From assembly GCA_964035545.1 (NCBI GenBank), contig OZ037766.1:11522722-11586721 (forward strand): a stretch of DNA of 64,000 bases, in the 5' to 3' direction. Position 1 is the first letter of the stretch. Each line of letters opens with the position of its first letter. Of this stretch, positions 1-64,000 are shown piece after piece. This DNA is from Bugula neritina (Eukaryota; Animalia; Bryozoa). The position numbers and the translations under genes were made by a program. Below the pieces are notes generated by a model. That model saw only the letters and a program-made list of their open reading frames with translations. It was not told where the DNA came from and did no database searches.

Positions 1-1435
1 AGGCTATACAGTGATGTCAAGAAAGGTTAACTTAAGCTATCAAATTGTTATTATATGGAGATGTTCTCCTGAAAATGACTTGAGTTGTTGCCACAAGTAA
101 CAAACAGATGCTGTTAATTGTTACTATAGCGACGACGGTTGTACTTATGGGGAAAGGTACAGACAGGGCTAAATGTCAAGGTGCTGTGATTTGAAGAAAC
201 TTAACTTCCTATGTTTATAGTGGCTGGTGGTTATCTACATCATACATTAATTGACCTGATACCCTGCATGCTATCAAATAAACAAAATAGTGTCAAAATG
301 CTGGATAATAAGCATTACCGCTGTTATTCTGTGTGCGAAGGAAGCAATGCTTAGCACATCCTAAAGTGACTTCCCTGCTCATACAGAGTAAAATTATCAG
401 ATTACTGGGTCCAACTATTGTCACTATTGTCCCGACAATCTAGATTTTAGTAGAACAATAGCTGTGTTTGATAGTTTGCTAGTATTTGTTTGTCATTTTC
501 ATCAGTGAAGCTCACCACTTTAGTAGTTTATAATGCAGTCGGTAGTAGTAACAAAGCTATAATAATCCATAGCATATCAATTCTTGCTGTGAAAAAAGAA
601 GAAACTTGCCTGGCTGTGAGGGTGATTGCTAAAGCCAGCGTTGTAGCCGATAGATATAAATATACACAGGCTGGGAAGGTTGCTATTTCAGTGACATGCC
701 ACTGCTTGTTTGTGGAAGATTGATGACACAGTATAAGATGATGTCAACAGCTGCCAACTCCTTGTCATCCCATTCTCGTCTAGTAACTGAGAGATTTCAA
801 TAGCTTCAGTTCTTAAACTTGGAGTGTATATTCAAGCTCTCTTAATAACATAGCTTCTTCTGCAGTGTTTCTCTTCCAGAACACAGCCTTTTTCCAAACG
901 TAGTACCCATTACTCCACCGTGTGAAAAGCTACTTTCCAATCCCATAGATTTGGTAATAAATTGTCAAACACAGAGTTCTTACAAAATGTGCGTGTATGC
1001 AATATGTATAATAGAAAACTGATGAGTAAGCAGCAGTTAATTTATAAACCAGCTAAAGAATTACTATGAATCCATTCAAGGTGGGATGTCAGGCTTGTAT
1101 AACAAATATATTGTTTTGTAATGATTTGGGGAATGCAAGGACGGCTATAAATCACCATGTTGGACTTGAACCTCACTTACGGTTCAGCTTAATTGTGGTG
1201 TTGCATAGATGATTGGTGCAGTACTCTTGGGAGAGATCCACGAAAATAGAATGGTATTTTGGTGTAGATATGACTGTAAGCAGCCTAGAATCACTAGTAC
1301 CCCCAGGGAATCTTTGGTGCTTTGTCAGTGTCAATATTACTCAAGTTTTATGTTATAGTTAATGTAACTTGATAGTAAGATATGAATGTTATATAATTTC
1401 AGGACTGCAAATTAAATAAAATGAACATATTTTAG

Positions 1436-4400
1436 AATGAAGGCTGCAGAGCTGCTGGAGCTGGACTTCTTCAATGAATGGTCTGTACACTTGGATTGTA
1501 CAGTAACAGGCAAAGCTGGGGTCCTCAGATTCACACTAACTGATGATGTTATAAAAAGTAAAAGAGAACTGCAGAAGGATGGTCAGGCTGTACAGTTTGA
1601 CTTTGACATGTACACTGACAACCCGAAGGCAGTGGTTGAGGAGTTGGTATGTATCTGTTGTATCTGTAGTTTAACAGACTCAACCATACCGAGTTCTTAT
1701 CACCAATGTTATAGCACTTGTGTTTCACATGACAACTTTATAGCACCCAAGATATGTGGTTAAACTATTTAATTCTAGGTCAGTTCGGGCTATCTAGATA
1801 AAGGCAATGTCAAAGTGGTTGTTAAAATTATGCTCGACAAGATTGCCTATTTCAAAAAGCTGCACTTGTCCCGTTCCAACTCCTACAATGTGGAAACCTC
1901 TGGAGTGAGTCCAGATGCCATCTGCGGTCTGGCATCTTCAGATAAGGTGGAAAGTAATACGAGTTTCAAGTGTCTGTCTTCAACTGATGTCGGTGAAAAA
2001 CAGGAAGGTGTGGGAAATGTCAAGGTAATTATTATCATTAGCTATCCCAAATATTTGTTTGCTGCCACTGGACCCTGGTGCCAATGGAGTAGAGCAACTT
2101 GTTTTCTAGTATTCAGTATAAGCTGTGTCAGTTTTGAGACAAACAATAATGTCTAAATGGTATTTAGCAGTTGTCTTCTCAATAAGTCGTTGCTTTAACA
2201 AGTTCACATGGCAGGTTTGTGGTGCATCTAAAAAGGTTCACAGAGTTTTAAAGTTGTGGTGAACCAGCCTGTCTATGCAATGTTCCTATTGCACTGCTTC
2301 TTACTGTCAACTTTCAATAGCTTAATACTAGTGTTACACATCTTACTAAAACATGGCTTTAGATTTTACTGTTTGTTGTTTGGGAAGAGGACAACGTTTC
2401 AATTCTAAATATGGTAGTTGTCCTCACCTGTACGGTTTTACAATCTGCTAGTAATGGTTATGTTTACACCTGTGAATATGATGTGGTGCAGCTATTAGGT
2501 AGCATACACATTAGATAGGCCCTCTCTTGTTTATTTCTGTCCTAAGATGGTAAGTTTGATGCATATGTTGTAAGCCTCACAGTGTTGTACGTGTTCCTAG
2601 GTAAGCAGTTTGTCAAATTGGCCAGTAAACTGAAAATTTTAAAATTTAAAAAGAGTAAACAGATTATAAACAAACTGCTTGCTCTGGTCAACTCTGCATT
2701 GCTCCGTGGTATTACTCTACTATCCCACAGGTGGGAAATCTAGCCTCGCTTGAAGGGAAACTTACAGCTAGAACGTCTGCCAAAGACTTGTAAGTCTACT
2801 AATAGCAAGCCTAACTTAAACATTTCCTGTGTCCATGTTGTACTCGTGTTGAAGTTCTTTTGCTATTTCCTGCCTAGAAATGCACTAATCTGTGTATAAA
2901 ATGTTTTCTAGAGACGTTAGGCTGAGAAAAAGGAAATCTGTAAGAGTGCTCATTCAGGAAATCAACATCAAAGATGATTCTACTGTTGTAACTTGTGAGC
3001 TGCATTCGGGCAAAGCTACAGTCACCTTTACGTTCAACTGTGACCTTGATCAAGCTGATGATATCACTGTCAATCTTGTAAGTGATTTACAGCGAGTGAC
3101 TAGCAGACACTGTCGATTACCACCAGTTATCCGTTTTTATATTGAGGCCTGTTTTTAAAATAAAATGTTAGTGTTTTTACCAAATGCATTATCCATTATT
3201 TTCTATACCAGTCCATACTTCTATTCATTTGATTTACTTCTCCCTTAGTTCCCATAGTTCCCATTTGTGGGTTGATCTGCTGATACTACTCTACTGTTTC
3301 TTGATTGACTGGTTTTCAAGTACTGCTAACGGTTATCTTAATCAGCTCAATATGCATTCTTCAGACTATTCTAGTTAATTTGTTGTTAAAGAGGGACATT
3401 TTTATCACAATAAAATTGATAATTTGTGTTCTCAGCTTCAATTTATTACATTAAACTGCATCTGTCATGGGCCTTATCATTAGTCCCTGTCTTGTTAAAT
3501 GTTGTAGTCAATATTACTGATAGCTTTGCCAGGGTAAGCATCAGTCTAGCGTTTTATTTTAGAGGGAATATCTGGGAAGTGAGCAACAAGAAACGGCCAA
3601 TGAGCAGATCAATTACATTATCGAGACGGTGAAAACTCACAAAACCCAGCCAGAGCTGGCTAAAAGTATATGTGAACACAGGATCAGCAGGGCCAATTCC
3701 GGTGAGGCACGACAATACACCATGCAATATAAATGGTGGTACAGTATCTGAGTGCATGTATGCTATGTGTCAACTAAACTCATTTTTCTGACTACAAACC
3801 TAGAATATTTAATTTATGAACAGCAGTTGTGTTCCTTGGATGCCTAACGTTGATGTGTCTTTTGTTTTAGCAGCTCACGCTGTCAATAATTCTCCATGCC
3901 ACAGTAGAGTTAGTTCCACGGGTCTCTTTGACATGCAAGAGTGTCTGTTATCCCCGCCTTGCTCTCTCAGTCACGCTGACAGTCATGCTGAGGCAGCAGA
4001 TGAAATGCAGGTGAGAGATCGGTCAACCACCTGGTCAGCCAACTCGAGGGACACCAAACCCGACATGGGAAGGAAGATGTCTGAGCCACTAATGTCAGAT
4101 TGCCACACCCTTGCGTCATTCAAACCCAGCAGCCTGGCCACGGTATTTAAACCTTGCAGCATGCATACATTTTGCTCCTTAGTGGAATACCACCTTCCCA
4201 AATTGAATAATTTTTTCACATTGTGGTCATCTTCATTTGTATAAAAAGCAAAACGGTTCATTGTTGAGCTTCCATTTAATTTGTTGATTTTTTTTTAAAA
4301 TGATGCATTTGGAGAAAGAATATTAAACCTTTAAAAATATCAGATTTTGCTGTCCAGGTACTCGTACCTTCTTAAATTATTGGCTTCTAAATGTGGTTTT

Positions 4401-7400
4401 TTTGTGTAAGGGCAACCTTATACACTAGGCAAAGTTATATTCATATGTGTGCTTTAAGATTTACCAGTTTGTGATTTGCAGATACAAAGCTCTCCTACTA
4501 CTCCCAGTACTTCTAGTAAAATGTACCACCAGTGGCAAAGTTCTCACGATGAAGATGAGGCTAAGGTATGTGTCAGCCAATTACCTCGTAACCTACCAAT
4601 TGTTTATATTAGCTCAACTTTCTGTGTGAGAGTTAGTTAATGGTGAGCCAGTATATTATGCTATTAGTACATTTGCTTCAAGGGTAGTCACTTCAGTTCA
4701 TCTTCATCTACCTTGATCTCCAGTCAGCCATAACCTCCCATCCCAGGTCTGTCTGAGAGAAATTAAAATATTCTGGCTTTGAGAACTTTGTTTTAATAAG
4801 ATTATCACCAATACTGTAGTTAAATTCAACTTTGTATAAAAGTATAAATTATTAAAATTTTGTTTAAAAAGTTTCTTAAAAACCCTATAGATTGGACTCT
4901 CTTAGCAGAGGTGTAGTTGGCAGCATTTCTGCTGTCTATTGAACTAAACACCCAACAGTAGCCAGCCAGGTATTTCACCTTACTGCTAGTACAGCAGTGC
5001 AAACCTTGGCACACCTTACTAAGGTTATTTAAAACCTGGCTTTATACAGTATAAACGCTTTGAAACCTTTAGTAAGGAAGATGTATGGCCTCACTAAAGT
5101 CCTTGAATTAAATTTTATTATTTTTAGTGTAAGGGTAATTTAAAATGCAATGACTACAGCTGCCTTGTGTTTGAATTTTTATGATGAATGCATGTATATA
5201 AAGCTTTTGCCTTTTTAGTACGAAGATAGAACCCAGCACCTGAGAAGAGCTCTGGATATCACAGAATTAGGAAAAAGTATAGAAAACATCATGTCTGGTA
5301 CAACAGACAAAACCTCTTTCTCCACAAATGTTGGTTATCACAGGTTAGTTTATGGCACAAACCTACTCTTTATTTTCTAGATTTTTGAAAATGATTCTTT
5401 TAGATGGATTTGTGATAATTGTTGTATGCAGGATGTTATGATGTGCATGTAATATGGTCGTGTTGAAAATGGTAACTCAGAAAATAATATTTAAATGTAT
5501 TGCAGTACGCATGATAAACTATAGCACTAGTAGAATAAGTTGCACATTAGAATGGAGTGTAATTATCTAGCAAAAAATAGTTTTAGCCAGGGAGGATTTC
5601 TAATAGGATATGTAAAATTGAGAGAATATACTACTTTGTTAGAATGTAGCATTTTCATAGTTAGATTATCTAAGCACACACATGTCCAGCTTTGTATAAT
5701 GGTTATGTATAGTCGTAGCTTGGCGTCCTCACCTATGCTGAGGAGAATGTACAGGTAATGTATTATATCTTACAGCTTCTCAAAAATGCTTCCATATTGC
5801 TAGATGAATATTGAATAGCTTTTGTATTAGTTTTCACCATGTGAACTGGTTTATACGTTTTAGAAGCATGTGTGCACCCTAACTGCACTGTAACTTTCGT
5901 GAGCTTTCATTGAAGCCGATAAAAGCTATGATTTTCCATTTGTGTCAGTTTTACAGCTGCGTGTAGTGTGTGTGCAGAAACTAACTGTTTTAATGAAACC
6001 AATCTTTTTTTGCTAGCATCAACACATGCTTGCCATCAACTCTATGCATATTATCCATATTTATTGAAATATGTTGTATATTGTAAGCTGTGTTTGCTGT
6101 TATATCCAGTAGTGTTTTGCTATGATTTCTGTAGAACTAGACAGCTGTCTTCCACCAAAGGTGAAGGTGAAATACTTAGTCCAAACGATTCCACCAGCAC
6201 AAACAGTACTGGTGTGTTTGATCTTTCATATATTCTTTTATTTACTCGTATATATCTCATATTAACATATTTACATTTACAAAAGGGTATTAGGCATTTC
6301 TTTCTAAATAAGAATCATACATGTTTTACCTAGTTCATATTGTCCATCTTAATAACCTCCTCCCCAACCCAGTTTGGTTTGGCAGTTTTGTCCTACGGGT
6401 GGAAAAGGGGAAGCATGTGTCAAAGGTCTTTTATACCTTCACTGGAAAAAGTACAACTACAAAGTTTCAATTCGTTTCACCTTTATAGCTTTACTGTATA
6501 ATCGCTACTTGATGACCTTTGAAAACGTAATGAATCTCATAGAAGAGATCATTTGGAAATTTGAAACTTTATTTAGTGGTTTTCTAGTAAATCGTTTGAT
6601 CAGCTAACTAATAATTAAATGATGATATCCACAAGGATTTATCATTCCCTTTGACTATATTTTGAATTCCTTTTGACTATATTATGAATTCGGGAAAAAT
6701 CATTACAAGACAACAATTTTAATGAGGAGCTTTTGCAATGCAAAGCAACTCGGCCAAATAGTATTTTTGACTAAAAATCTTGAAAGTATAAACGCACCTT
6801 AGACCTTATGGCTAGTTTCCAGTAAAATAATATGTTCCAGTTAAACAGTTCCAAACTAACAAGTCCAGACTTAGAAAACTAGTTAATGATTGAATTCATG
6901 TAAGGCTGGAGTTCTAAAAGTTAGTTTGCAACTTTCAAAGCTACAGCCAGCATCAATAAAAAGCATGCATTTTGTGTTTCCCAATTCCTTTGCATCGGCT
7001 TATAGCTTTTTGAAGCCATCCATGACATGATGTTGTGACTACTGTAATTTCTCTTGTGAGGAAGTAATGATCCCAACCATGACTTGATATGTGTGGAAGA
7101 CAACTCCTATATCCAATATAATATAATATTATGCAGAATTAGAAGTGTAAATTAACCATTATGTTAATAGCAGCGTATTATTTCAGCATTCAACAGTCTG
7201 ACATACGACAGTGGCTTCTTCACTATGCAGTTATCCACACCGAAATCAAATTCACTAGTAACTAAAGCTCCTATTGCTGAAACTACTAAGAAAGTTGGCA
7301 GATTTGCTGTTGGGGTTGTGCAAGAACGACCTGGTAAATAAACATTAATTATATATAGTTTTGGTGAGAATACACATTTTTGTTGAACTCGCTATGTGAA

Positions 7401-8777
7401 TTTGCATATTTGCTTTCTAGTTTACTAAACTCTGTAACATTCATGAAACTAAATAAGCAATTGCTAAATTTTCAGTAGAAGTTAGGTCATGGGTATGTAT
7501 GTAGTTGTTGTTCAACAAAATAATGTCATGATGACAAGCTAATAGGATTTTGTTGTGCTGGAGAAAGCTTAGCCAGCCGTAGATAGTGTTATCTCCCAGT
7601 TAGTGACTATGATTCCAGAGAGTCAACCTGGTACATTTGTTACACAAAGTATTCACACAGTTGAGCAGCACGTCACTGTGCTATTTCCAACGTAGCAAAT
7701 GTATTATACTTCATTCTGAATTTCACTCATAATTTAGATTATTGTTAAGCTTTCATTAGGTTTCAGTAAGTTTAAACCTTGCCTGTCAGCACATTATTAT
7801 TGTAGTGAAGTTTAGGTATTGATAAACTCTGTGTGTGTTGCAGCCCGCTTGCCAGTGACGCCTCTTTCTACGCAGCTACTGGGTGTAGCAGAAGACAGTC
7901 CAACTACTGATCAGGTATTCGCTGCATCCGATGTGACCTTAACCCCTGGGAACGACAACCCCCAAGATTCTTTGACTTCTGAGAAGGACAATTCCCAAGA
8001 TTCCTTGGCTCCTGGGAAGGACAATTCCCAAGATTCCTTGGCTCCTGGGAAGGACAATTTTCAAGATTCCTCAAATCATAGGAATAACAACTCCCTCGAA
8101 TCTAATGCAGATAACTCAGGCCCAACTTATCGAACAGATTTATCCCCCCTGTGCAGACATCCCCAATGTGCAATAGAGTATGAAAACGACCTGCATATAG
8201 CAGATATGAAAGCAAGGTAGATCTATACCATTACATGTGATTTTACTATGTTTAGTACTGTTTTTTTTTTCTTTTTTTGCTGCAATGGTTGATATAAATG
8301 ATTGATTGCTATTACAGACAAGCTTCTGAATTGGCTAACTTAGAGATGAGACATAGAAGGGAGTTGGAGCATTTCATCATCAGGCGAAAAACTGTTGCGT
8401 TGTATCGAAAGAGCTGTCCAGCTTGCTCTGTCCTTCACGATAAATATTCTTTATGTGACGTCCACAACGCAGCTCTTACTTTGTTACACCCTGACTCACT
8501 TAGTTCTGAGTCTAACTCTCCTAAATCAATAACTAGATCAAAAGAGGTGATAGAGTTTGTTTCTGGTGTGTTGAGGCAGAATAGTGGAGGAACTGTTAGG
8601 AAATCTCGTCACAACTCAATGGAGCAACTTATGCAAAATATGAAAGACAGCAAAGAAAAGGATTCTGGCCTACAAGAATTACACAATAAGGTACTTTCAA
8701 CCACGGAAGAGAAGAATTTAATAGCAGAGTTGGGTGCTCATCAGCTAAGTTTTTTCTCCCATTATCTAAATCCTTAA
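1436..8777 (+). CDS. WNK: WNK-family serine/threonine kinase, 3' portion (kinase domain mostly upstream of the window). Exons read by eye: 1436-1646, 1779-2024, 2731-2789, 2912-3077, 3563-3701, 3871-4142, 4482-4565, 5219-5343, 5713-5754, 6135-6211, 7187-7333, 7844-8216, 8318-8777; small extra exons possible
   Basis: Kinase subdomain XI tail (R-MKAAELLELDFF), then a CCT/OSR1_C-like domain (QAVQFDFDMYTDNPKAVVEELVSSGYL), a second CCT-like domain (VVTCELHSGKATVTFTFNCDLDQADDITVNL), an RFxV motif (KKVGRFAV) and a C-terminal coiled coil (MKARQASELANLEMRHRRELE). The GT-AG exons join in compatible phases. Confidence 0.8.
7300..7311 (+). other. RFxV docking motif (RFAV) within a WNK exon
   Basis: AGA TTT GCT GTT in frame in exon 7187-7333. 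RFxV is the established SPAK/OSR1 CCT-domain docking motif of WNKs. Confidence 0.75.
7945..8073 (+). repeat. Coding minisatellite, 33-nt unit, about 4 copies (PGKDNSQDSLA)
   Basis: Units start at 7945, 7978, 8011 and 8044 and are in frame in the WNK exon. Confidence 0.9.
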
Positions 8778-11121
8778 ACCAAAGTAACCAACATTCTAAT
8801 GAATTGTTGAAAAATAGAGTTGCAAATGAGTTGATTTCTTCACACAACTCTGTGTTGAGAGAAGTAAATTCTATGGAGAGGTCCATAACTAATGACAGGT
8901 AAAAGTTGGTTGCTAGTAACTGTGCACTCCTTATTCTGTATTTTGTTAACATAAATATATATAGTATAGTCCAAGTATTACTTATTGCTACAAGAAATAT
9001 TTATACTGCTCAGGATTTTATTTGAATATTTCTGTACTATGCATTATTTACCTGTGCCACTAAAAATTCAGCTGGGTAGCATTGGTTGTTTACTTTTGCT
9101 ATTTTATACTATTTTTGGATTGTAGCTTTTTAACTAATTGTGCACATAAAACTTAGCTTTATATATGCATATAATTTATTAACTTATATTATAAAGAGCC
9201 ATTATTCATGTTTGCTTATGCAATTCTAGTCATATGATTTACATCATGTGTTATCTTGCCTTTCTGTCCTCCATTTTTATGCCAGGAAACTATTTGGCTT
9301 ACGAATGTTCCGCACAGCAAATCACTATGCTATGGCTATGATCTCCAGCTCAACTGCAATAAATTCTTTACCAAAACTGAACTAAACAGATTTTTAGCAG
9401 TGATGCTTGTATATTTTTTCATTACATGTCATTAGTTGAAACATAAACATAGAGTAAATAGTTGCTAAGCAAAAATGGTTAGCACTTGGATAGTGCCCAT
9501 TAGAATGTTTTACAAATAGTTGGTTTAGTTTTAATGTAACATTATAATATGACCATATAACATAACTAAACTAAATTCTTGCATGCGGTTACTACAGAAA
9601 GCATTGTGATTTAATTATATAGAATAAAATAATAAAAGCACCCAGAGAAAAATATGTATAGAATATAAAACCCAGTGTGATGGGAAGGCAAGTGGAATAT
9701 TATATTTTGTGATGTACTGCTTGTTAGAATATGGGCATGCTTCATAAATTACCAACCAATGAAAATATGTGTTACACAAAGTGCTCAGTAAACATGATAG
9801 GGTTCTAGACCCTCTCAGTTCCAACACAGAGTAATGTGCGAGTATATCTGCTTCTGGTTATAATTTCTGTCATCGCTTCAGCTGATGTGGCGAAACGTTT
9901 AGCTACAAGAAAAAAATAATGGTAAATTTTCACAAAGCTTCTGGTGGTATTAGTACAAGAGAAGTACACTGGAGTAAATTTTGAACAATTCTGTTTCTGG
10001 TGGGAAAAGTTATTACAACAACTAACCGTGAAACAGGCAAAGCAAATAAGCAAGTTTGTGTGATAGCCTACTTATAATAGAATGATGATTGCATAAAGCA
10101 GTGTAGTTGAAAGCTACAATTTAAATTTAGCAATTTGATTTCATCTTCTGTCACAAGACTAACCACCAAGTAATCTTGCAGTGTAAAAAGTGCTACCCCT
10201 AGCTTGGTGATGTCTTCTATATTTCAGCTGAATATAAATTTTTCTTTTAAATTTGAGACAAGTAACAAAACATGATAGTTTTTACAGCTCACAGTTTACT
10301 AAGAAACTGAAATACGGCCAAATTTATGCTGATGATATATAAATTCACATTGCCTATTCAAAATTTAATTATATGATTATATTATGCTCTAAAGTCTAAA
10401 ATTTTAAAACATGGCAGAGTGCTGTCGCAAAATATACCTATTTAAATACTATATGTTAGTATATGAAGCAGCCTAGATAAAATAAAAAGATAAAGAAATG
10501 TAATTGAGTAAAACTTGATTTGTTATAGCTATATTCACGATGAGACAAAGCACAACACTCAAAATAAGTTATTCTACTACAGAATGGACAGTTTGAAATA
10601 AACTAAATGTAGACACAACCAAAATTAACAGTTGGTAATCACACTGAGTAATTAATCCAAGTTAAAAGTAGAAAACAATTATCCAGAAAGAAAATCACTA
10701 GCAGAAATTAGGTTATAATAATTGTTAGGCATAGCAAAGTAGATGGGTTTATACGCTGTCGGCAGAAAATTTCAAGCAATTTGACACAACAATCATTGAG
10801 CTATGCCTTCATAGCTGCTCTATCTAACTCAGTATAACTGAGGGTATTTTGTGTTATGGGTTGGCAGAGTAAATCTAAGCTTCAGCAGCTGTAATATTTC
10901 AATTAGAATCAATGATATTCAAAGAATTTGTTAGCCAGTGTACTGGTGTATTGGTTACCAATTGATATTGCATTTACAACTGAAAGGACCAGGGAAACAT
11001 TCTTCATGGACTGAGACTTGACCCCTGTGTAACATTGACAGTGAAATAACAGAGAAAATCTAAGCCGCAACTACCATATGGTACGAATTGGTTAGCATAC
11101 TGAGAGGAAAGACAATTCCTG

Positions 11122-14100
11122 TTAGGCTGTGTTAATCACTACAGTAGCAACAGTTGTTCTACACACGTCTCTTACCGAACTAGCCACCTTAGATGGCGAG
11201 TGTTTTATGTAACCATCTTTGGGCGCTGCCAATTGCTGAAATCTAATAAAATGCAGCTAGAAGTAAAACTATTCTTCTAGAAGGTGAGTCAGCACACGGT
11301 ATATGATACAGGTACTAGTACAAACTAATTATAGGCTATTGTTAATATCAGGTATAAATGTTTTATAAAACATATTCTCATAAATAGTAATTTGCTATAC
11401 TCATAACTAAAAACTACCGTGATTTTAACATTATAATTTACAATTCCTCAAAAATTAGTATTTAGAATATTTAATTGAACCAAAAAATGTTAAGTATTTA
11501 CAAAGACACATGCTTGGTATTAAATTTTCAAAAGACTCTATATGGATAGCTTTGTATTGTGTATTTGTGTTAAAAGTGTAAATAAAAATCAAATAGAATT
11601 TATAGCATATTTTGCAGCTTAAATATATGTTTGCAAATTTCTGTGATAACTATTACATATATTTTAGCAGAATATCTTGTCAGCTTTCAAGAACAACTCC
11701 TTCCCTGATTGTAATTAATGTTTGAATTTATAAACTTTATCTGATAACTCATTATTGTGACCAGAAAAATATTTTATAACGCATTCTTGTAGATATGCTG
11801 CTCCCCATGAGATGTATGTATATTAGTATATACTTACTTATTCATTAGCTCCTTAGCAGTGCCATTCACTGGCATACACTCATTCTCATTTATATCCGAA
11901 GAACTTGTAACTGCTGGACTGATTTCTTCCTGCTCAGCAACTTCTGATGCAGCTTCATTAGCTTCGGAGGCTTCATTGGATGAAGGGGCTTCATTAGCTT
12001 CGGGGGCTTCATTGGCTGCAGGGGTTTCATTTGCTGCGGGGGTTTCATTTGCTGCAGGGGTTTCATCTTCACCCTCCTTTTGGCTGATAACTGAGGGTGG
12101 TCTAAGAGGAGTGGGAGTTGGCTATAAATTAAAACAAAATTCACTTAGGTCTAGAGATTATTCCCATTCACGTACAATGCAACATAGATTAATATCAAGG
12201 AACAAAATTTAAAAACTGGTGAAACTTACATTTTTTTTACAAAAAAGTGAATTGAATACTATATGCAACTTATACAACATAACAAATCATAGTAAGAGCT
12301 GCATACTTTGGAAATGGTCTTAGAGGGACGATGTGAAGCAGCGGGGCTATTCTCATAAGATCTGAATTTAGACATGATGTTTTTAGTAGTGCCTTGTTCA
12401 GGAAGCTCATTGCGTTGTAAGGTTGTGTCGGCTCGTACCACGTCATCTCTCACCTACAACACAAATGGATAGTAATTACTATTCTTAATAAATAAAGACG
12501 ATCATTTTTATGTCTTAAAGCAATATTCATCAACCCTCTCAGAGGGTGTCTATTGCTTTATTAACTGTTAATTTCATAAGAAGAATATTTTAAAGCGCTA
12601 TTGTCTTTTGACCAGTTTTACAGTTATTAATTTTTTGTTATAAGCATGTTTTCCAAAAAATATAAATTTAGAACTTTTTAAAGCCTTTTTGTTATAAGCT
12701 TCGTTTTATTTCATACTGTATGCTTCTCCTTCAGCAGATATTAGGAAACCAAATTGCCTTTGTGTTACAAGGTTGACTTATAGTAGCTACACATTACTAG
12801 AAGACTGATATGAAAAGGTGCGGGTAATACACTTACAGTAGCACTGGCAATGTACTTACAGTAGTGCTAGTAATATACTTACAGTAGTGTTAATAGTACA
12901 CTTAGGAAGCAGGCGTGGTCTAAGGGTTAGAAATAAAGTGCAAAGTAAACACGGAGCCCGAGCCCGAGTAAAGACCATTGGCGATGTTAGGAAGAGCATC
13001 CAGTAATAATTGCTCCTTTACCCAATGTGAATAAGTCCTTAGTTCGCTTTAAAAAACCTTTCTATCAGGGGTTTCTCACAGGGTTGGTGACTATAAACCT
13101 GTGTGAGTGAATACTGGTGATATACTTACAGTTGGTGTACTTTCGAATTCTCCGGCTTCAACTTTCGGTTCAATAGGTTCATCAGACACTGCTGCAGGGG
13201 CTGCAGGAAACCCCTTTGCACTGTATGCCGTTTTTCCAGCCATTATATGAAGCTTGGTGGGAGTTGCCTACCAATTGTAGAGAGTAGTGTAACCAGTGTT
13301 GAAATATGGCACTTTATAGTTTTAGTATTGACATGGTGGTGGGTAAAAAATGCTCAATGCTAGTGTATTTTGACTATTACAATAATATTAATAATTGCAG
13401 AAATGCTGAAATCAATAAACACAAAGGTGTGAAGTATATATTAGTAGAAGTTAGATAGAAGATTTTCAATCAGATGAAAACCAAGAACGTCTTGAAAAGC
13501 TCTAATGATATAAATATTGAAACATATTTTTTGTATAAACCCCTTTCATTAAAATTAGCATTATATGCCAAACTTTAAACCATAGCAATGCTTGCAAATT
13601 TTCGAGTTATTTTTTTTAAGTTTTTACAGTTGCACATAGCATATAAAATTAGTGTAATCAACTTTATAATCAGCAATTCATAAACTATTCTATCCAGTTT
13701 ATGAGACATAATTGCATTCTTTATCAAAAATAATAAAGCTAAACTAGATATTATATGTTATGGTCTTTTTTAAAGATGCTGAACTAACAATCATAAATCG
13801 AAGATTAGTTCAGTTTTAGCAAACAGAACAGCAGAAGAGAGACTTATCAAAGCAATCAAATCGACCAATAAATGAATCACAACAGCATAACCATCACCAA
13901 TTATAAAAAAATCAATAGTTTGTAATCAAGAAGTGAAAAGTGTAAAGGAAGACACAATAGACGAGCAGAGAGAGAGCTCGGAGAAAGATTCACGACAATA
14001 ACTGGATAGAAGTTGCAGAGCAAGCGGCTCAGCAGCGAAGCACTCATACTTTGAGGCTGATGCCGGATGGAACATACGATGCCGTCTGTTTACTAGCTAT

Positions 14101-17100
14101 ATTATGATACTGCGACTGTCTTTGGCGAGTTACGCCTTCCGATGGAAGGAAATACTCAGGTGTAGAGTCAGACTCTCTGACCACATCTGTAAGTTCTACG
14201 GGGCTATTCTCATACGTCCCTAGCTCCTCCAGTTCAGGCATAACGGTCTCCTCATTAATAATACTAGTTAGATCGTTAGGTATTGGCCGTAAGGGTGTTG
14301 GCGTGGGCTGAGTACATAAACAGTCAACGTTTCTTAAATAATTTAAATACATTCTTTTGTTTTATAGTTTTTCATAAGTTCCACTAAAAAAGGAATCATC
14401 TCCACTCTACAGCTTTAAAAAACAAAACTGGTATAGCTGAACGTGTTTTTAATATCATTTGTGAATTACTCCTTGGATTCTTTTAGATATATTATTTAAA
14501 GAGTTTGTGTAGGCACCTAAAGATTGCTTTCATTTAGAAATTGGAACTATAGGCATTGTGCAAAAGGATAAGAGAATGGTGTAAATGTTAATAGAATTAG
14601 ATACATGTATCGCTAGAAACGTGCACTACTATCAGTTCCCCCTTCCTTGCAGCTAGACTAAATTATATTCATTGTTTTACAAATATAACCAAGTTTTGTA
14701 GGCGCAAACTTAGATGAAGCATTAAGCATACCTTAGAAGACACTCCTGAAGGCTTGTAAGTGGAAACCTTTTGACTTTCTAGAGTTTTAAACTGGCTCAT
14801 TAGTGTTTTAGCAATACCTACACAAATATTTAAAAATGACACCAAAGTGAAAATAATGTAAATTTAAAATAAAATACTTCATACTATAATGATTATAAAG
14901 TAGTGAAGAAAGCAAAGATGACAAACAATGAAATGAAACGTTATGTGGACATGGTGCAGTGGACTTGCTATTTGGTGTAGTTGATTTGAATTGTATAAAA
15001 GGCATAAGGGCCATTGTAAATGTGATAAACTATAGTAGCACCACATATACTACATTGATCAGTTGAACTATAGTTAACAGCTGGCACGGTATTTGTAAGT
15101 TTTTATCAACATTATGAAATCCCGGTTTAAAAATTTAAAAAATGCGTGTATTCCAATAGTAACAAAGCGGTATAATAGCTCATGACTGAAGGGAACATTT
15201 GAAAACCTAGTAGGATAATGAAATAAAGGCATAGGCTAAGTAAAAGTAAAGCTCGCAGAAAATATTAAAAAATAGAACATTTGTAAGGCAAGTAAAATAA
15301 GTTATTGCTCTGGACATGTGCTATCATGAGTTGCACTGCCCTTACTCCCCTTAAGTGAATTCTACAGTCTCTAACTGAGCATACATAAAATATGCACTTC
15401 ACCAGGACTATTTAAGTCATTTAATTCAATTTAAATTTACTCCAGTTAAAATGAAAGCTTTTGCTTCTCAAAGTAGTTACTGCACAAAAATCTACATCCT
15501 TTAAACATTACTTTCATGCCATTTGCATATATTAAATGCACTCAGATTAATTTAAAATATGCTCTGCAGAAATCAGTCACAAACAATAATCTAACCTGTT
15601 TCAGGCAATTCTTGCTCGTCCAATCTGTCTTCTTCACGAACCACATCTGTTCGTTGCACAGGTTGATTTTCATATTCACCACTCTCAACCTGTTACAACA
15701 CACTCGTTTTAAGGTATAGCAATGCCATTATACTATCAACAAAAATAACTATTCTATATTTCATTAGTAATAAAACATATTTTGGAGTAGAATAAGTTGA
15801 GTATAAGATGTAGTAAGCAGAAGCGACAGAAGTAACAAACAAGGTGCTAACACAAAGTACCTGCTGCTCCTTGTCAGGATCTACCTCAGCGTTTGCCGAG
15901 TTGATGGGAGGCGACGTGCTTTTTGTGACTCCCAAAGGAGTTGGGGTGGCCTAAACAATATAAGCAGCAGCAAAACTAAAAGGTGCAGAGAAAATGCTAG
16001 CCTATCACAAACAGCAAACAGTGAGATATTAAATCACACACACACACAAAAACAAGCACAAATAGATAAACATTAGTACAAGTCAAGAAGGTAGAGCATG
16101 CCATTTCTTTTATTACATGCATCTTCCAACAGGTTTGCACAACTTTTATTTACTTTCTTTGAACAGTTGATTTCACAAAATATTAGCATGCATGATACAA
16201 GCTACTAAGTATATTATAAAACTGTTGAAATGCCTATATATCACTGCCACTAGTTTAAGGGCACAGCTACATTTAGAATTCTTATTCAAGCACATACCAT
16301 AATAATAAAAAAGCTATTATAACTGATTAACAGTTCCAGCTGCTATTATGGCTTTAGCAAAAAACTTATGCTAGTTTTTTTAGCTACAAGGAGTATAGCT
16401 CTCCATATACTAACCTAAAACTAAAGGTCTGACACAAATTCTAACTCTTAATCTATAAATATTTGTTAGCGCAACATTCCTATGCCTATAGTTTCAGTTA
16501 TACGTAGCGGTTAACACAGGCTACAAAAATAGTATCTGCTGGGTAATGCACTAATAGGTCCAGGGAAGTTTCTCATGGTTTCCTACCAGATATTGCCTAT
16601 AGACAAGACGACAAACATACCTTCTTAGCCACGCCTGATGGCTTATGCTCCACATAGCTGGATGGTACTTGCTGTTCACTCAGTTCTTTCAGGCGAGCTT
16701 TCAAGTTTTGAGCATAACCTATGAACAGTACCAACTTGACAATCATCACTTCGAAAGGAATAAATAACTTGTTCTACTGTCATAACCTCACATACATGAT
16801 AATACAGTACAACAGGAAGAATGAGTATTCTTAAATTTTCAAATTTTGAAAAGGTGATTTTGTGTTGAGTTTAGTATAGTAGGTTATGGGCTCTAAAACT
16901 GAGATATTGTTGTAAGAGTTTTATGGCAATTTATAGTTCGACTAAAGTAAAGTTCTTTAAGCAGAGAGATAATAAAAATGATCTTACCAGTTTCAGGTAA
17001 CTCAGGCTCAGCGGATTTGTCGGACTCTCGGACAACATCTGTACGAACTTTAGGAGTGCTTTCTATTGCTCCTGTCTCAAACTGAGGCTCCACGTGATGC

Positions 17101-20100
17101 TCTACAATGCTTGCGGGACGGGACTTCACTCTTGGTGCCTAGCATTTGTAAAAACATACATATAAATAAATATTACTTTCTCTGAATAACAAATAGAATT
17201 TGTGTTTATGTTATTGCTTTGGAAGCAAAAAATCGCAAATTAGTTACTTAAGCACACAGAAAACTATTGGTGGAAAGAATTTTTTTTTATTTTTACCAAG
17301 AGGCTGTTTTGCAAGAGCAGTGTGTTTATATTTTAAGAAATAACAGTGAGTACTGTGATGACTATTCTAGTGCAAAAAACACTACATAAAGACGGAAATG
17401 AATAAAGTAATATATTATAATGTAATATACTACAACAGTAGTCTACAGTGTAATATACTACACAGTGATATATAGTGTAGTATACTACACAGTATTACAT
17501 AGTGTAATATACTACATAGTAATATATAGTGTAACATACTACATACATAGTAATATATAATGTAATATACTACGTAGTAAAATATAATGTAATATACTAC
17601 CTAGTAATATTTAATGTAATATATTAGCTAGTAAAATATAATGTAATATACTACCTAGTAATATATAATGTAATATACTACCTAGTAATATATAATGTAA
17701 TATACTACCTAGTAATATATAATGTAATATACTACCTAGTAATATATAATGTAATGTACTACCTAGTAATATATAATGTAAATCTCACCCTGTTTCCTGC
17801 CCCCGAAGGCTGATAGTCAGTAATATTTTTTGCTTCTTTTTCTTTCTGTTTAAATTTCGACATCATGTCTTTAGCCAAGCCAACAACCGGTAGCTCCTCT
17901 TCGAGAGCGGGACTGCACAGAATAGGGCACATAGCACATGTGTATTATAGCACAGAATAGCACATTACAGATCAGGTATATTATAGCACATGTGTATTAT
18001 AGGACAAGTATTATATTATAGCACATGTATATAACTGCTATTACATAAAATACTTGCACAGTCGCACAAATTAAATAAAATGTAGAGTAAATAAAATAAA
18101 TTTTATAAACTAGTATAATTATTTCAATAACTTACGTATCAGTTGCTCTTATTACATCTGTCCTTTGTACGGGGGTGTTTTCATACTCCCCTCCCTCTAC
18201 TTCAGGTATAATATGTGGTTCTGTGCTTTTCACTGGTTTAAGTTTTGCTGAAGCTGCTGTTGGCTATAAACAGCGAGTTAATTAATACAAATAAAAAATA
18301 TATAAAATGATTTAGCAGTAGATGATGCCTGAAAGCAATACACTGGAAAGAATGTTGTAAAAACCAACCCTTAATCCCAGCATCTGAGAACAAAGGTAAC
18401 AAGACACTGCAATTTAGTTTAATGCTTTAAACGGATGTATACAGTACTTGAAAGATATGAAAACCACCTACAACGATTAGCTATTACACGACCAAGTAAA
18501 AATAAAATAAAAACAACAAATCTTATTTCAGATTACCTTGGATCCAATTCCAGAGGGTTTATATTCTTTGTGTTGTTTGCTTTCTGTTTCCATCTGATTC
18601 CAGCGAGAAAGAAGATTCTTGGCTTTCCCTAAATAAGCATTTAAATATATTTATCTCAACAAACCAACCATTCATACCAAATATAAAACATTACTAAAGG
18701 CTGATAGACCATCAAATATAGAAAATTGATATTGAAAGTTGGCAAGTTTTATTGTTAGCAATACGTTTGTTGTGAAGAAATTAAGGCTACCTTTCTCTGG
18801 CATCTCTTCTTGTTCATTTTTGTCAGCCTCTCTCACAACATTTTCTCTAACTATTGGAGTATTCTCAATTTCACCGCCTTCAAACTGGGGTATTTGGTGT
18901 TCAATCGGGTTTGTATCTTGTGTTGGACTAAGTACTGGAGTTGTGGGGTATCTGATAATAGAAAGACAAGAGTAAGATACAATACTATTTGAAGAATTTA
19001 GTTTTCCAAACAAGCTATCCTTCAAGTCTATAAAAATTTAACTGCACTAGACACGAGGAATTTAGGAAAAACTATGAAAACAAACATTTTTTACAGCATG
19101 ATGAACCTTTTTTTATGTAAAACTGCTTTTTATAAATAACCATTGGTAAAGGCATGTTTATATTCATAAAGGAAATTATTTAGAAAATTATTTCGTTGTT
19201 CACTGTTGTTTATGTGGTATGTGTTTATGATGTACTATAAGCTTAATTATGTCAATTTTAGCAACATCAGCGCTATGCATTCAACATTATAAAATTAATG
19301 CAACTCTTTTACTAAATATAAAAAATTTATTTCATACACAAATCATTATAACTTAGCAAAGACAAAACCGAGTTTCTTATGTGAATAAATTTAACCGGCT
19401 AGTAATTGTGGTTTAAGGAATCTTATAGTCAAATCTCACCCATACTGTCCTGATGTGCGAGTCTTTTCTGGTTTAACTGATTGGCTGAAGTCAACGGGTT
19501 TAACCTGCTCATTCGTACTCATTGATTGAAACTTATCTTTCATTAGTTGGGAAGTTCCAACTGTAGGAAGCTCATCTTCCTTCTCAACTTTCTCATCTGA
19601 TTTGACGATATCGGCACTCGGTGCATCCGAGTTAGCTCCTTGGTCCATCCTACAAATCAGCAACTCTCATTGTGAGTGAGAAGTAAATGCTATATCAGTT
19701 GGCATTGCAGAAAGTTAAACTATGCACTGCTTGCACTTCCGATCTTTGGTTTAAAGCCCGATTTTTAAAGTGTCAGGTGCAGACAACTTGGTGTGCTAAA
19801 TAATGGAGTCTCTATTTCACTGTAAACTGTATTTACAATCAGCGAGTTGTTTAAAAAATTTTTTGGTTATATATACAGCTATCTTTTTTTAACTTTAGTG
19901 TTGTACTTAATGATAAACATGTACCTTATCACAACAATTATTTTTAGTTATTATAGTAATATTTAACGAAATGATTAGGTGATCAATCTGACAAGTTATA
20001 ATTAGTGATTGTTACGAATTTCAGGTCTGCTGTACGTTAAAGGCTGGTGTTTATATGACTACTTACTGTGAGAAAGGACTTTTAAAGTGTGGAATATTGC

Positions 20101-23100
20101 TCAAAAACTATAACACCTCTCCTCATATAACAATCACACAACTGCATAGTCTGAAAAATCCTCCCATTTATATCAAACATAACATCAACTGAGCAACCAT
20201 ATTTCCAAAACACTTACGGATATGAAATTATTTTCGTACAGCAAAAGCTAAACTATAATTCAGGTGAGTAGAGTTGACTGTAAATGTGCTCAACATTCTG
20301 ACACTCATCCTAAATATTGAAAACAGTGCACTGGATTTTAGATTGCAATTAGACTGCAAACAGTGAGTAAAACAAACGGCAACAGTGCAGGCACTAGAAG
20401 GGGAAATAATATAGTATTACCAAGCTTGATCTTGAAAATAACCGGGTAAATTGAATGATCTTTTCTCCTTATCAGCTCTGTGATAACATAAAAAATAACA
20501 CGTCTAACTGTTTTGCTTTAAATAACATATTTAGATTCTTCCAAAAGAAGAGTTGGTTCATTACATTAATTGTGTAAGAATCTAAAATAGCAATACTCAT
20601 ACAAGAAATCCTTGTAAGCAGAGTTGTAAGTATCAAAACATTAACAATACATCAATAAAACGAAACGAAACCCTTACACCAAAAGTATATCAAAGTAAAA
20701 AATTATCCTTGATAAAGGTTCAATTTATGCATACAACTGTATCAAAGTTAAATCAACTGCAAATATCAAATACGAATATTTTGTGGAGAAACAGAAAGAC
20801 TGTACTAGTGTGAAATTATATTCTCACTTCGGCCTATTATATAAAGAATATAATCATAAACTACAGCAGCAGTTTACCCAGTAGAGCTATCATATCCGCC
20901 AACGTTGTTTACTAACTGATCAAAACTGCTACAATACATTTACAAAATAAAGTTAATATCCAGAGACACTCAATATTTCAAAGAAAATACATAATATAAT
21001 AATATATAATATAATAATACATAATATAATGATGTATAATATACATAATACATAATATATAATATACAATATACATAATATATAATATACATAATATAAT
21101 AATACATAATATACATAATATATAATATACATAATATACAATATACATAATATATAATATATATAGTATACATAATAGGCTATATAATATACATAATATA
21201 TAATATACAATATACATAATATACAATATACATAATATACAATATACATAATATATAATATACATAATATATAATATACAATATACATAATATATAATAT
21301 ACAATATACATAATATATAATATACATAATATAATAATACATAATATACATAATATATAATATACATAATATATAATATACATAATATATAATATACAAT
21401 ATACATAATATATATAATATATAATATACATAATAAAAAACTCTGAACAATGTGATGAGCTTTCAATATACACCTATATAAGAAACATTTAAGGTATTCT
21501 GGTCAGCAATATTAATGAAGTCACATGGTACATGAAATATTTTGTAATAGGGTGTTATGTGCTGTGTACATTTGGGGTGAGAAGCAGTGAATGAGTAATA
21601 TAGACTCACAACTAATAACCTTCCAATAACCTCCAGTAAAGGAGAAACCATTTGAAAAAGAGGAGTTTTCATTTACAGTATAGTACAATTACATAGATGG
21701 ATTTGAACTATCAAGAAATCACCTAAATATGGAAGAAAACTAATAAACCAACACATAAATTTGACAGCCCAGCTCTTGTTGGATAACAAAATATTGCAGT
21801 TATAATTGCACACCATTTACCATTATAACTCCTAACAAAGGTTTGCTGTGGAATTTTCTTTAATTAGACTGTTTATTTAACTCCACCATTTTCTGAGTTA
21901 TTCATTATTAAATATTCAGTTTTAGCTAAATGTTCAACAGATCTCTACCAGCTTTTAGATGACCGTTTTGATTCAACCCAGAAATCCATGCTCAATCCTA
22001 CAGTGTATACACAACTTCGCTGTAAATCTGCAATTTCCACTAAAATACTTGGAAACTAAGAGTGCAATAGCAATGAGAATATGCAGAGCTATAGTCGGTG
22101 CTATTTAAATAAAAAAAATAAAGCGAGGTCAACTTAAGGCTCAAAATGGTTATTTACCGGCTTCTGGTTCGACCACCTCTTTTAGAAACTATCAGATCCT
22201 TGGACAAGCTGTTCATAAACAAAACTTTACAAAAAATGTACAGTGCAGACACCAACCACAAACAAAGAACATAACATCCTAATAAAACTGATAGAAATTT
22301 AAATGGGTATTTAACAACTTAGATTGTAAAAAATAGTATTACTTGATACAAACCGAAATAAACAAAACATTCATTGTTTTTTTTATGCTTTGAAAGAGTA
22401 TTCCAGGTAAAGGTTGACTGGTAACGTTTAGAAAGGAAGTGGTAGAGATAATATTTAATGTAGTGTTCAGAAGATAATCTATACTGTATTGTAATCGTGA
22501 TACTACTTATCTAAGATATTTACCACAAGAACCCCTATGCCAGTATTTATAACCAGTACTCAGCTTCTGCCTGAGTTAGACTGTGACTAGCCCTTTACAA
22601 ACTTCAATATAACTAGCAGAGTTGTGTCTATGATTTGACTATTGATTTCTTGTCAAACTTGCACTTATACAAGTAACTATCTGCATACAAAGCATATGCT
22701 AATAGTAATAGGAATGATAACAAGTTTATATGATGACTTAACACACAATTTAGACGTTATAAATCTATGCAGACTAATAAAGTTGTGCTGACTCATTTTT
22801 CCAATTATGAAAATTGATCAAAAACCCTGCACCTATATAAATCACATAGACAAGTGGAACAAATTGTGTCAAATAATATCGCCAGCAATTCATGAACACA
22901 ATTAATTTTTTTGCAACAAATTTTATTAGAGTAAACCAACGGCTCTTGATATTCTATGTATTACCTAACATAAAAAAGATACTCGCTCTATAAAACTAAT
23001 TTCATACGATCTAGCAAAAATAGCAAAAATAGCAAAAATATCTAATCAACACATTGTTCAATTGTCTTTTACCCCCTCTCTTCTTCCTATATTCTATAAT

Positions 23101-26100
23101 CCCTCTATGGTTTATAAGGTATGCTGGATGAAACAGAGCCTAATGATACAAAAGTGAATGCGGTGTCAGAAGACCTTAAAAATATGAACACACTAATGTT
23201 AGGTAGCAGTGTACAAATAAGAACCCAATATATCTAGCATGTTTTCACTATTACCTTTCAATGTTCAAGGAAACTATAACATCTTACACCATTACTTTTA
23301 GGTGCAGAGGAAAAGGGGAGTTTTTAAAGTATTACAGTACAAAAACCTAATACTCTGTAACCTTTATATAACATATTTTATTTTTTATTTTTATCAAAAC
23401 TATCAACCTTTCTTAGGCACAGTTGTACAAAAATTTCAGTAACCCGAATTCTCTAAATCGCCTTATAAAATTTAACTAGGGGCAAAAAGAGAGTAAAGAT
23501 CAGCTAGAAATTTACTTTGTGGTAAGTTTTTTGCATCTACAAGCAAAGAGTTTGGGGCTGCTTGAATGTATTTCTCAGTTGAACAAAAAAACATATCACA
23601 TTGAGCTTACCTTCTCACTAGAAATCCCCCTGTTCTGGTTGAGTGACTAGCAGGTGAATCTTCAGGTATAGTTTCTGTTGCTGAAGAATATAATTCAGAC
23701 AAATATAATGTGTGTGTATATTAGACTTGTCTTTGCTAATACAAAGTACTAAAACTACTGCAACGTTAGCGGCTATCGCAAGCAGCTAGTACTGTGCACC
23801 TAGGCTGATAGCGTACACTTGGCAGTCGGGTTAACAGTGACTAAGCGAGAGATAAACTTGTAATTTAGAATATTAGTGCTATATAAGGCATAAAACTTAT
23901 CTTTACTGCTATTATAACACACAATTTGAATGATGTCTGTTGGTACTAGCGCACAATCTTATCAATACTATCTTAGTAAAGTTGGTACCACCAAGATAAA
24001 ATCTTGATTTTGTTAGCACCTCAACTTTATCAATGAAAAGTTCCCATTTTCATAAAAACAATATAATTCATGTACGAAATGCACAGAAATGCACGTATTA
24101 TCTTAAATCAGTTTCTAATTTTTAGTTTGGCAATTTATTTGTTTCATAGACAGACAACTTCCCATGCTGTAAATATCTGCTAAAGCCAATTTCATGCCAA
24201 AAAACTGTATTGTCTCATAAAGAAGGTTTTTAGCAGAAGCAGTGCCACAAAAAGGAACATGAAAAGATAACTAAGTAAATAAACTTTATCTTGAAATATT
24301 AGGTACTTAAAGTTAAATTACTATGCTTTATAATGATAGGAATATGGATTGCAGATGAACAGGTAGTAGTTGTCAGGGCTTAAAAGTTGGTAGTTGAGAA
24401 TAGCTAGGAATTTAAATTGCTAACAACTCATGATTCCTTGTGACATCTACTTATATAATATTGTAAAATATATTCAAAACTTAAATGTTGAAAACTAATA
24501 TACATAATATGTTGAAAATAAAATCTTCCAGTTTTTACTAAAGCTGAACATACATTTAAATTGATGTTTTTGTTGGGTACACTAGTTATATAATGTTATA
24601 TATATAATGATAAATCAGAAGCTATTACGATTCTAAACTAGAAGGCAGCAAAAGAGCTACGAAATGTTGATATGCCACTACAGTAAATCAATTGAAGTAG
24701 CACTACAACATGCAGTTTGCCTAACTTGGTAAATTTGGTAGTAGATTAAAATTTCAAACACAGCTTATATAGTTATATACTTGGTAGAAGATACATCAAA
24801 GAAACTTACATAAACATCAAGCTATAAGTATATATACTAAGTATAAATTGAAATAAACAAGCTGGCAAATGACTTTGTTGGTGAATAATTTGTTAAAATT
24901 ATTACAATTGTTGAAATTGTTCAAGTATGCAATAATAATTATCATTGTTATAAAATTAATACAGTTTTAGCAGTTAATATTTCAAAGCCTGTATTTTTAA
25001 TTTGCTAAACAAGAATGCTTTTTACTTTCCTTATTTTTATTAAAATAGTTTGTGTATTAAACATAGTTAATAATTAAGTTTATATATATAAATTATAATT
25101 TTAATGTTTAAATATTTTTATTGCATCACTGTATTAAAAAGTGGCAAAAGTTGATTCTGCCTATCATCAACATCTCTATGACAATGAGGCTTACAGGAAA
25201 TCTCAGTTGAATAGTAGACATATAAGACTTAAGAGACTATAGCAATAAATAAAAACTAGTTCTGTGATCAATACTTTCCATTTTTACAAACCGCAGATTT
25301 TTAGATGAAATGTAGCATCTGCTAAATAAGTTTATGGTGCAATGATGTAATCTCATTGATATGCTAGAATTAGGAGATCTATAGTTAGACTGAGTTCTAC
25401 ATGAACAACAAGATGCAGCTACTTACCTTTAGGGCTATTCCTCACAAGGACATCTTCTGTAGAGCGTGGTGATGTAGCAACTAAAAATATTACAAAAGTT
25501 TATAGTACAAGAATATTTAAAATTATTACAACATGTAAAACTTAAAAATGTAAACCATATAGTATTTCAAAGGAATATACCACTACCAAGTTTTCACAAA
25601 TATAATTTTATTTCGGCCAATTAAGATAAACCTCGCATTGAAAGCCCAAAATCTGACACAAAGCATTATGGTTTGCGCGACCTCTACTGAACTTTTTATA
25701 CGTTACAAAATTTCTACTATACAGGATTCCTAAATTAGCAATTATGTTATATGAATGTATTCATATAATAGAAAAGATATCTAAAAAATTGACAAAAACT
25801 ACATTATATATTCAGAGACATTACAAAAGTCAATTAACATAATACAATTGGTAAATTTTAATATTATAAATGCCAGACAATAACTAAGTTGGGTCATCAT
25901 TGTTTGTGGAGTTGTCTTCTGTCTTATAATTAAAATGTATAACAACTTCTACCACACAACAAACTAATTTTAGGTAAATTATGCTTTTTAATCTGTATAG
26001 CATATTTAGTGTAGCACTTCCCTATACAGTATGTAGGAACAAAGTTGAATTTAAAACTATTACTCAACAAATCTAAAAAATAACTGATAGCTGAAGACTT

Positions 26101-29100
26101 TACTGAAAGAAAACAGATTGGTTAGCACTGCGGCTTTTTCACTTTAGAAATGCTAGATTGGTGACTGTTTTTATTATACTTTACTATAGATATTAACATG
26201 AAAGCAGTAAATTCGCATAATTTAATAAAATATTATTTTATTTGAATTATCACTAACCAAAAAAAGCTGTATATAATATTATATTAGAAAGTAGAGAGCA
26301 CTGCTGCTTTGCCTCAGTTTTTCTGTGCATTATTTTTATTAAAAGCAATAATTTTGTAGAAAAAAAAAACTTACCAGAAACAAAGTCATTGTTAGGTAAA
26401 CCCTACAACAGAAAATTATTGTAAAATGATGTTGACATCAAAGATACAAACACTTCAAACTAATTCAATGGTAAGTAGAGGTAGATGCTGGTTGGGTCTG
26501 GGAAAGGAAAGAGGAGGGAAAAGACTCAGCCATGTTACTTATCTTCTAATAGAATAGAAGCAGAAGCTTACAAAACTTTAGTATTACTAGTAGGCTATAA
26601 CCACAACATCTAAGCATGTAATAAAATGTGAACATCAATAAAAGCATTTGGGGTATTGTAGGCTACACACTGAAAAGTTTACTATCTTTACTTTAAAGCA
26701 ACTTTGAGTCAGATGAGTTTTAAAAAATCTATAGCAGTTGTTTTTTTTCCTGTGTAATCTTAATTCTAAATATATTTTAATATCAGTGAAATAATTTATT
26801 AGTTTTATGCCCTTATATGTGCAAATGTGAATTAATACATATTCGAAAAATATTGGTTTTATTGATTTATTATGACAAAGTAACTTTTCAACTTATATTT
26901 TACTATTCAAATGAAAATGACTGACTATAGATATTTATAGATATCTTACAATACAATATAATATTTACTAGATATTATTATTTATGTGGTCTATCATGCA
27001 GTTTGAGTTACAGTATACTATAGTCTATATGTTCAAACAACTGCGCCTACAGTGGTTTACTCTTTAGGACGCTACATTGTGAAGCAATATGGAGTTAGCT
27101 ACTCCTAACTGATTACTACTAGGATAATCTATCACTAAACCTTTACGTAAACAACTGCAGATTATTTAAGAAAAATGCTTTCAAACTTAATCCTTAAGCC
27201 ACACAGTTACACAAATCTAGTGCCTTTCCTGATTTTATTATTTTGCATCTGTTAGGTAACTACAGCACGTCATACTTGATGAAAAATTGTCTACTCAAAC
27301 GATTTAGGCAAAGTTGCTGGATAAATGTGCAATATAAAAATGGCACACATTTTATTTTTAAATAATTACTCTACATCTGTAATAAGTGAAGCTAAAACTA
27401 TTTTATGTTAACCAATGTTATTGTTTGAAGTATTTTACTTCCAAAAAGAGTATAACTTTAGTAAGAATTAGTTCTGGGTTTATTTATGTGCAGAACAGAA
27501 AACTTCATAAGGTCTACAGGTAACTATTTTTTCCATCATCAATTTATGCAAAAGTATACATATGATAAAACTGAGCCTTGTTAGATATTGGAAAACTAAA
27601 CTTTTCAAAAGATGTTATTGGCACACAACTTTAGGTCATATGATTAATTGCAGAACAAGGAGGTGAGAGACCACCAGACATAAAGCATCAGAGTAAAGGA
27701 TAGAGAAAGAGAGGATGTTTACACCAACTATTCCCACCATGCTTGTCTGGCCAATGCAGACCTATACTGTACCTCCACACTCAACACTGCCTCAACAGAA
27801 GCAGGCTGTTCTTTAGTTTCACTATCCTCAGTCTGAGAAATGATAATTCAAATATTTTAACCTAAACTTGCGACCAGCGGCTAAACAGGCCACTAGTGTT
27901 GTGGAAGATATGCAAGAAATAGCTTAAATGTAACATGTAAAGTTTTATACCCTGCTTTAATAACTGTCACAAATCTTCTTAAAAACATACTTTTTAGAAT
28001 TTATTGGAATCAAATTAAAAACAGTCTACTAGTGTTATCAAGATTCACTACTTACTGGGAATCATACATGGCATAATATACTATCACTATCATAATTTGG
28101 CTGTGGCATTCCACCATTGGGAACAGTTCTATTCAAATTAAACCTCAGTCTGGATGACTAAATAATAAAACTATTATATAATTGCTGCTACTGCACCACT
28201 GCTAGCTGAATTATAAATAGATATACCATGATTTGGAGCTTTGGTGCTGCTTTGTCCGCTGCCGAACCCTGCTGCTTCTTCTCGTACCTTTTTGGAGGCT
28301 TATACTCTGTATACTGCTCTGCAAATTCTTCATACGAAAAGTGTCGGCGGACAGTTTTAACTGGCTCATCTAAAATTTATTTAATAATTAAAGAAAACTG
28401 AGTAAGAGCGCTTTTTGGATTAGTTCAATAACATCAAAAAGTGTCAGCAGTTTGAATGTATATAATTATAACTGGTGAGCTTTGGCAACAGCAAACTATG
28501 TAATGTATTAGTACAGTAATTACAGCAGTACTTTGCTAAGACTGGTATATCAGCTAGTAACATGAGCTATTCAAAGTCTTTTCCTATTGCTAAACTCACT
28601 AAATTAAATTGATAATTTAAAATAAATGATAGTAATACATGTAGCCTCTGTACCTAGCGAAGGTGTGCATTCAGGGTCTTGTGTTGGTTGTTCCTCTGCT
28701 TTTTCTTCTAGAACTTCTTCATCCTTAAGGCTAGGCTCCTCCTCAACATCTTCAACAGACTCTTTTACTGACTCTACTGTTTGGATCACCTCCTAGACAT
28801 ATAAATTCAGATATAAAAATGAGCTCATCTTATTTCTAAATAACGTCGAGACTGCCCACATTCAAGCTCTGAATTTATATTGTTTGGATACTCATCGTTG
28901 GTCACTGGATAAAATACTAAACTATGTAGTTATAAAGCAAACGGTTAAAACCCATTAAGTAACTACATTTAGCTTCAACTTGTTATTGTTTATATTACAT
29001 TCCTATCTCTCTGTATTTAGACACAATCTGTAGACTTCTGCGTAGCATTCATTAGTGGAAAGAAATTGACTCTAGCAATATTTCAGTCAACTAACATAAA

Positions 29101-32100
29101 CATAAACATTAAACTTATACAAGTGAATGAATGTAGCTGCTTTTATACTAATGCTTATATAGTTCAGATAAATTTTAAGTGAATTTGTGTTTTATAACTT
29201 TAGCATTTAGGAGCAGTAGCAGAGGAATTGAGATAGCTTAAATTCTTCAATTTTATTACTAAATTTTTGTTTGGGGGCGGGTTAATATTCTCGAGAGAAC
29301 ATAACTTCTTATGCTACATTTCTAATCTAGAACATAGGCTTTTTTCAATTACTCTATTACTGCACCTACCTCAGTTTTAGAGTAACATAAAACATGGCAA
29401 AACCTCAAGCAAGATCTTCCTTTGTGATAAACCAAGGCAAAAAAAGCAAACTGTACTTGCAACAGAATATGTATTCAAATACATTTAGCAATAAATATCG
29501 CGAAAAAAAGTTGTTACCAAACATTAAAATGCAGAAATAAACACTCTTTTAACTTTCTGGTACTCCATAAGTTGATTGCTTAAAAGCAACTGTTCACTGA
29601 AAATCATATGCTACTAAGTGCCCAGCAAAACAATGACATAGTGAGCTCATATTGCTACATTGCTTGTACCAGTTTTTTGCAAGTTCATTTTCAAGTTGCC
29701 AACTTAGTATAACATTAAGCTTGTCTAAAGTTTCAATTCTTTATTCTGCAGCACGATTTTGTTGAGGATGGTCCAGAACATCCGACATAGCAAATAGTAA
29801 ATTTGCCATTGTTAAAAATTTGCTATAAGGCACTATAATTAAAGAATGCTCATTTTATGTTTTATAAATAACCTAATGGCTATATTATGGAGTAAAAGCA
29901 TTAGTTTTATTCATGTGTAATAGCAATGTACTTGGCTCATATGTTGTTTCAGATAACTTGAATCGTGCTTCAATTAGTTTGAACTTACACGATATTAGAA
30001 GCATCGTCATGGAAAATGGTAATGGCAATAGAAGTGCTTCCTCAATAGCCTACTTTCAATATTTGTGATATAGCAACTTATTTTATAAAAAAATGGCCAA
30101 AATTAGCAGAAATTACATAGTTATAATTGGGTCATCATTGTGCTTGTCTCAAAGAGAAATATGTTAAGTTGATGATCATTTGGTATGGTAAGGGAGACAA
30201 CTCTATAAAACAGTCGCAACACATGATTGGTTTATATTATTAAGTGAAGAGGAAGTGAAATAAATAAAATGTTTATAAAAGGCTCATTAGATTAAAAGTA
30301 TCTATAAGCGCTTTTCTCCAAAGTTCTCACAATAAGAACAAATTTTTAAATCATTTAAATCATTTTAGACTTTCCTAATGCAAATTTACAGGTGATTGCA
30401 ATTCTGCAATGACCATTATGAGTTTATAACATAATTTATTTTTCGAATGATAAAATTATAGACCTTCCCTATCTCTCAGACATTTAAAGCGTTGGTCTGT
30501 GAAATAGAGTATAGACTCGGGTGGGCAACTGGGGGTCCCAGGGCCACCTGTGGCCCTTAGCCCATTTTCCAGTGGCACTTTTAATGCTTAGGATAGATAA
30601 AAACTGTTATATGCATAATTCTGATTAACACAGCATAGGTTTGGTGACAAATTACTTTATCATAATAAAATTTAATATGTGTACAATCATGTGGCCCTTC
30701 ATTTTGGCTGACTTCTGAACTTGGTCCCCATGCAAAAGAGGTTGCCCACCCCTGGTCAATAAATGTATGTATAGCATTACTCACCTCTGAACCATCAATA
30801 TAAGATTCTTTCACAACTTCTGACTCACGGTGCACATTCTCGTCAGTTTCTGTATCACTCATCTCAACCTCTTCAGACTCAACAACCTCTGTAACAACTT
30901 CCTCAGTTGCCTCCCCATTCTCATTTAGAGTGATAGTTGTCGTAGTTATCATCTCTCGCCCATCATCCAACACATCATGTTGCTAGATAATAACAAGACC
31001 ACTAATTGCTTGATTTGTGTGATGATGCTAAATTTTAAGCATAGTGTATTATAAAAGCTAAGCAAAGTCTATGCAAAACTTTGGTAAAATCTTAGAGTTA
31101 GTTCAGGGGTCTATGATAGAAGTAATCAGTAGTTGGCTGTATTTTACAATATTTGGCCAATACTTGGCATACTGTAGTGCATAATGAGGTTTCAATAATA
31201 AGTATGTTTGGCTATGTGTGTCTGACTCATTTCACTGATGCTTATACAGAGTCAGTGCCAGTAGCTCATAGTCAACTCTCAACAGGGCTGACACAAGACT
31301 GAAATTTTACTAGTAATGCAGGAACTCATTTACTAGTATTGTTTATCAATGAAACCACCGCCATATCCATAGCATGCCAAGTAGTTTACAGAATATAAAC
31401 ATTTCCTACAGCTGCTAAAATATACTACCTGGTAAACCTTGATGTCTTCTTCATCTTGCAATACAACAACGCTGGCAGTTGCTGTAGTATCTGAACTTTT
31501 TGAAACAATTTTCATAGAGTTATCTCCACTTTCTTCAACAAGAAAGCTTTCTTCCTGATACTCTGTAATTGTACCGTCTTCATCAACTTCAACGTAGCTC
31601 ACAGGGTGACCATTCTAAAATCAGGACACCAAATATAATAGGGTTTCCATTGAAAACTGTACAAGATCTCAGCTAAAAATGCTCAAAACTCATATAATTT
31701 ATTGTTGCTAACTACAAGGCTTCTATTTAGTGTTTAGGAATTATCTCCTGAATTGTTTATTTGCCTCAGTATTTTATTAATTTGATAACTACTAGGGGGA
31801 GAGACCCACCCACCCTCTCCCAAAGGTTGAGATAAATTGTTATTGCTTCTCAAGGAGCTCTTGTCCACAAAATGTGACAATTTATTTATAAACTTTTCCT
31901 GTGTTTGTATAATATCACCAAGGCAGCTGTTTTGGTCAGCATATCATATTAGTACCAGATGAGTGAACTGGTTGTGTATATAATATGTATACAGGTACAT
32001 TGTTATAAGACAGCAACATGAAGTCACCTTAATTAGGCAATAGATTCTCATATTAGAAAACTGAAAGGACCCACTATTTTGCTGGAATAAGCTTTTTGAT

Positions 32101-35100
32101 AAATTGCCAAAAAAAAGAAAATTTTTTAGTAAAAATGAAAGCTTCAGCAAGCTACTTTCATTCATGTGAGTATAAAAGGCAAGCCCAGGAGCACCTTTCA
32201 AGAATTTAGATTTCTCAATGGTTAACATACAACAGATTTGGTTTGGTATACAGATGTTCAGGCTCCTGTGTCAAGGGGGGGGGGATTAATGTGAGACCAT
32301 AATTTGCTTTCTTTTCTTAAAGTGGTGCATAACAGTAAATCGATTATTATGCCGAGACTTTAAATGAATATTTAATGTGGCAGTCTCTTCACTGGTGCCA
32401 CAAACCTGTGGCTATTGAAAGAGGATTATTCCATCAACCAAATATCATTGCAAGAACTTATTCATTTTGTAGGACTTCACACTGTTTTAAAATTAGTATT
32501 TTAATTAATATTTATTCTTCATAATTTACCTTATCATATTCAAATTTAATTATTCTTTTTTAAATTTTGCTCGATTTAGGATATCTGTGATGCATGAAAA
32601 CCCAAGCTGCCTCAGGTTCATATATCCCATGGTTATCTTTTTATTCCTTTCTATGTTTACATACGATACATCTCAACTCTATTTGGCAAAGTTTTAATCA
32701 AAACTATTTTGTGTACTCTAAAAGAAAACAGATTTTGTTTATATTATAGGTGATTTAGTATTGAATATTTAGTTTGTTATGTACTGAGAAAAATGCACTT
32801 CAGATTAACTGTACTAACTGACATTGTGTTAGTATAAAATTACAAAATAGCTTGGTACTCCTGTCTTACAGTTTCGGAAAATCTAGCTAATTAAAATGCA
32901 AGCGCTATCTATAATTATTATCTTTATCTTCAGGGTGGAATGCTAACCAAGTGGGCATATGCTATTTCAACTTAGATTTGGCGTATCAAGAAGGCCAAAG
33001 CCTTATAGATAATCTTTGAAAATCTCATTATTTTTCTGCAATGTGTCTGGTTGCTAAAGATTTTGGGGCATCATTATTATTGAAAGCTCTTTTGCATTAA
33101 ATTGACAACTCACTACTTCACAACTATGATACTTTTTGTTCTAACTGCTTATGGGAATCTTTCGCGCATATGTTTACAATATGCCAACTCTCTATGCTAG
33201 TTGAAAGAGAATAGTAATTTTAATTATTTAATGTCAATACTAATAGCGCTGGTGAAAATTATTTTATTAGTAAGTATAGTAACATATTATTTTGTCAATT
33301 GGTGACAAAATGAAAGTTTTTTTGAAGCAGTCTACTCTACACTGTATGAGCTGTTGAGCCCAGATAAGTCTGGTATTTTTTAATGAATTGAAATCGAACT
33401 GAGTTTCAACTGAGAAGATAAACTGGCTCAGAGTGACCTATATCAAAACTTGACCTATTTCCATCTGCAGTGAACTGAAATCAGACACGAAAAACCAATG
33501 AATGTTGACAGCAGTATAACAATTAGTTTACAAATCTTTTAACATTATAGCCTTCACACCCTGCTTCGATGTAAACTAAAAGCAAGCAAGCATAGTAGAA
33601 AAAACTAAGGTGTGTCGACTACTCAATCATTTTAAACGCAACATTTAGATTTTATGAGCCGCTTGAAAACCTGAAGAGAGCCCTTGAGAAAAATTGACTG
33701 TTTTAAATGATTTTACCACTAATTACTGTACTAATACACCAAACCAAAGTGAATAGCAATCCAAGACCAGTTATCCCTGCAGAGTAACTTTTAAATGCTT
33801 CTACTGAAATTTTGCGGTAGTGTACTTTGTGATATGAATTTGACAGCTCAAATACAACTAGAGTCTAGACAAATTACTGGTGAGCAAGTGCAAGCATAAC
33901 ATTAGGAAATTCAGCAGAATGAGCAACTTGAACATTTATTTATAGTGTATATATATTAGAGGACTCTGCATTGTTTAAGCAACAAAATGAATATGGTTTA
34001 TAAACCTTGGCTGTTGCTAGCCAACCCTTTTTTCTTTGGTTTTCAATTTTCCGAAAGTATGGCGAGAAAGCTTACAAAAACGACTGTTACTTTTTTTAAA
34101 GTAATCATTTGATATAGCAGTTACTGCAAATAACTGTAAATGATATTTACATTTTTCTCTTTTAAAGGTTGACTATATTGTATTCAACCTTATAAGAAAG
34201 AAAATTGTCCTCTCAAGTGGATAATTATAGACACTAGAGTACGTCTTCTTGCTAGTAATTCTTATTTGTTGAAAGAAAGGCAAGTGCTAGTAACAGCTAG
34301 CCACTTGGCAGGCTTTGTAGAAAAATAACCCAGTTTGCTGGCCAATAGTTCAACAACTTCCGAAACATCACAAGAGGTTTTCTATACAAAGAGACTATAA
34401 AATATCTATATAGTCTTTACTTACTGCCTTACACTTAGTTAATCTACTGTAAAAACTTAAGACTTAATGATTTTATCAAAGTGAAACTGAACTGTAAAAT
34501 ACAACTCAGTGGTAGTTCCCTGATAAACTCTGTCTGTTCATAAACAAAATTATTAATTACAGATAAAAATATCACTCGGTGAAAAAAAGTTGCTAACTTT
34601 CATAAATATAACCTTCAAAGAATTGGTTTAGTGTTTTGATTGAACATGCAACAAATTTTATAATGAACGCTTTCAAAAAATTACAAAATTACAATTGAAT
34701 AATCTAAAAGAAGCAACAGCATTATTTAATTTTCTTACAAAGCTCAGTTTTGCAGCCTATAGGCTTAGTCCCAAGATTTTATACAGTCATTAGTAGTTTG
34801 ACCAACTTCCATTCAAGCCAAAAGACATGAGAAATAAAAATTGTATCTTGCAAACAGCCATTCATCCTCCACATTCTAGTTGAATGGTTCAGCCATAATT
34901 TTCTATAGTTCATTCCACTTGGCTTGTTAGCAAACTCCTATCTAAGGTCTATTAGGTAATAGATGGTGGCTAATTGTTTATTGTGTAAACTTTGAAACAA
35001 TACATTTCCTACCTACAAAAATAATTTAGTCTTTTATTAGCTGCTAACGAATACTCTTGGCTACAGCCTAGTCTAGTCTGATTGTGGTGAGAAAACTTCT

Positions 35101-37394
35101 TGCAAATATAAGCTCCAAACCTCATTCCTCCCACTCTCTCCCCCTCCATCATCTCCCTTCCATCATCTCCCTTCCATCATCTCTCCCTCCCGCCCTCATC
35201 TCCCCCTCCATCATCTCCCCCTCCTTCATCTCCCCCTCCTTCATATCCTCCTCCTTCATATCCTCCTCCTTCATATCCTCCTCCTTTATATCCCCTCCAT
35301 CATCTCCCTCTCCCTCATATCCCCCTCCCTCTGGGCCAAAATGTATGATTCATCTCAGAAGGTAGAAAATAGTAGTATTTTATTTCTAGATAAGTAGCAA
35401 CAATTCATCAAGCAAATAACATAAAGTCATATCTTATATTTTGTGTTCACCTTCTGTGCGGATCACTATTTGGGTACTGAGACTTCTGCAAATACTCAGG
35501 AAACAACTAGGAGGCTTCAAGGCAGAAAAATACTAAAAAATCACCACCATTAATCCGTAAATGATTTTGTGAGGGTTTATACTTGTCAGGAAAATACAGG
35601 ACAAGAAGCTTCGACATTGTTGACAGACTAAATAAGCTCAAGGGTAAGAATGAGTAGCCATTGTAGCCATTGCCTGTTTTCATGAATGTCAGTTAGGTTG
35701 GTGATGTACATTTACATTTTATTATGTTTAAAAAAGTCACGTATAAAACACAAGATAGATCAACCAAACTAGCTGACTAAAGTCCAAAAAGTTTCACCAC
35801 TAGAAAAGTGGCAGCTGTAAAGGCCGGAGTAACAGATGCAGACAAATTAACTCAAAACCCAAAGCAATGCAAAAAGAACATAAATAATTTACAAAAAATG
35901 GAATTCAATTCATATAATCATGTTGCAGAAATGGTGTATAGGACTATGAAACTGCATCAAAGTTAATTCATGGCTCACAAATTTTGCTAAAATAGGCAAA
36001 CTCATCGATGCATTTTATACAGGTGCAACTTTGCCTCCACAAATTCTTCTAGTAATAATGGTAAATAGCTCCTTGCATAATTATTTCATTTTATAAATTC
36101 CAGTTTACTCAACAAATTAAATATTGGGTAGTTCAACAGCCATTAAACCTCCAAAGTCGATCCTAACAGCTCCACTTGTACTTTGTAGCCAGAATGCAAT
36201 AAACATACCGGCTTCACACTGAAGATCACTCTATTTTATATAGTTTAGACTTCAGACTCTAGAGCTAAAAAGCTTCAAAATATAACTACAACTAACTAAA
36301 ATGTAAAATCTATGCATTTAAACAAATAAAAAACCTTCAAAACAAACTAGAATTTGGCTCTTCAATTAAAGCTCTGAAAACTAAAACATGGTTTAAAAAA
36401 TAGTAGCTAACGAAAATCCTTTCCATTATGGTCGTCACATGGATTGTAACTACAAACAAATTGGTGTTTTGTAGCAGCTAATTTCAGCATACTTGGATTA
36501 ACAACATTATCTCAACACCATTTACCATTACCTATGCTTCTGCTATTAAGCTTACTTATTTTATCCAAAGAGAAAATGCACTACAATGTGCTAAAAGAAA
36601 GCTGGACAGGTTAGTCAAATGATAAAGGCAAATTATCAGGATCACAGATTAAACACTTTGATATGGGAGCAGACAAGAGGGGCTAAATAGAAAAACTGGC
36701 AGAATAAGCTTATAGACCCACTCTGAACAACTATAGCCTAGACAAGAAAAATGCAAGGAAGTAAATGGAAGAGACCAGCCTAATGCCTAAAAGTGCAATA
36801 GGCTGGACACTATAATGATAATACATAAAACATACTTCTGGGTTTTAGGGTGACCAGACCTAATTGAAAATCCTGTCTTATTTCAACATAGTCCAAAGCA
36901 TCTTGTGTTTTGAAAGGCAATTATTTTGAAAACCTGCTACAGCTATTCAAGAGCGTGTACAAAGTGCGTAATGGTACTCGGTGAATCTGACAAGGATGTC
37001 AGCAAAACAGTTCTCCATCTTCACGGAGTTGAAATGCTGTAGAATGTAAATCTACTATCAAACACATGTCATGATAAAGTCATCATCATATCAATATTAT
37101 TTTAATGGCAATGAACAAAATGTTTGTGGCTGATTTCATAAGTTTTCTGTTTGGTTTATGAATCATCAAGCTGGTAGTCTTATTATGGGAATTCAAGACA
37201 ACCTTTGTTTCCAGTACAAGCTGACCCAACTAAATCTGTCACTTAGATTTGCAAGCAGCTAGACTAGCTTGCATTACGAAGACTACCTACAATTTCAGCC
37301 ATTATGAGTAACCAAGTATTCTGCTATTATATGCCTATTGACCAGTAGTATGATTTCAACTACCAACCTGAAGCTGGTCCTCAATGTCGCCCAT
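11122..37394 (-). CDS. Uncharacterised multi-exon acidic repeat protein, possibly cytoskeletal. Exons: 37394-37368 (tentative start), 31614-31429, 30982-30785, 28792-28654, 28369-28227, 27832-27773, 26402-26375, 25480-25427, 23680-23611, 22208-22158, 20477-20421, 19649-19440, 18951-18791, 18628-18537, 18263-18136, 17912-17789, 17138-16988, 16718-16621, 15950-15861, 15689-15596, 14817-14732, 14307-14050, 13267-13130, 12453-12307, 12121-11838, 11242-11122 (3' end uncertain)
   Basis: A chain of GT-AG exons with consistent phases gives one open frame. The N-terminus is Glu/Val/Thr-rich; then comes a repeated motif GE(Y/I/F)E(N/S)TPxxRxDVVRxxD...ELPxxGxAKxLMSKF...PSG. The start ATG (ACCATGG) is inferred. 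A donor at 11176 may add further 3' exons. Confidence 0.75.
11955..12067 (-). repeat. Coding minisatellite, 18-nt unit, 6-7 copies (NE(T/A)P(A/E)A)
   Basis: AATGAAACCCCTGCAGCA-type units in exon 12121-11838. Confidence 0.85.
12825..12904. repeat. 23-bp tandem repeat containing copies of a 5' splice site
   Basis: ACTTACAGT recurs with a 23-nt period (donor G at 12836, 12859, 12882). The same unit forms the real donor at 13129. Confidence 0.75.
12905..13110 (+). mobile_element. SINE-like insertion (degenerate tRNA-type head, central GGCGATGTTAGGAAGAGCATCCAG motif, GTGA-type tail)
   Basis: It interrupts the 23-bp array and has an A-box-like GCGTGGTCTAAGGGTTAG. The central motif resembles, from memory and unverified, the conserved core of widespread metazoan SINEs. 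No clear TSD. Confidence 0.45.
17413..17782. repeat. Intronic 27-bp minisatellite, about 13 copies (TAGTAATATATAATGTAATATACTACC)
   Basis: Directly visible tandem array that ends a few bases from the donor at 17788. Confidence 0.9.
20985..21435. repeat. AT-rich simple-sequence array (ATAC/ATAAT/ATAT units)
   Basis: Low-complexity tract that produces spurious Y/I/C/M ORFs in all three minus frames. Confidence 0.95.
30516..30754. mobile_element. hAT/Charlie-like MITE
   Basis: 14-bp terminal inverted repeats (CTCGGGTGGGCAAC ... GTTGCCCACCCCTG, 2 mismatches) and the internal palindrome GGGCCACCTGTGGCCC. No clean 8-bp TSD. Confidence 0.65.
35120..35332. repeat. Pyrimidine-rich 15-bp tandem repeat (CCTCCTTCATATCCT-like)
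   Basis: About 200 bp with almost no G on the + strand. Confidence 0.9.
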
Positions 37395-40300
37395 GGTTCT
37401 TCTAGGTCTCGTGAAAATGTCTTTTGGCAGAATTTGATAATCCAATTACGAATTGATTAAAGAGCAAGAAATGCGCTGTCAGTCAACTGCTGTATAGCTC
37501 CTTTGGCTGCTACAATAACATCCTCCGATGTAACCCAAGTTAGTATTAATGTATGATGCATGTAGCAATGTACACCAATTGTATCAACTGCATTAATATG
37601 AGACAGTAACTATCCATCCTATTACAGCTAGAGGATAGTTATACAGGCATAGTTTATGTTAACTGCCCTACCTTTTTATTACAACCACTTGTTATCAGAC
37701 ACTTTATACTAACTTACTGAAGCATATACAATAGAAAATGAGTCGAAGAATGTGTATCACCCATATACTTGCATAATGAGACGGTTTCTTCTAGAAAAAG
37801 TATGGCCCGCTGAGTTTCTATAAATGTTTATCATAATCAGAACAATTAAGCTTACATTAAACTATGCCTCATCTAAATCAAAGGACCAGTGAGCTGAATA
37901 GGCAAGTCATTTCTAAAGAAATGTGTTAGCTGAGTAAACATTTATGATAAATGTTGAACTAATAGAACAAATATTACGTATAAAAAAGAAACATACCTTA
38001 CTTTAAATTTAAGGCAAGCTGGTGAAAATAATTAACTGCCAGTTATCGTTACTTACTAAACATAACTTTTTGTGAGATATGGTCTGAGACAAAATACAAA
38101 ATATATTAACTGCCACAAAGTTATATTTACACAGTTGTTGTTATAGTTTACATATTACACATTATAATATACTGGTACAAATGTTTATACTGATAATAAC
38201 ATCTCAACAACAATACCTGTAGCTTAAAGGACAACATGACACAAGGTAATTGTTTCAAGATTTGGTTGAAGAAGTAAAGATTTTACATTTGAAAGAGAAT
38301 ACAATAATATGTTCAAATTATTAAGCAAATATAAAACCAAGTACAGGAATGGGAATTTTAGGAAACTTCTAGAATGGAAAAGTAATTTGTTGAAAGCTTT
38401 CAGCCTTCTGTTGAAGTACCATGTCAACGTTATGCTGTTCTGTGGAGAGCTTTGGGTAAAACATAAAAATGTGATATTGTTATATTTCAATAGCTGATAT
38501 ATCTCAACACTTTCAAGACATGTTTCCGAAATCACCATTTAGGTTTTTTAAAACAATATACATTCCAATCCATTCTTTCAATTAGATAAAGAGATCTAGC
38601 TTGGAATTCTAAAATTTGAGAGTGGGTGTAGACAGACGAAGTATGTGAGGAATTACAGTTTCCCAACATCATTTATGGTTCTAGTGGAACTTTCTAGCAT
38701 GAGATGTTTCCTTGATATTGTCTGGTGATGAAATAAGGCAATCACATTCCAAACTCAGATGCGAAAAAATATCATGAACCGGCAAGCTAAGACAAAATGA
38801 AAATGTACATTTCTACACCTAACAGAGTCAATGATACAAATGTCTTATATTTATAGAATCAGTGCAAAATAAATAGAAAGAAATACAATTTTAGTTGAAC
38901 ACCTACCTTACGCTTAAAGTTGACTACAGCTACTACTAAGACTAGTTTTAGGCACTTAACAAAATCAGTCACAGTATGACTATAAGTATAACTATAAGTA
39001 TATACTTACCTATACTTATAGTTATAGTCTGACAAAATTTCAAGTTTAATGCTTCTTCGTTAAAAGATTATCTAGTAACATAAGCATTCTTTGCATTTGC
39101 TAAGCCTAATGCTAATAGTAAATACACTACTAACACAGTTACTAAAAGTAAAAGTAAGTTAGTTTGAATAAATATAATGATAATGTTTCATAGATATAAA
39201 ATCATAGATAAAACATTTTAACACAATATGAATATACTGGAATCTAGAAATTGATTCATTAGAATTTAGATTATACTTGTTTTAGTTTAAAGCTACTGCA
39301 AGTTTGTAAATATACCAGTTATTTATTTAATCAATAAATATAATGTTTTTATTCAAGTCTCATTTTAATGTCATAATTTGCAAAAACAAACAAACTGAAA
39401 TTATTAAAAAATCAAATAAATGACAATGTGAATGTGTTTACTTACCTTAAAATTATGAAGTGGAATCTCAATGAGAAGTAGTAGCAGTCTGAGTCACTTC
39501 TATAAGTATAAGCCTAAGGACGTGCGAACTACTAGATCTAGTAATCCAAAGGTGCATAAATAAATGAGAACACAGTAGCAACAACAAAACCCTACTATAG
39601 CGGTCAGAGAATATTATTCTTTTGACACTGTGTTAGTTAGCCGACAGTAAGACAAATAACATCATTATATTCTGTTTACACAACAATAAAACAATATTGA
39701 TCCAAATAGTAAGCACACACACCCTTGCGCTTTGCCTTTAGTCATGTAAGCTACAGCCAATGACTGAGATTACGCAAACCACTGTAGCAGCTGCATCGAG
39801 CGAGACGTACATGTGAAGATAACTACATTTAAAAACAACTTCGTTGTATTTTATAGTCAATAATTTATTTGTATAGACTATAGACTATAGACGTTATGTG
39901 CAACGCGATTTCTCTCTCTTTATAAAAGTTGTTCAAATTCTAAGCAACAGTAAGAACAATTTAAAGAAATGTTGCAAATATCAAAAACTTATCTTAAATT
40001 ATATTCATTAAACTTATTGGTAATACTGTGAATAAATATAGTATTTTATCAACATTGCTTACAAATATTCCTCCATGCTCAAAAGTAAAGTTCTTATATC
40101 ATAAGTTTATATGACTTTGTTTGTGAAAATGTAGCATTGTAAAGAACACTCCATATATATACAAGTTATTGGTATATTATAATTTAATATGTGTAAGCCT
40201 ATTATAAAAATTTAGGCATACTGCATATATACTGATATAATAATTATGGTGATCAGTACCAACTTATGTGTATATTTACAATTTTATGAACATTCCTAAT

Positions 40301-42489
40301 TATTTACATGATTAAAAAGTTTATTTCTAAATTAAAATATCATATTCAAGTATAAGATGTCTATCAGAATATTTTTCAATTTGAAAATTATTTTAATGGT
40401 AATTAAGTCAATCGTTGAAAGAGCAATGGAAAAATGACAAGCTTGCAAGGAGTTGTCACACTATAAGCTGACAACAGGTGAGTAAGAATTTCAAAAAGTA
40501 AGAAGCTTTTTGATTTCTCTTACATACAACAATCAAATTAATGGTACACAAATATATATAATTACATTATTTAAGTATAAACAAACTAGCTATCTTCTTA
40601 AGAATATACCTGCTCACTGGTAATTATTTAAACTAGGGTTTATGAAGAGACATGTAGTTATAAAAAATATCAATCAGTCATTCTTTGTTTCATTGACCAT
40701 TGATTATCATTTCTGCTAAGTTCATTTCTAAAGTAATCTATTGTTGATATTAAACCACCAGTCAACTCAACTTTTAGGAACCAGTCTAATATTCGTCTAG
40801 CCCTTTCAATATCTGGCTTTCTTTTCCTTGGGTCATCTTCCATTGCTTTCACATGAACAATTTTACTTGAGCTACCTAAAACCAATAATTGATCCAAAAT
40901 ATATTACTTGTTTTCTCATAGCAATACTGAGAATAATAGAAATTATTGTCAATGTGTGAAAGTGCAAAACATTTAATTTATAAAAATGGAGTTGTTTGCT
41001 CCTTACTATTTCACAATATCTTTCAGATATTGTAGCAAACGCACCTGTAGACTCTTGGCTAGCGTGCACCAAAAGAACATCTTTCATACAAAATAGCATA
41101 TCATTTGCCTGAAAACTTTAGTAGAACTCATTGAGTAGATCATAATAAGTAGAATTTATTGAGTATATTTTATTAATTAATTGAATTTATTAATTTGTTA
41201 ATCTTACTAAAAATAGCAAAATTTAAATCATCATCCATAGTTAACTGTCAAACTGCAGGCTGCATAAGTTTATAAACAATATATAAAATCAGTCTATAAA
41301 TCTCATCTTTTAGAGCAATTGTTGAAGATATTAAGCAAATTACAACATTCAATAAAGCACCTCAATGTATATAGACTAAGGTGGCTGATTTTAGTCTTTC
41401 CACATGCACAATGCATGAAAACAGAGTGTTGAGTTCAAGATGTAGCTAGCTACTCAGGCTACACTGGTTAAATCCTTGCATAGAAATTAGTGCAAAACTA
41501 GAAAAAAACATTTCTGTAAATTTTATACCCTAACATCTAAACATATTATTATAGAGGCTTGCAAGCAGCTATAATAGCTACAAGTCAACACGGCATGAAA
41601 AAGTTGAACACATATTTTAAGGTTGAATCAACCCGTCCGCCAGGTCTGACAAACATATTCTAATAATGAGTAGATTTGCAATACAAGGGAACCCTGCTTA
41701 ATTTACATAACATTATGTATACATCAGATATGTGTGGCGTCATCTCTAATATATATGGATTTTTTATTCACTGATTTACAGTTGAGAAAAAAATTAATTT
41801 TTTCTAACATGGGGTGACCTACTGTAACAGATTTATTCTGTGGACACTGTAGTATAAAATTACTTTTGACTCGGCCATCATTCATGTAAATTTGAAGTCC
41901 GAATGTGTTGTACATGCGAGCAACTCTCACAATTGCAGAGCTTCCTGTGAATACATATTATTAACACATCGTAACATGTTATCTATTAAACCTCTACGAC
42001 TGCTACTACGACTACTATTCTGTTAATGTTACCACCACCATTATTCCTACTACTAATGCTATTACTGCTGCTGCCAATACCACTTTTAAAGTAAGCTAAA
42101 TACTGTGAATGTTGCTAGAAGCAGCACTGAGTTTCGGGTGACTGAGTACAGTATTTGTCCGAACTGCAAACCCCCAACTTTAAATTCATGACCCCTTAAC
42201 CAATGCACTCAACGTGACCACCAACTCGATGTAACAGGTAGTTTAAGGTCACATTTTCTAGTTTCAGACTTTGCTTTCTGTTACATATAAACGGTTCCCA
42301 GCTATAGATTGAACAGTTTTTGCACCATCCTAGCAAATTATACATCAAATAAAAGCTCTCAATCTCTTTAATATACTTTTTTATTTCTTTAAATTCTGGT
42401 TATATATATTCTTTACAATTTGGTCAAAACATACACTAATTTGTAAGTTTCATTGCAATAGACCATGTAAAACTCATCAAATTATCAGG

Positions 42490-42880
42490 GGTGTGTACCA
42501 ACTCTAAAATCTCACCATTATATCTTATATAAAATTCTGCAAGTTTAAGTGCGAAATGCATGTTTTCGAAAACTAGCTGTGCAATTTTTATTGCATGGAC
42601 TATTTAATTTAATATCCTAAATTTATGAGTTTTGAGTTCATTTTTCAAAATGTTTAAATTAAATGTTTAAAAAATGCAATCAAAAATTTCATGTCTGCAA
42701 AAATACCCTAGCTGGTACAGTTTTACCACAGCTCTATAATGCTCATAAACTTAAAATATTAATATAAATAATGCATGTATAGAACAAGTTTCATAATATT
42801 TTTATACACATGCATTTTGCACCTGAACTTGCAGGATTTTATATAGGTTATAATAGTGAGATATTAGAGTAATACACATC
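42490..42880. mobile_element. MITE / foldback element with about 70-bp imperfect terminal inverted repeats
   Basis: ACTCTAAAATCTCACCATTATA...TGCGAAATGCATG (42501-42562) is the reverse complement of CATGCATTTTGCA...TGAGATATTAGAGT (42809-42870). There is also an inner inverted pair, AATTTTTATTGCAT/ATGCAATCAAAAATT. Confidence 0.75.
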
Positions 42881-43114
42881 GTTGATTGGCTGAACTTTAA
42901 ATGATCTAATTCATGTTTGTATGTAAAATTTTAGGCTACATATCAATTTTACTGATGAATGCATTGGCCATAGAGAGCTAGTATTAAACCATACTAATTT
43001 GACCAACACTTATCATACCTGAGCGTAGTGAAGAGGGACTGAATTGCTGACGGTGGTGACAAAAAACACTTGAATTAACTAACCAGTGTGCTAACCAAAC
43101 GATAGCCAATAAAG

Positions 43115-43603
43115 ATGAAAACTATAGAAGACGAATGTACTGTGAGAAAAGCTGTTAGAGCTGATTGTAAGGATATATGGGAAATGTTTTTACAATTGCA
43201 AGCAATGTCAAATGTAACACCAGAGCAAGTCAAGTTTTCTAAGGAGAGACTGCAGAGAGATGGTTTTGACTGCAGCTCTCCATTGTTTCACTGCATTGTT
43301 GCCGAACTCAAAGGAGTTGCTATTGGTTACGCTCTGTATTCATACCAATACTCTGCATATGAAGGTGGTCTAGAGATGCGTGTATCCAACCTTTTCGTTC
43401 AAGAGGTATACAGATGTAAAGGAGTTGGCAAATTACTTTTTGAAGCACTTATTGAAGAAGCTAAACAGCAGAAAACCATTGGAATAGAATGGATGGTACT
43501 CAACTGGAATCATACTGCTATCAAGTTCTATGAAAATTTTGGAGCTAAGGATTTGACAATAACTGAAAAAGTACATGCTTTTCATATTTCTTTATCTGAG
43601 TAA
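43115..43603 (+). CDS. GNAT acetyltransferase of the spermidine/spermine (diamine)/thialysine N-acetyltransferase family, SAT1/SAT2-like, intronless CDS
   Basis: Family motifs VRKAVRADC, LQRDGF...PLFHCIVAE, IGYALY, the acetyl-CoA loop YRCKGVG, and WMVLNWNHTAIKFY..FGAKDLT. Good start context (AAGATGA) and AATAAA near 43692. Confidence 0.88.
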   Translation: MKTIEDECTVRKAVRADCKDIWEMFLQLQAMSNVTPEQVKFSKERLQRDGFDCSSPLFHCIVAELKGVAIGYALYSYQYSAYEGGLEMRVSNLFVQEVYRCKGVGKLLFEALIEEAKQQKTIGIEWMVLNWNHTAIKFYENFGAKDLTITEKVHAFHISLSE

Positions 43604-45941
43604 AGATCTTCCTGTTGAACAACATATGTGTTCACAAAAATATATGGTATTTTGTACAATTGTGTTTGGGATTTTCAAATTGTATGAAGAAAATAAAGTT
43701 GCCTTCTCAATGGCTATAAGTCGGTCATTAGAGTTTGTTTTTTTTTTGCAATTAGCTACAAGGTCTATAAATGTTTTTATAGTATTGAACTATAAGACCA
43801 GGTTTTACTGATGCTAAACACGATAGATAATTTGATGATCTTAAAACTTGAATGCTATAAAAAAATCATTTGCAGAGCAAAAAGCTGCTTGCTAGTTTAA
43901 AGATTATTTTTGTCATCACTATGTGTGTTTAGCAATGCAAAAATTGTTTTAAATCATGAGAAAAAAGTTTGTTTTTGCAAAGTGTTCAAACAACTGCAAT
44001 TGTAATATAATGTTATGGTACTTTAAATCACTAAAATCTAAGAACTAGTTTCTTTTAACTTGATATTAGAAAAAAATTCATTGGCTTACTGAAAGGCCGC
44101 ACAAATATTGTGAACTCGTACATTGAATTAGTCAAAAATTAAAATATCAATGGAGAGCACATGTTAACACACCATAAGCTATTAGAGCAATAACAAGCAG
44201 GTGAGAGTATTTGTGACACATCAGGACATGCATTATAAAGTCTTGAAATAGTTCTGGAGATAAAGGACAATGGGACACACATGCTCAGTGCCATCAAACT
44301 TTGAACAAAAATATAGTCTGTAGATTGTTATGGAATTAAATGATGAAAATATAGTATTTTATAAAAATTGTCACATTATTTGCATGATTATAAATACTCT
44401 ACTATGCTCAAAAGTTAAGTTCTTATATCATAAGTTTATATGACTTTGTTTATAAAATTTAGTATTGTGAAAGTATGCACCCCTAGATATAATAATTTAA
44501 TACATGTATCACTTTTAAATAACTTAATCTTAGTTGACATGTTACAGTAAAATAAAGAATAAAATATTATTTTGTGGTCATTATGGAGTGTAGTTATAAA
44601 ATTAAGAAGCTAAAAATAAGAAATTGGAAAATTTGTTGCGTTGAGATTTGCTATTAGGGTTAGCTAACGATGTCAATGGCCTCAAATTTAGTAACTTAAG
44701 CTATAAGTATGATAATAGTACTTTTCAAGTAGACACAGGACATTGGCATTTTTCTATTATATCATCATGTTGCACTAATAACTTAAGAATAAGCCATCGC
44801 CCTACAGACAACAGCTTTAATTTCGTCCTAGCTATGTGCTTATAGTCAATATACACTTACAAACCCCTTTCAATGATATGGCTTGAAAGTTCAAAGCTTT
44901 AACTTTCAAGCCATCCCAGTGATTAGGCTGTGTAGTGCAGCAGCTAAAAGCAGCATGCAATGGAAGTTAGCTATAATTAGAATAAGTTTTATAGTAGCGG
45001 TAAAGTCAAAGGCGACCAGAAATGTCATCTGCAAGCGGTCAGAAATCCCAAATCATTTCAGCACATACTCACGCAAGATTAAGTATAAAGTAAAATTGTT
45101 TAGGTATACAACCTTAAAACAGTATGTAGATGAAAACTAATACATAAATAACAATATTTTAATACCGCATGAGTGAAGTGTGTCAGGGATTCTTTAAACA
45201 AATATAATGCAGCTAATATAAAATAGCTTTGTCAAGGATAAAGCATACTTGGAGTGCAATTCAAACTATGAATTACAAGGTTTTGAACAGCAGTATTGGG
45301 CAGCTTATCATAGTTTCAATTGAACAGAAACATGATGCATCAGTGAAAGTCGTTCAGATGAGTTAATAATGAAAAAGCTAAATTTAAAGGCTATATTATG
45401 CCAGTATGATATGATTTTTATTCAAGTTTTAATTCATTCAACTTGTATTGTATTAACCAAATAAATTTAATAAATAGAGATATCTGCATTTGACATACAT
45501 GCATTTAAAAGCACGAAAGGAAACACTAAATAACTCAGCATATTACCAGCACTAATATATGGGATATCAGTACCAATTTTTGTGTATATTTACAGTTTTA
45601 ATAACATTATCATTACAAATTATGGACATGGTAAAAACATTTATCTTTAAAACAAAATATTCCAGTAGATGTCTATCCGATTAATTTTCAAATTGAAAAC
45701 TAGTTTAATTGTAGTTAAGTTAGTAGTAAACATGGAAGGAGTTGTCCCACTATAAGCTGATCAAAAAGGGGAGTAAAAACCTTCAAAAGTGAGAAGCTTA
45801 TTCTCTTACAGACAACAATCAAATTGGTACACAGAGATATATAATTATATTATTTAAGTATGAAAAACTTCTTTTTTTAAAAATACAACTAATACTTCTT
45901 TAGACTAGGGTTTATGAAGAGACATATAGTTATATAAAATA

Positions 45942-48900
45942 TTAATCAGTCATTCTTTGTTTCATTGACCATTGATTATCATTTCTGCTAAGTTCATTTC
46001 TAAAATAATCTATTGTTGATAATAAACCATCAGTCAACTCAACTTTTGGGAACCAGTCTAATATTCGTCTAGCCCTTTCAATATCTGGCTTTCTTTTCCT
46101 TGGGTCATCTTCCATTGCTTTCACGTGAACAATTTTACTTGAGCTACCTAAAACCGAAAATTATTAGAAATAAATCGGCCTTTTCGTTTTCTCATAGCAA
46201 TACTGAGAATAATAGAAATTATTATGGATGTATATAAATGCAAGGTATCTAAGTTATAAAAGGGAGTTGTTTGCTCCTCACTCAATCACTCTAATTATTA
46301 TCTTTCAGATCTTGCAATACAAGAAAACTATAGACTTGAGTAGAATTTATTGAGTAGAATTTATTGAATAAAATTAATTAATTGAATTTATTGGGTAAAT
46401 AATTATATTCAACATAGTAAACCATCAAATCCATAGTTGGCTGTCAAACTGCAGACTGCATAAGTTTATAAACAATATAAAATCAGTCTATAAATCTCAT
46501 CATTTAGAGCAATTGTTGAAGCTATTAAGCAAATTACAACATTCAATAAAGCGCCTCAACGTATATAGACTAAGGTGGCTGGCTGATTCTAGACTTTCCA
46601 CATGCACAATGCCAGAACACAAAAGGGTGTTGAGTATTAAGAGGTAGCTAGCTACTGAGACTACACTGGTTAAATCCTTGCATTAAAGTAAGAATGAGTG
46701 GGAAACCATTCTCTAACAGAATTTTTTTTCTGTTAATTCAATACCCAAACGTCTAAACATATTACCATAGCAGCTTGCAAGCAGCTATCTAGGAATCAAC
46801 ATGGCATGATAAGGTTGAAGGCATATATTTTAAGAAACAACTAACCACTTAGTTTCTTAATGATGGTTGCGAACTCCTCAATGGAATGTTCCTCGGGATT
46901 TCCCAAGTTAACAGGCAGAGAATAATTGCTATTCATCAGTTGAATCAGCCCTTCGACCAGGTCTGTCACATATTGGAAAGATCTTGTCTGCTGCCCATCT
47001 CCATAAATCTGCCAAAAATATTCTAATAATAAGTAGATTTGCAATACAAGGGAACCCTGCTTAATTTACATAATATGTATACATCAGATGTTTTTGTGTG
47101 GTGACTTCATCTTTATTATATGAACTTTTTATTCATTTACTCACAGATGTGGAGAGGATTAACATATCCTAACATGGGGTGACTTACTGTAACAGATTTA
47201 TTCTGCAGACACTGTAGTATAAAATTACTGACAACTCTGCCATCATTCATGTACATTCGAGGTCCAAATGTGTTGAATATGCGAGCAACTCTCACTTGCA
47301 GAGCTTCCTGTGAACATATCAACACATCGTTACATGTTATCTACTACTGCTGCTGCTGCTGCTACTACTACTGCTACTATAACTATTACTGCTGCTGCCA
47401 CTATTACTTTTAAAATAAGCTAAATGCTGTGAATGTCGATAGAAGCAGCACTGATTTGAGTTGACTGAGTATAATATTTGTATACATATTGTTGCCCGAA
47501 CCCAAACTTTAAACTTGCAAACCCTGAACCAGTGCACTCAGTGACCACCAACTCGGTGCTGCATCAAGCAATTTTCAAGAATTGTATTTCTCGCCATGAT
47601 GAGATGCACAAAAATTATGAGAACCATCAAAGTAGGACTAGCTAGGATTTGAATCCATGACCTAGTGTATGCTAGGCCTGCGTACTAACCGCTTCGTCAT
47701 GGCTACTCCCAATAACTATACTATACTATACACTAGCTAGTGTATGATTACAAGTTAGTATATGATTATACTGTGACCATATACTACCAGTAAATAGTAA
47801 AACTAATTACCACTAGCTCATTGCACAATTAGTTCAAGGATTCCTATTGGTTTTTTAAAGAAGAAAAGAATACTGTAATACTAACTTGCTTTTTGTACGC
47901 ATAGCACATGGACTCTGCTACACGCTTAGCCTCATCATAGCATGCCCGCGGCCCGATAGGATTCACATTCCCCCAATAGTTCTCAGTCTGAGGGTGTTGT
48001 TCAGGGTCTGTCAACCAAACAGCATATTTACAATAGAAGCCATTTTCATTACAAAATCAGCTAGTATGACTCAAATCTTGCTATTCCTAGTTAACTAAAC
48101 ATCCTACAGGGAATATAGTCATTTTAAATCAATAAGTTGTTGCAGGGTAACATTAGAAAAAGTTGTAATGTCTTCTGCATTGAGTAAGTTAGAATATTTT
48201 AGGTAAATAACAGGTAGTTGGAGAATGTTTCAATAATAACTCCACTTTAGGCAAAGAAGCAAAACTATGTTTTACTTGAAAAAACTATGTCTATATTATA
48301 CACAGAAGCTTCTGTTTGAAGTTCAATAAAACAGATTGAGTAGAATCTAGTCACATGTCACTCAAAACTGTCAAAAGGTACTACTAAAGGTTTGGCTATT
48401 TTAAAAGGCGTCTAATATCCGATACTTATTTGTGATTTTCACATTTGGCCTATTCAACCCTCAAAGACGACTATTGATAACTTTAAATGCCCATAGAACA
48501 AGCTAAATCAACTTGAAAACAACCGTTTTAATTACTTCACTGATTGGAGTAAAAAGATGTTTGAACAACTGCCTTAATTTCAACAGGCACATGTAAAATT
48601 TACATAGCATACAATAACTTTTACCTTTAACAAGCTAATTGCATAATGACAATGCATTTTAAATTATCGCTAGATAATTGCCAAATAATTTTCTCACACA
48701 TTCAGTACCCTATAGACAGTAAAAGAAAAAAATATGATAACATGTTTTAAAAGCTGCACGAACCGCCATACACTTCTGAAGTAGAAGCTAATAACATTTT
48801 TGCTTTAACCCTTTTAGCTAGTCCTAGCATGTTGATTGTGCCCAATGTGTTGGTCTTTATAGTTTTAATAGGATTGTACATGTAATTGGGAGGTGATGCT

Positions 48901-51900
48901 GGTGAAGCCAGGTGGTAGATCTCATCGACTACAATATATAAGTAACACACACTTCACATGTATACACAGCAATATATTATCACAAAGTATTCCAATAGAC
49001 AACTCTACTCCACCCCCAGCTTTAACTGTCAACAAGAGTAAAACTCCGTATCATGTTACTGCTACAGCACAGCAAAGTTTACTCAAATAATGCGTGACCA
49101 ACCAACTAGTCATACTCTACTATTTTAAATATGATATTAGCAAATAATAGAATTATATAAAAATATTGCAAAATTTAAAATACACATACATTGGAGTCAG
49201 GGTTAGTGCATTAGAATTGACAACCTACTAGTTAGGGTATTGAACATCTATAGCTATATATTAGAAAAAAGTCACCTTTTTAATGTATATGTAATGATGT
49301 AGTGATTAAAACAAATACTAATACTTCAACACCCCTTGAATACAAGATTTTTTATGAAATAAGTACCAACAAGAAATGTAAATACAATAGTACAATAGAA
49401 TTCAAATTGTAATAGCACAATACCAGAGTGATTGCCTGTTTGCATTTGGGGATTTACTATGACTGGAGGGATAACAACAAACAGAATAAGACCATAAAAT
49501 AGCATAGACTCCACTTAGGTGTAGATATGCAGATTTTTACTTGGCTTGTGTCTCTAATTTTTAGTTTAGATTCTGATTCCTTTACTTTATAAACATACAA
49601 CTTTAAATGCTATAAATTAGACGCACAGTGTATCGACAACACACTATATTATACCAGGTGCAATATTTTGCATCCAACAGACTGTGAAGGGGAAAGAGTA
49701 GACTGACAAATACCTTCTATGAATATAGGATTCACAACGTCGTGATTCATTAGCTCAAAGTTAGGGTGGCCAATCCAGTGAACTATGTTCTGTTTTCTAC
49801 CAGTGAAGAAATTATCAACTACTGTAACCTCATGACCATCCGCCATCAGCGCATCTACCAGATGTGAACCGACAAACCCCGCACCACCAGTAACCTGCGA
49901 ACAGCACATGTTAATAGCAATATCAATGAAGAGCACATGTTAACACACCATAAGCTATTAAAAGAATAACAAGCAGGCGAGAGTACTTGTGACACATCAG
50001 GACACACTTTATCAAGTCTTGAAATAGTTCTTGATATAAAGGACTATGGGACACACTGGCTCAGTGCCATCAAACTTTGAACAAAAATTTATTCTGTAGA
50101 TTGTTATAGAATTGAATGCGTCTTCACAAGAGAAATTTATCAAGAAACACTAATCAAACAACCAATACAGCTATACTTGGTCATTGCTATAAAATGGATT
50201 TCTTCTATCAGAAAATTGATAATCAGAAGTTTCATTGAGATTTAGAAAGTTATAGCTTATACCACCTATTATTTAAGCCAGTTCCTCCGAAACAAAATAG
50301 TTTTTAGGACATGTTGGTACATCATGAGCAGCACCCTTAACCTCAGCATAAACATATGTAATTAGATAACCCTGACTTACAAGGATTCTTTTTCTCTCAC
50401 TGTAATTCCTTTTTTTAACATGCGGATACGATGTGGTGTTTATTCTACAACAAAACAATTGTAGTTGAAAATAATTTATAATTTCAAGATCAAAAGAAAC
50501 TCAAACTTTATTATATATGATTAGTTAACGGCCATACTCCATTTGTCACGACATTTAATCATTTGGACATATAAACTAATGTTAACAAATTTTACAAATT
50601 TAACCAAAATGATGCTATTGCACGTTGCAAATACTAATTCTAAAGCAAAATTCAGACAATTTGATACTGTGAATGTGAGGGTACAAAACTTGTTCTAATG
50701 CAGTATGGCCGACCTCTGAGACTAATTTTGAGCACATGATGCTGCTAATACATACGTTCTAGCAGAAATAATTGTGTACAGCTATATTGTATGCCCAATT
50801 TCATATAAAATAAAGATATTTCAATTTTTATTCTTAGAAATTTAGTTGAAACAGTCTTTATTATCATATGCGAAAACATGAAACTATAAAAATTGTTACA
50901 CTATAACTGCTTGAAACAAATTCTTAGCCTCATATGACAGTCTAATTATTTTAAAACTTGCCTTTGTTGAAGAACGATCGCCCCAATAACTAGTACAAAA
51001 CTTGTTGTATGTAAGTCGTTTATTAAAGCAAATTTACCTTTGGTAATAAAGCTAATCCATCGCAAATATATTATACCGACTAAGCCATATAAAGTTGATA
51101 AAATGTAATAAACTTTTCTTGTCAATTATGTCACTAATATCCCCTGACCTTACCTTTCAGTTAGCTTTTGCATATTTTGATTGAAAAGTAGTACCCATAA
51201 AAATAACCAACAATGGGTTTACATAATAAGGTAGTTACTCACTTTGTTTTTGCAAGCTGAAGTTCAGACTTGAGCATTGCAATAGTGTTTTCTAAACTCT
51301 CTATTTTCATATTTATTCCCTCCACTTGTTGTTGAAGATCATCATCGCCTGTTCTGACTTGACGCTTTACACTAAAATCGCCATAGTAACATGCCAAACA
51401 AAACTGATGGAGTTAGATGAAGAGAGATAGCCCCTTTACTGAGACAACAAAAGTTACTTCAAAATTCTTCAGTTATAAACAATTTCATCGGAATGGTACA
51501 AAAAAATGATCATTAATATATTTTAGTAGACATACTTTTCCAGAATCTCCTCTCCTTTCTTATTTTCTCCAGAGGTCAACACATACACAGCTAAAAGTTA
51601 GTTATGATATGATTGCAGTCATTACACATATGAAATGCACATACATGTATAATTATGTAATAACATAATATATATTTAATTAGTTACCAATACCATAAAA
51701 ATACCCCAATATATATATTTCAAACTATTGAGAGAATGTTGAGTATATTGAAAAAAGCTAAATACTAAACTATTGTTGCCTAATTTTAACTGTTGACATG
51801 ATTAGTGATTTTGAAGGCAAATTTTGGTTTAAATTTTAAAAAATTGTTTAAAAAACCTGACTTTTTAAGCTGAAGCTTCAAGATATTTTCAAGAAAAAAT

Positions 51901-52381
51901 ATCATCACAATTGTATTACATTTTTGCTTAACGATTACTCTAATAATACTATTGCTGTGAGTTCCTAAGGCCAATATTTTAGGCTCTTCCATTCCTTAAC
52001 AATTTCTTTTAATCAGACTTTCCCAATTTTAATAATGGCAAATCTATAACGACCATTTTCTTAATGTATTTCAGTTATAAACTAGAACTTTGATTGTCGT
52101 ATAATGGTGTCTGAATATACAACAATAGAGCCTATATGCTATTTGATAAGTAATTAATTTAGAATAAAAATATTAACCAAAAATTGGTTAATGAATAGAG
52201 AACAATACTCATTAAAGCAGCAATGTGTCATATTACATATACACTTTGTCCATCTGTTGAGAGTACACCCGTCAGGATACAAAAGGGTACTATACTAGGT
52301 AAATAAAATAAACATACCTAAAAATGTGAAACAAAAGACCATAAGAACACAACCCATCTTTTTAATTTGTCCAGTTCGCAT
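45942..52381 (-). CDS. UXS1: UDP-glucuronate decarboxylase (UDP-xylose synthase). Exons: 52381-52318, 51590-51536, 51371-51243, 50444-50381, 49894-49714, 48928-48764, 48007-47886, 47307-47188, 47008-46846, 46147-45942
   Basis: N-terminal signal anchor and coiled stem, then [55 protein letters not shown] (YxxxK), [18 protein letters not shown] and [10 protein letters not shown]. All introns are GT-AG and phase-consistent. Confidence 0.95.
47556..47710 (-). mobile_element. tRNA-derived SINE fragment in UXS1 intron 7
   Basis: The minus strand reads GGGAGTAGCCATGACGAAGCGGTTAG...GGATTCAAATCC, with A- and B-box-like motifs at tRNA spacing but no acceptor stem. Homology with the duplicate stops at its edge. 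Confidence 0.5.
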
Positions 52382-52599
52382 GGCGAGTGTTTCAAAACAT
52401 AGCTCCTTTGCCTAAGATTTTTCTAAAATTAAAAGAATCTACACAAAATAAACTTTTTTTTATAAATAAATAGGACATATATATGAATTGTATTTATACA
52501 TAGCCTACAAGTATAAGTATTAAGATATATTAACATTAAATGGATTATAATGTAATGATTCAAACTAGAAATGATTCTGATTGACAGCATCACAATCAT

Positions 52600-53145
52600 A
52601 ATACATATAATATTAATAATATATAATATTATATTTAATAATGAATAATTTTTTTACTGAGAATTATAATGGTTATACTTATACTTATAGTTAATGTTAT
52701 ACTTAGTCTTATAGTTATATTTATAGACTTATAGTGATGATCATAAATCATACTGATTATGATAACATTGATATAAATTATCATTATGATTATGATCATT
52801 TCAATTTCATGTATAATAATAATTATATCAGTGATATAAATATAATTATTATTATTATTATATAACATGAAATGACCATAATGATAATTAATATCATTAT
52901 GATTATTACTCAATACTAATACTAATACTAATAGTAATACTAATACTAATAGTATTACTGTAATACTAATAGCAATACTAATATTAATACTAATAGTAAT
53001 AGTAATAGTAATACTAATACTAATAGTAATAGTAATAGTAATACATATATTTATTAAATTATTGTAATGTAGACTAAACAAATCACTCTTAGACTTATAG
53101 TTATAACTTATATGCTGTAACTGATAACACTATAAGTATAAGCCT
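52600..53145. repeat. AT-rich low-complexity tract (TAA/TAC/TAG)n
   Basis: ACTAAT/AGTAAT runs; these give the spurious I/T/S/L ORF 52635-53081. Confidence 0.85.
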
Positions 53146-53739
53146 AACTTGAAATAAAAGGATTAAAGTTCACTAAATATACCATCACTCTGCTTGAAAC
53201 AAAGATAACTTTCTTCAGGGTTTCGATTGTAGCGCTTGCTCCATACAAGAAAGGTTCTATAAAGTTACAATCGCCTGTTTTTAAGCCCTTGAAAAAATTG
53301 CGTTTGAATAATTTGTAGTTTTAAGCTATCTTCATTCGCTGCTGTCTGTGAATAGTATTTGTAAAAAGAAGATAACTCTATGCCTTTATGTGTATTTTAG
53401 GTGTTGTTCAATAACTAAGTAAGACAACTCCGTGTATTTATGTTGTTGTTTTCTTAAAAGTAGTCGCAATTTTAGAGGGCGACTATTTCAAATGTATGCC
53501 GATAATTCAATGGGCGGCGAGTCAAGTAAACTAATAGAAGCAGACGAAAACAATGTAAATTCTACCGGTGTGGTTTATCCAAATTTATGCTCTCGATATC
53601 ATTATGACTATGATTATTAATTTATTGTAACAATTTACTTATTAATTAAGCCAGCAATGATAAGTTTAAACCTATAAACGTAGGTATGGTTATTTTATGG
53701 CAAATACAATGATTATCATTGTGATAATAGTAACACTAA

Positions 53740-54140
53740 CGGTTATACTTATACTTAATCTTATACTAATACTTATACTGAGTATAACTTATACTTATAG
53801 TATAACTATTAGTATTACATTAGTATTACTATAAATATAACTAAGTATAACTCTATAAAGTATAAGTATTACTAATAGTTATAGTATCACTATTAGTATT
53901 ACTATTAGTATTAGTATTACTACTAAACTTAGTATTACTTTAATACCAATACTATTACTATTAGTATTACTATTACATTTAGTATGAGTATTATTAGTAT
54001 TAGTCACTATTACTAATTAGTCACTATCACTAATTACTAAAGTTTAGTAGTAATACTAATAGTATTAGTATTACTACTAAACTTAGTATTACTTAAATAC
54101 TAATAGTAGTAGTAATACTATTACTAATACTAATAGTCAC
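53740..54140. repeat. AT-rich low-complexity tract (TAGTAT/TATTAC)n
   Basis: Visible simple repeats. Similar sequence resumes at 61890-62035 beyond the retrotransposon. Confidence 0.85.
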
Positions 54141-54320
54141 ATCTAATAAAATAATTATCAAATCGAAGTTGGCATTCAAGAAATGAAGATCTCACTTTTT
54201 TAGTTTTTAGAATTCCTTCTAGACCGTAGGCTAATGATAATTACTATCAATAAAAAAACTGCTTAAATTTATAATTCATTATTAATACTAATTTTGATAA
54301 CAACTTGAACTTAGTGATAC

Positions 54321-54625
54321 TATTATAGTTTTCTGATTTAGGGTTGATGTGTCACTAAGAGAGTCTATTTAACACTAGAGAAACTTCACCAGTTAAGTCG
54401 AGTAGATATCGTTATATTTAATACAAGAATACATAATAAAAATCCAATGTACAACAGTAATGATACGCACGTCTATTTAGTTTACAGCACTATCCTCAAC
54501 TGAACTAGTAGCGCGAAGCGGCTACTATTACTTATAAAACAGCCTAGCTAATTGGCTAATACATTGTTCCGGGTCAATACGCAACCTTGCGTATTGTGTT
54601 GCTGGTAGCTCCACGAGCCACCACA
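54321..54625 (-). repeat. 3' LTR (TG...TA; terminal CA changed to TA)
   Basis: Identical to 61461-61765 except at position 54322. Confidence 0.95.
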
Positions 54626-54637
54626 CTGCCCCCTCCA
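54626..54637 (-). other. Polypurine tract (GGAGGGGGCAG) abutting the 3' LTR
   Basis: The minus strand reads ...TGGAGGGGGCAG|TGTGG. Confidence 0.8.
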
Positions 54638-54894
54638 GCAGAAAGCCCACTTTCTGATAAAATAAGATTCACATAAAAAAACGTATACTTCGTTGTGGGG
54701 GGTAAGAGAACAGTATAAAAGTGTATACAAAAAAAAACAACAACTGGTAAAAAATATACAGGTATATATAACGTGCACTAAGTAATAAGCAAGAGAAGAT
54801 CCTATCTACATGTAGAGTACGTGCCACCATTATGGTAGGGAATGCCACAGAGAGGTAGGGGAATGAGTAGTAGGGAGTTGTAGGTAGACTCGAG

Positions 54895-55968
54895 TTAACT
54901 GCGGGCCGCACGCTTCATGCGTTTAATAGACTCCTGTAAGTATTTGAGTTCACTGGATGCTGCCTGTACCCGTGGGGCCAGCCTGTACACTTCTTGCTCC
55001 AAGTCATGCGCCCTAGCTTCTACCTCACGTAGGTTACGGGCCCAGGGGGACGAGCGAGAGGAAGTTGGCTGCCTGTGTCTTTTCCGCTCTGAGGATGGAA
55101 GGGGAGGAGGGAGTGTATACGCATTGGTGTCTACTCTCTGTAGTACGACACGAGGAAAGGTATGCGGCATGCGTATAGGACTGTGAGGTGGAGAGTTAGT
55201 AGACTGTGTAGGTTTATCTGCGGCTTTAGAGATGATGGGTCGCGGGGAAGGGAAGCCTTGCTCCAGGCGAGATAGCCGAGCTGAGTCAGTGATGAGTGGT
55301 TTGATGGCGTTGAGAAAGGCAGGATAGGATGATTCGTCTACTTCATAGACATGCCCTTGATAACACTGCATAGTACGTTGGTGCCGCAACAGGTAATCAC
55401 GATTGTAGCTATATTCTCCGCAAGGGCAGAAAGTGGTGATGTAGTGTTGCGGCAAGTGTACTTTTAATCTGCGGTGGGTCGTGGATCGCTGCTGGCAGAG
55501 GTTGCATTCACGATTACCCTCACCTCCTTGATGGGTCCTGATCTCTCTCTCTGTGGCAGGGGTAATCCAGTTGGAGGTTGCTTCCAACTGGGGTGGCAGT
55601 TTCCTGGTGGTAGAAGTTGTTGGGGCCGGCTCTGAGTCCCACGCCATCTCTAGAGAAGGCATGCCCGGAGAGACGGGCGCGAGTGTGTCTACAAAAGTAG
55701 AATTAGTGTTAGATCGCGATGGATCTTTACAACCTAATTCTAGTGACTGTCGACCGTTGCTGGCCTGAGAGTCACTGCTTTTGGAATGCACTCGAGGAAC
55801 TGATGAATCATGTGTGGACTGACCAAGAACAGTGTCTAGCTCCAGGTCTAACAGACCATCGGCCATTACAGTGTCTTCATCGTCATTCACATGAAACGTG
55901 GTTCCCAGTAATTCTGATTCAATCTGCTGAATTAGTTTAGAATCTACTGGCATCGAGCCCGTTTCCAT
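54895..55968 (-). CDS. Retrotransposon ORF3: 357-aa zinc-finger plus coiled-coil protein, not Env
   Basis: C-x2-C-x12-H-x3-H (55506-55444), C-x1-C-x12-H-x5-C (55428-55363), PRVVL (55155-55141), RKRHR, and a C-terminal heptad repeat. No signal peptide or TM segment is visible. Confidence 0.85.
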   Translation of the reverse strand: METGSMPVDSKLIQQIESELLGTTFHVNDDEDTVMADGLLDLELDTVLGQSTHDSSVPRVHSKSSDSQASNGRQSLELGCKDPSRSNTNSTFVDTLAPVSPGMPSLEMAWDSEPAPTTSTTRKLPPQLEATSNWITPATEREIRTHQGGEGNRECNLCQQRSTTHRRLKVHLPQHYITTFCPCGEYSYNRDYLLRHQRTMQCYQGHVYEVDESSYPAFLNAIKPLITDSARLSRLEQGFPSPRPIISKAADKPTQSTNSPPHSPIRMPHTFPRVVLQRVDTNAYTLPPPLPSSERKRHRQPTSSRSSPWARNLREVEARAHDLEQEVYRLAPRVQAASSELKYLQESIKRMKRAARS

Positions 55969-55985
55969 GAATAGGAATACAAGAC

Positions 55986-58900
55986 TTATACTGGCTTACC
56001 TGGGAACTCGGTATTAATGTCCATACTCAACGTTCTTGGTAAGGTTGGAGCTGGTTGTGAGATACGTCTGCCTTTGGCGATGTCAGCATAAGAAAAGGCT
56101 GAGCATCGTTTCTGAGGCACGAGGTCGGAACTATTTGCTTTACGCGCATTAATTCCTCCCACTATTCCGCCCTCGCAAAAGTTGATATTTGCGTGGGGTT
56201 CACAACTCCAACATTTTATCGTACGGTTTTCCCCTAGACTTTCATGTGCGCCGCTTCTAATGCAGTCACATATGAAGTCTTTCAAATACGGTGGGGGCTT
56301 CCTCGTACGCTGTCCCCTCTCTAGGAGGGGTGACACACTTGCCGGTTCGTTAGTAGGGGCCTCTAATGGCGTCTCTACTTCACCGTTAGTGGTCACCTCT
56401 TCTTGTTCTCCGGATGGAGCCCCTCCCTTCGTGGGGGTTTGCACTTCCGGAACCGGCTCGGTTTCTGGAAGTGATGGAATTAGACTTGGCGGTGGCGGAC
56501 ACGCTTCTGTTGACAAAAGCTGCCGCTCCTCTCTCACCAAGTTTTCCTCCCGCGGTATGACCACTTCGTATTCAGGTCCATGCCGCCGTCGCCCGCGCGT
56601 CGTTGTCTGCCTCCTGGGCTCTAACAACGGGGGGGCTTCTCCCACTCCGTCGGGGCTAGCCCAATACGGTTTCAAGCGAGACTCATTCTGGATAGACACC
56701 TGTCCTGAGCGCTCAATCTTGTACGTATGATTGGGCATAGCCTCGACGACCACGTAGGGGCCTACGAACTTAGGCTTCAGCTTATCAGCCTGTCCGCGGC
56801 GCCTACGGTAATTGACCATCCACACCTTATCTCCTCTTTGATAGAGGGGTGGTTCATCGGAATCTTCGTGCCGCACCTTCCACTGCTGTTGACGCAGTAT
56901 CTCGTGTGCGGCCTTCATCCGTTCCACTAGTTCACTGGCATACTCATGGACTGAGTTATCCTGCTCTGGAACGTGATAGGTGAGATGGTCAGGGACACGA
57001 GTCTCTCTCCCGAGCATCAAGAGGTTTGGGGTCTCACCAGTACTGGTGTGTGGGGTGCTACGGTATGCACGCATGACTTGCGGCAACACCGTATCCCATT
57101 CCTCTTGACCTCGTCCAAGGAGGAGACTCCGGAGCGCATCACCTAGCATCCGGTTGTTGCGCTCCACCACCCCGTTACCTTGAGGGTGGTAGGGGGTGGT
57201 CCTACTCTGATTTACTCCCCAGAGGTGGCAAAGGTCGCTCATCAGTTGAGACTGGAATTGAGCGCCTTGATCAGAGTGTATCTGTTCGGGAAGCCCAAAA
57301 TAACAGAATACATGTTGGTCTAGTGCCCTGGCCACTGTTGGGGCTGATGCATCTGGGATAGCCAGAGCATCCGCCCACCTAGTAAAGTGGTCGGTTAGTA
57401 CTAGGATCCAATTATTGCCTCTGGGGGTCAGGGGCATGGGTCCGACCAGGTCTACAGCGACCACTTGCCAGGGCCTACCAGCATATAGCCTCCGCCGTCC
57501 TGCTTCACCAGGGGGGCGGCTATGCTTACTGGCCTGGCAGATCTCACACTGTTTGACTCTGAGCCGGACGTCACGCTCCATCTGCGGCCAATACCACCGG
57601 AGTCGTAATTTGGATATCACTCGCTTGACCCCTGCGTGAGCCTGCTTGTGAGTATCCCAAATCAACTTTAGGCGGATGGCTGTGGGGCAGACTACCCTCT
57701 TCCTTTCCGGGTGTCTGCCGCTGGCAGCTAGAGAGATGGTTAGCAACCCATCCTGCCCGATCCGCAGCGAGTCCCAACGCTGACAGTATAGCCGGAACTC
57801 GGCGCATCCCTGTCGTATGCGTTCCTCGCTGGGTCGTCGCCCTTCCCTTTTGGCCCGGTAGATGTCTGCCACGACTCCCGGCAGCTCTTCTTGGAGCTTC
57901 TTCAGCTCTCGAACATTACCGGCCAGTACAGGGTTGGCGCGGAGGTTTTGTACATCCTCCGGGGACTCATCAACTCTTTGCCTGAGTTGACCTTGATCCC
58001 AGTTAAACGGTGCTCCGTGATGAGCCAGCGTCTCCAACTCGCATCGTGGGGGACCTCCATCCCTCCTCTCGATGTTGAGACACTGTTTACAACCTCCGTC
58101 AGGTCGGCGACTCAACCCATCTGCATTGCTGTGTCTCTTGCCCGGTCGGTGTTCGATCCGGTACGAGAATTCAGCTAGGATTTCGAGCCACCGGGCGACC
58201 TGACTGGAGGGCTCTGCTCTCCTGCACAACCAGATCAGCGAGGCATGATCCGTACGCAGCCGGAACTTCCTGCCATATAGGTATGGTCTGAAGTGCTTCA
58301 CTGACTTGATTACTGCCAGCAGCTCCTTGCGGGTAGTGCAGTAATTTCGTTCAGCGGGAGAGAGAGACTTGCTGTAGTAGGCTACTACTACTTCTCGGCC
58401 GTCCTGCACTTGCGACAGCACAGCGCCAACATTCTGGTCACTGGCGTCTGTGTCTAGGATGTACTCCAGAGTGGGGTCTGGGTAGGCCAAGATGGGCGCC
58501 GTTAGGAGGCAGCCCTTGAGGCGGTCGAACGCTTCTTGTTCGACTGGAGTCCACTGCCACGTCACTCCCTTTGCGGTAAGCCGGTTTAGCGGCTGGGCTA
58601 TGCCCGCAAAGTCTGGTATGTATTGCCTATAATACCCTACCAGCCCCAAGAAAGCCCGGAGTCCGGTCAAGTCTTGGGGGGTGACCCAGTCTTCTACTGC
58701 CCGTACCTTTTCGGGATCCGTTGCCACGCCGTTTCGACCGACAACGTGCCCCAGGTACTTGACCTCCGGCTGCAATAGAGCGCACTTGGAAGGTTTGAGC
58801 TTAAGACCGGCACCTCGGAGTCTCTCGAAAACCTCCTGCAGACGACTGACATGTGTCTCGAAGTCTGGAGAGATTACGATGACATCATCGAGGTAGACCA

Positions 58901-60612
58901 GCAGTGTCTTCCAATGGAGTCCGCTAAGGACTTGTTCCATCAGCCTCTGGAAGGTGGCTGGGGCGGAGGTTAACCCGAAGGGCAGCACCTTCCACTTCCA
59001 CAAACCGTCCCGTGTGATAAACGCCGCTTTCTCCTGGGCGTCGGGACTCAGAGGAACCTGCCAATAGCCGCTTAGCAAGTCTAACGTACTGAAGTACTTG
59101 CTGCCGGCTAGGGCGTCCAATGACTCGTCAATACGAGGTAGAGGGTAGGCGTCCTGTATGGTTACGCTATTGAGTTTGCGGTAGTCCACACAGAACCGCC
59201 AACTGCCGTCTTTCTTCCGGACCAGTACGACTGGCGAGCTCCACGCACTATGGGCGGGCTCTATCAGTCCCCGGTCCAGAAGATCCCGTACTTGTCGGCT
59301 AACCTCCTTCTCTTTCTCCGGCCCCAGCCTGCGCGTGGGCTGCCGGACAGGGACTGTCCCTGCAGTCAGCGGTATTTCGTGTCTGACAATTCCAGTCAGT
59401 CCCACGTCATTCTCCCCGCTGCTGAACACATCACCGTAGTCGCGTAGTAACTTGGCCATAGCTTGGCGTTCTCTGTTACTCGCGCAGCCGCCACTGGCTG
59501 TTTCGTATAACTCCCGGAGATGTGTCGGGACTGCCCCTCGTCCCTGAATAGGGTGTCGAGGGGGTGCCTCCGTCGCGTCACCCAGCGACGGGCCCACGTC
59601 CTCTTCCTGGACGGAATGGAACCGGCCCAGCATTGACCCAGCTGGGAGCTCAATGGGCTCGGTAAAGGGGTTGACGCACTGCACTAAGACCTCCCCTCGC
59701 TCAGTTAGTCGGTTTAGACTACTGGCGAGTTGGATCTTTTCGTGCGCGCTTTCAACGACCCCGAGCCTGGCTATCCGGTTGCTGTTCACTCGGCAGTGGA
59801 TAGTAGCTCTGGAGCGTCCGGGTACGGTGCAGTTCCGAACTACCTGAACACCGCCCACCAGAGGACGCCCAAACTTATCCACACAGGCGAGTTCTCGCCC
59901 GCCCATCAGCACCACCGACTTACTAAAATCTATTCGGCACTGGTGTTGCTTCAAGAAGGGCATGCCGAGGATAGCATCTTCCTCCAGTTGACCTATGATA
60001 AAGGTCTCCTGTACAGCCTGATCTCGGACACGCCCAGGGAGCTCGATAATACCATAAAAGGGGATACATGACCCGTCTGCCAGGGTGCCATGTTCTCCAG
60101 TATACGGTCGTACTCTATCCCTGTCCCGGCGGGGCAGTGCCTCAAAGACTCTACGGCTGAGAAGGTTGGTAGTACAACCGGAGTCGAGCAGGAAAGTGAC
60201 GGCGTTGCCGGCCACCTTTCCGGGTAGGAAATAGCTCTCTCCATGTGGTTGTACTTTCACCCCCCCCCGCATGTGCTGTCCTGGTTTGACAGGACGGCGG
60301 GGGTTCCACCCGTGGTTTACGGGGCTTCCGGCGGCGAGGTTGGTGCCGGCGGGGTTTGGGCCTCTCCACTGGGCCTTCTGGCTCCATTTCGGTGGCGGGC
60401 TCCTCCTCCCGAGGTAACCGGTGAAACCGGTTAGCGAGTGGCAGGGAAAAGGTACTAGGCCGTTGTGCGGGCCTACTAGTCCTGCGTGGTACCTGCCACT
60501 CGGGTAGAATGTTCCGCCGGGTCCGTACGGGCAGACGACGGCGTGTTCCACCATACTCCTTTAGTTGCGGCCCGCGGGGAGGGAGAGTGTCCGCGGGCCG
60601 TGACAGTTTAAC
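55986..60612 (-). CDS. pol: Pol polyprotein (protease, RT, RNase H, integrase), entered by -1 frameshift at 60612-60606, with an apparent extra base in the G9 run at 60268-60260
   Basis: LLDSG (PR); LPFGL and YLDD (RT); DTDAS/KELLA/RTDH/NADGLSR (RH); H-x3-H...CEIC, VDLVGP, SDQG, VVER (INT); GPY motif; no chromodomain. The ORF track start at 60554 is probably in the wrong frame upstream of 60260. Confidence 0.93.
60556..60612 (-). promoter_or_regulatory. -1 programmed ribosomal frameshift signal
   Basis: G_TTA_AAC in the gag phase, a 5-nt spacer, a perfect 10-bp stem (CGGCCCGCGG/CCGCGGGCCG) with a 13-nt loop, and a -1 frame that is open to 60151. Confidence 0.8.
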
Positions 60613-61427
60613 GTCCCCTGGTATTGGGGTCGTCCTTTCTGTCCCTGGTCCTGATCAGCGCTACTCCAGCCTTGCCCCACAGGTGTTGGGGGCATCCGCA
60701 AGGCCTGACCGGGGCCAGCACCGGCCAGAATGGTCACCAATTGTCCCAGCATCTCTACCATACGGTCCACTTCGGCTTCCAGCGGGAGGGCTTCGCAGCC
60801 TGTCGTAGCCCGAGCAGCGCTGACTCCAACTACTGGTGGGTTCCGTTGTGCTCGATGCATTTGGGTAGCCAACAGGTAAGCTTCTCCAGCCTTCAGGGCA
60901 TCCTCTATTCTGGTTATCCCTTTAGCTCGTAGGTGATGGTCTAGGCCCAGGTCGTTTAGGGACTGGACAAAGGCGTCATAGGTGTAACGCTCTTGGTGTT
61001 GTGCTGGCAGATCGCTATATGCAATCTGCGCCAGCTTCTTCACCGTCGCGGCATGTTCTTGTAGCGAGGTCCGCGGGGTGCGGCACAATCTCTCCAGCTT
61101 GGTCCTGGCGTCTATGACGGAGGTGCCAAAACGGGCCCGCAGCGCAGCCAGTATGCCGTCTACGTCCGTTCCCACTCCGTACGGCTTGGCTTGCTCCGTC
61201 ACCGCCCTCCGCAATTTGATAAGGGCCACTCTATGCGGCCATTGAGCGACTTCCATTACCTCTCTAAATTCTTGTATAAATTGTTCGACATCTTCCGACC
61301 CAGTAAAGGTGGGAGCTTTCAAGCAATGTCTATAAGCTTCTTCTCCTTCACGATTCACAGGATTAACAGCATTTCTACGCTCACCTTCTACTGGGGGTGG
61401 TTGCATTCTAGCATTTTCAGTCTCCAT
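60561..61427 (-). CDS. gag: Gag (288 aa) with a degenerate nucleocapsid knuckle
   Basis: First ORF after the PBS. Capsid-like motifs KAPTFTGSEDVEQFI, LRARFG, SLQEHA and AFVQSL. Confidence 0.9.
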   Translation of the reverse strand: METENARMQPPPVEGERRNAVNPVNREGEEAYRHCLKAPTFTGSEDVEQFIQEFREVMEVAQWPHRVALIKLRRAVTEQAKPYGVGTDVDGILAALRARFGTSVIDARTKLERLCRTPRTSLQEHAATVKKLAQIAYSDLPAQHQERYTYDAFVQSLNDLGLDHHLRAKGITRIEDALKAGEAYLLATQMHRAQRNPPVVGVSAARATTGCEALPLEAEVDRMVEMLGQLVTILAGAGPGQALRMPPTPVGQGWSSADQDQGQKGRPQYQGTLNCHGPRTLSLPAGRN

Positions 61428-61441
61428 CTTTGATATACACT

Positions 61442-61459
61442 ATCCCACCGCTGCCACCA
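61442..61459 (-). other. Primer-binding site complementary to the 3' end of tRNA-Leu
   Basis: TGGTGGCAGCGGTGGGAT, 1 nt inside the 5' LTR boundary. It complements ATCCCACCGCTGCCACCA, the 3' end of animal tRNA-Leu (AAG type) as recalled. Confidence 0.85.
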
Positions 61460-61460
61460 C

Positions 61461-61765
61461 TGTTATAGTTTTCTGATTTAGGGTTGATGTGTCACTAAGA
61501 GAGTCTATTTAACACTAGAGAAACTTCACCAGTTAAGTCGAGTAGATATCGTTATATTTAATACAAGAATACATAATAAAAATCCAATGTACAACAGTAA
61601 TGATACGCACGTCTATTTAGTTTACAGCACTATCCTCAACTGAACTAGTAGCGCGAAGCGGCTACTATTACTTATAAAACAGCCTAGCTAATTGGCTAAT
61701 ACATTGTTCCGGGTCAATACGCAACCTTGCGTATTGTGTTGCTGGTAGCTCCACGAGCCACCACA
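61461..61765 (-). repeat. 5' LTR (TG...CA)
   Basis: Starts TGTGG and ends TAACA on the minus strand. Confidence 0.95.
61638..61697 (-). promoter_or_regulatory. LTR core promoter: CCAAT box, TATA-like TTTATAAG, initiator TCAGTT; ATTAAA poly(A) signal further downstream (61562-61557)
   Basis: The motifs occur in canonical order, with about 30 nt between the TATA-like box and the initiator. They are identical in the 3' LTR. Confidence 0.55.
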
Positions 61766-62997
61766 ATACTGATCATCATAATCACAGTAAATATGATAAT
61801 GGCTGGCTCAATTCAAACTTAAATCAATACTCTAAACAATTATGAAAATACTGAATCCTACTATGATCAAGTTTAACCATAGCAGACTGCAAATACTACT
61901 ACTATTAGTATTAATTTTTCAAAATTATTCAAAAAAATACTCTATTGATCACTGATAGTGACATACCTAGTTTTTTCTCAGTCTTTATAACTTTTATACT
62001 TAGTATTAAGAATATTACTAGTATTAGTATTAGTTTCCACTTAAATAGTTACAAGTTTTTCTATACTTTGTAAGGTTGTAACTAGTTAGCAAAATACTCA
62101 ACTGTAAGTGACTGCTAACATTTACTGCAATTTGGATGAGATTACATTTATTATTGAAATATAAAAACGGTGAAACTGCTAATATTGGTTGAGCTCAGGC
62201 TTCTAGTTGTTGAATTAGATTTAAAGGATTGCTCTATCTTGTCTAATAAATGGCCATTTAGGTCAAACACACATAATATTGTGTTAAATAAGCATGCATT
62301 GACAAAAAGCATTTGACCAAAGGTAGAAAAAGTTAGTTGAAGTTGAGGGTGTAGATTGGTAACAGCCAAAACGCCGATTTTGAAATGAGCTGGGAAATGT
62401 GACGTAACAGCGCCAGCATTCCTGCTGGTCACGTGACTATACAAATGAATAACTATAGAAATATGACTGTGAGATGTGATCTTTCAGCTCGTAATTTGTA
62501 TATTTATAGAAGTGCAAATGTGAATTATCTCAATCTATATAGTTTTTTGACATTTTAAATAACATGTATGTGATAACATTAGGCCATATTTTGCTTGTAA
62601 AGCATTGCAAAAACATGCATTCTTTAGGATGAATGCCTGCGATCGATCTAAACTAGGTCAGATTGTGCAATGTTACGGGCACACCAAAGCTGACCTATAT
62701 AGCGCACTGTAACTGCTTGAGCGTTATTGGTTGATGTTGTGCTCAGCAACCTTGAATACTAGCGTTATAGTTAGCACGTGCAGCATAGTTACTGGCGTTC
62801 ACACGTCACGTATTAGGCTATTCTTTTTCATGGCTGAAAATTTTACCTCCCTCAAAATTGGAATTTTGAAAAGCTGTTTTCTAGGCACATATCCCTTTGC
62901 AAAGTCACAATTGTTTGCATACACATTAGATTATAGTTCATAATTATAATGTGATTGTAATAAACTAAGATTGAGCAATCCTTTAAGAGTCTGTCAT

Positions 62998-63433
62998 GCA
63001 ATAGACCCTTTTCAGGGGTCTCCAATATCTCCCTTACAATCAAGAGTTGTGTCCTCTCAAAATGAAAATTGTTGAACAAAATAAACTTGAACTCATTTTT
63101 GTGGTTTTGGTTACTGAACAATGCTGAAGTGCCACTTCAGCATTGTTCAGTAACCAAAACAACAAAAATGCTTTCAAGTTTATTTTCTTCAAAATTTTTC
63201 ATGAACAAATATTTTCAACAAATCTTTGCTGCTGATAATATATGTGTGCTTATAATAAAATATTTATCTCCTAAAAGAACAATTCTATAGCATAATTAGA
63301 ATTTTAAGTAGCAGACAAACTTTAAATTTTTAATGAGTTTGCTTTTTATACAAAGGTTCAATCTATTCACTTTGGGAGGACACAATTCTTAATTGTAAAG
63401 GTGATATTGGGACCTCTGAAAAGGGTCTATTGC
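62998..63433. mobile_element. MITE with about 75-100-bp imperfect terminal inverted repeats (GCAATAGACCCTTTTCAG...CTGAAAAGGGTCTATTGC)
   Basis: 62998-63075 is the reverse complement of about 63355-63433. Non-coding AT-rich interior; TSD not resolved. Confidence 0.8.
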
Positions 63434-64000
63434 TTTACATGGTGGGTGGATAACGTTCTTTGTTAAAACTATAGCACCTCCAGGCTACATCTACAAATTA
63501 ACATTGCAAGTTTTTTCTATAAGTTTATAATATGTAAAATCAAATAGTTGTAATATTATTTAACAATTTCAAGTCAAAAATTTGATACTATTTAGTTATG
63601 ATTATCAAACAATGGGAAGCATTCTCAAAATAATAAAAGAAAAATATTTAGTAATTTTAAAATTTACTAAATTGCTTATGATTGTATTATATTTATGTTG
63701 TGACTTTAGTATATGCACTGATATGTGAACTTGAAGTGCTTTTGGATTTCCTGGAGGCTTATAATTTATATATTTACAACAAAGCTAATTTAGCGCTGTT
63801 TAAATTTTCCTATCATTGAATAGATGTTTAAAGCAAGATTTGGTACTGAATTCAATGGCAGCTTGGTTTCTCAACAGATCGTCAATTATTTTTAGTTTAT
63901 CAACAGTTGGTTAACAGGCTTGCTGTTGGCAACAAAAAAATCATTAAAACTTAAATCTGTTTTGTCAGCTGTCTGTAGCTAAACATTATAGATTGAATAA

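What the first reader, a model, noticed from the sequence alone, without database searches (positions are those of the whole stretch)
54895..55968. Gypsy element carries a non-Env ORF3 built like a nuclear regulator (zinc fingers, PxVxL, coiled coil)
Seen: an intact 357-codon sense ORF 17 nt after the pol stop, in the env slot of an element with near-identical LTRs. It has an acidic/hydrophobic N-terminus (NDDEDTVMADGLLDLELD), a canonical C2H2 finger plus a C-x1-C-x12-H-x5-C finger, a basic patch (RKRHR) and about 40 C-terminal residues with regular a/d heptads (L,V,A,L,V,L,V,A,L,L,I,M). It has no signal peptide or TM segment. Established: third ORFs of animal Gypsy elements (errantiviruses) are usually Env glycoproteins. 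Inference: this is an element-encoded dimeric trans-acting factor (transactivator, anti-silencing or targeting factor), analogous to accessory genes of complex retroviruses. I cannot confirm that it is unreported.
Basis: partly seen in the sequence, partly recalled or inferred. Interest (0 to 1): 0.9.

Follow-up and report, generated by a model that had tools for sequence, protein, structure and literature searches.

The report
Gypsy retrotransposon's twin-zinc-finger accessory gene
A recently inserted Gypsy retrotransposon carries, where an envelope gene would sit, an intact gene from a large protein family with no Pfam model, built around two zinc fingers, which likely works in the nucleus to keep the element's own copies expressed.

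Summary
In detail: an intact 357-codon ORF3 starts 17 nt after the pol stop of a Gypsy element with 305-bp LTRs (one mismatch) and a 4-bp target duplication. It is not Env (no hydrophobic segment). It belongs to a large unannotated family: 212 relatives among 50%-identity clusters. Its core (residues 120-245) is predicted as one compact domain (pLDDT 96) holding two zinc fingers with near-invariant ligands; no solved structure matches the whole domain. A C-terminal heptad helix recurs in 23 of 36 distant relatives, and a PxVxL-like motif is enriched. Sister-copy variants are 17 synonymous to 2 non-synonymous. Three of 194 relatives carry pol-derived sequence upstream. Best reading (0.45): a nuclear, chromatin-acting self-regulator (transactivator or anti-silencing factor). 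Rivals: Rev/CERV-like RNA export (0.2), integration tether (0.15). Expression, DNA binding, dimerisation and HP1 binding are untested. Non-Env ORF3s are already known in animal Gypsy elements (CERV, bdelloid ORF3s), so the kind is known; I found this family in none of 8 literature searches, but could not check Repbase or GyDB. This scan had not seen the family before; it noted an unrelated zinc-knuckle ORF3. Gag-Pol of this copy may be broken.

The parts
61766..61769 (-). target-site duplication GTAT (5' side)
61461..61765 (-). 5' LTR, 305 bp, TG...CA
61442..61459 (-). primer-binding site starting TGG (tRNA-Leu type by recall, not from a call)
60561..61427 (-). gag-like ORF, 288 aa, no significant Pfam match
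60566..60612 (-). -1 frameshift-like signal (slippery-type heptamer, 6-nt spacer, 10-bp GC stem) just before the gag stop
   Evidence: fold z -2.1
60151..60654 (-). Arg-rich 167-aa ORF in another frame overlapping the gag end and the pol start
55986..60560 (-). pol ORF: protease, RT, RNase H, integrase (H2C2, rve, SH3-like), long tail; no chromodomain
54895..55968 (-). ORF3, 357 aa, non-Env accessory gene
55819..55968 (-). ORF3 residues 1-50: acidic/hydrophobic, predicted mostly disordered
55234..55611 (-). ORF3 residues 120-245: conserved compact two-zinc-finger domain (finger 1 at 55444-55506, finger 2 at 55363-55428)
55141..55155 (-). PxVxL motif (PRVVL, residues 272-276) in a predicted disordered linker
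55072..55086 (-). basic patch RKRHR (residues 295-299), candidate NLS
54901..55047 (-). C-terminal heptad helix (residues 308-356)
54626..54636 (-). polypurine tract
54321..54625 (-). 3' LTR, 305 bp, ends TA instead of CA
54317..54320 (-). target-site duplication GTAT (3' side)

Best explanation
ORF3 is a conserved non-Env accessory gene of a Gypsy lineage whose product likely acts in the nucleus on the element's own chromatin, probably binding element DNA through its two-zinc-finger domain and keeping copies transcribed. Shown: the gene, its place, its family, the zinc ligands, synonymous-biased variation and the absence of Env features. Predicted: one compact two-finger domain and a long C-terminal helix. 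Inferred steps: (1) it is made from a subgenomic message or by re-initiation after pol; (2) the basic patch imports it into the nucleus; (3) the Arg/Lys-rich helix of finger 1 binds nucleic acid, most likely LTR or internal DNA; (4) the heptad helix makes it oligomeric; (5) the acidic N-terminus recruits co-activators and the PxVxL motif occupies HP1 chromoshadow dimers, so the net effect is transactivation or relief of silencing. The sign of the effect is the least certain step.
For: Family: 45 hits among 1,918 candidates at 35-72% identity, none with a Pfam domain or name; 212 hits at E<=1e-3 among 50% clusters; 142 proteins with a near-complete core fall into 55 groups at <45% identity. Ligands in 77 aligned sequences: C155 75, C158 77, H171 77, H175 75, C181 76, C183 77, H196 75; basic helix residues R/K166 70, R167 58, R/K169 59. 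Model pLDDT 96.2, pTM 0.87; top structural matches are mostly DNA-binding tandem C2H2 pairs (Kaiso, ZNF524, SALL4: Z 3.4, rmsd 2.7-3.9 A over 51-57 residues); profile hit to HIC2 fingers at E 1.4e-6. C-terminal heptads in 23 of 36 distant representatives against 5 of 327 control windows (own score). [PLC]xVx[LIV] within 70 aa after the core: 38 of 44 near, 7 of 14 mid, 12 of 48 far relatives against shuffle means of 6.2, 1.4 and 4.9; the motif lies in a low-pLDDT linker, as HP1 access codes do (PMC12526061, passages). Upstream part net acidic in 21 of 27 hand-picked relatives. Selection: 17 synonymous to 2 non-synonymous among variants at 3-90% in run X1, against an expected synonymous share of 0.24-0.31. 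Link to pol: 3 of 194 relatives carry pol-like sequence before the domain, with no hit in 3 control windows.
Against: No function was tested, and expression is not shown (4 contigs in one RNA run, which may be DNA). The structural matches are weak (Z 3.4, tied with unrelated rows) and cover under half the domain; position +6 of finger 1 is mostly hydrophobic (V 34, L 12, I 9 of 77), so its helix may be partly buried, unlike base-reading fingers. A PxVxL-type pentamer occurs in over 50% of a proteome (PMC12526061); the motif was chosen after seeing the query, relatives are not independent, and a stricter pattern gave 4 of 36 against a shuffle maximum of 5. 6 of 27 relatives are net basic upstream. 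Only 40 of 102 variant sites were displayed, and the 9 sites where X1 differs almost wholly from this copy are 8 non-synonymous to 1 synonymous, so this copy's own branch shows no purifying signal. DNA context of relatives could not be fetched, so most family members are not shown to lie in Gypsy elements.
Confidence: 0.45

Rival explanations
1. Rev/CERV-like RNA factor: ORF3 would bind unspliced genomic RNA through the basic finger domain, oligomerise through the coil and license export or translation.
For: The only tested animal Gypsy gene in this slot that I found, CERV of Cer1, is nuclear, has a leucine zipper, an NLS and a Cys-rich region, and is required for gRNA export (PMC10309623, section 9). 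C2H2-type fingers also bind RNA (general knowledge). A splice-donor-like CAG/GTAAG lies just before the pol stop.
Against: The acidic N-terminus and PxVxL-like motif point to chromatin; the best structural matches are mostly DNA-bound fingers; no CERV-like G-protein-fold domain is present in the model.
Confidence: 0.2
2. Integration tether: ORF3 would replace the chromodomain of chromoviruses, linking the pre-integration complex to HP1-marked or sequence-specific chromatin.
For: This integrase has no chromodomain; in P0208 and P0288 the domain is in frame behind pol-tail-like sequence, and P0275 has an integrase-tail-like motif (motif recalled) ahead of it; the PxVxL-like motif fits.
Against: It is a separate ORF here. 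No fusion to an integrase core appeared in the 30 longer relatives scanned or in the long-protein search (insensitive). In-frame joins may come from decayed copies. This copy sits in an AT-rich intron-like or intergenic region near host genes.
Confidence: 0.15
3. Self-repressor: the same build would recruit HP1 to the element's copies and limit their activity, as KAP1 does through its HP1 box.
For: PxVxL usually recruits HP1 for silencing (PMC12126490, passages); DNA-binding fingers plus an HP1 box is a repressor layout.
Against: The acidic/hydrophobic N-terminus looks activator-like (inference); the family is young and multi-copy in X1.
Confidence: 0.12
4. Env-like protein, or a neutral recent capture of a host zinc-finger exon.
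For: It sits in the env slot, and finger 1 resembles host C2H2 fingers.
Against: No hydrophobic segment in the query, and only 2 of 122 sequences of 200 aa or more reach hydropathy 1.6; deep family with invariant ligands; synonymous bias.
Confidence: 0.03

Closest known systems
CERV of C. elegans Cer1 (PMC10309623; passages and section 9 read)
   Same: Non-Env gene in the env slot of an animal Ty3/Gypsy element; nuclear; leucine zipper, basic NLS, Cys-rich region.
   Different: CERV is spliced with gag exons, has H/M/G domains including a G-protein-like fold, and has no homologues outside nematodes. ORF3 has a tandem zinc-finger core, an acidic N-terminus and a PxVxL-like motif. Homology was not tested directly.
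Non-Env ORF3s of bdelloid rotifer LTR elements (PMC5408684; passages)
   Same: Family-specific sense ORF3 downstream of pol that is not Env.
   Different: Those are GDSL esterases, DEDDy exonucleases, TM or coiled-coil proteins; the word zinc does not occur in that paper.
Plant Retand additional ORFs (TRP28; Grande accessory gene) (PMC11963269; passages)
   Same: [quoted passage not shown]
   Different: Antisense, plant-only, a different domain (PF04195).
Errantivirus Env (PMC13524379; passages)
   Same: Same genomic slot in metazoan Ty3/Gypsy elements.
   Different: ORF3 has no signal or TM segment and no fusion-protein match.
Host tandem C2H2 factors with HP1 boxes (Kaiso/ZBTB/SALL4 fingers; KAP1 HP1 box, PMC12126490, PMC12526061)
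   Same: Two zinc fingers in tandem; PxVxL in a disordered linker.
   Different: Finger 2 is C-x-C with a variable fourth ligand (C202 in 47 of 77); no TGEKP-type linker; the fingers are wrapped by extra strands and helices into one domain with no whole-domain match.

Membership tests
Ty3/Gypsy LTR retrotransposon | pol order PR-RT-RNaseH-IN | tested here: met
Ty3/Gypsy LTR retrotransposon | paired LTRs, PBS, PPT, target-site duplication | tested here: met
   (the 3' LTR ends TA)
Ty3/Gypsy LTR retrotransposon | assignment to a named clade by RT phylogeny | not testable with these tools
   no GyDB or Repbase reference set is available
Errantivirus / Env | signal peptide and C-terminal TM anchor | tested here: not met
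   maximum hydropathy 0.58
Errantivirus / Env | viral fusion-protein fold | tested here: inconclusive
   no match at E<=1e-3 in PDB or BFVD; best matches are zinc fingers
Classical C2H2 zinc finger (PF00096) | C-x2-C-x12-H-x3-H ligand pattern and fold, finger 1 | tested here: met
   ligands 75-77 of 77; structural alignment
Classical C2H2 zinc finger (PF00096) | Pfam gathering score | tested here: not met
   10.9 bits against 25.2; 6 of 77 members match at E<=0.01
Classical C2H2 zinc finger (PF00096) | sequence-specific DNA binding | not testable with these tools
   needs EMSA or ChIP
HP1-box (PxVxL/HAC) protein | [PLC]-x-V-x-[LIV] core in a disordered region | tested here: met
   PRVVL 272-276, pLDDT <50; enrichment
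HP1-box (PxVxL/HAC) protein | 3-6 basic residues around the core (PMC12526061) | tested here: inconclusive
   2 Arg within -4..+4 in this copy
HP1-box (PxVxL/HAC) protein | binding to the chromoshadow dimer | not testable with these tools
   no HP1 sequence was available to the session
bZIP | basic region continuous with a leucine zipper | tested here: inconclusive
   C/EBP-beta at E 0.07 only; no Pfam bZIP family listed at E<=1; a Ser/Pro linker separates the basic patch from the coil
CERV / Rev-like export factor | homology to CERV, or gRNA export activity | not tested
   compared from the paper's description only

The most novel reading that the evidence does not exclude
A deep, undescribed lineage of animal Gypsy elements encodes its own DNA-binding, HP1-engaging counter-silencing factor: a retrotransposon-borne answer to heterochromatin silencing, built on a new two-finger domain, with some members domesticated by hosts.
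Probability: 0.25. Interest if true: 0.88.

Novelty: new variant of a known kind. Interest (0 to 1): 0.66.

Why it matters
How animal LTR retrotransposons keep transcribing despite HP1/H3K9me3 silencing is largely open, and I found only one tested regulatory accessory gene for an animal Gypsy element (CERV). This family gives a small, conserved, modular candidate with point-mutable parts (zinc ligands, V274, the coil) and a natural target (a 305-bp LTR), so the question becomes directly testable. It also adds an unannotated zinc-finger domain with over 200 sequence clusters.

Tried and rejected
No host genome is held, so copy number and linkage could not be counted directly. The search for related loci confirmed no locus in metagenome contigs, viral contigs or prokaryote genomes. 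The long-protein search (840-2,395 aa) found nothing but also missed P0305, a 1,145-aa relative, so it says little about fusions. The homodimer prediction for residues 296-357 gave no answer (score 0.12) and is used neither way. Fold searches found no whole-domain match; this does not prove a new fold. ESM Atlas gave only unnamed clusters and C2H2 look-alikes. Rfam found nothing in 54000-62000. RNA run X2 covers 13 of 30 ORF3 bins with 4 contigs, which does not show transcription. Run X5 covers ORF3 patchily with diverged contigs; not read as absence. An opposite-strand or alternative-frame explanation was rejected: overlapping ORFs within ORF3 are under 100 codons, and the conservation falls on Cys/His ligands. 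Env and neutral capture were rejected as above.

Full report
Observation. The ORF at 54895-55968 (-) is intact, 357 aa, and starts 17 nt after the pol stop. Pol has protease, RT, RNase H and integrase in Gypsy order and no chromodomain. The LTRs are 305 bp with one mismatch, flanked by a 4-bp duplication, with a PBS and a polypurine tract in place, so the insertion is young. The host is a eukaryote with intron-split genes, likely an invertebrate animal; no genome is held and I did not identify it.

It is not Env. The most hydrophobic 19-residue window scores 0.58, and only 2 of 122 family sequences of 200 aa or more reach 1.6. Structure searches gave no match at E<=1e-3 in PDB or BFVD.

It belongs to a large unannotated family. 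The word-based search returned 45 of 1,918 candidates, at 35-72% identity, none with a Pfam domain or name. The exhaustive search returned 212 clusters at E<=1e-3, 69 at 1e-10 and 20 at 1e-30; 150 were listed. Of the 195 sequences I pooled (query included), 142 have a near-complete core, and these form 55 groups at under 45% identity. In a 77-sequence alignment the seven ligands C155, C158, H171, H175, C181, C183 and H196 are kept in 75-77 rows, W134 in 68, V210 in 71 and D211 in 72, while the fourth ligand of finger 2 varies (C202 in 47). With this alignment the core folds at pLDDT 96.2, pTM 0.87, as one domain. Its best structural matches, Z 3.4 over 51-57 residues, are tandem C2H2 pairs, tied with unrelated rows; nothing covers the whole domain. 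A profile search of PDB sequences hits finger 1 only (HIC2, E 1.4e-6).

The wider architecture is also conserved. The full-length model has a disordered N-terminus, the core, a disordered linker and a helix at 308-356. By my own heptad score, 23 of 36 distant representatives end in a coil-like segment, against 5 of 327 control windows. The region before the core is net acidic in 21 of 27 hand-picked relatives. A [PLC]xVx[LIV] motif within 70 residues after the core occurs in 38 of 44 near, 7 of 14 mid and 12 of 48 far relatives; shuffles gave means of 6.2, 1.4 and 4.9, and 0, 0 and 1 of 1,000 reached the observed count. Against this, the pattern was chosen after seeing the query, relatives are not independent, a stricter pattern gave 4 of 36 against a shuffle maximum of 5, and such pentamers are very common (PMC12526061, passages).

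Selection. In run X1, 422 contigs lie on ORF3 and no small indel reaches 3%; one contig skips 234 nt. Of 102 variant sites 40 were shown. All 40 split 23 synonymous to 17 non-synonymous; those at 3-90% in X1 split 17 to 2, against a neutral synonymous share of 0.24-0.31. The 9 sites where X1 differs almost wholly from this copy split 1 to 8, so purifying selection is seen in the family but not on this copy's own branch. Many database relatives are truncated, as expected of decayed repeats. Expression is not shown.

Link to pol. DNA around relatives could not be fetched. Three of 194 relatives carry pol-like sequence ahead of the domain: P0305 (protease region, E 6e-41), P0208 (pol tail, E 1e-6) and P0288 (E 0.003), with no hit in three control stretches; these three are only 29-37% identical to ORF3, so the tie to Gypsy pol is old. 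Two of 52 close integrase hits share an exact contig length with an ORF3 relative (P about 0.035). That most of the family is element-borne is an inference.

Mechanism. The most likely reading (0.45) is a nuclear self-regulator that binds element DNA through the basic finger domain, oligomerises through the coil, and uses the acidic end and the PxVxL motif to activate copies or relieve HP1 silencing. Rivals are a CERV/Rev-like RNA factor (0.2), an integration tether replacing a chromodomain (0.15), a self-repressor (0.12), and Env or neutral capture (0.03). No step of function was tested. The gag-pol junction of this copy is odd and may be broken, which does not affect ORF3.

Comparison with what is known. 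Non-Env third ORFs exist in animal Gypsy elements: bdelloid GDSL, DEDDy, TM and coiled-coil ORF3s (PMC5408684, passages) and the nuclear export factor CERV (PMC10309623, passages and section 9). Plants have antisense TRP28 ORFs (PMC11963269, passages). The metazoan errantivirus survey (PMC13524379, passages) and two annelid LTR surveys (PMC8220671, PMC8556966, passages) contain no mention of zinc finger in their main text. I also read part 1 of 4 of PMC6338049 and passages of PMC12126490 and PMC13269885. Eight full-text searches listed no paper whose title or abstract opening describes a sense ORF3 with tandem zinc fingers and a coil in an animal Gypsy element; the search on LTR retrotransposon + ORF3 + C2H2 + Gypsy returned 0 papers. 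The library omits most subscription papers, I opened no supplements, and Repbase and GyDB could not be checked, so prior annotation remains possible. This scan's index held no look-alike and one unrelated zinc-knuckle ORF3 note.

Verdict. A real, selected accessory gene of a known kind (non-Env ORF3), but with a domain family and a regulator-like layout that I could not find described: new variant of a known kind, interest 0.66.

Noticed in passing
window 60151-60654 (-): gag and the long pol ORF are in the same frame, split by one TAA (60561-60563). A -1 frameshift-like signal just before that stop leads into an Arg-rich 167-aa ORF in another frame, which closes at 60151 without a protease motif. 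Gag-Pol of this copy therefore needs read-through or a second recoding event, or the copy or assembly is broken between about 60560 and 60230, where a 10-G run lies.
   Followed up: partly
P0174, P0199: Two relatives carry the two-finger domain twice in tandem; these and some low-complexity relatives (P0234, P0237, P0245) could be host-domesticated copies.
   Followed up: no
P0305: A 1,145-aa relative joins a Gypsy protease region directly to the ORF3 domain, with no RT or integrase domain found: possibly a deleted, non-autonomous element.
   Followed up: partly
window 55986-56250 (-): pol continues about 240 residues past the integrase SH3-like domain; P0228, P0178 and P0236 have N-terminal extensions that look by eye like the end of this tail running into the ORF3 start, but BLAST did not confirm it.
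   Followed up: partly
window 40056-42133 and 44385-47457: Degenerate tandem duplication with a period of about 5.2-5.4 kb (83-96% identical blocks) around an intronless-looking GNAT acetyltransferase ORF at 43106-43603.
   Followed up: no
window 1425-8777 (+) and 49649-49939 (-): Host exons: an OSR1_C (WNK/OSR1 kinase-type) exon and an NAD-dependent epimerase exon.
   Followed up: partly
window 52911-53044 and 53858-54137: AT-rich TAATAG/TATTAG-type minisatellite arms in inverted orientation next to the insertion site; they pick up very many contigs in runs X1 and X5.
   Followed up: no
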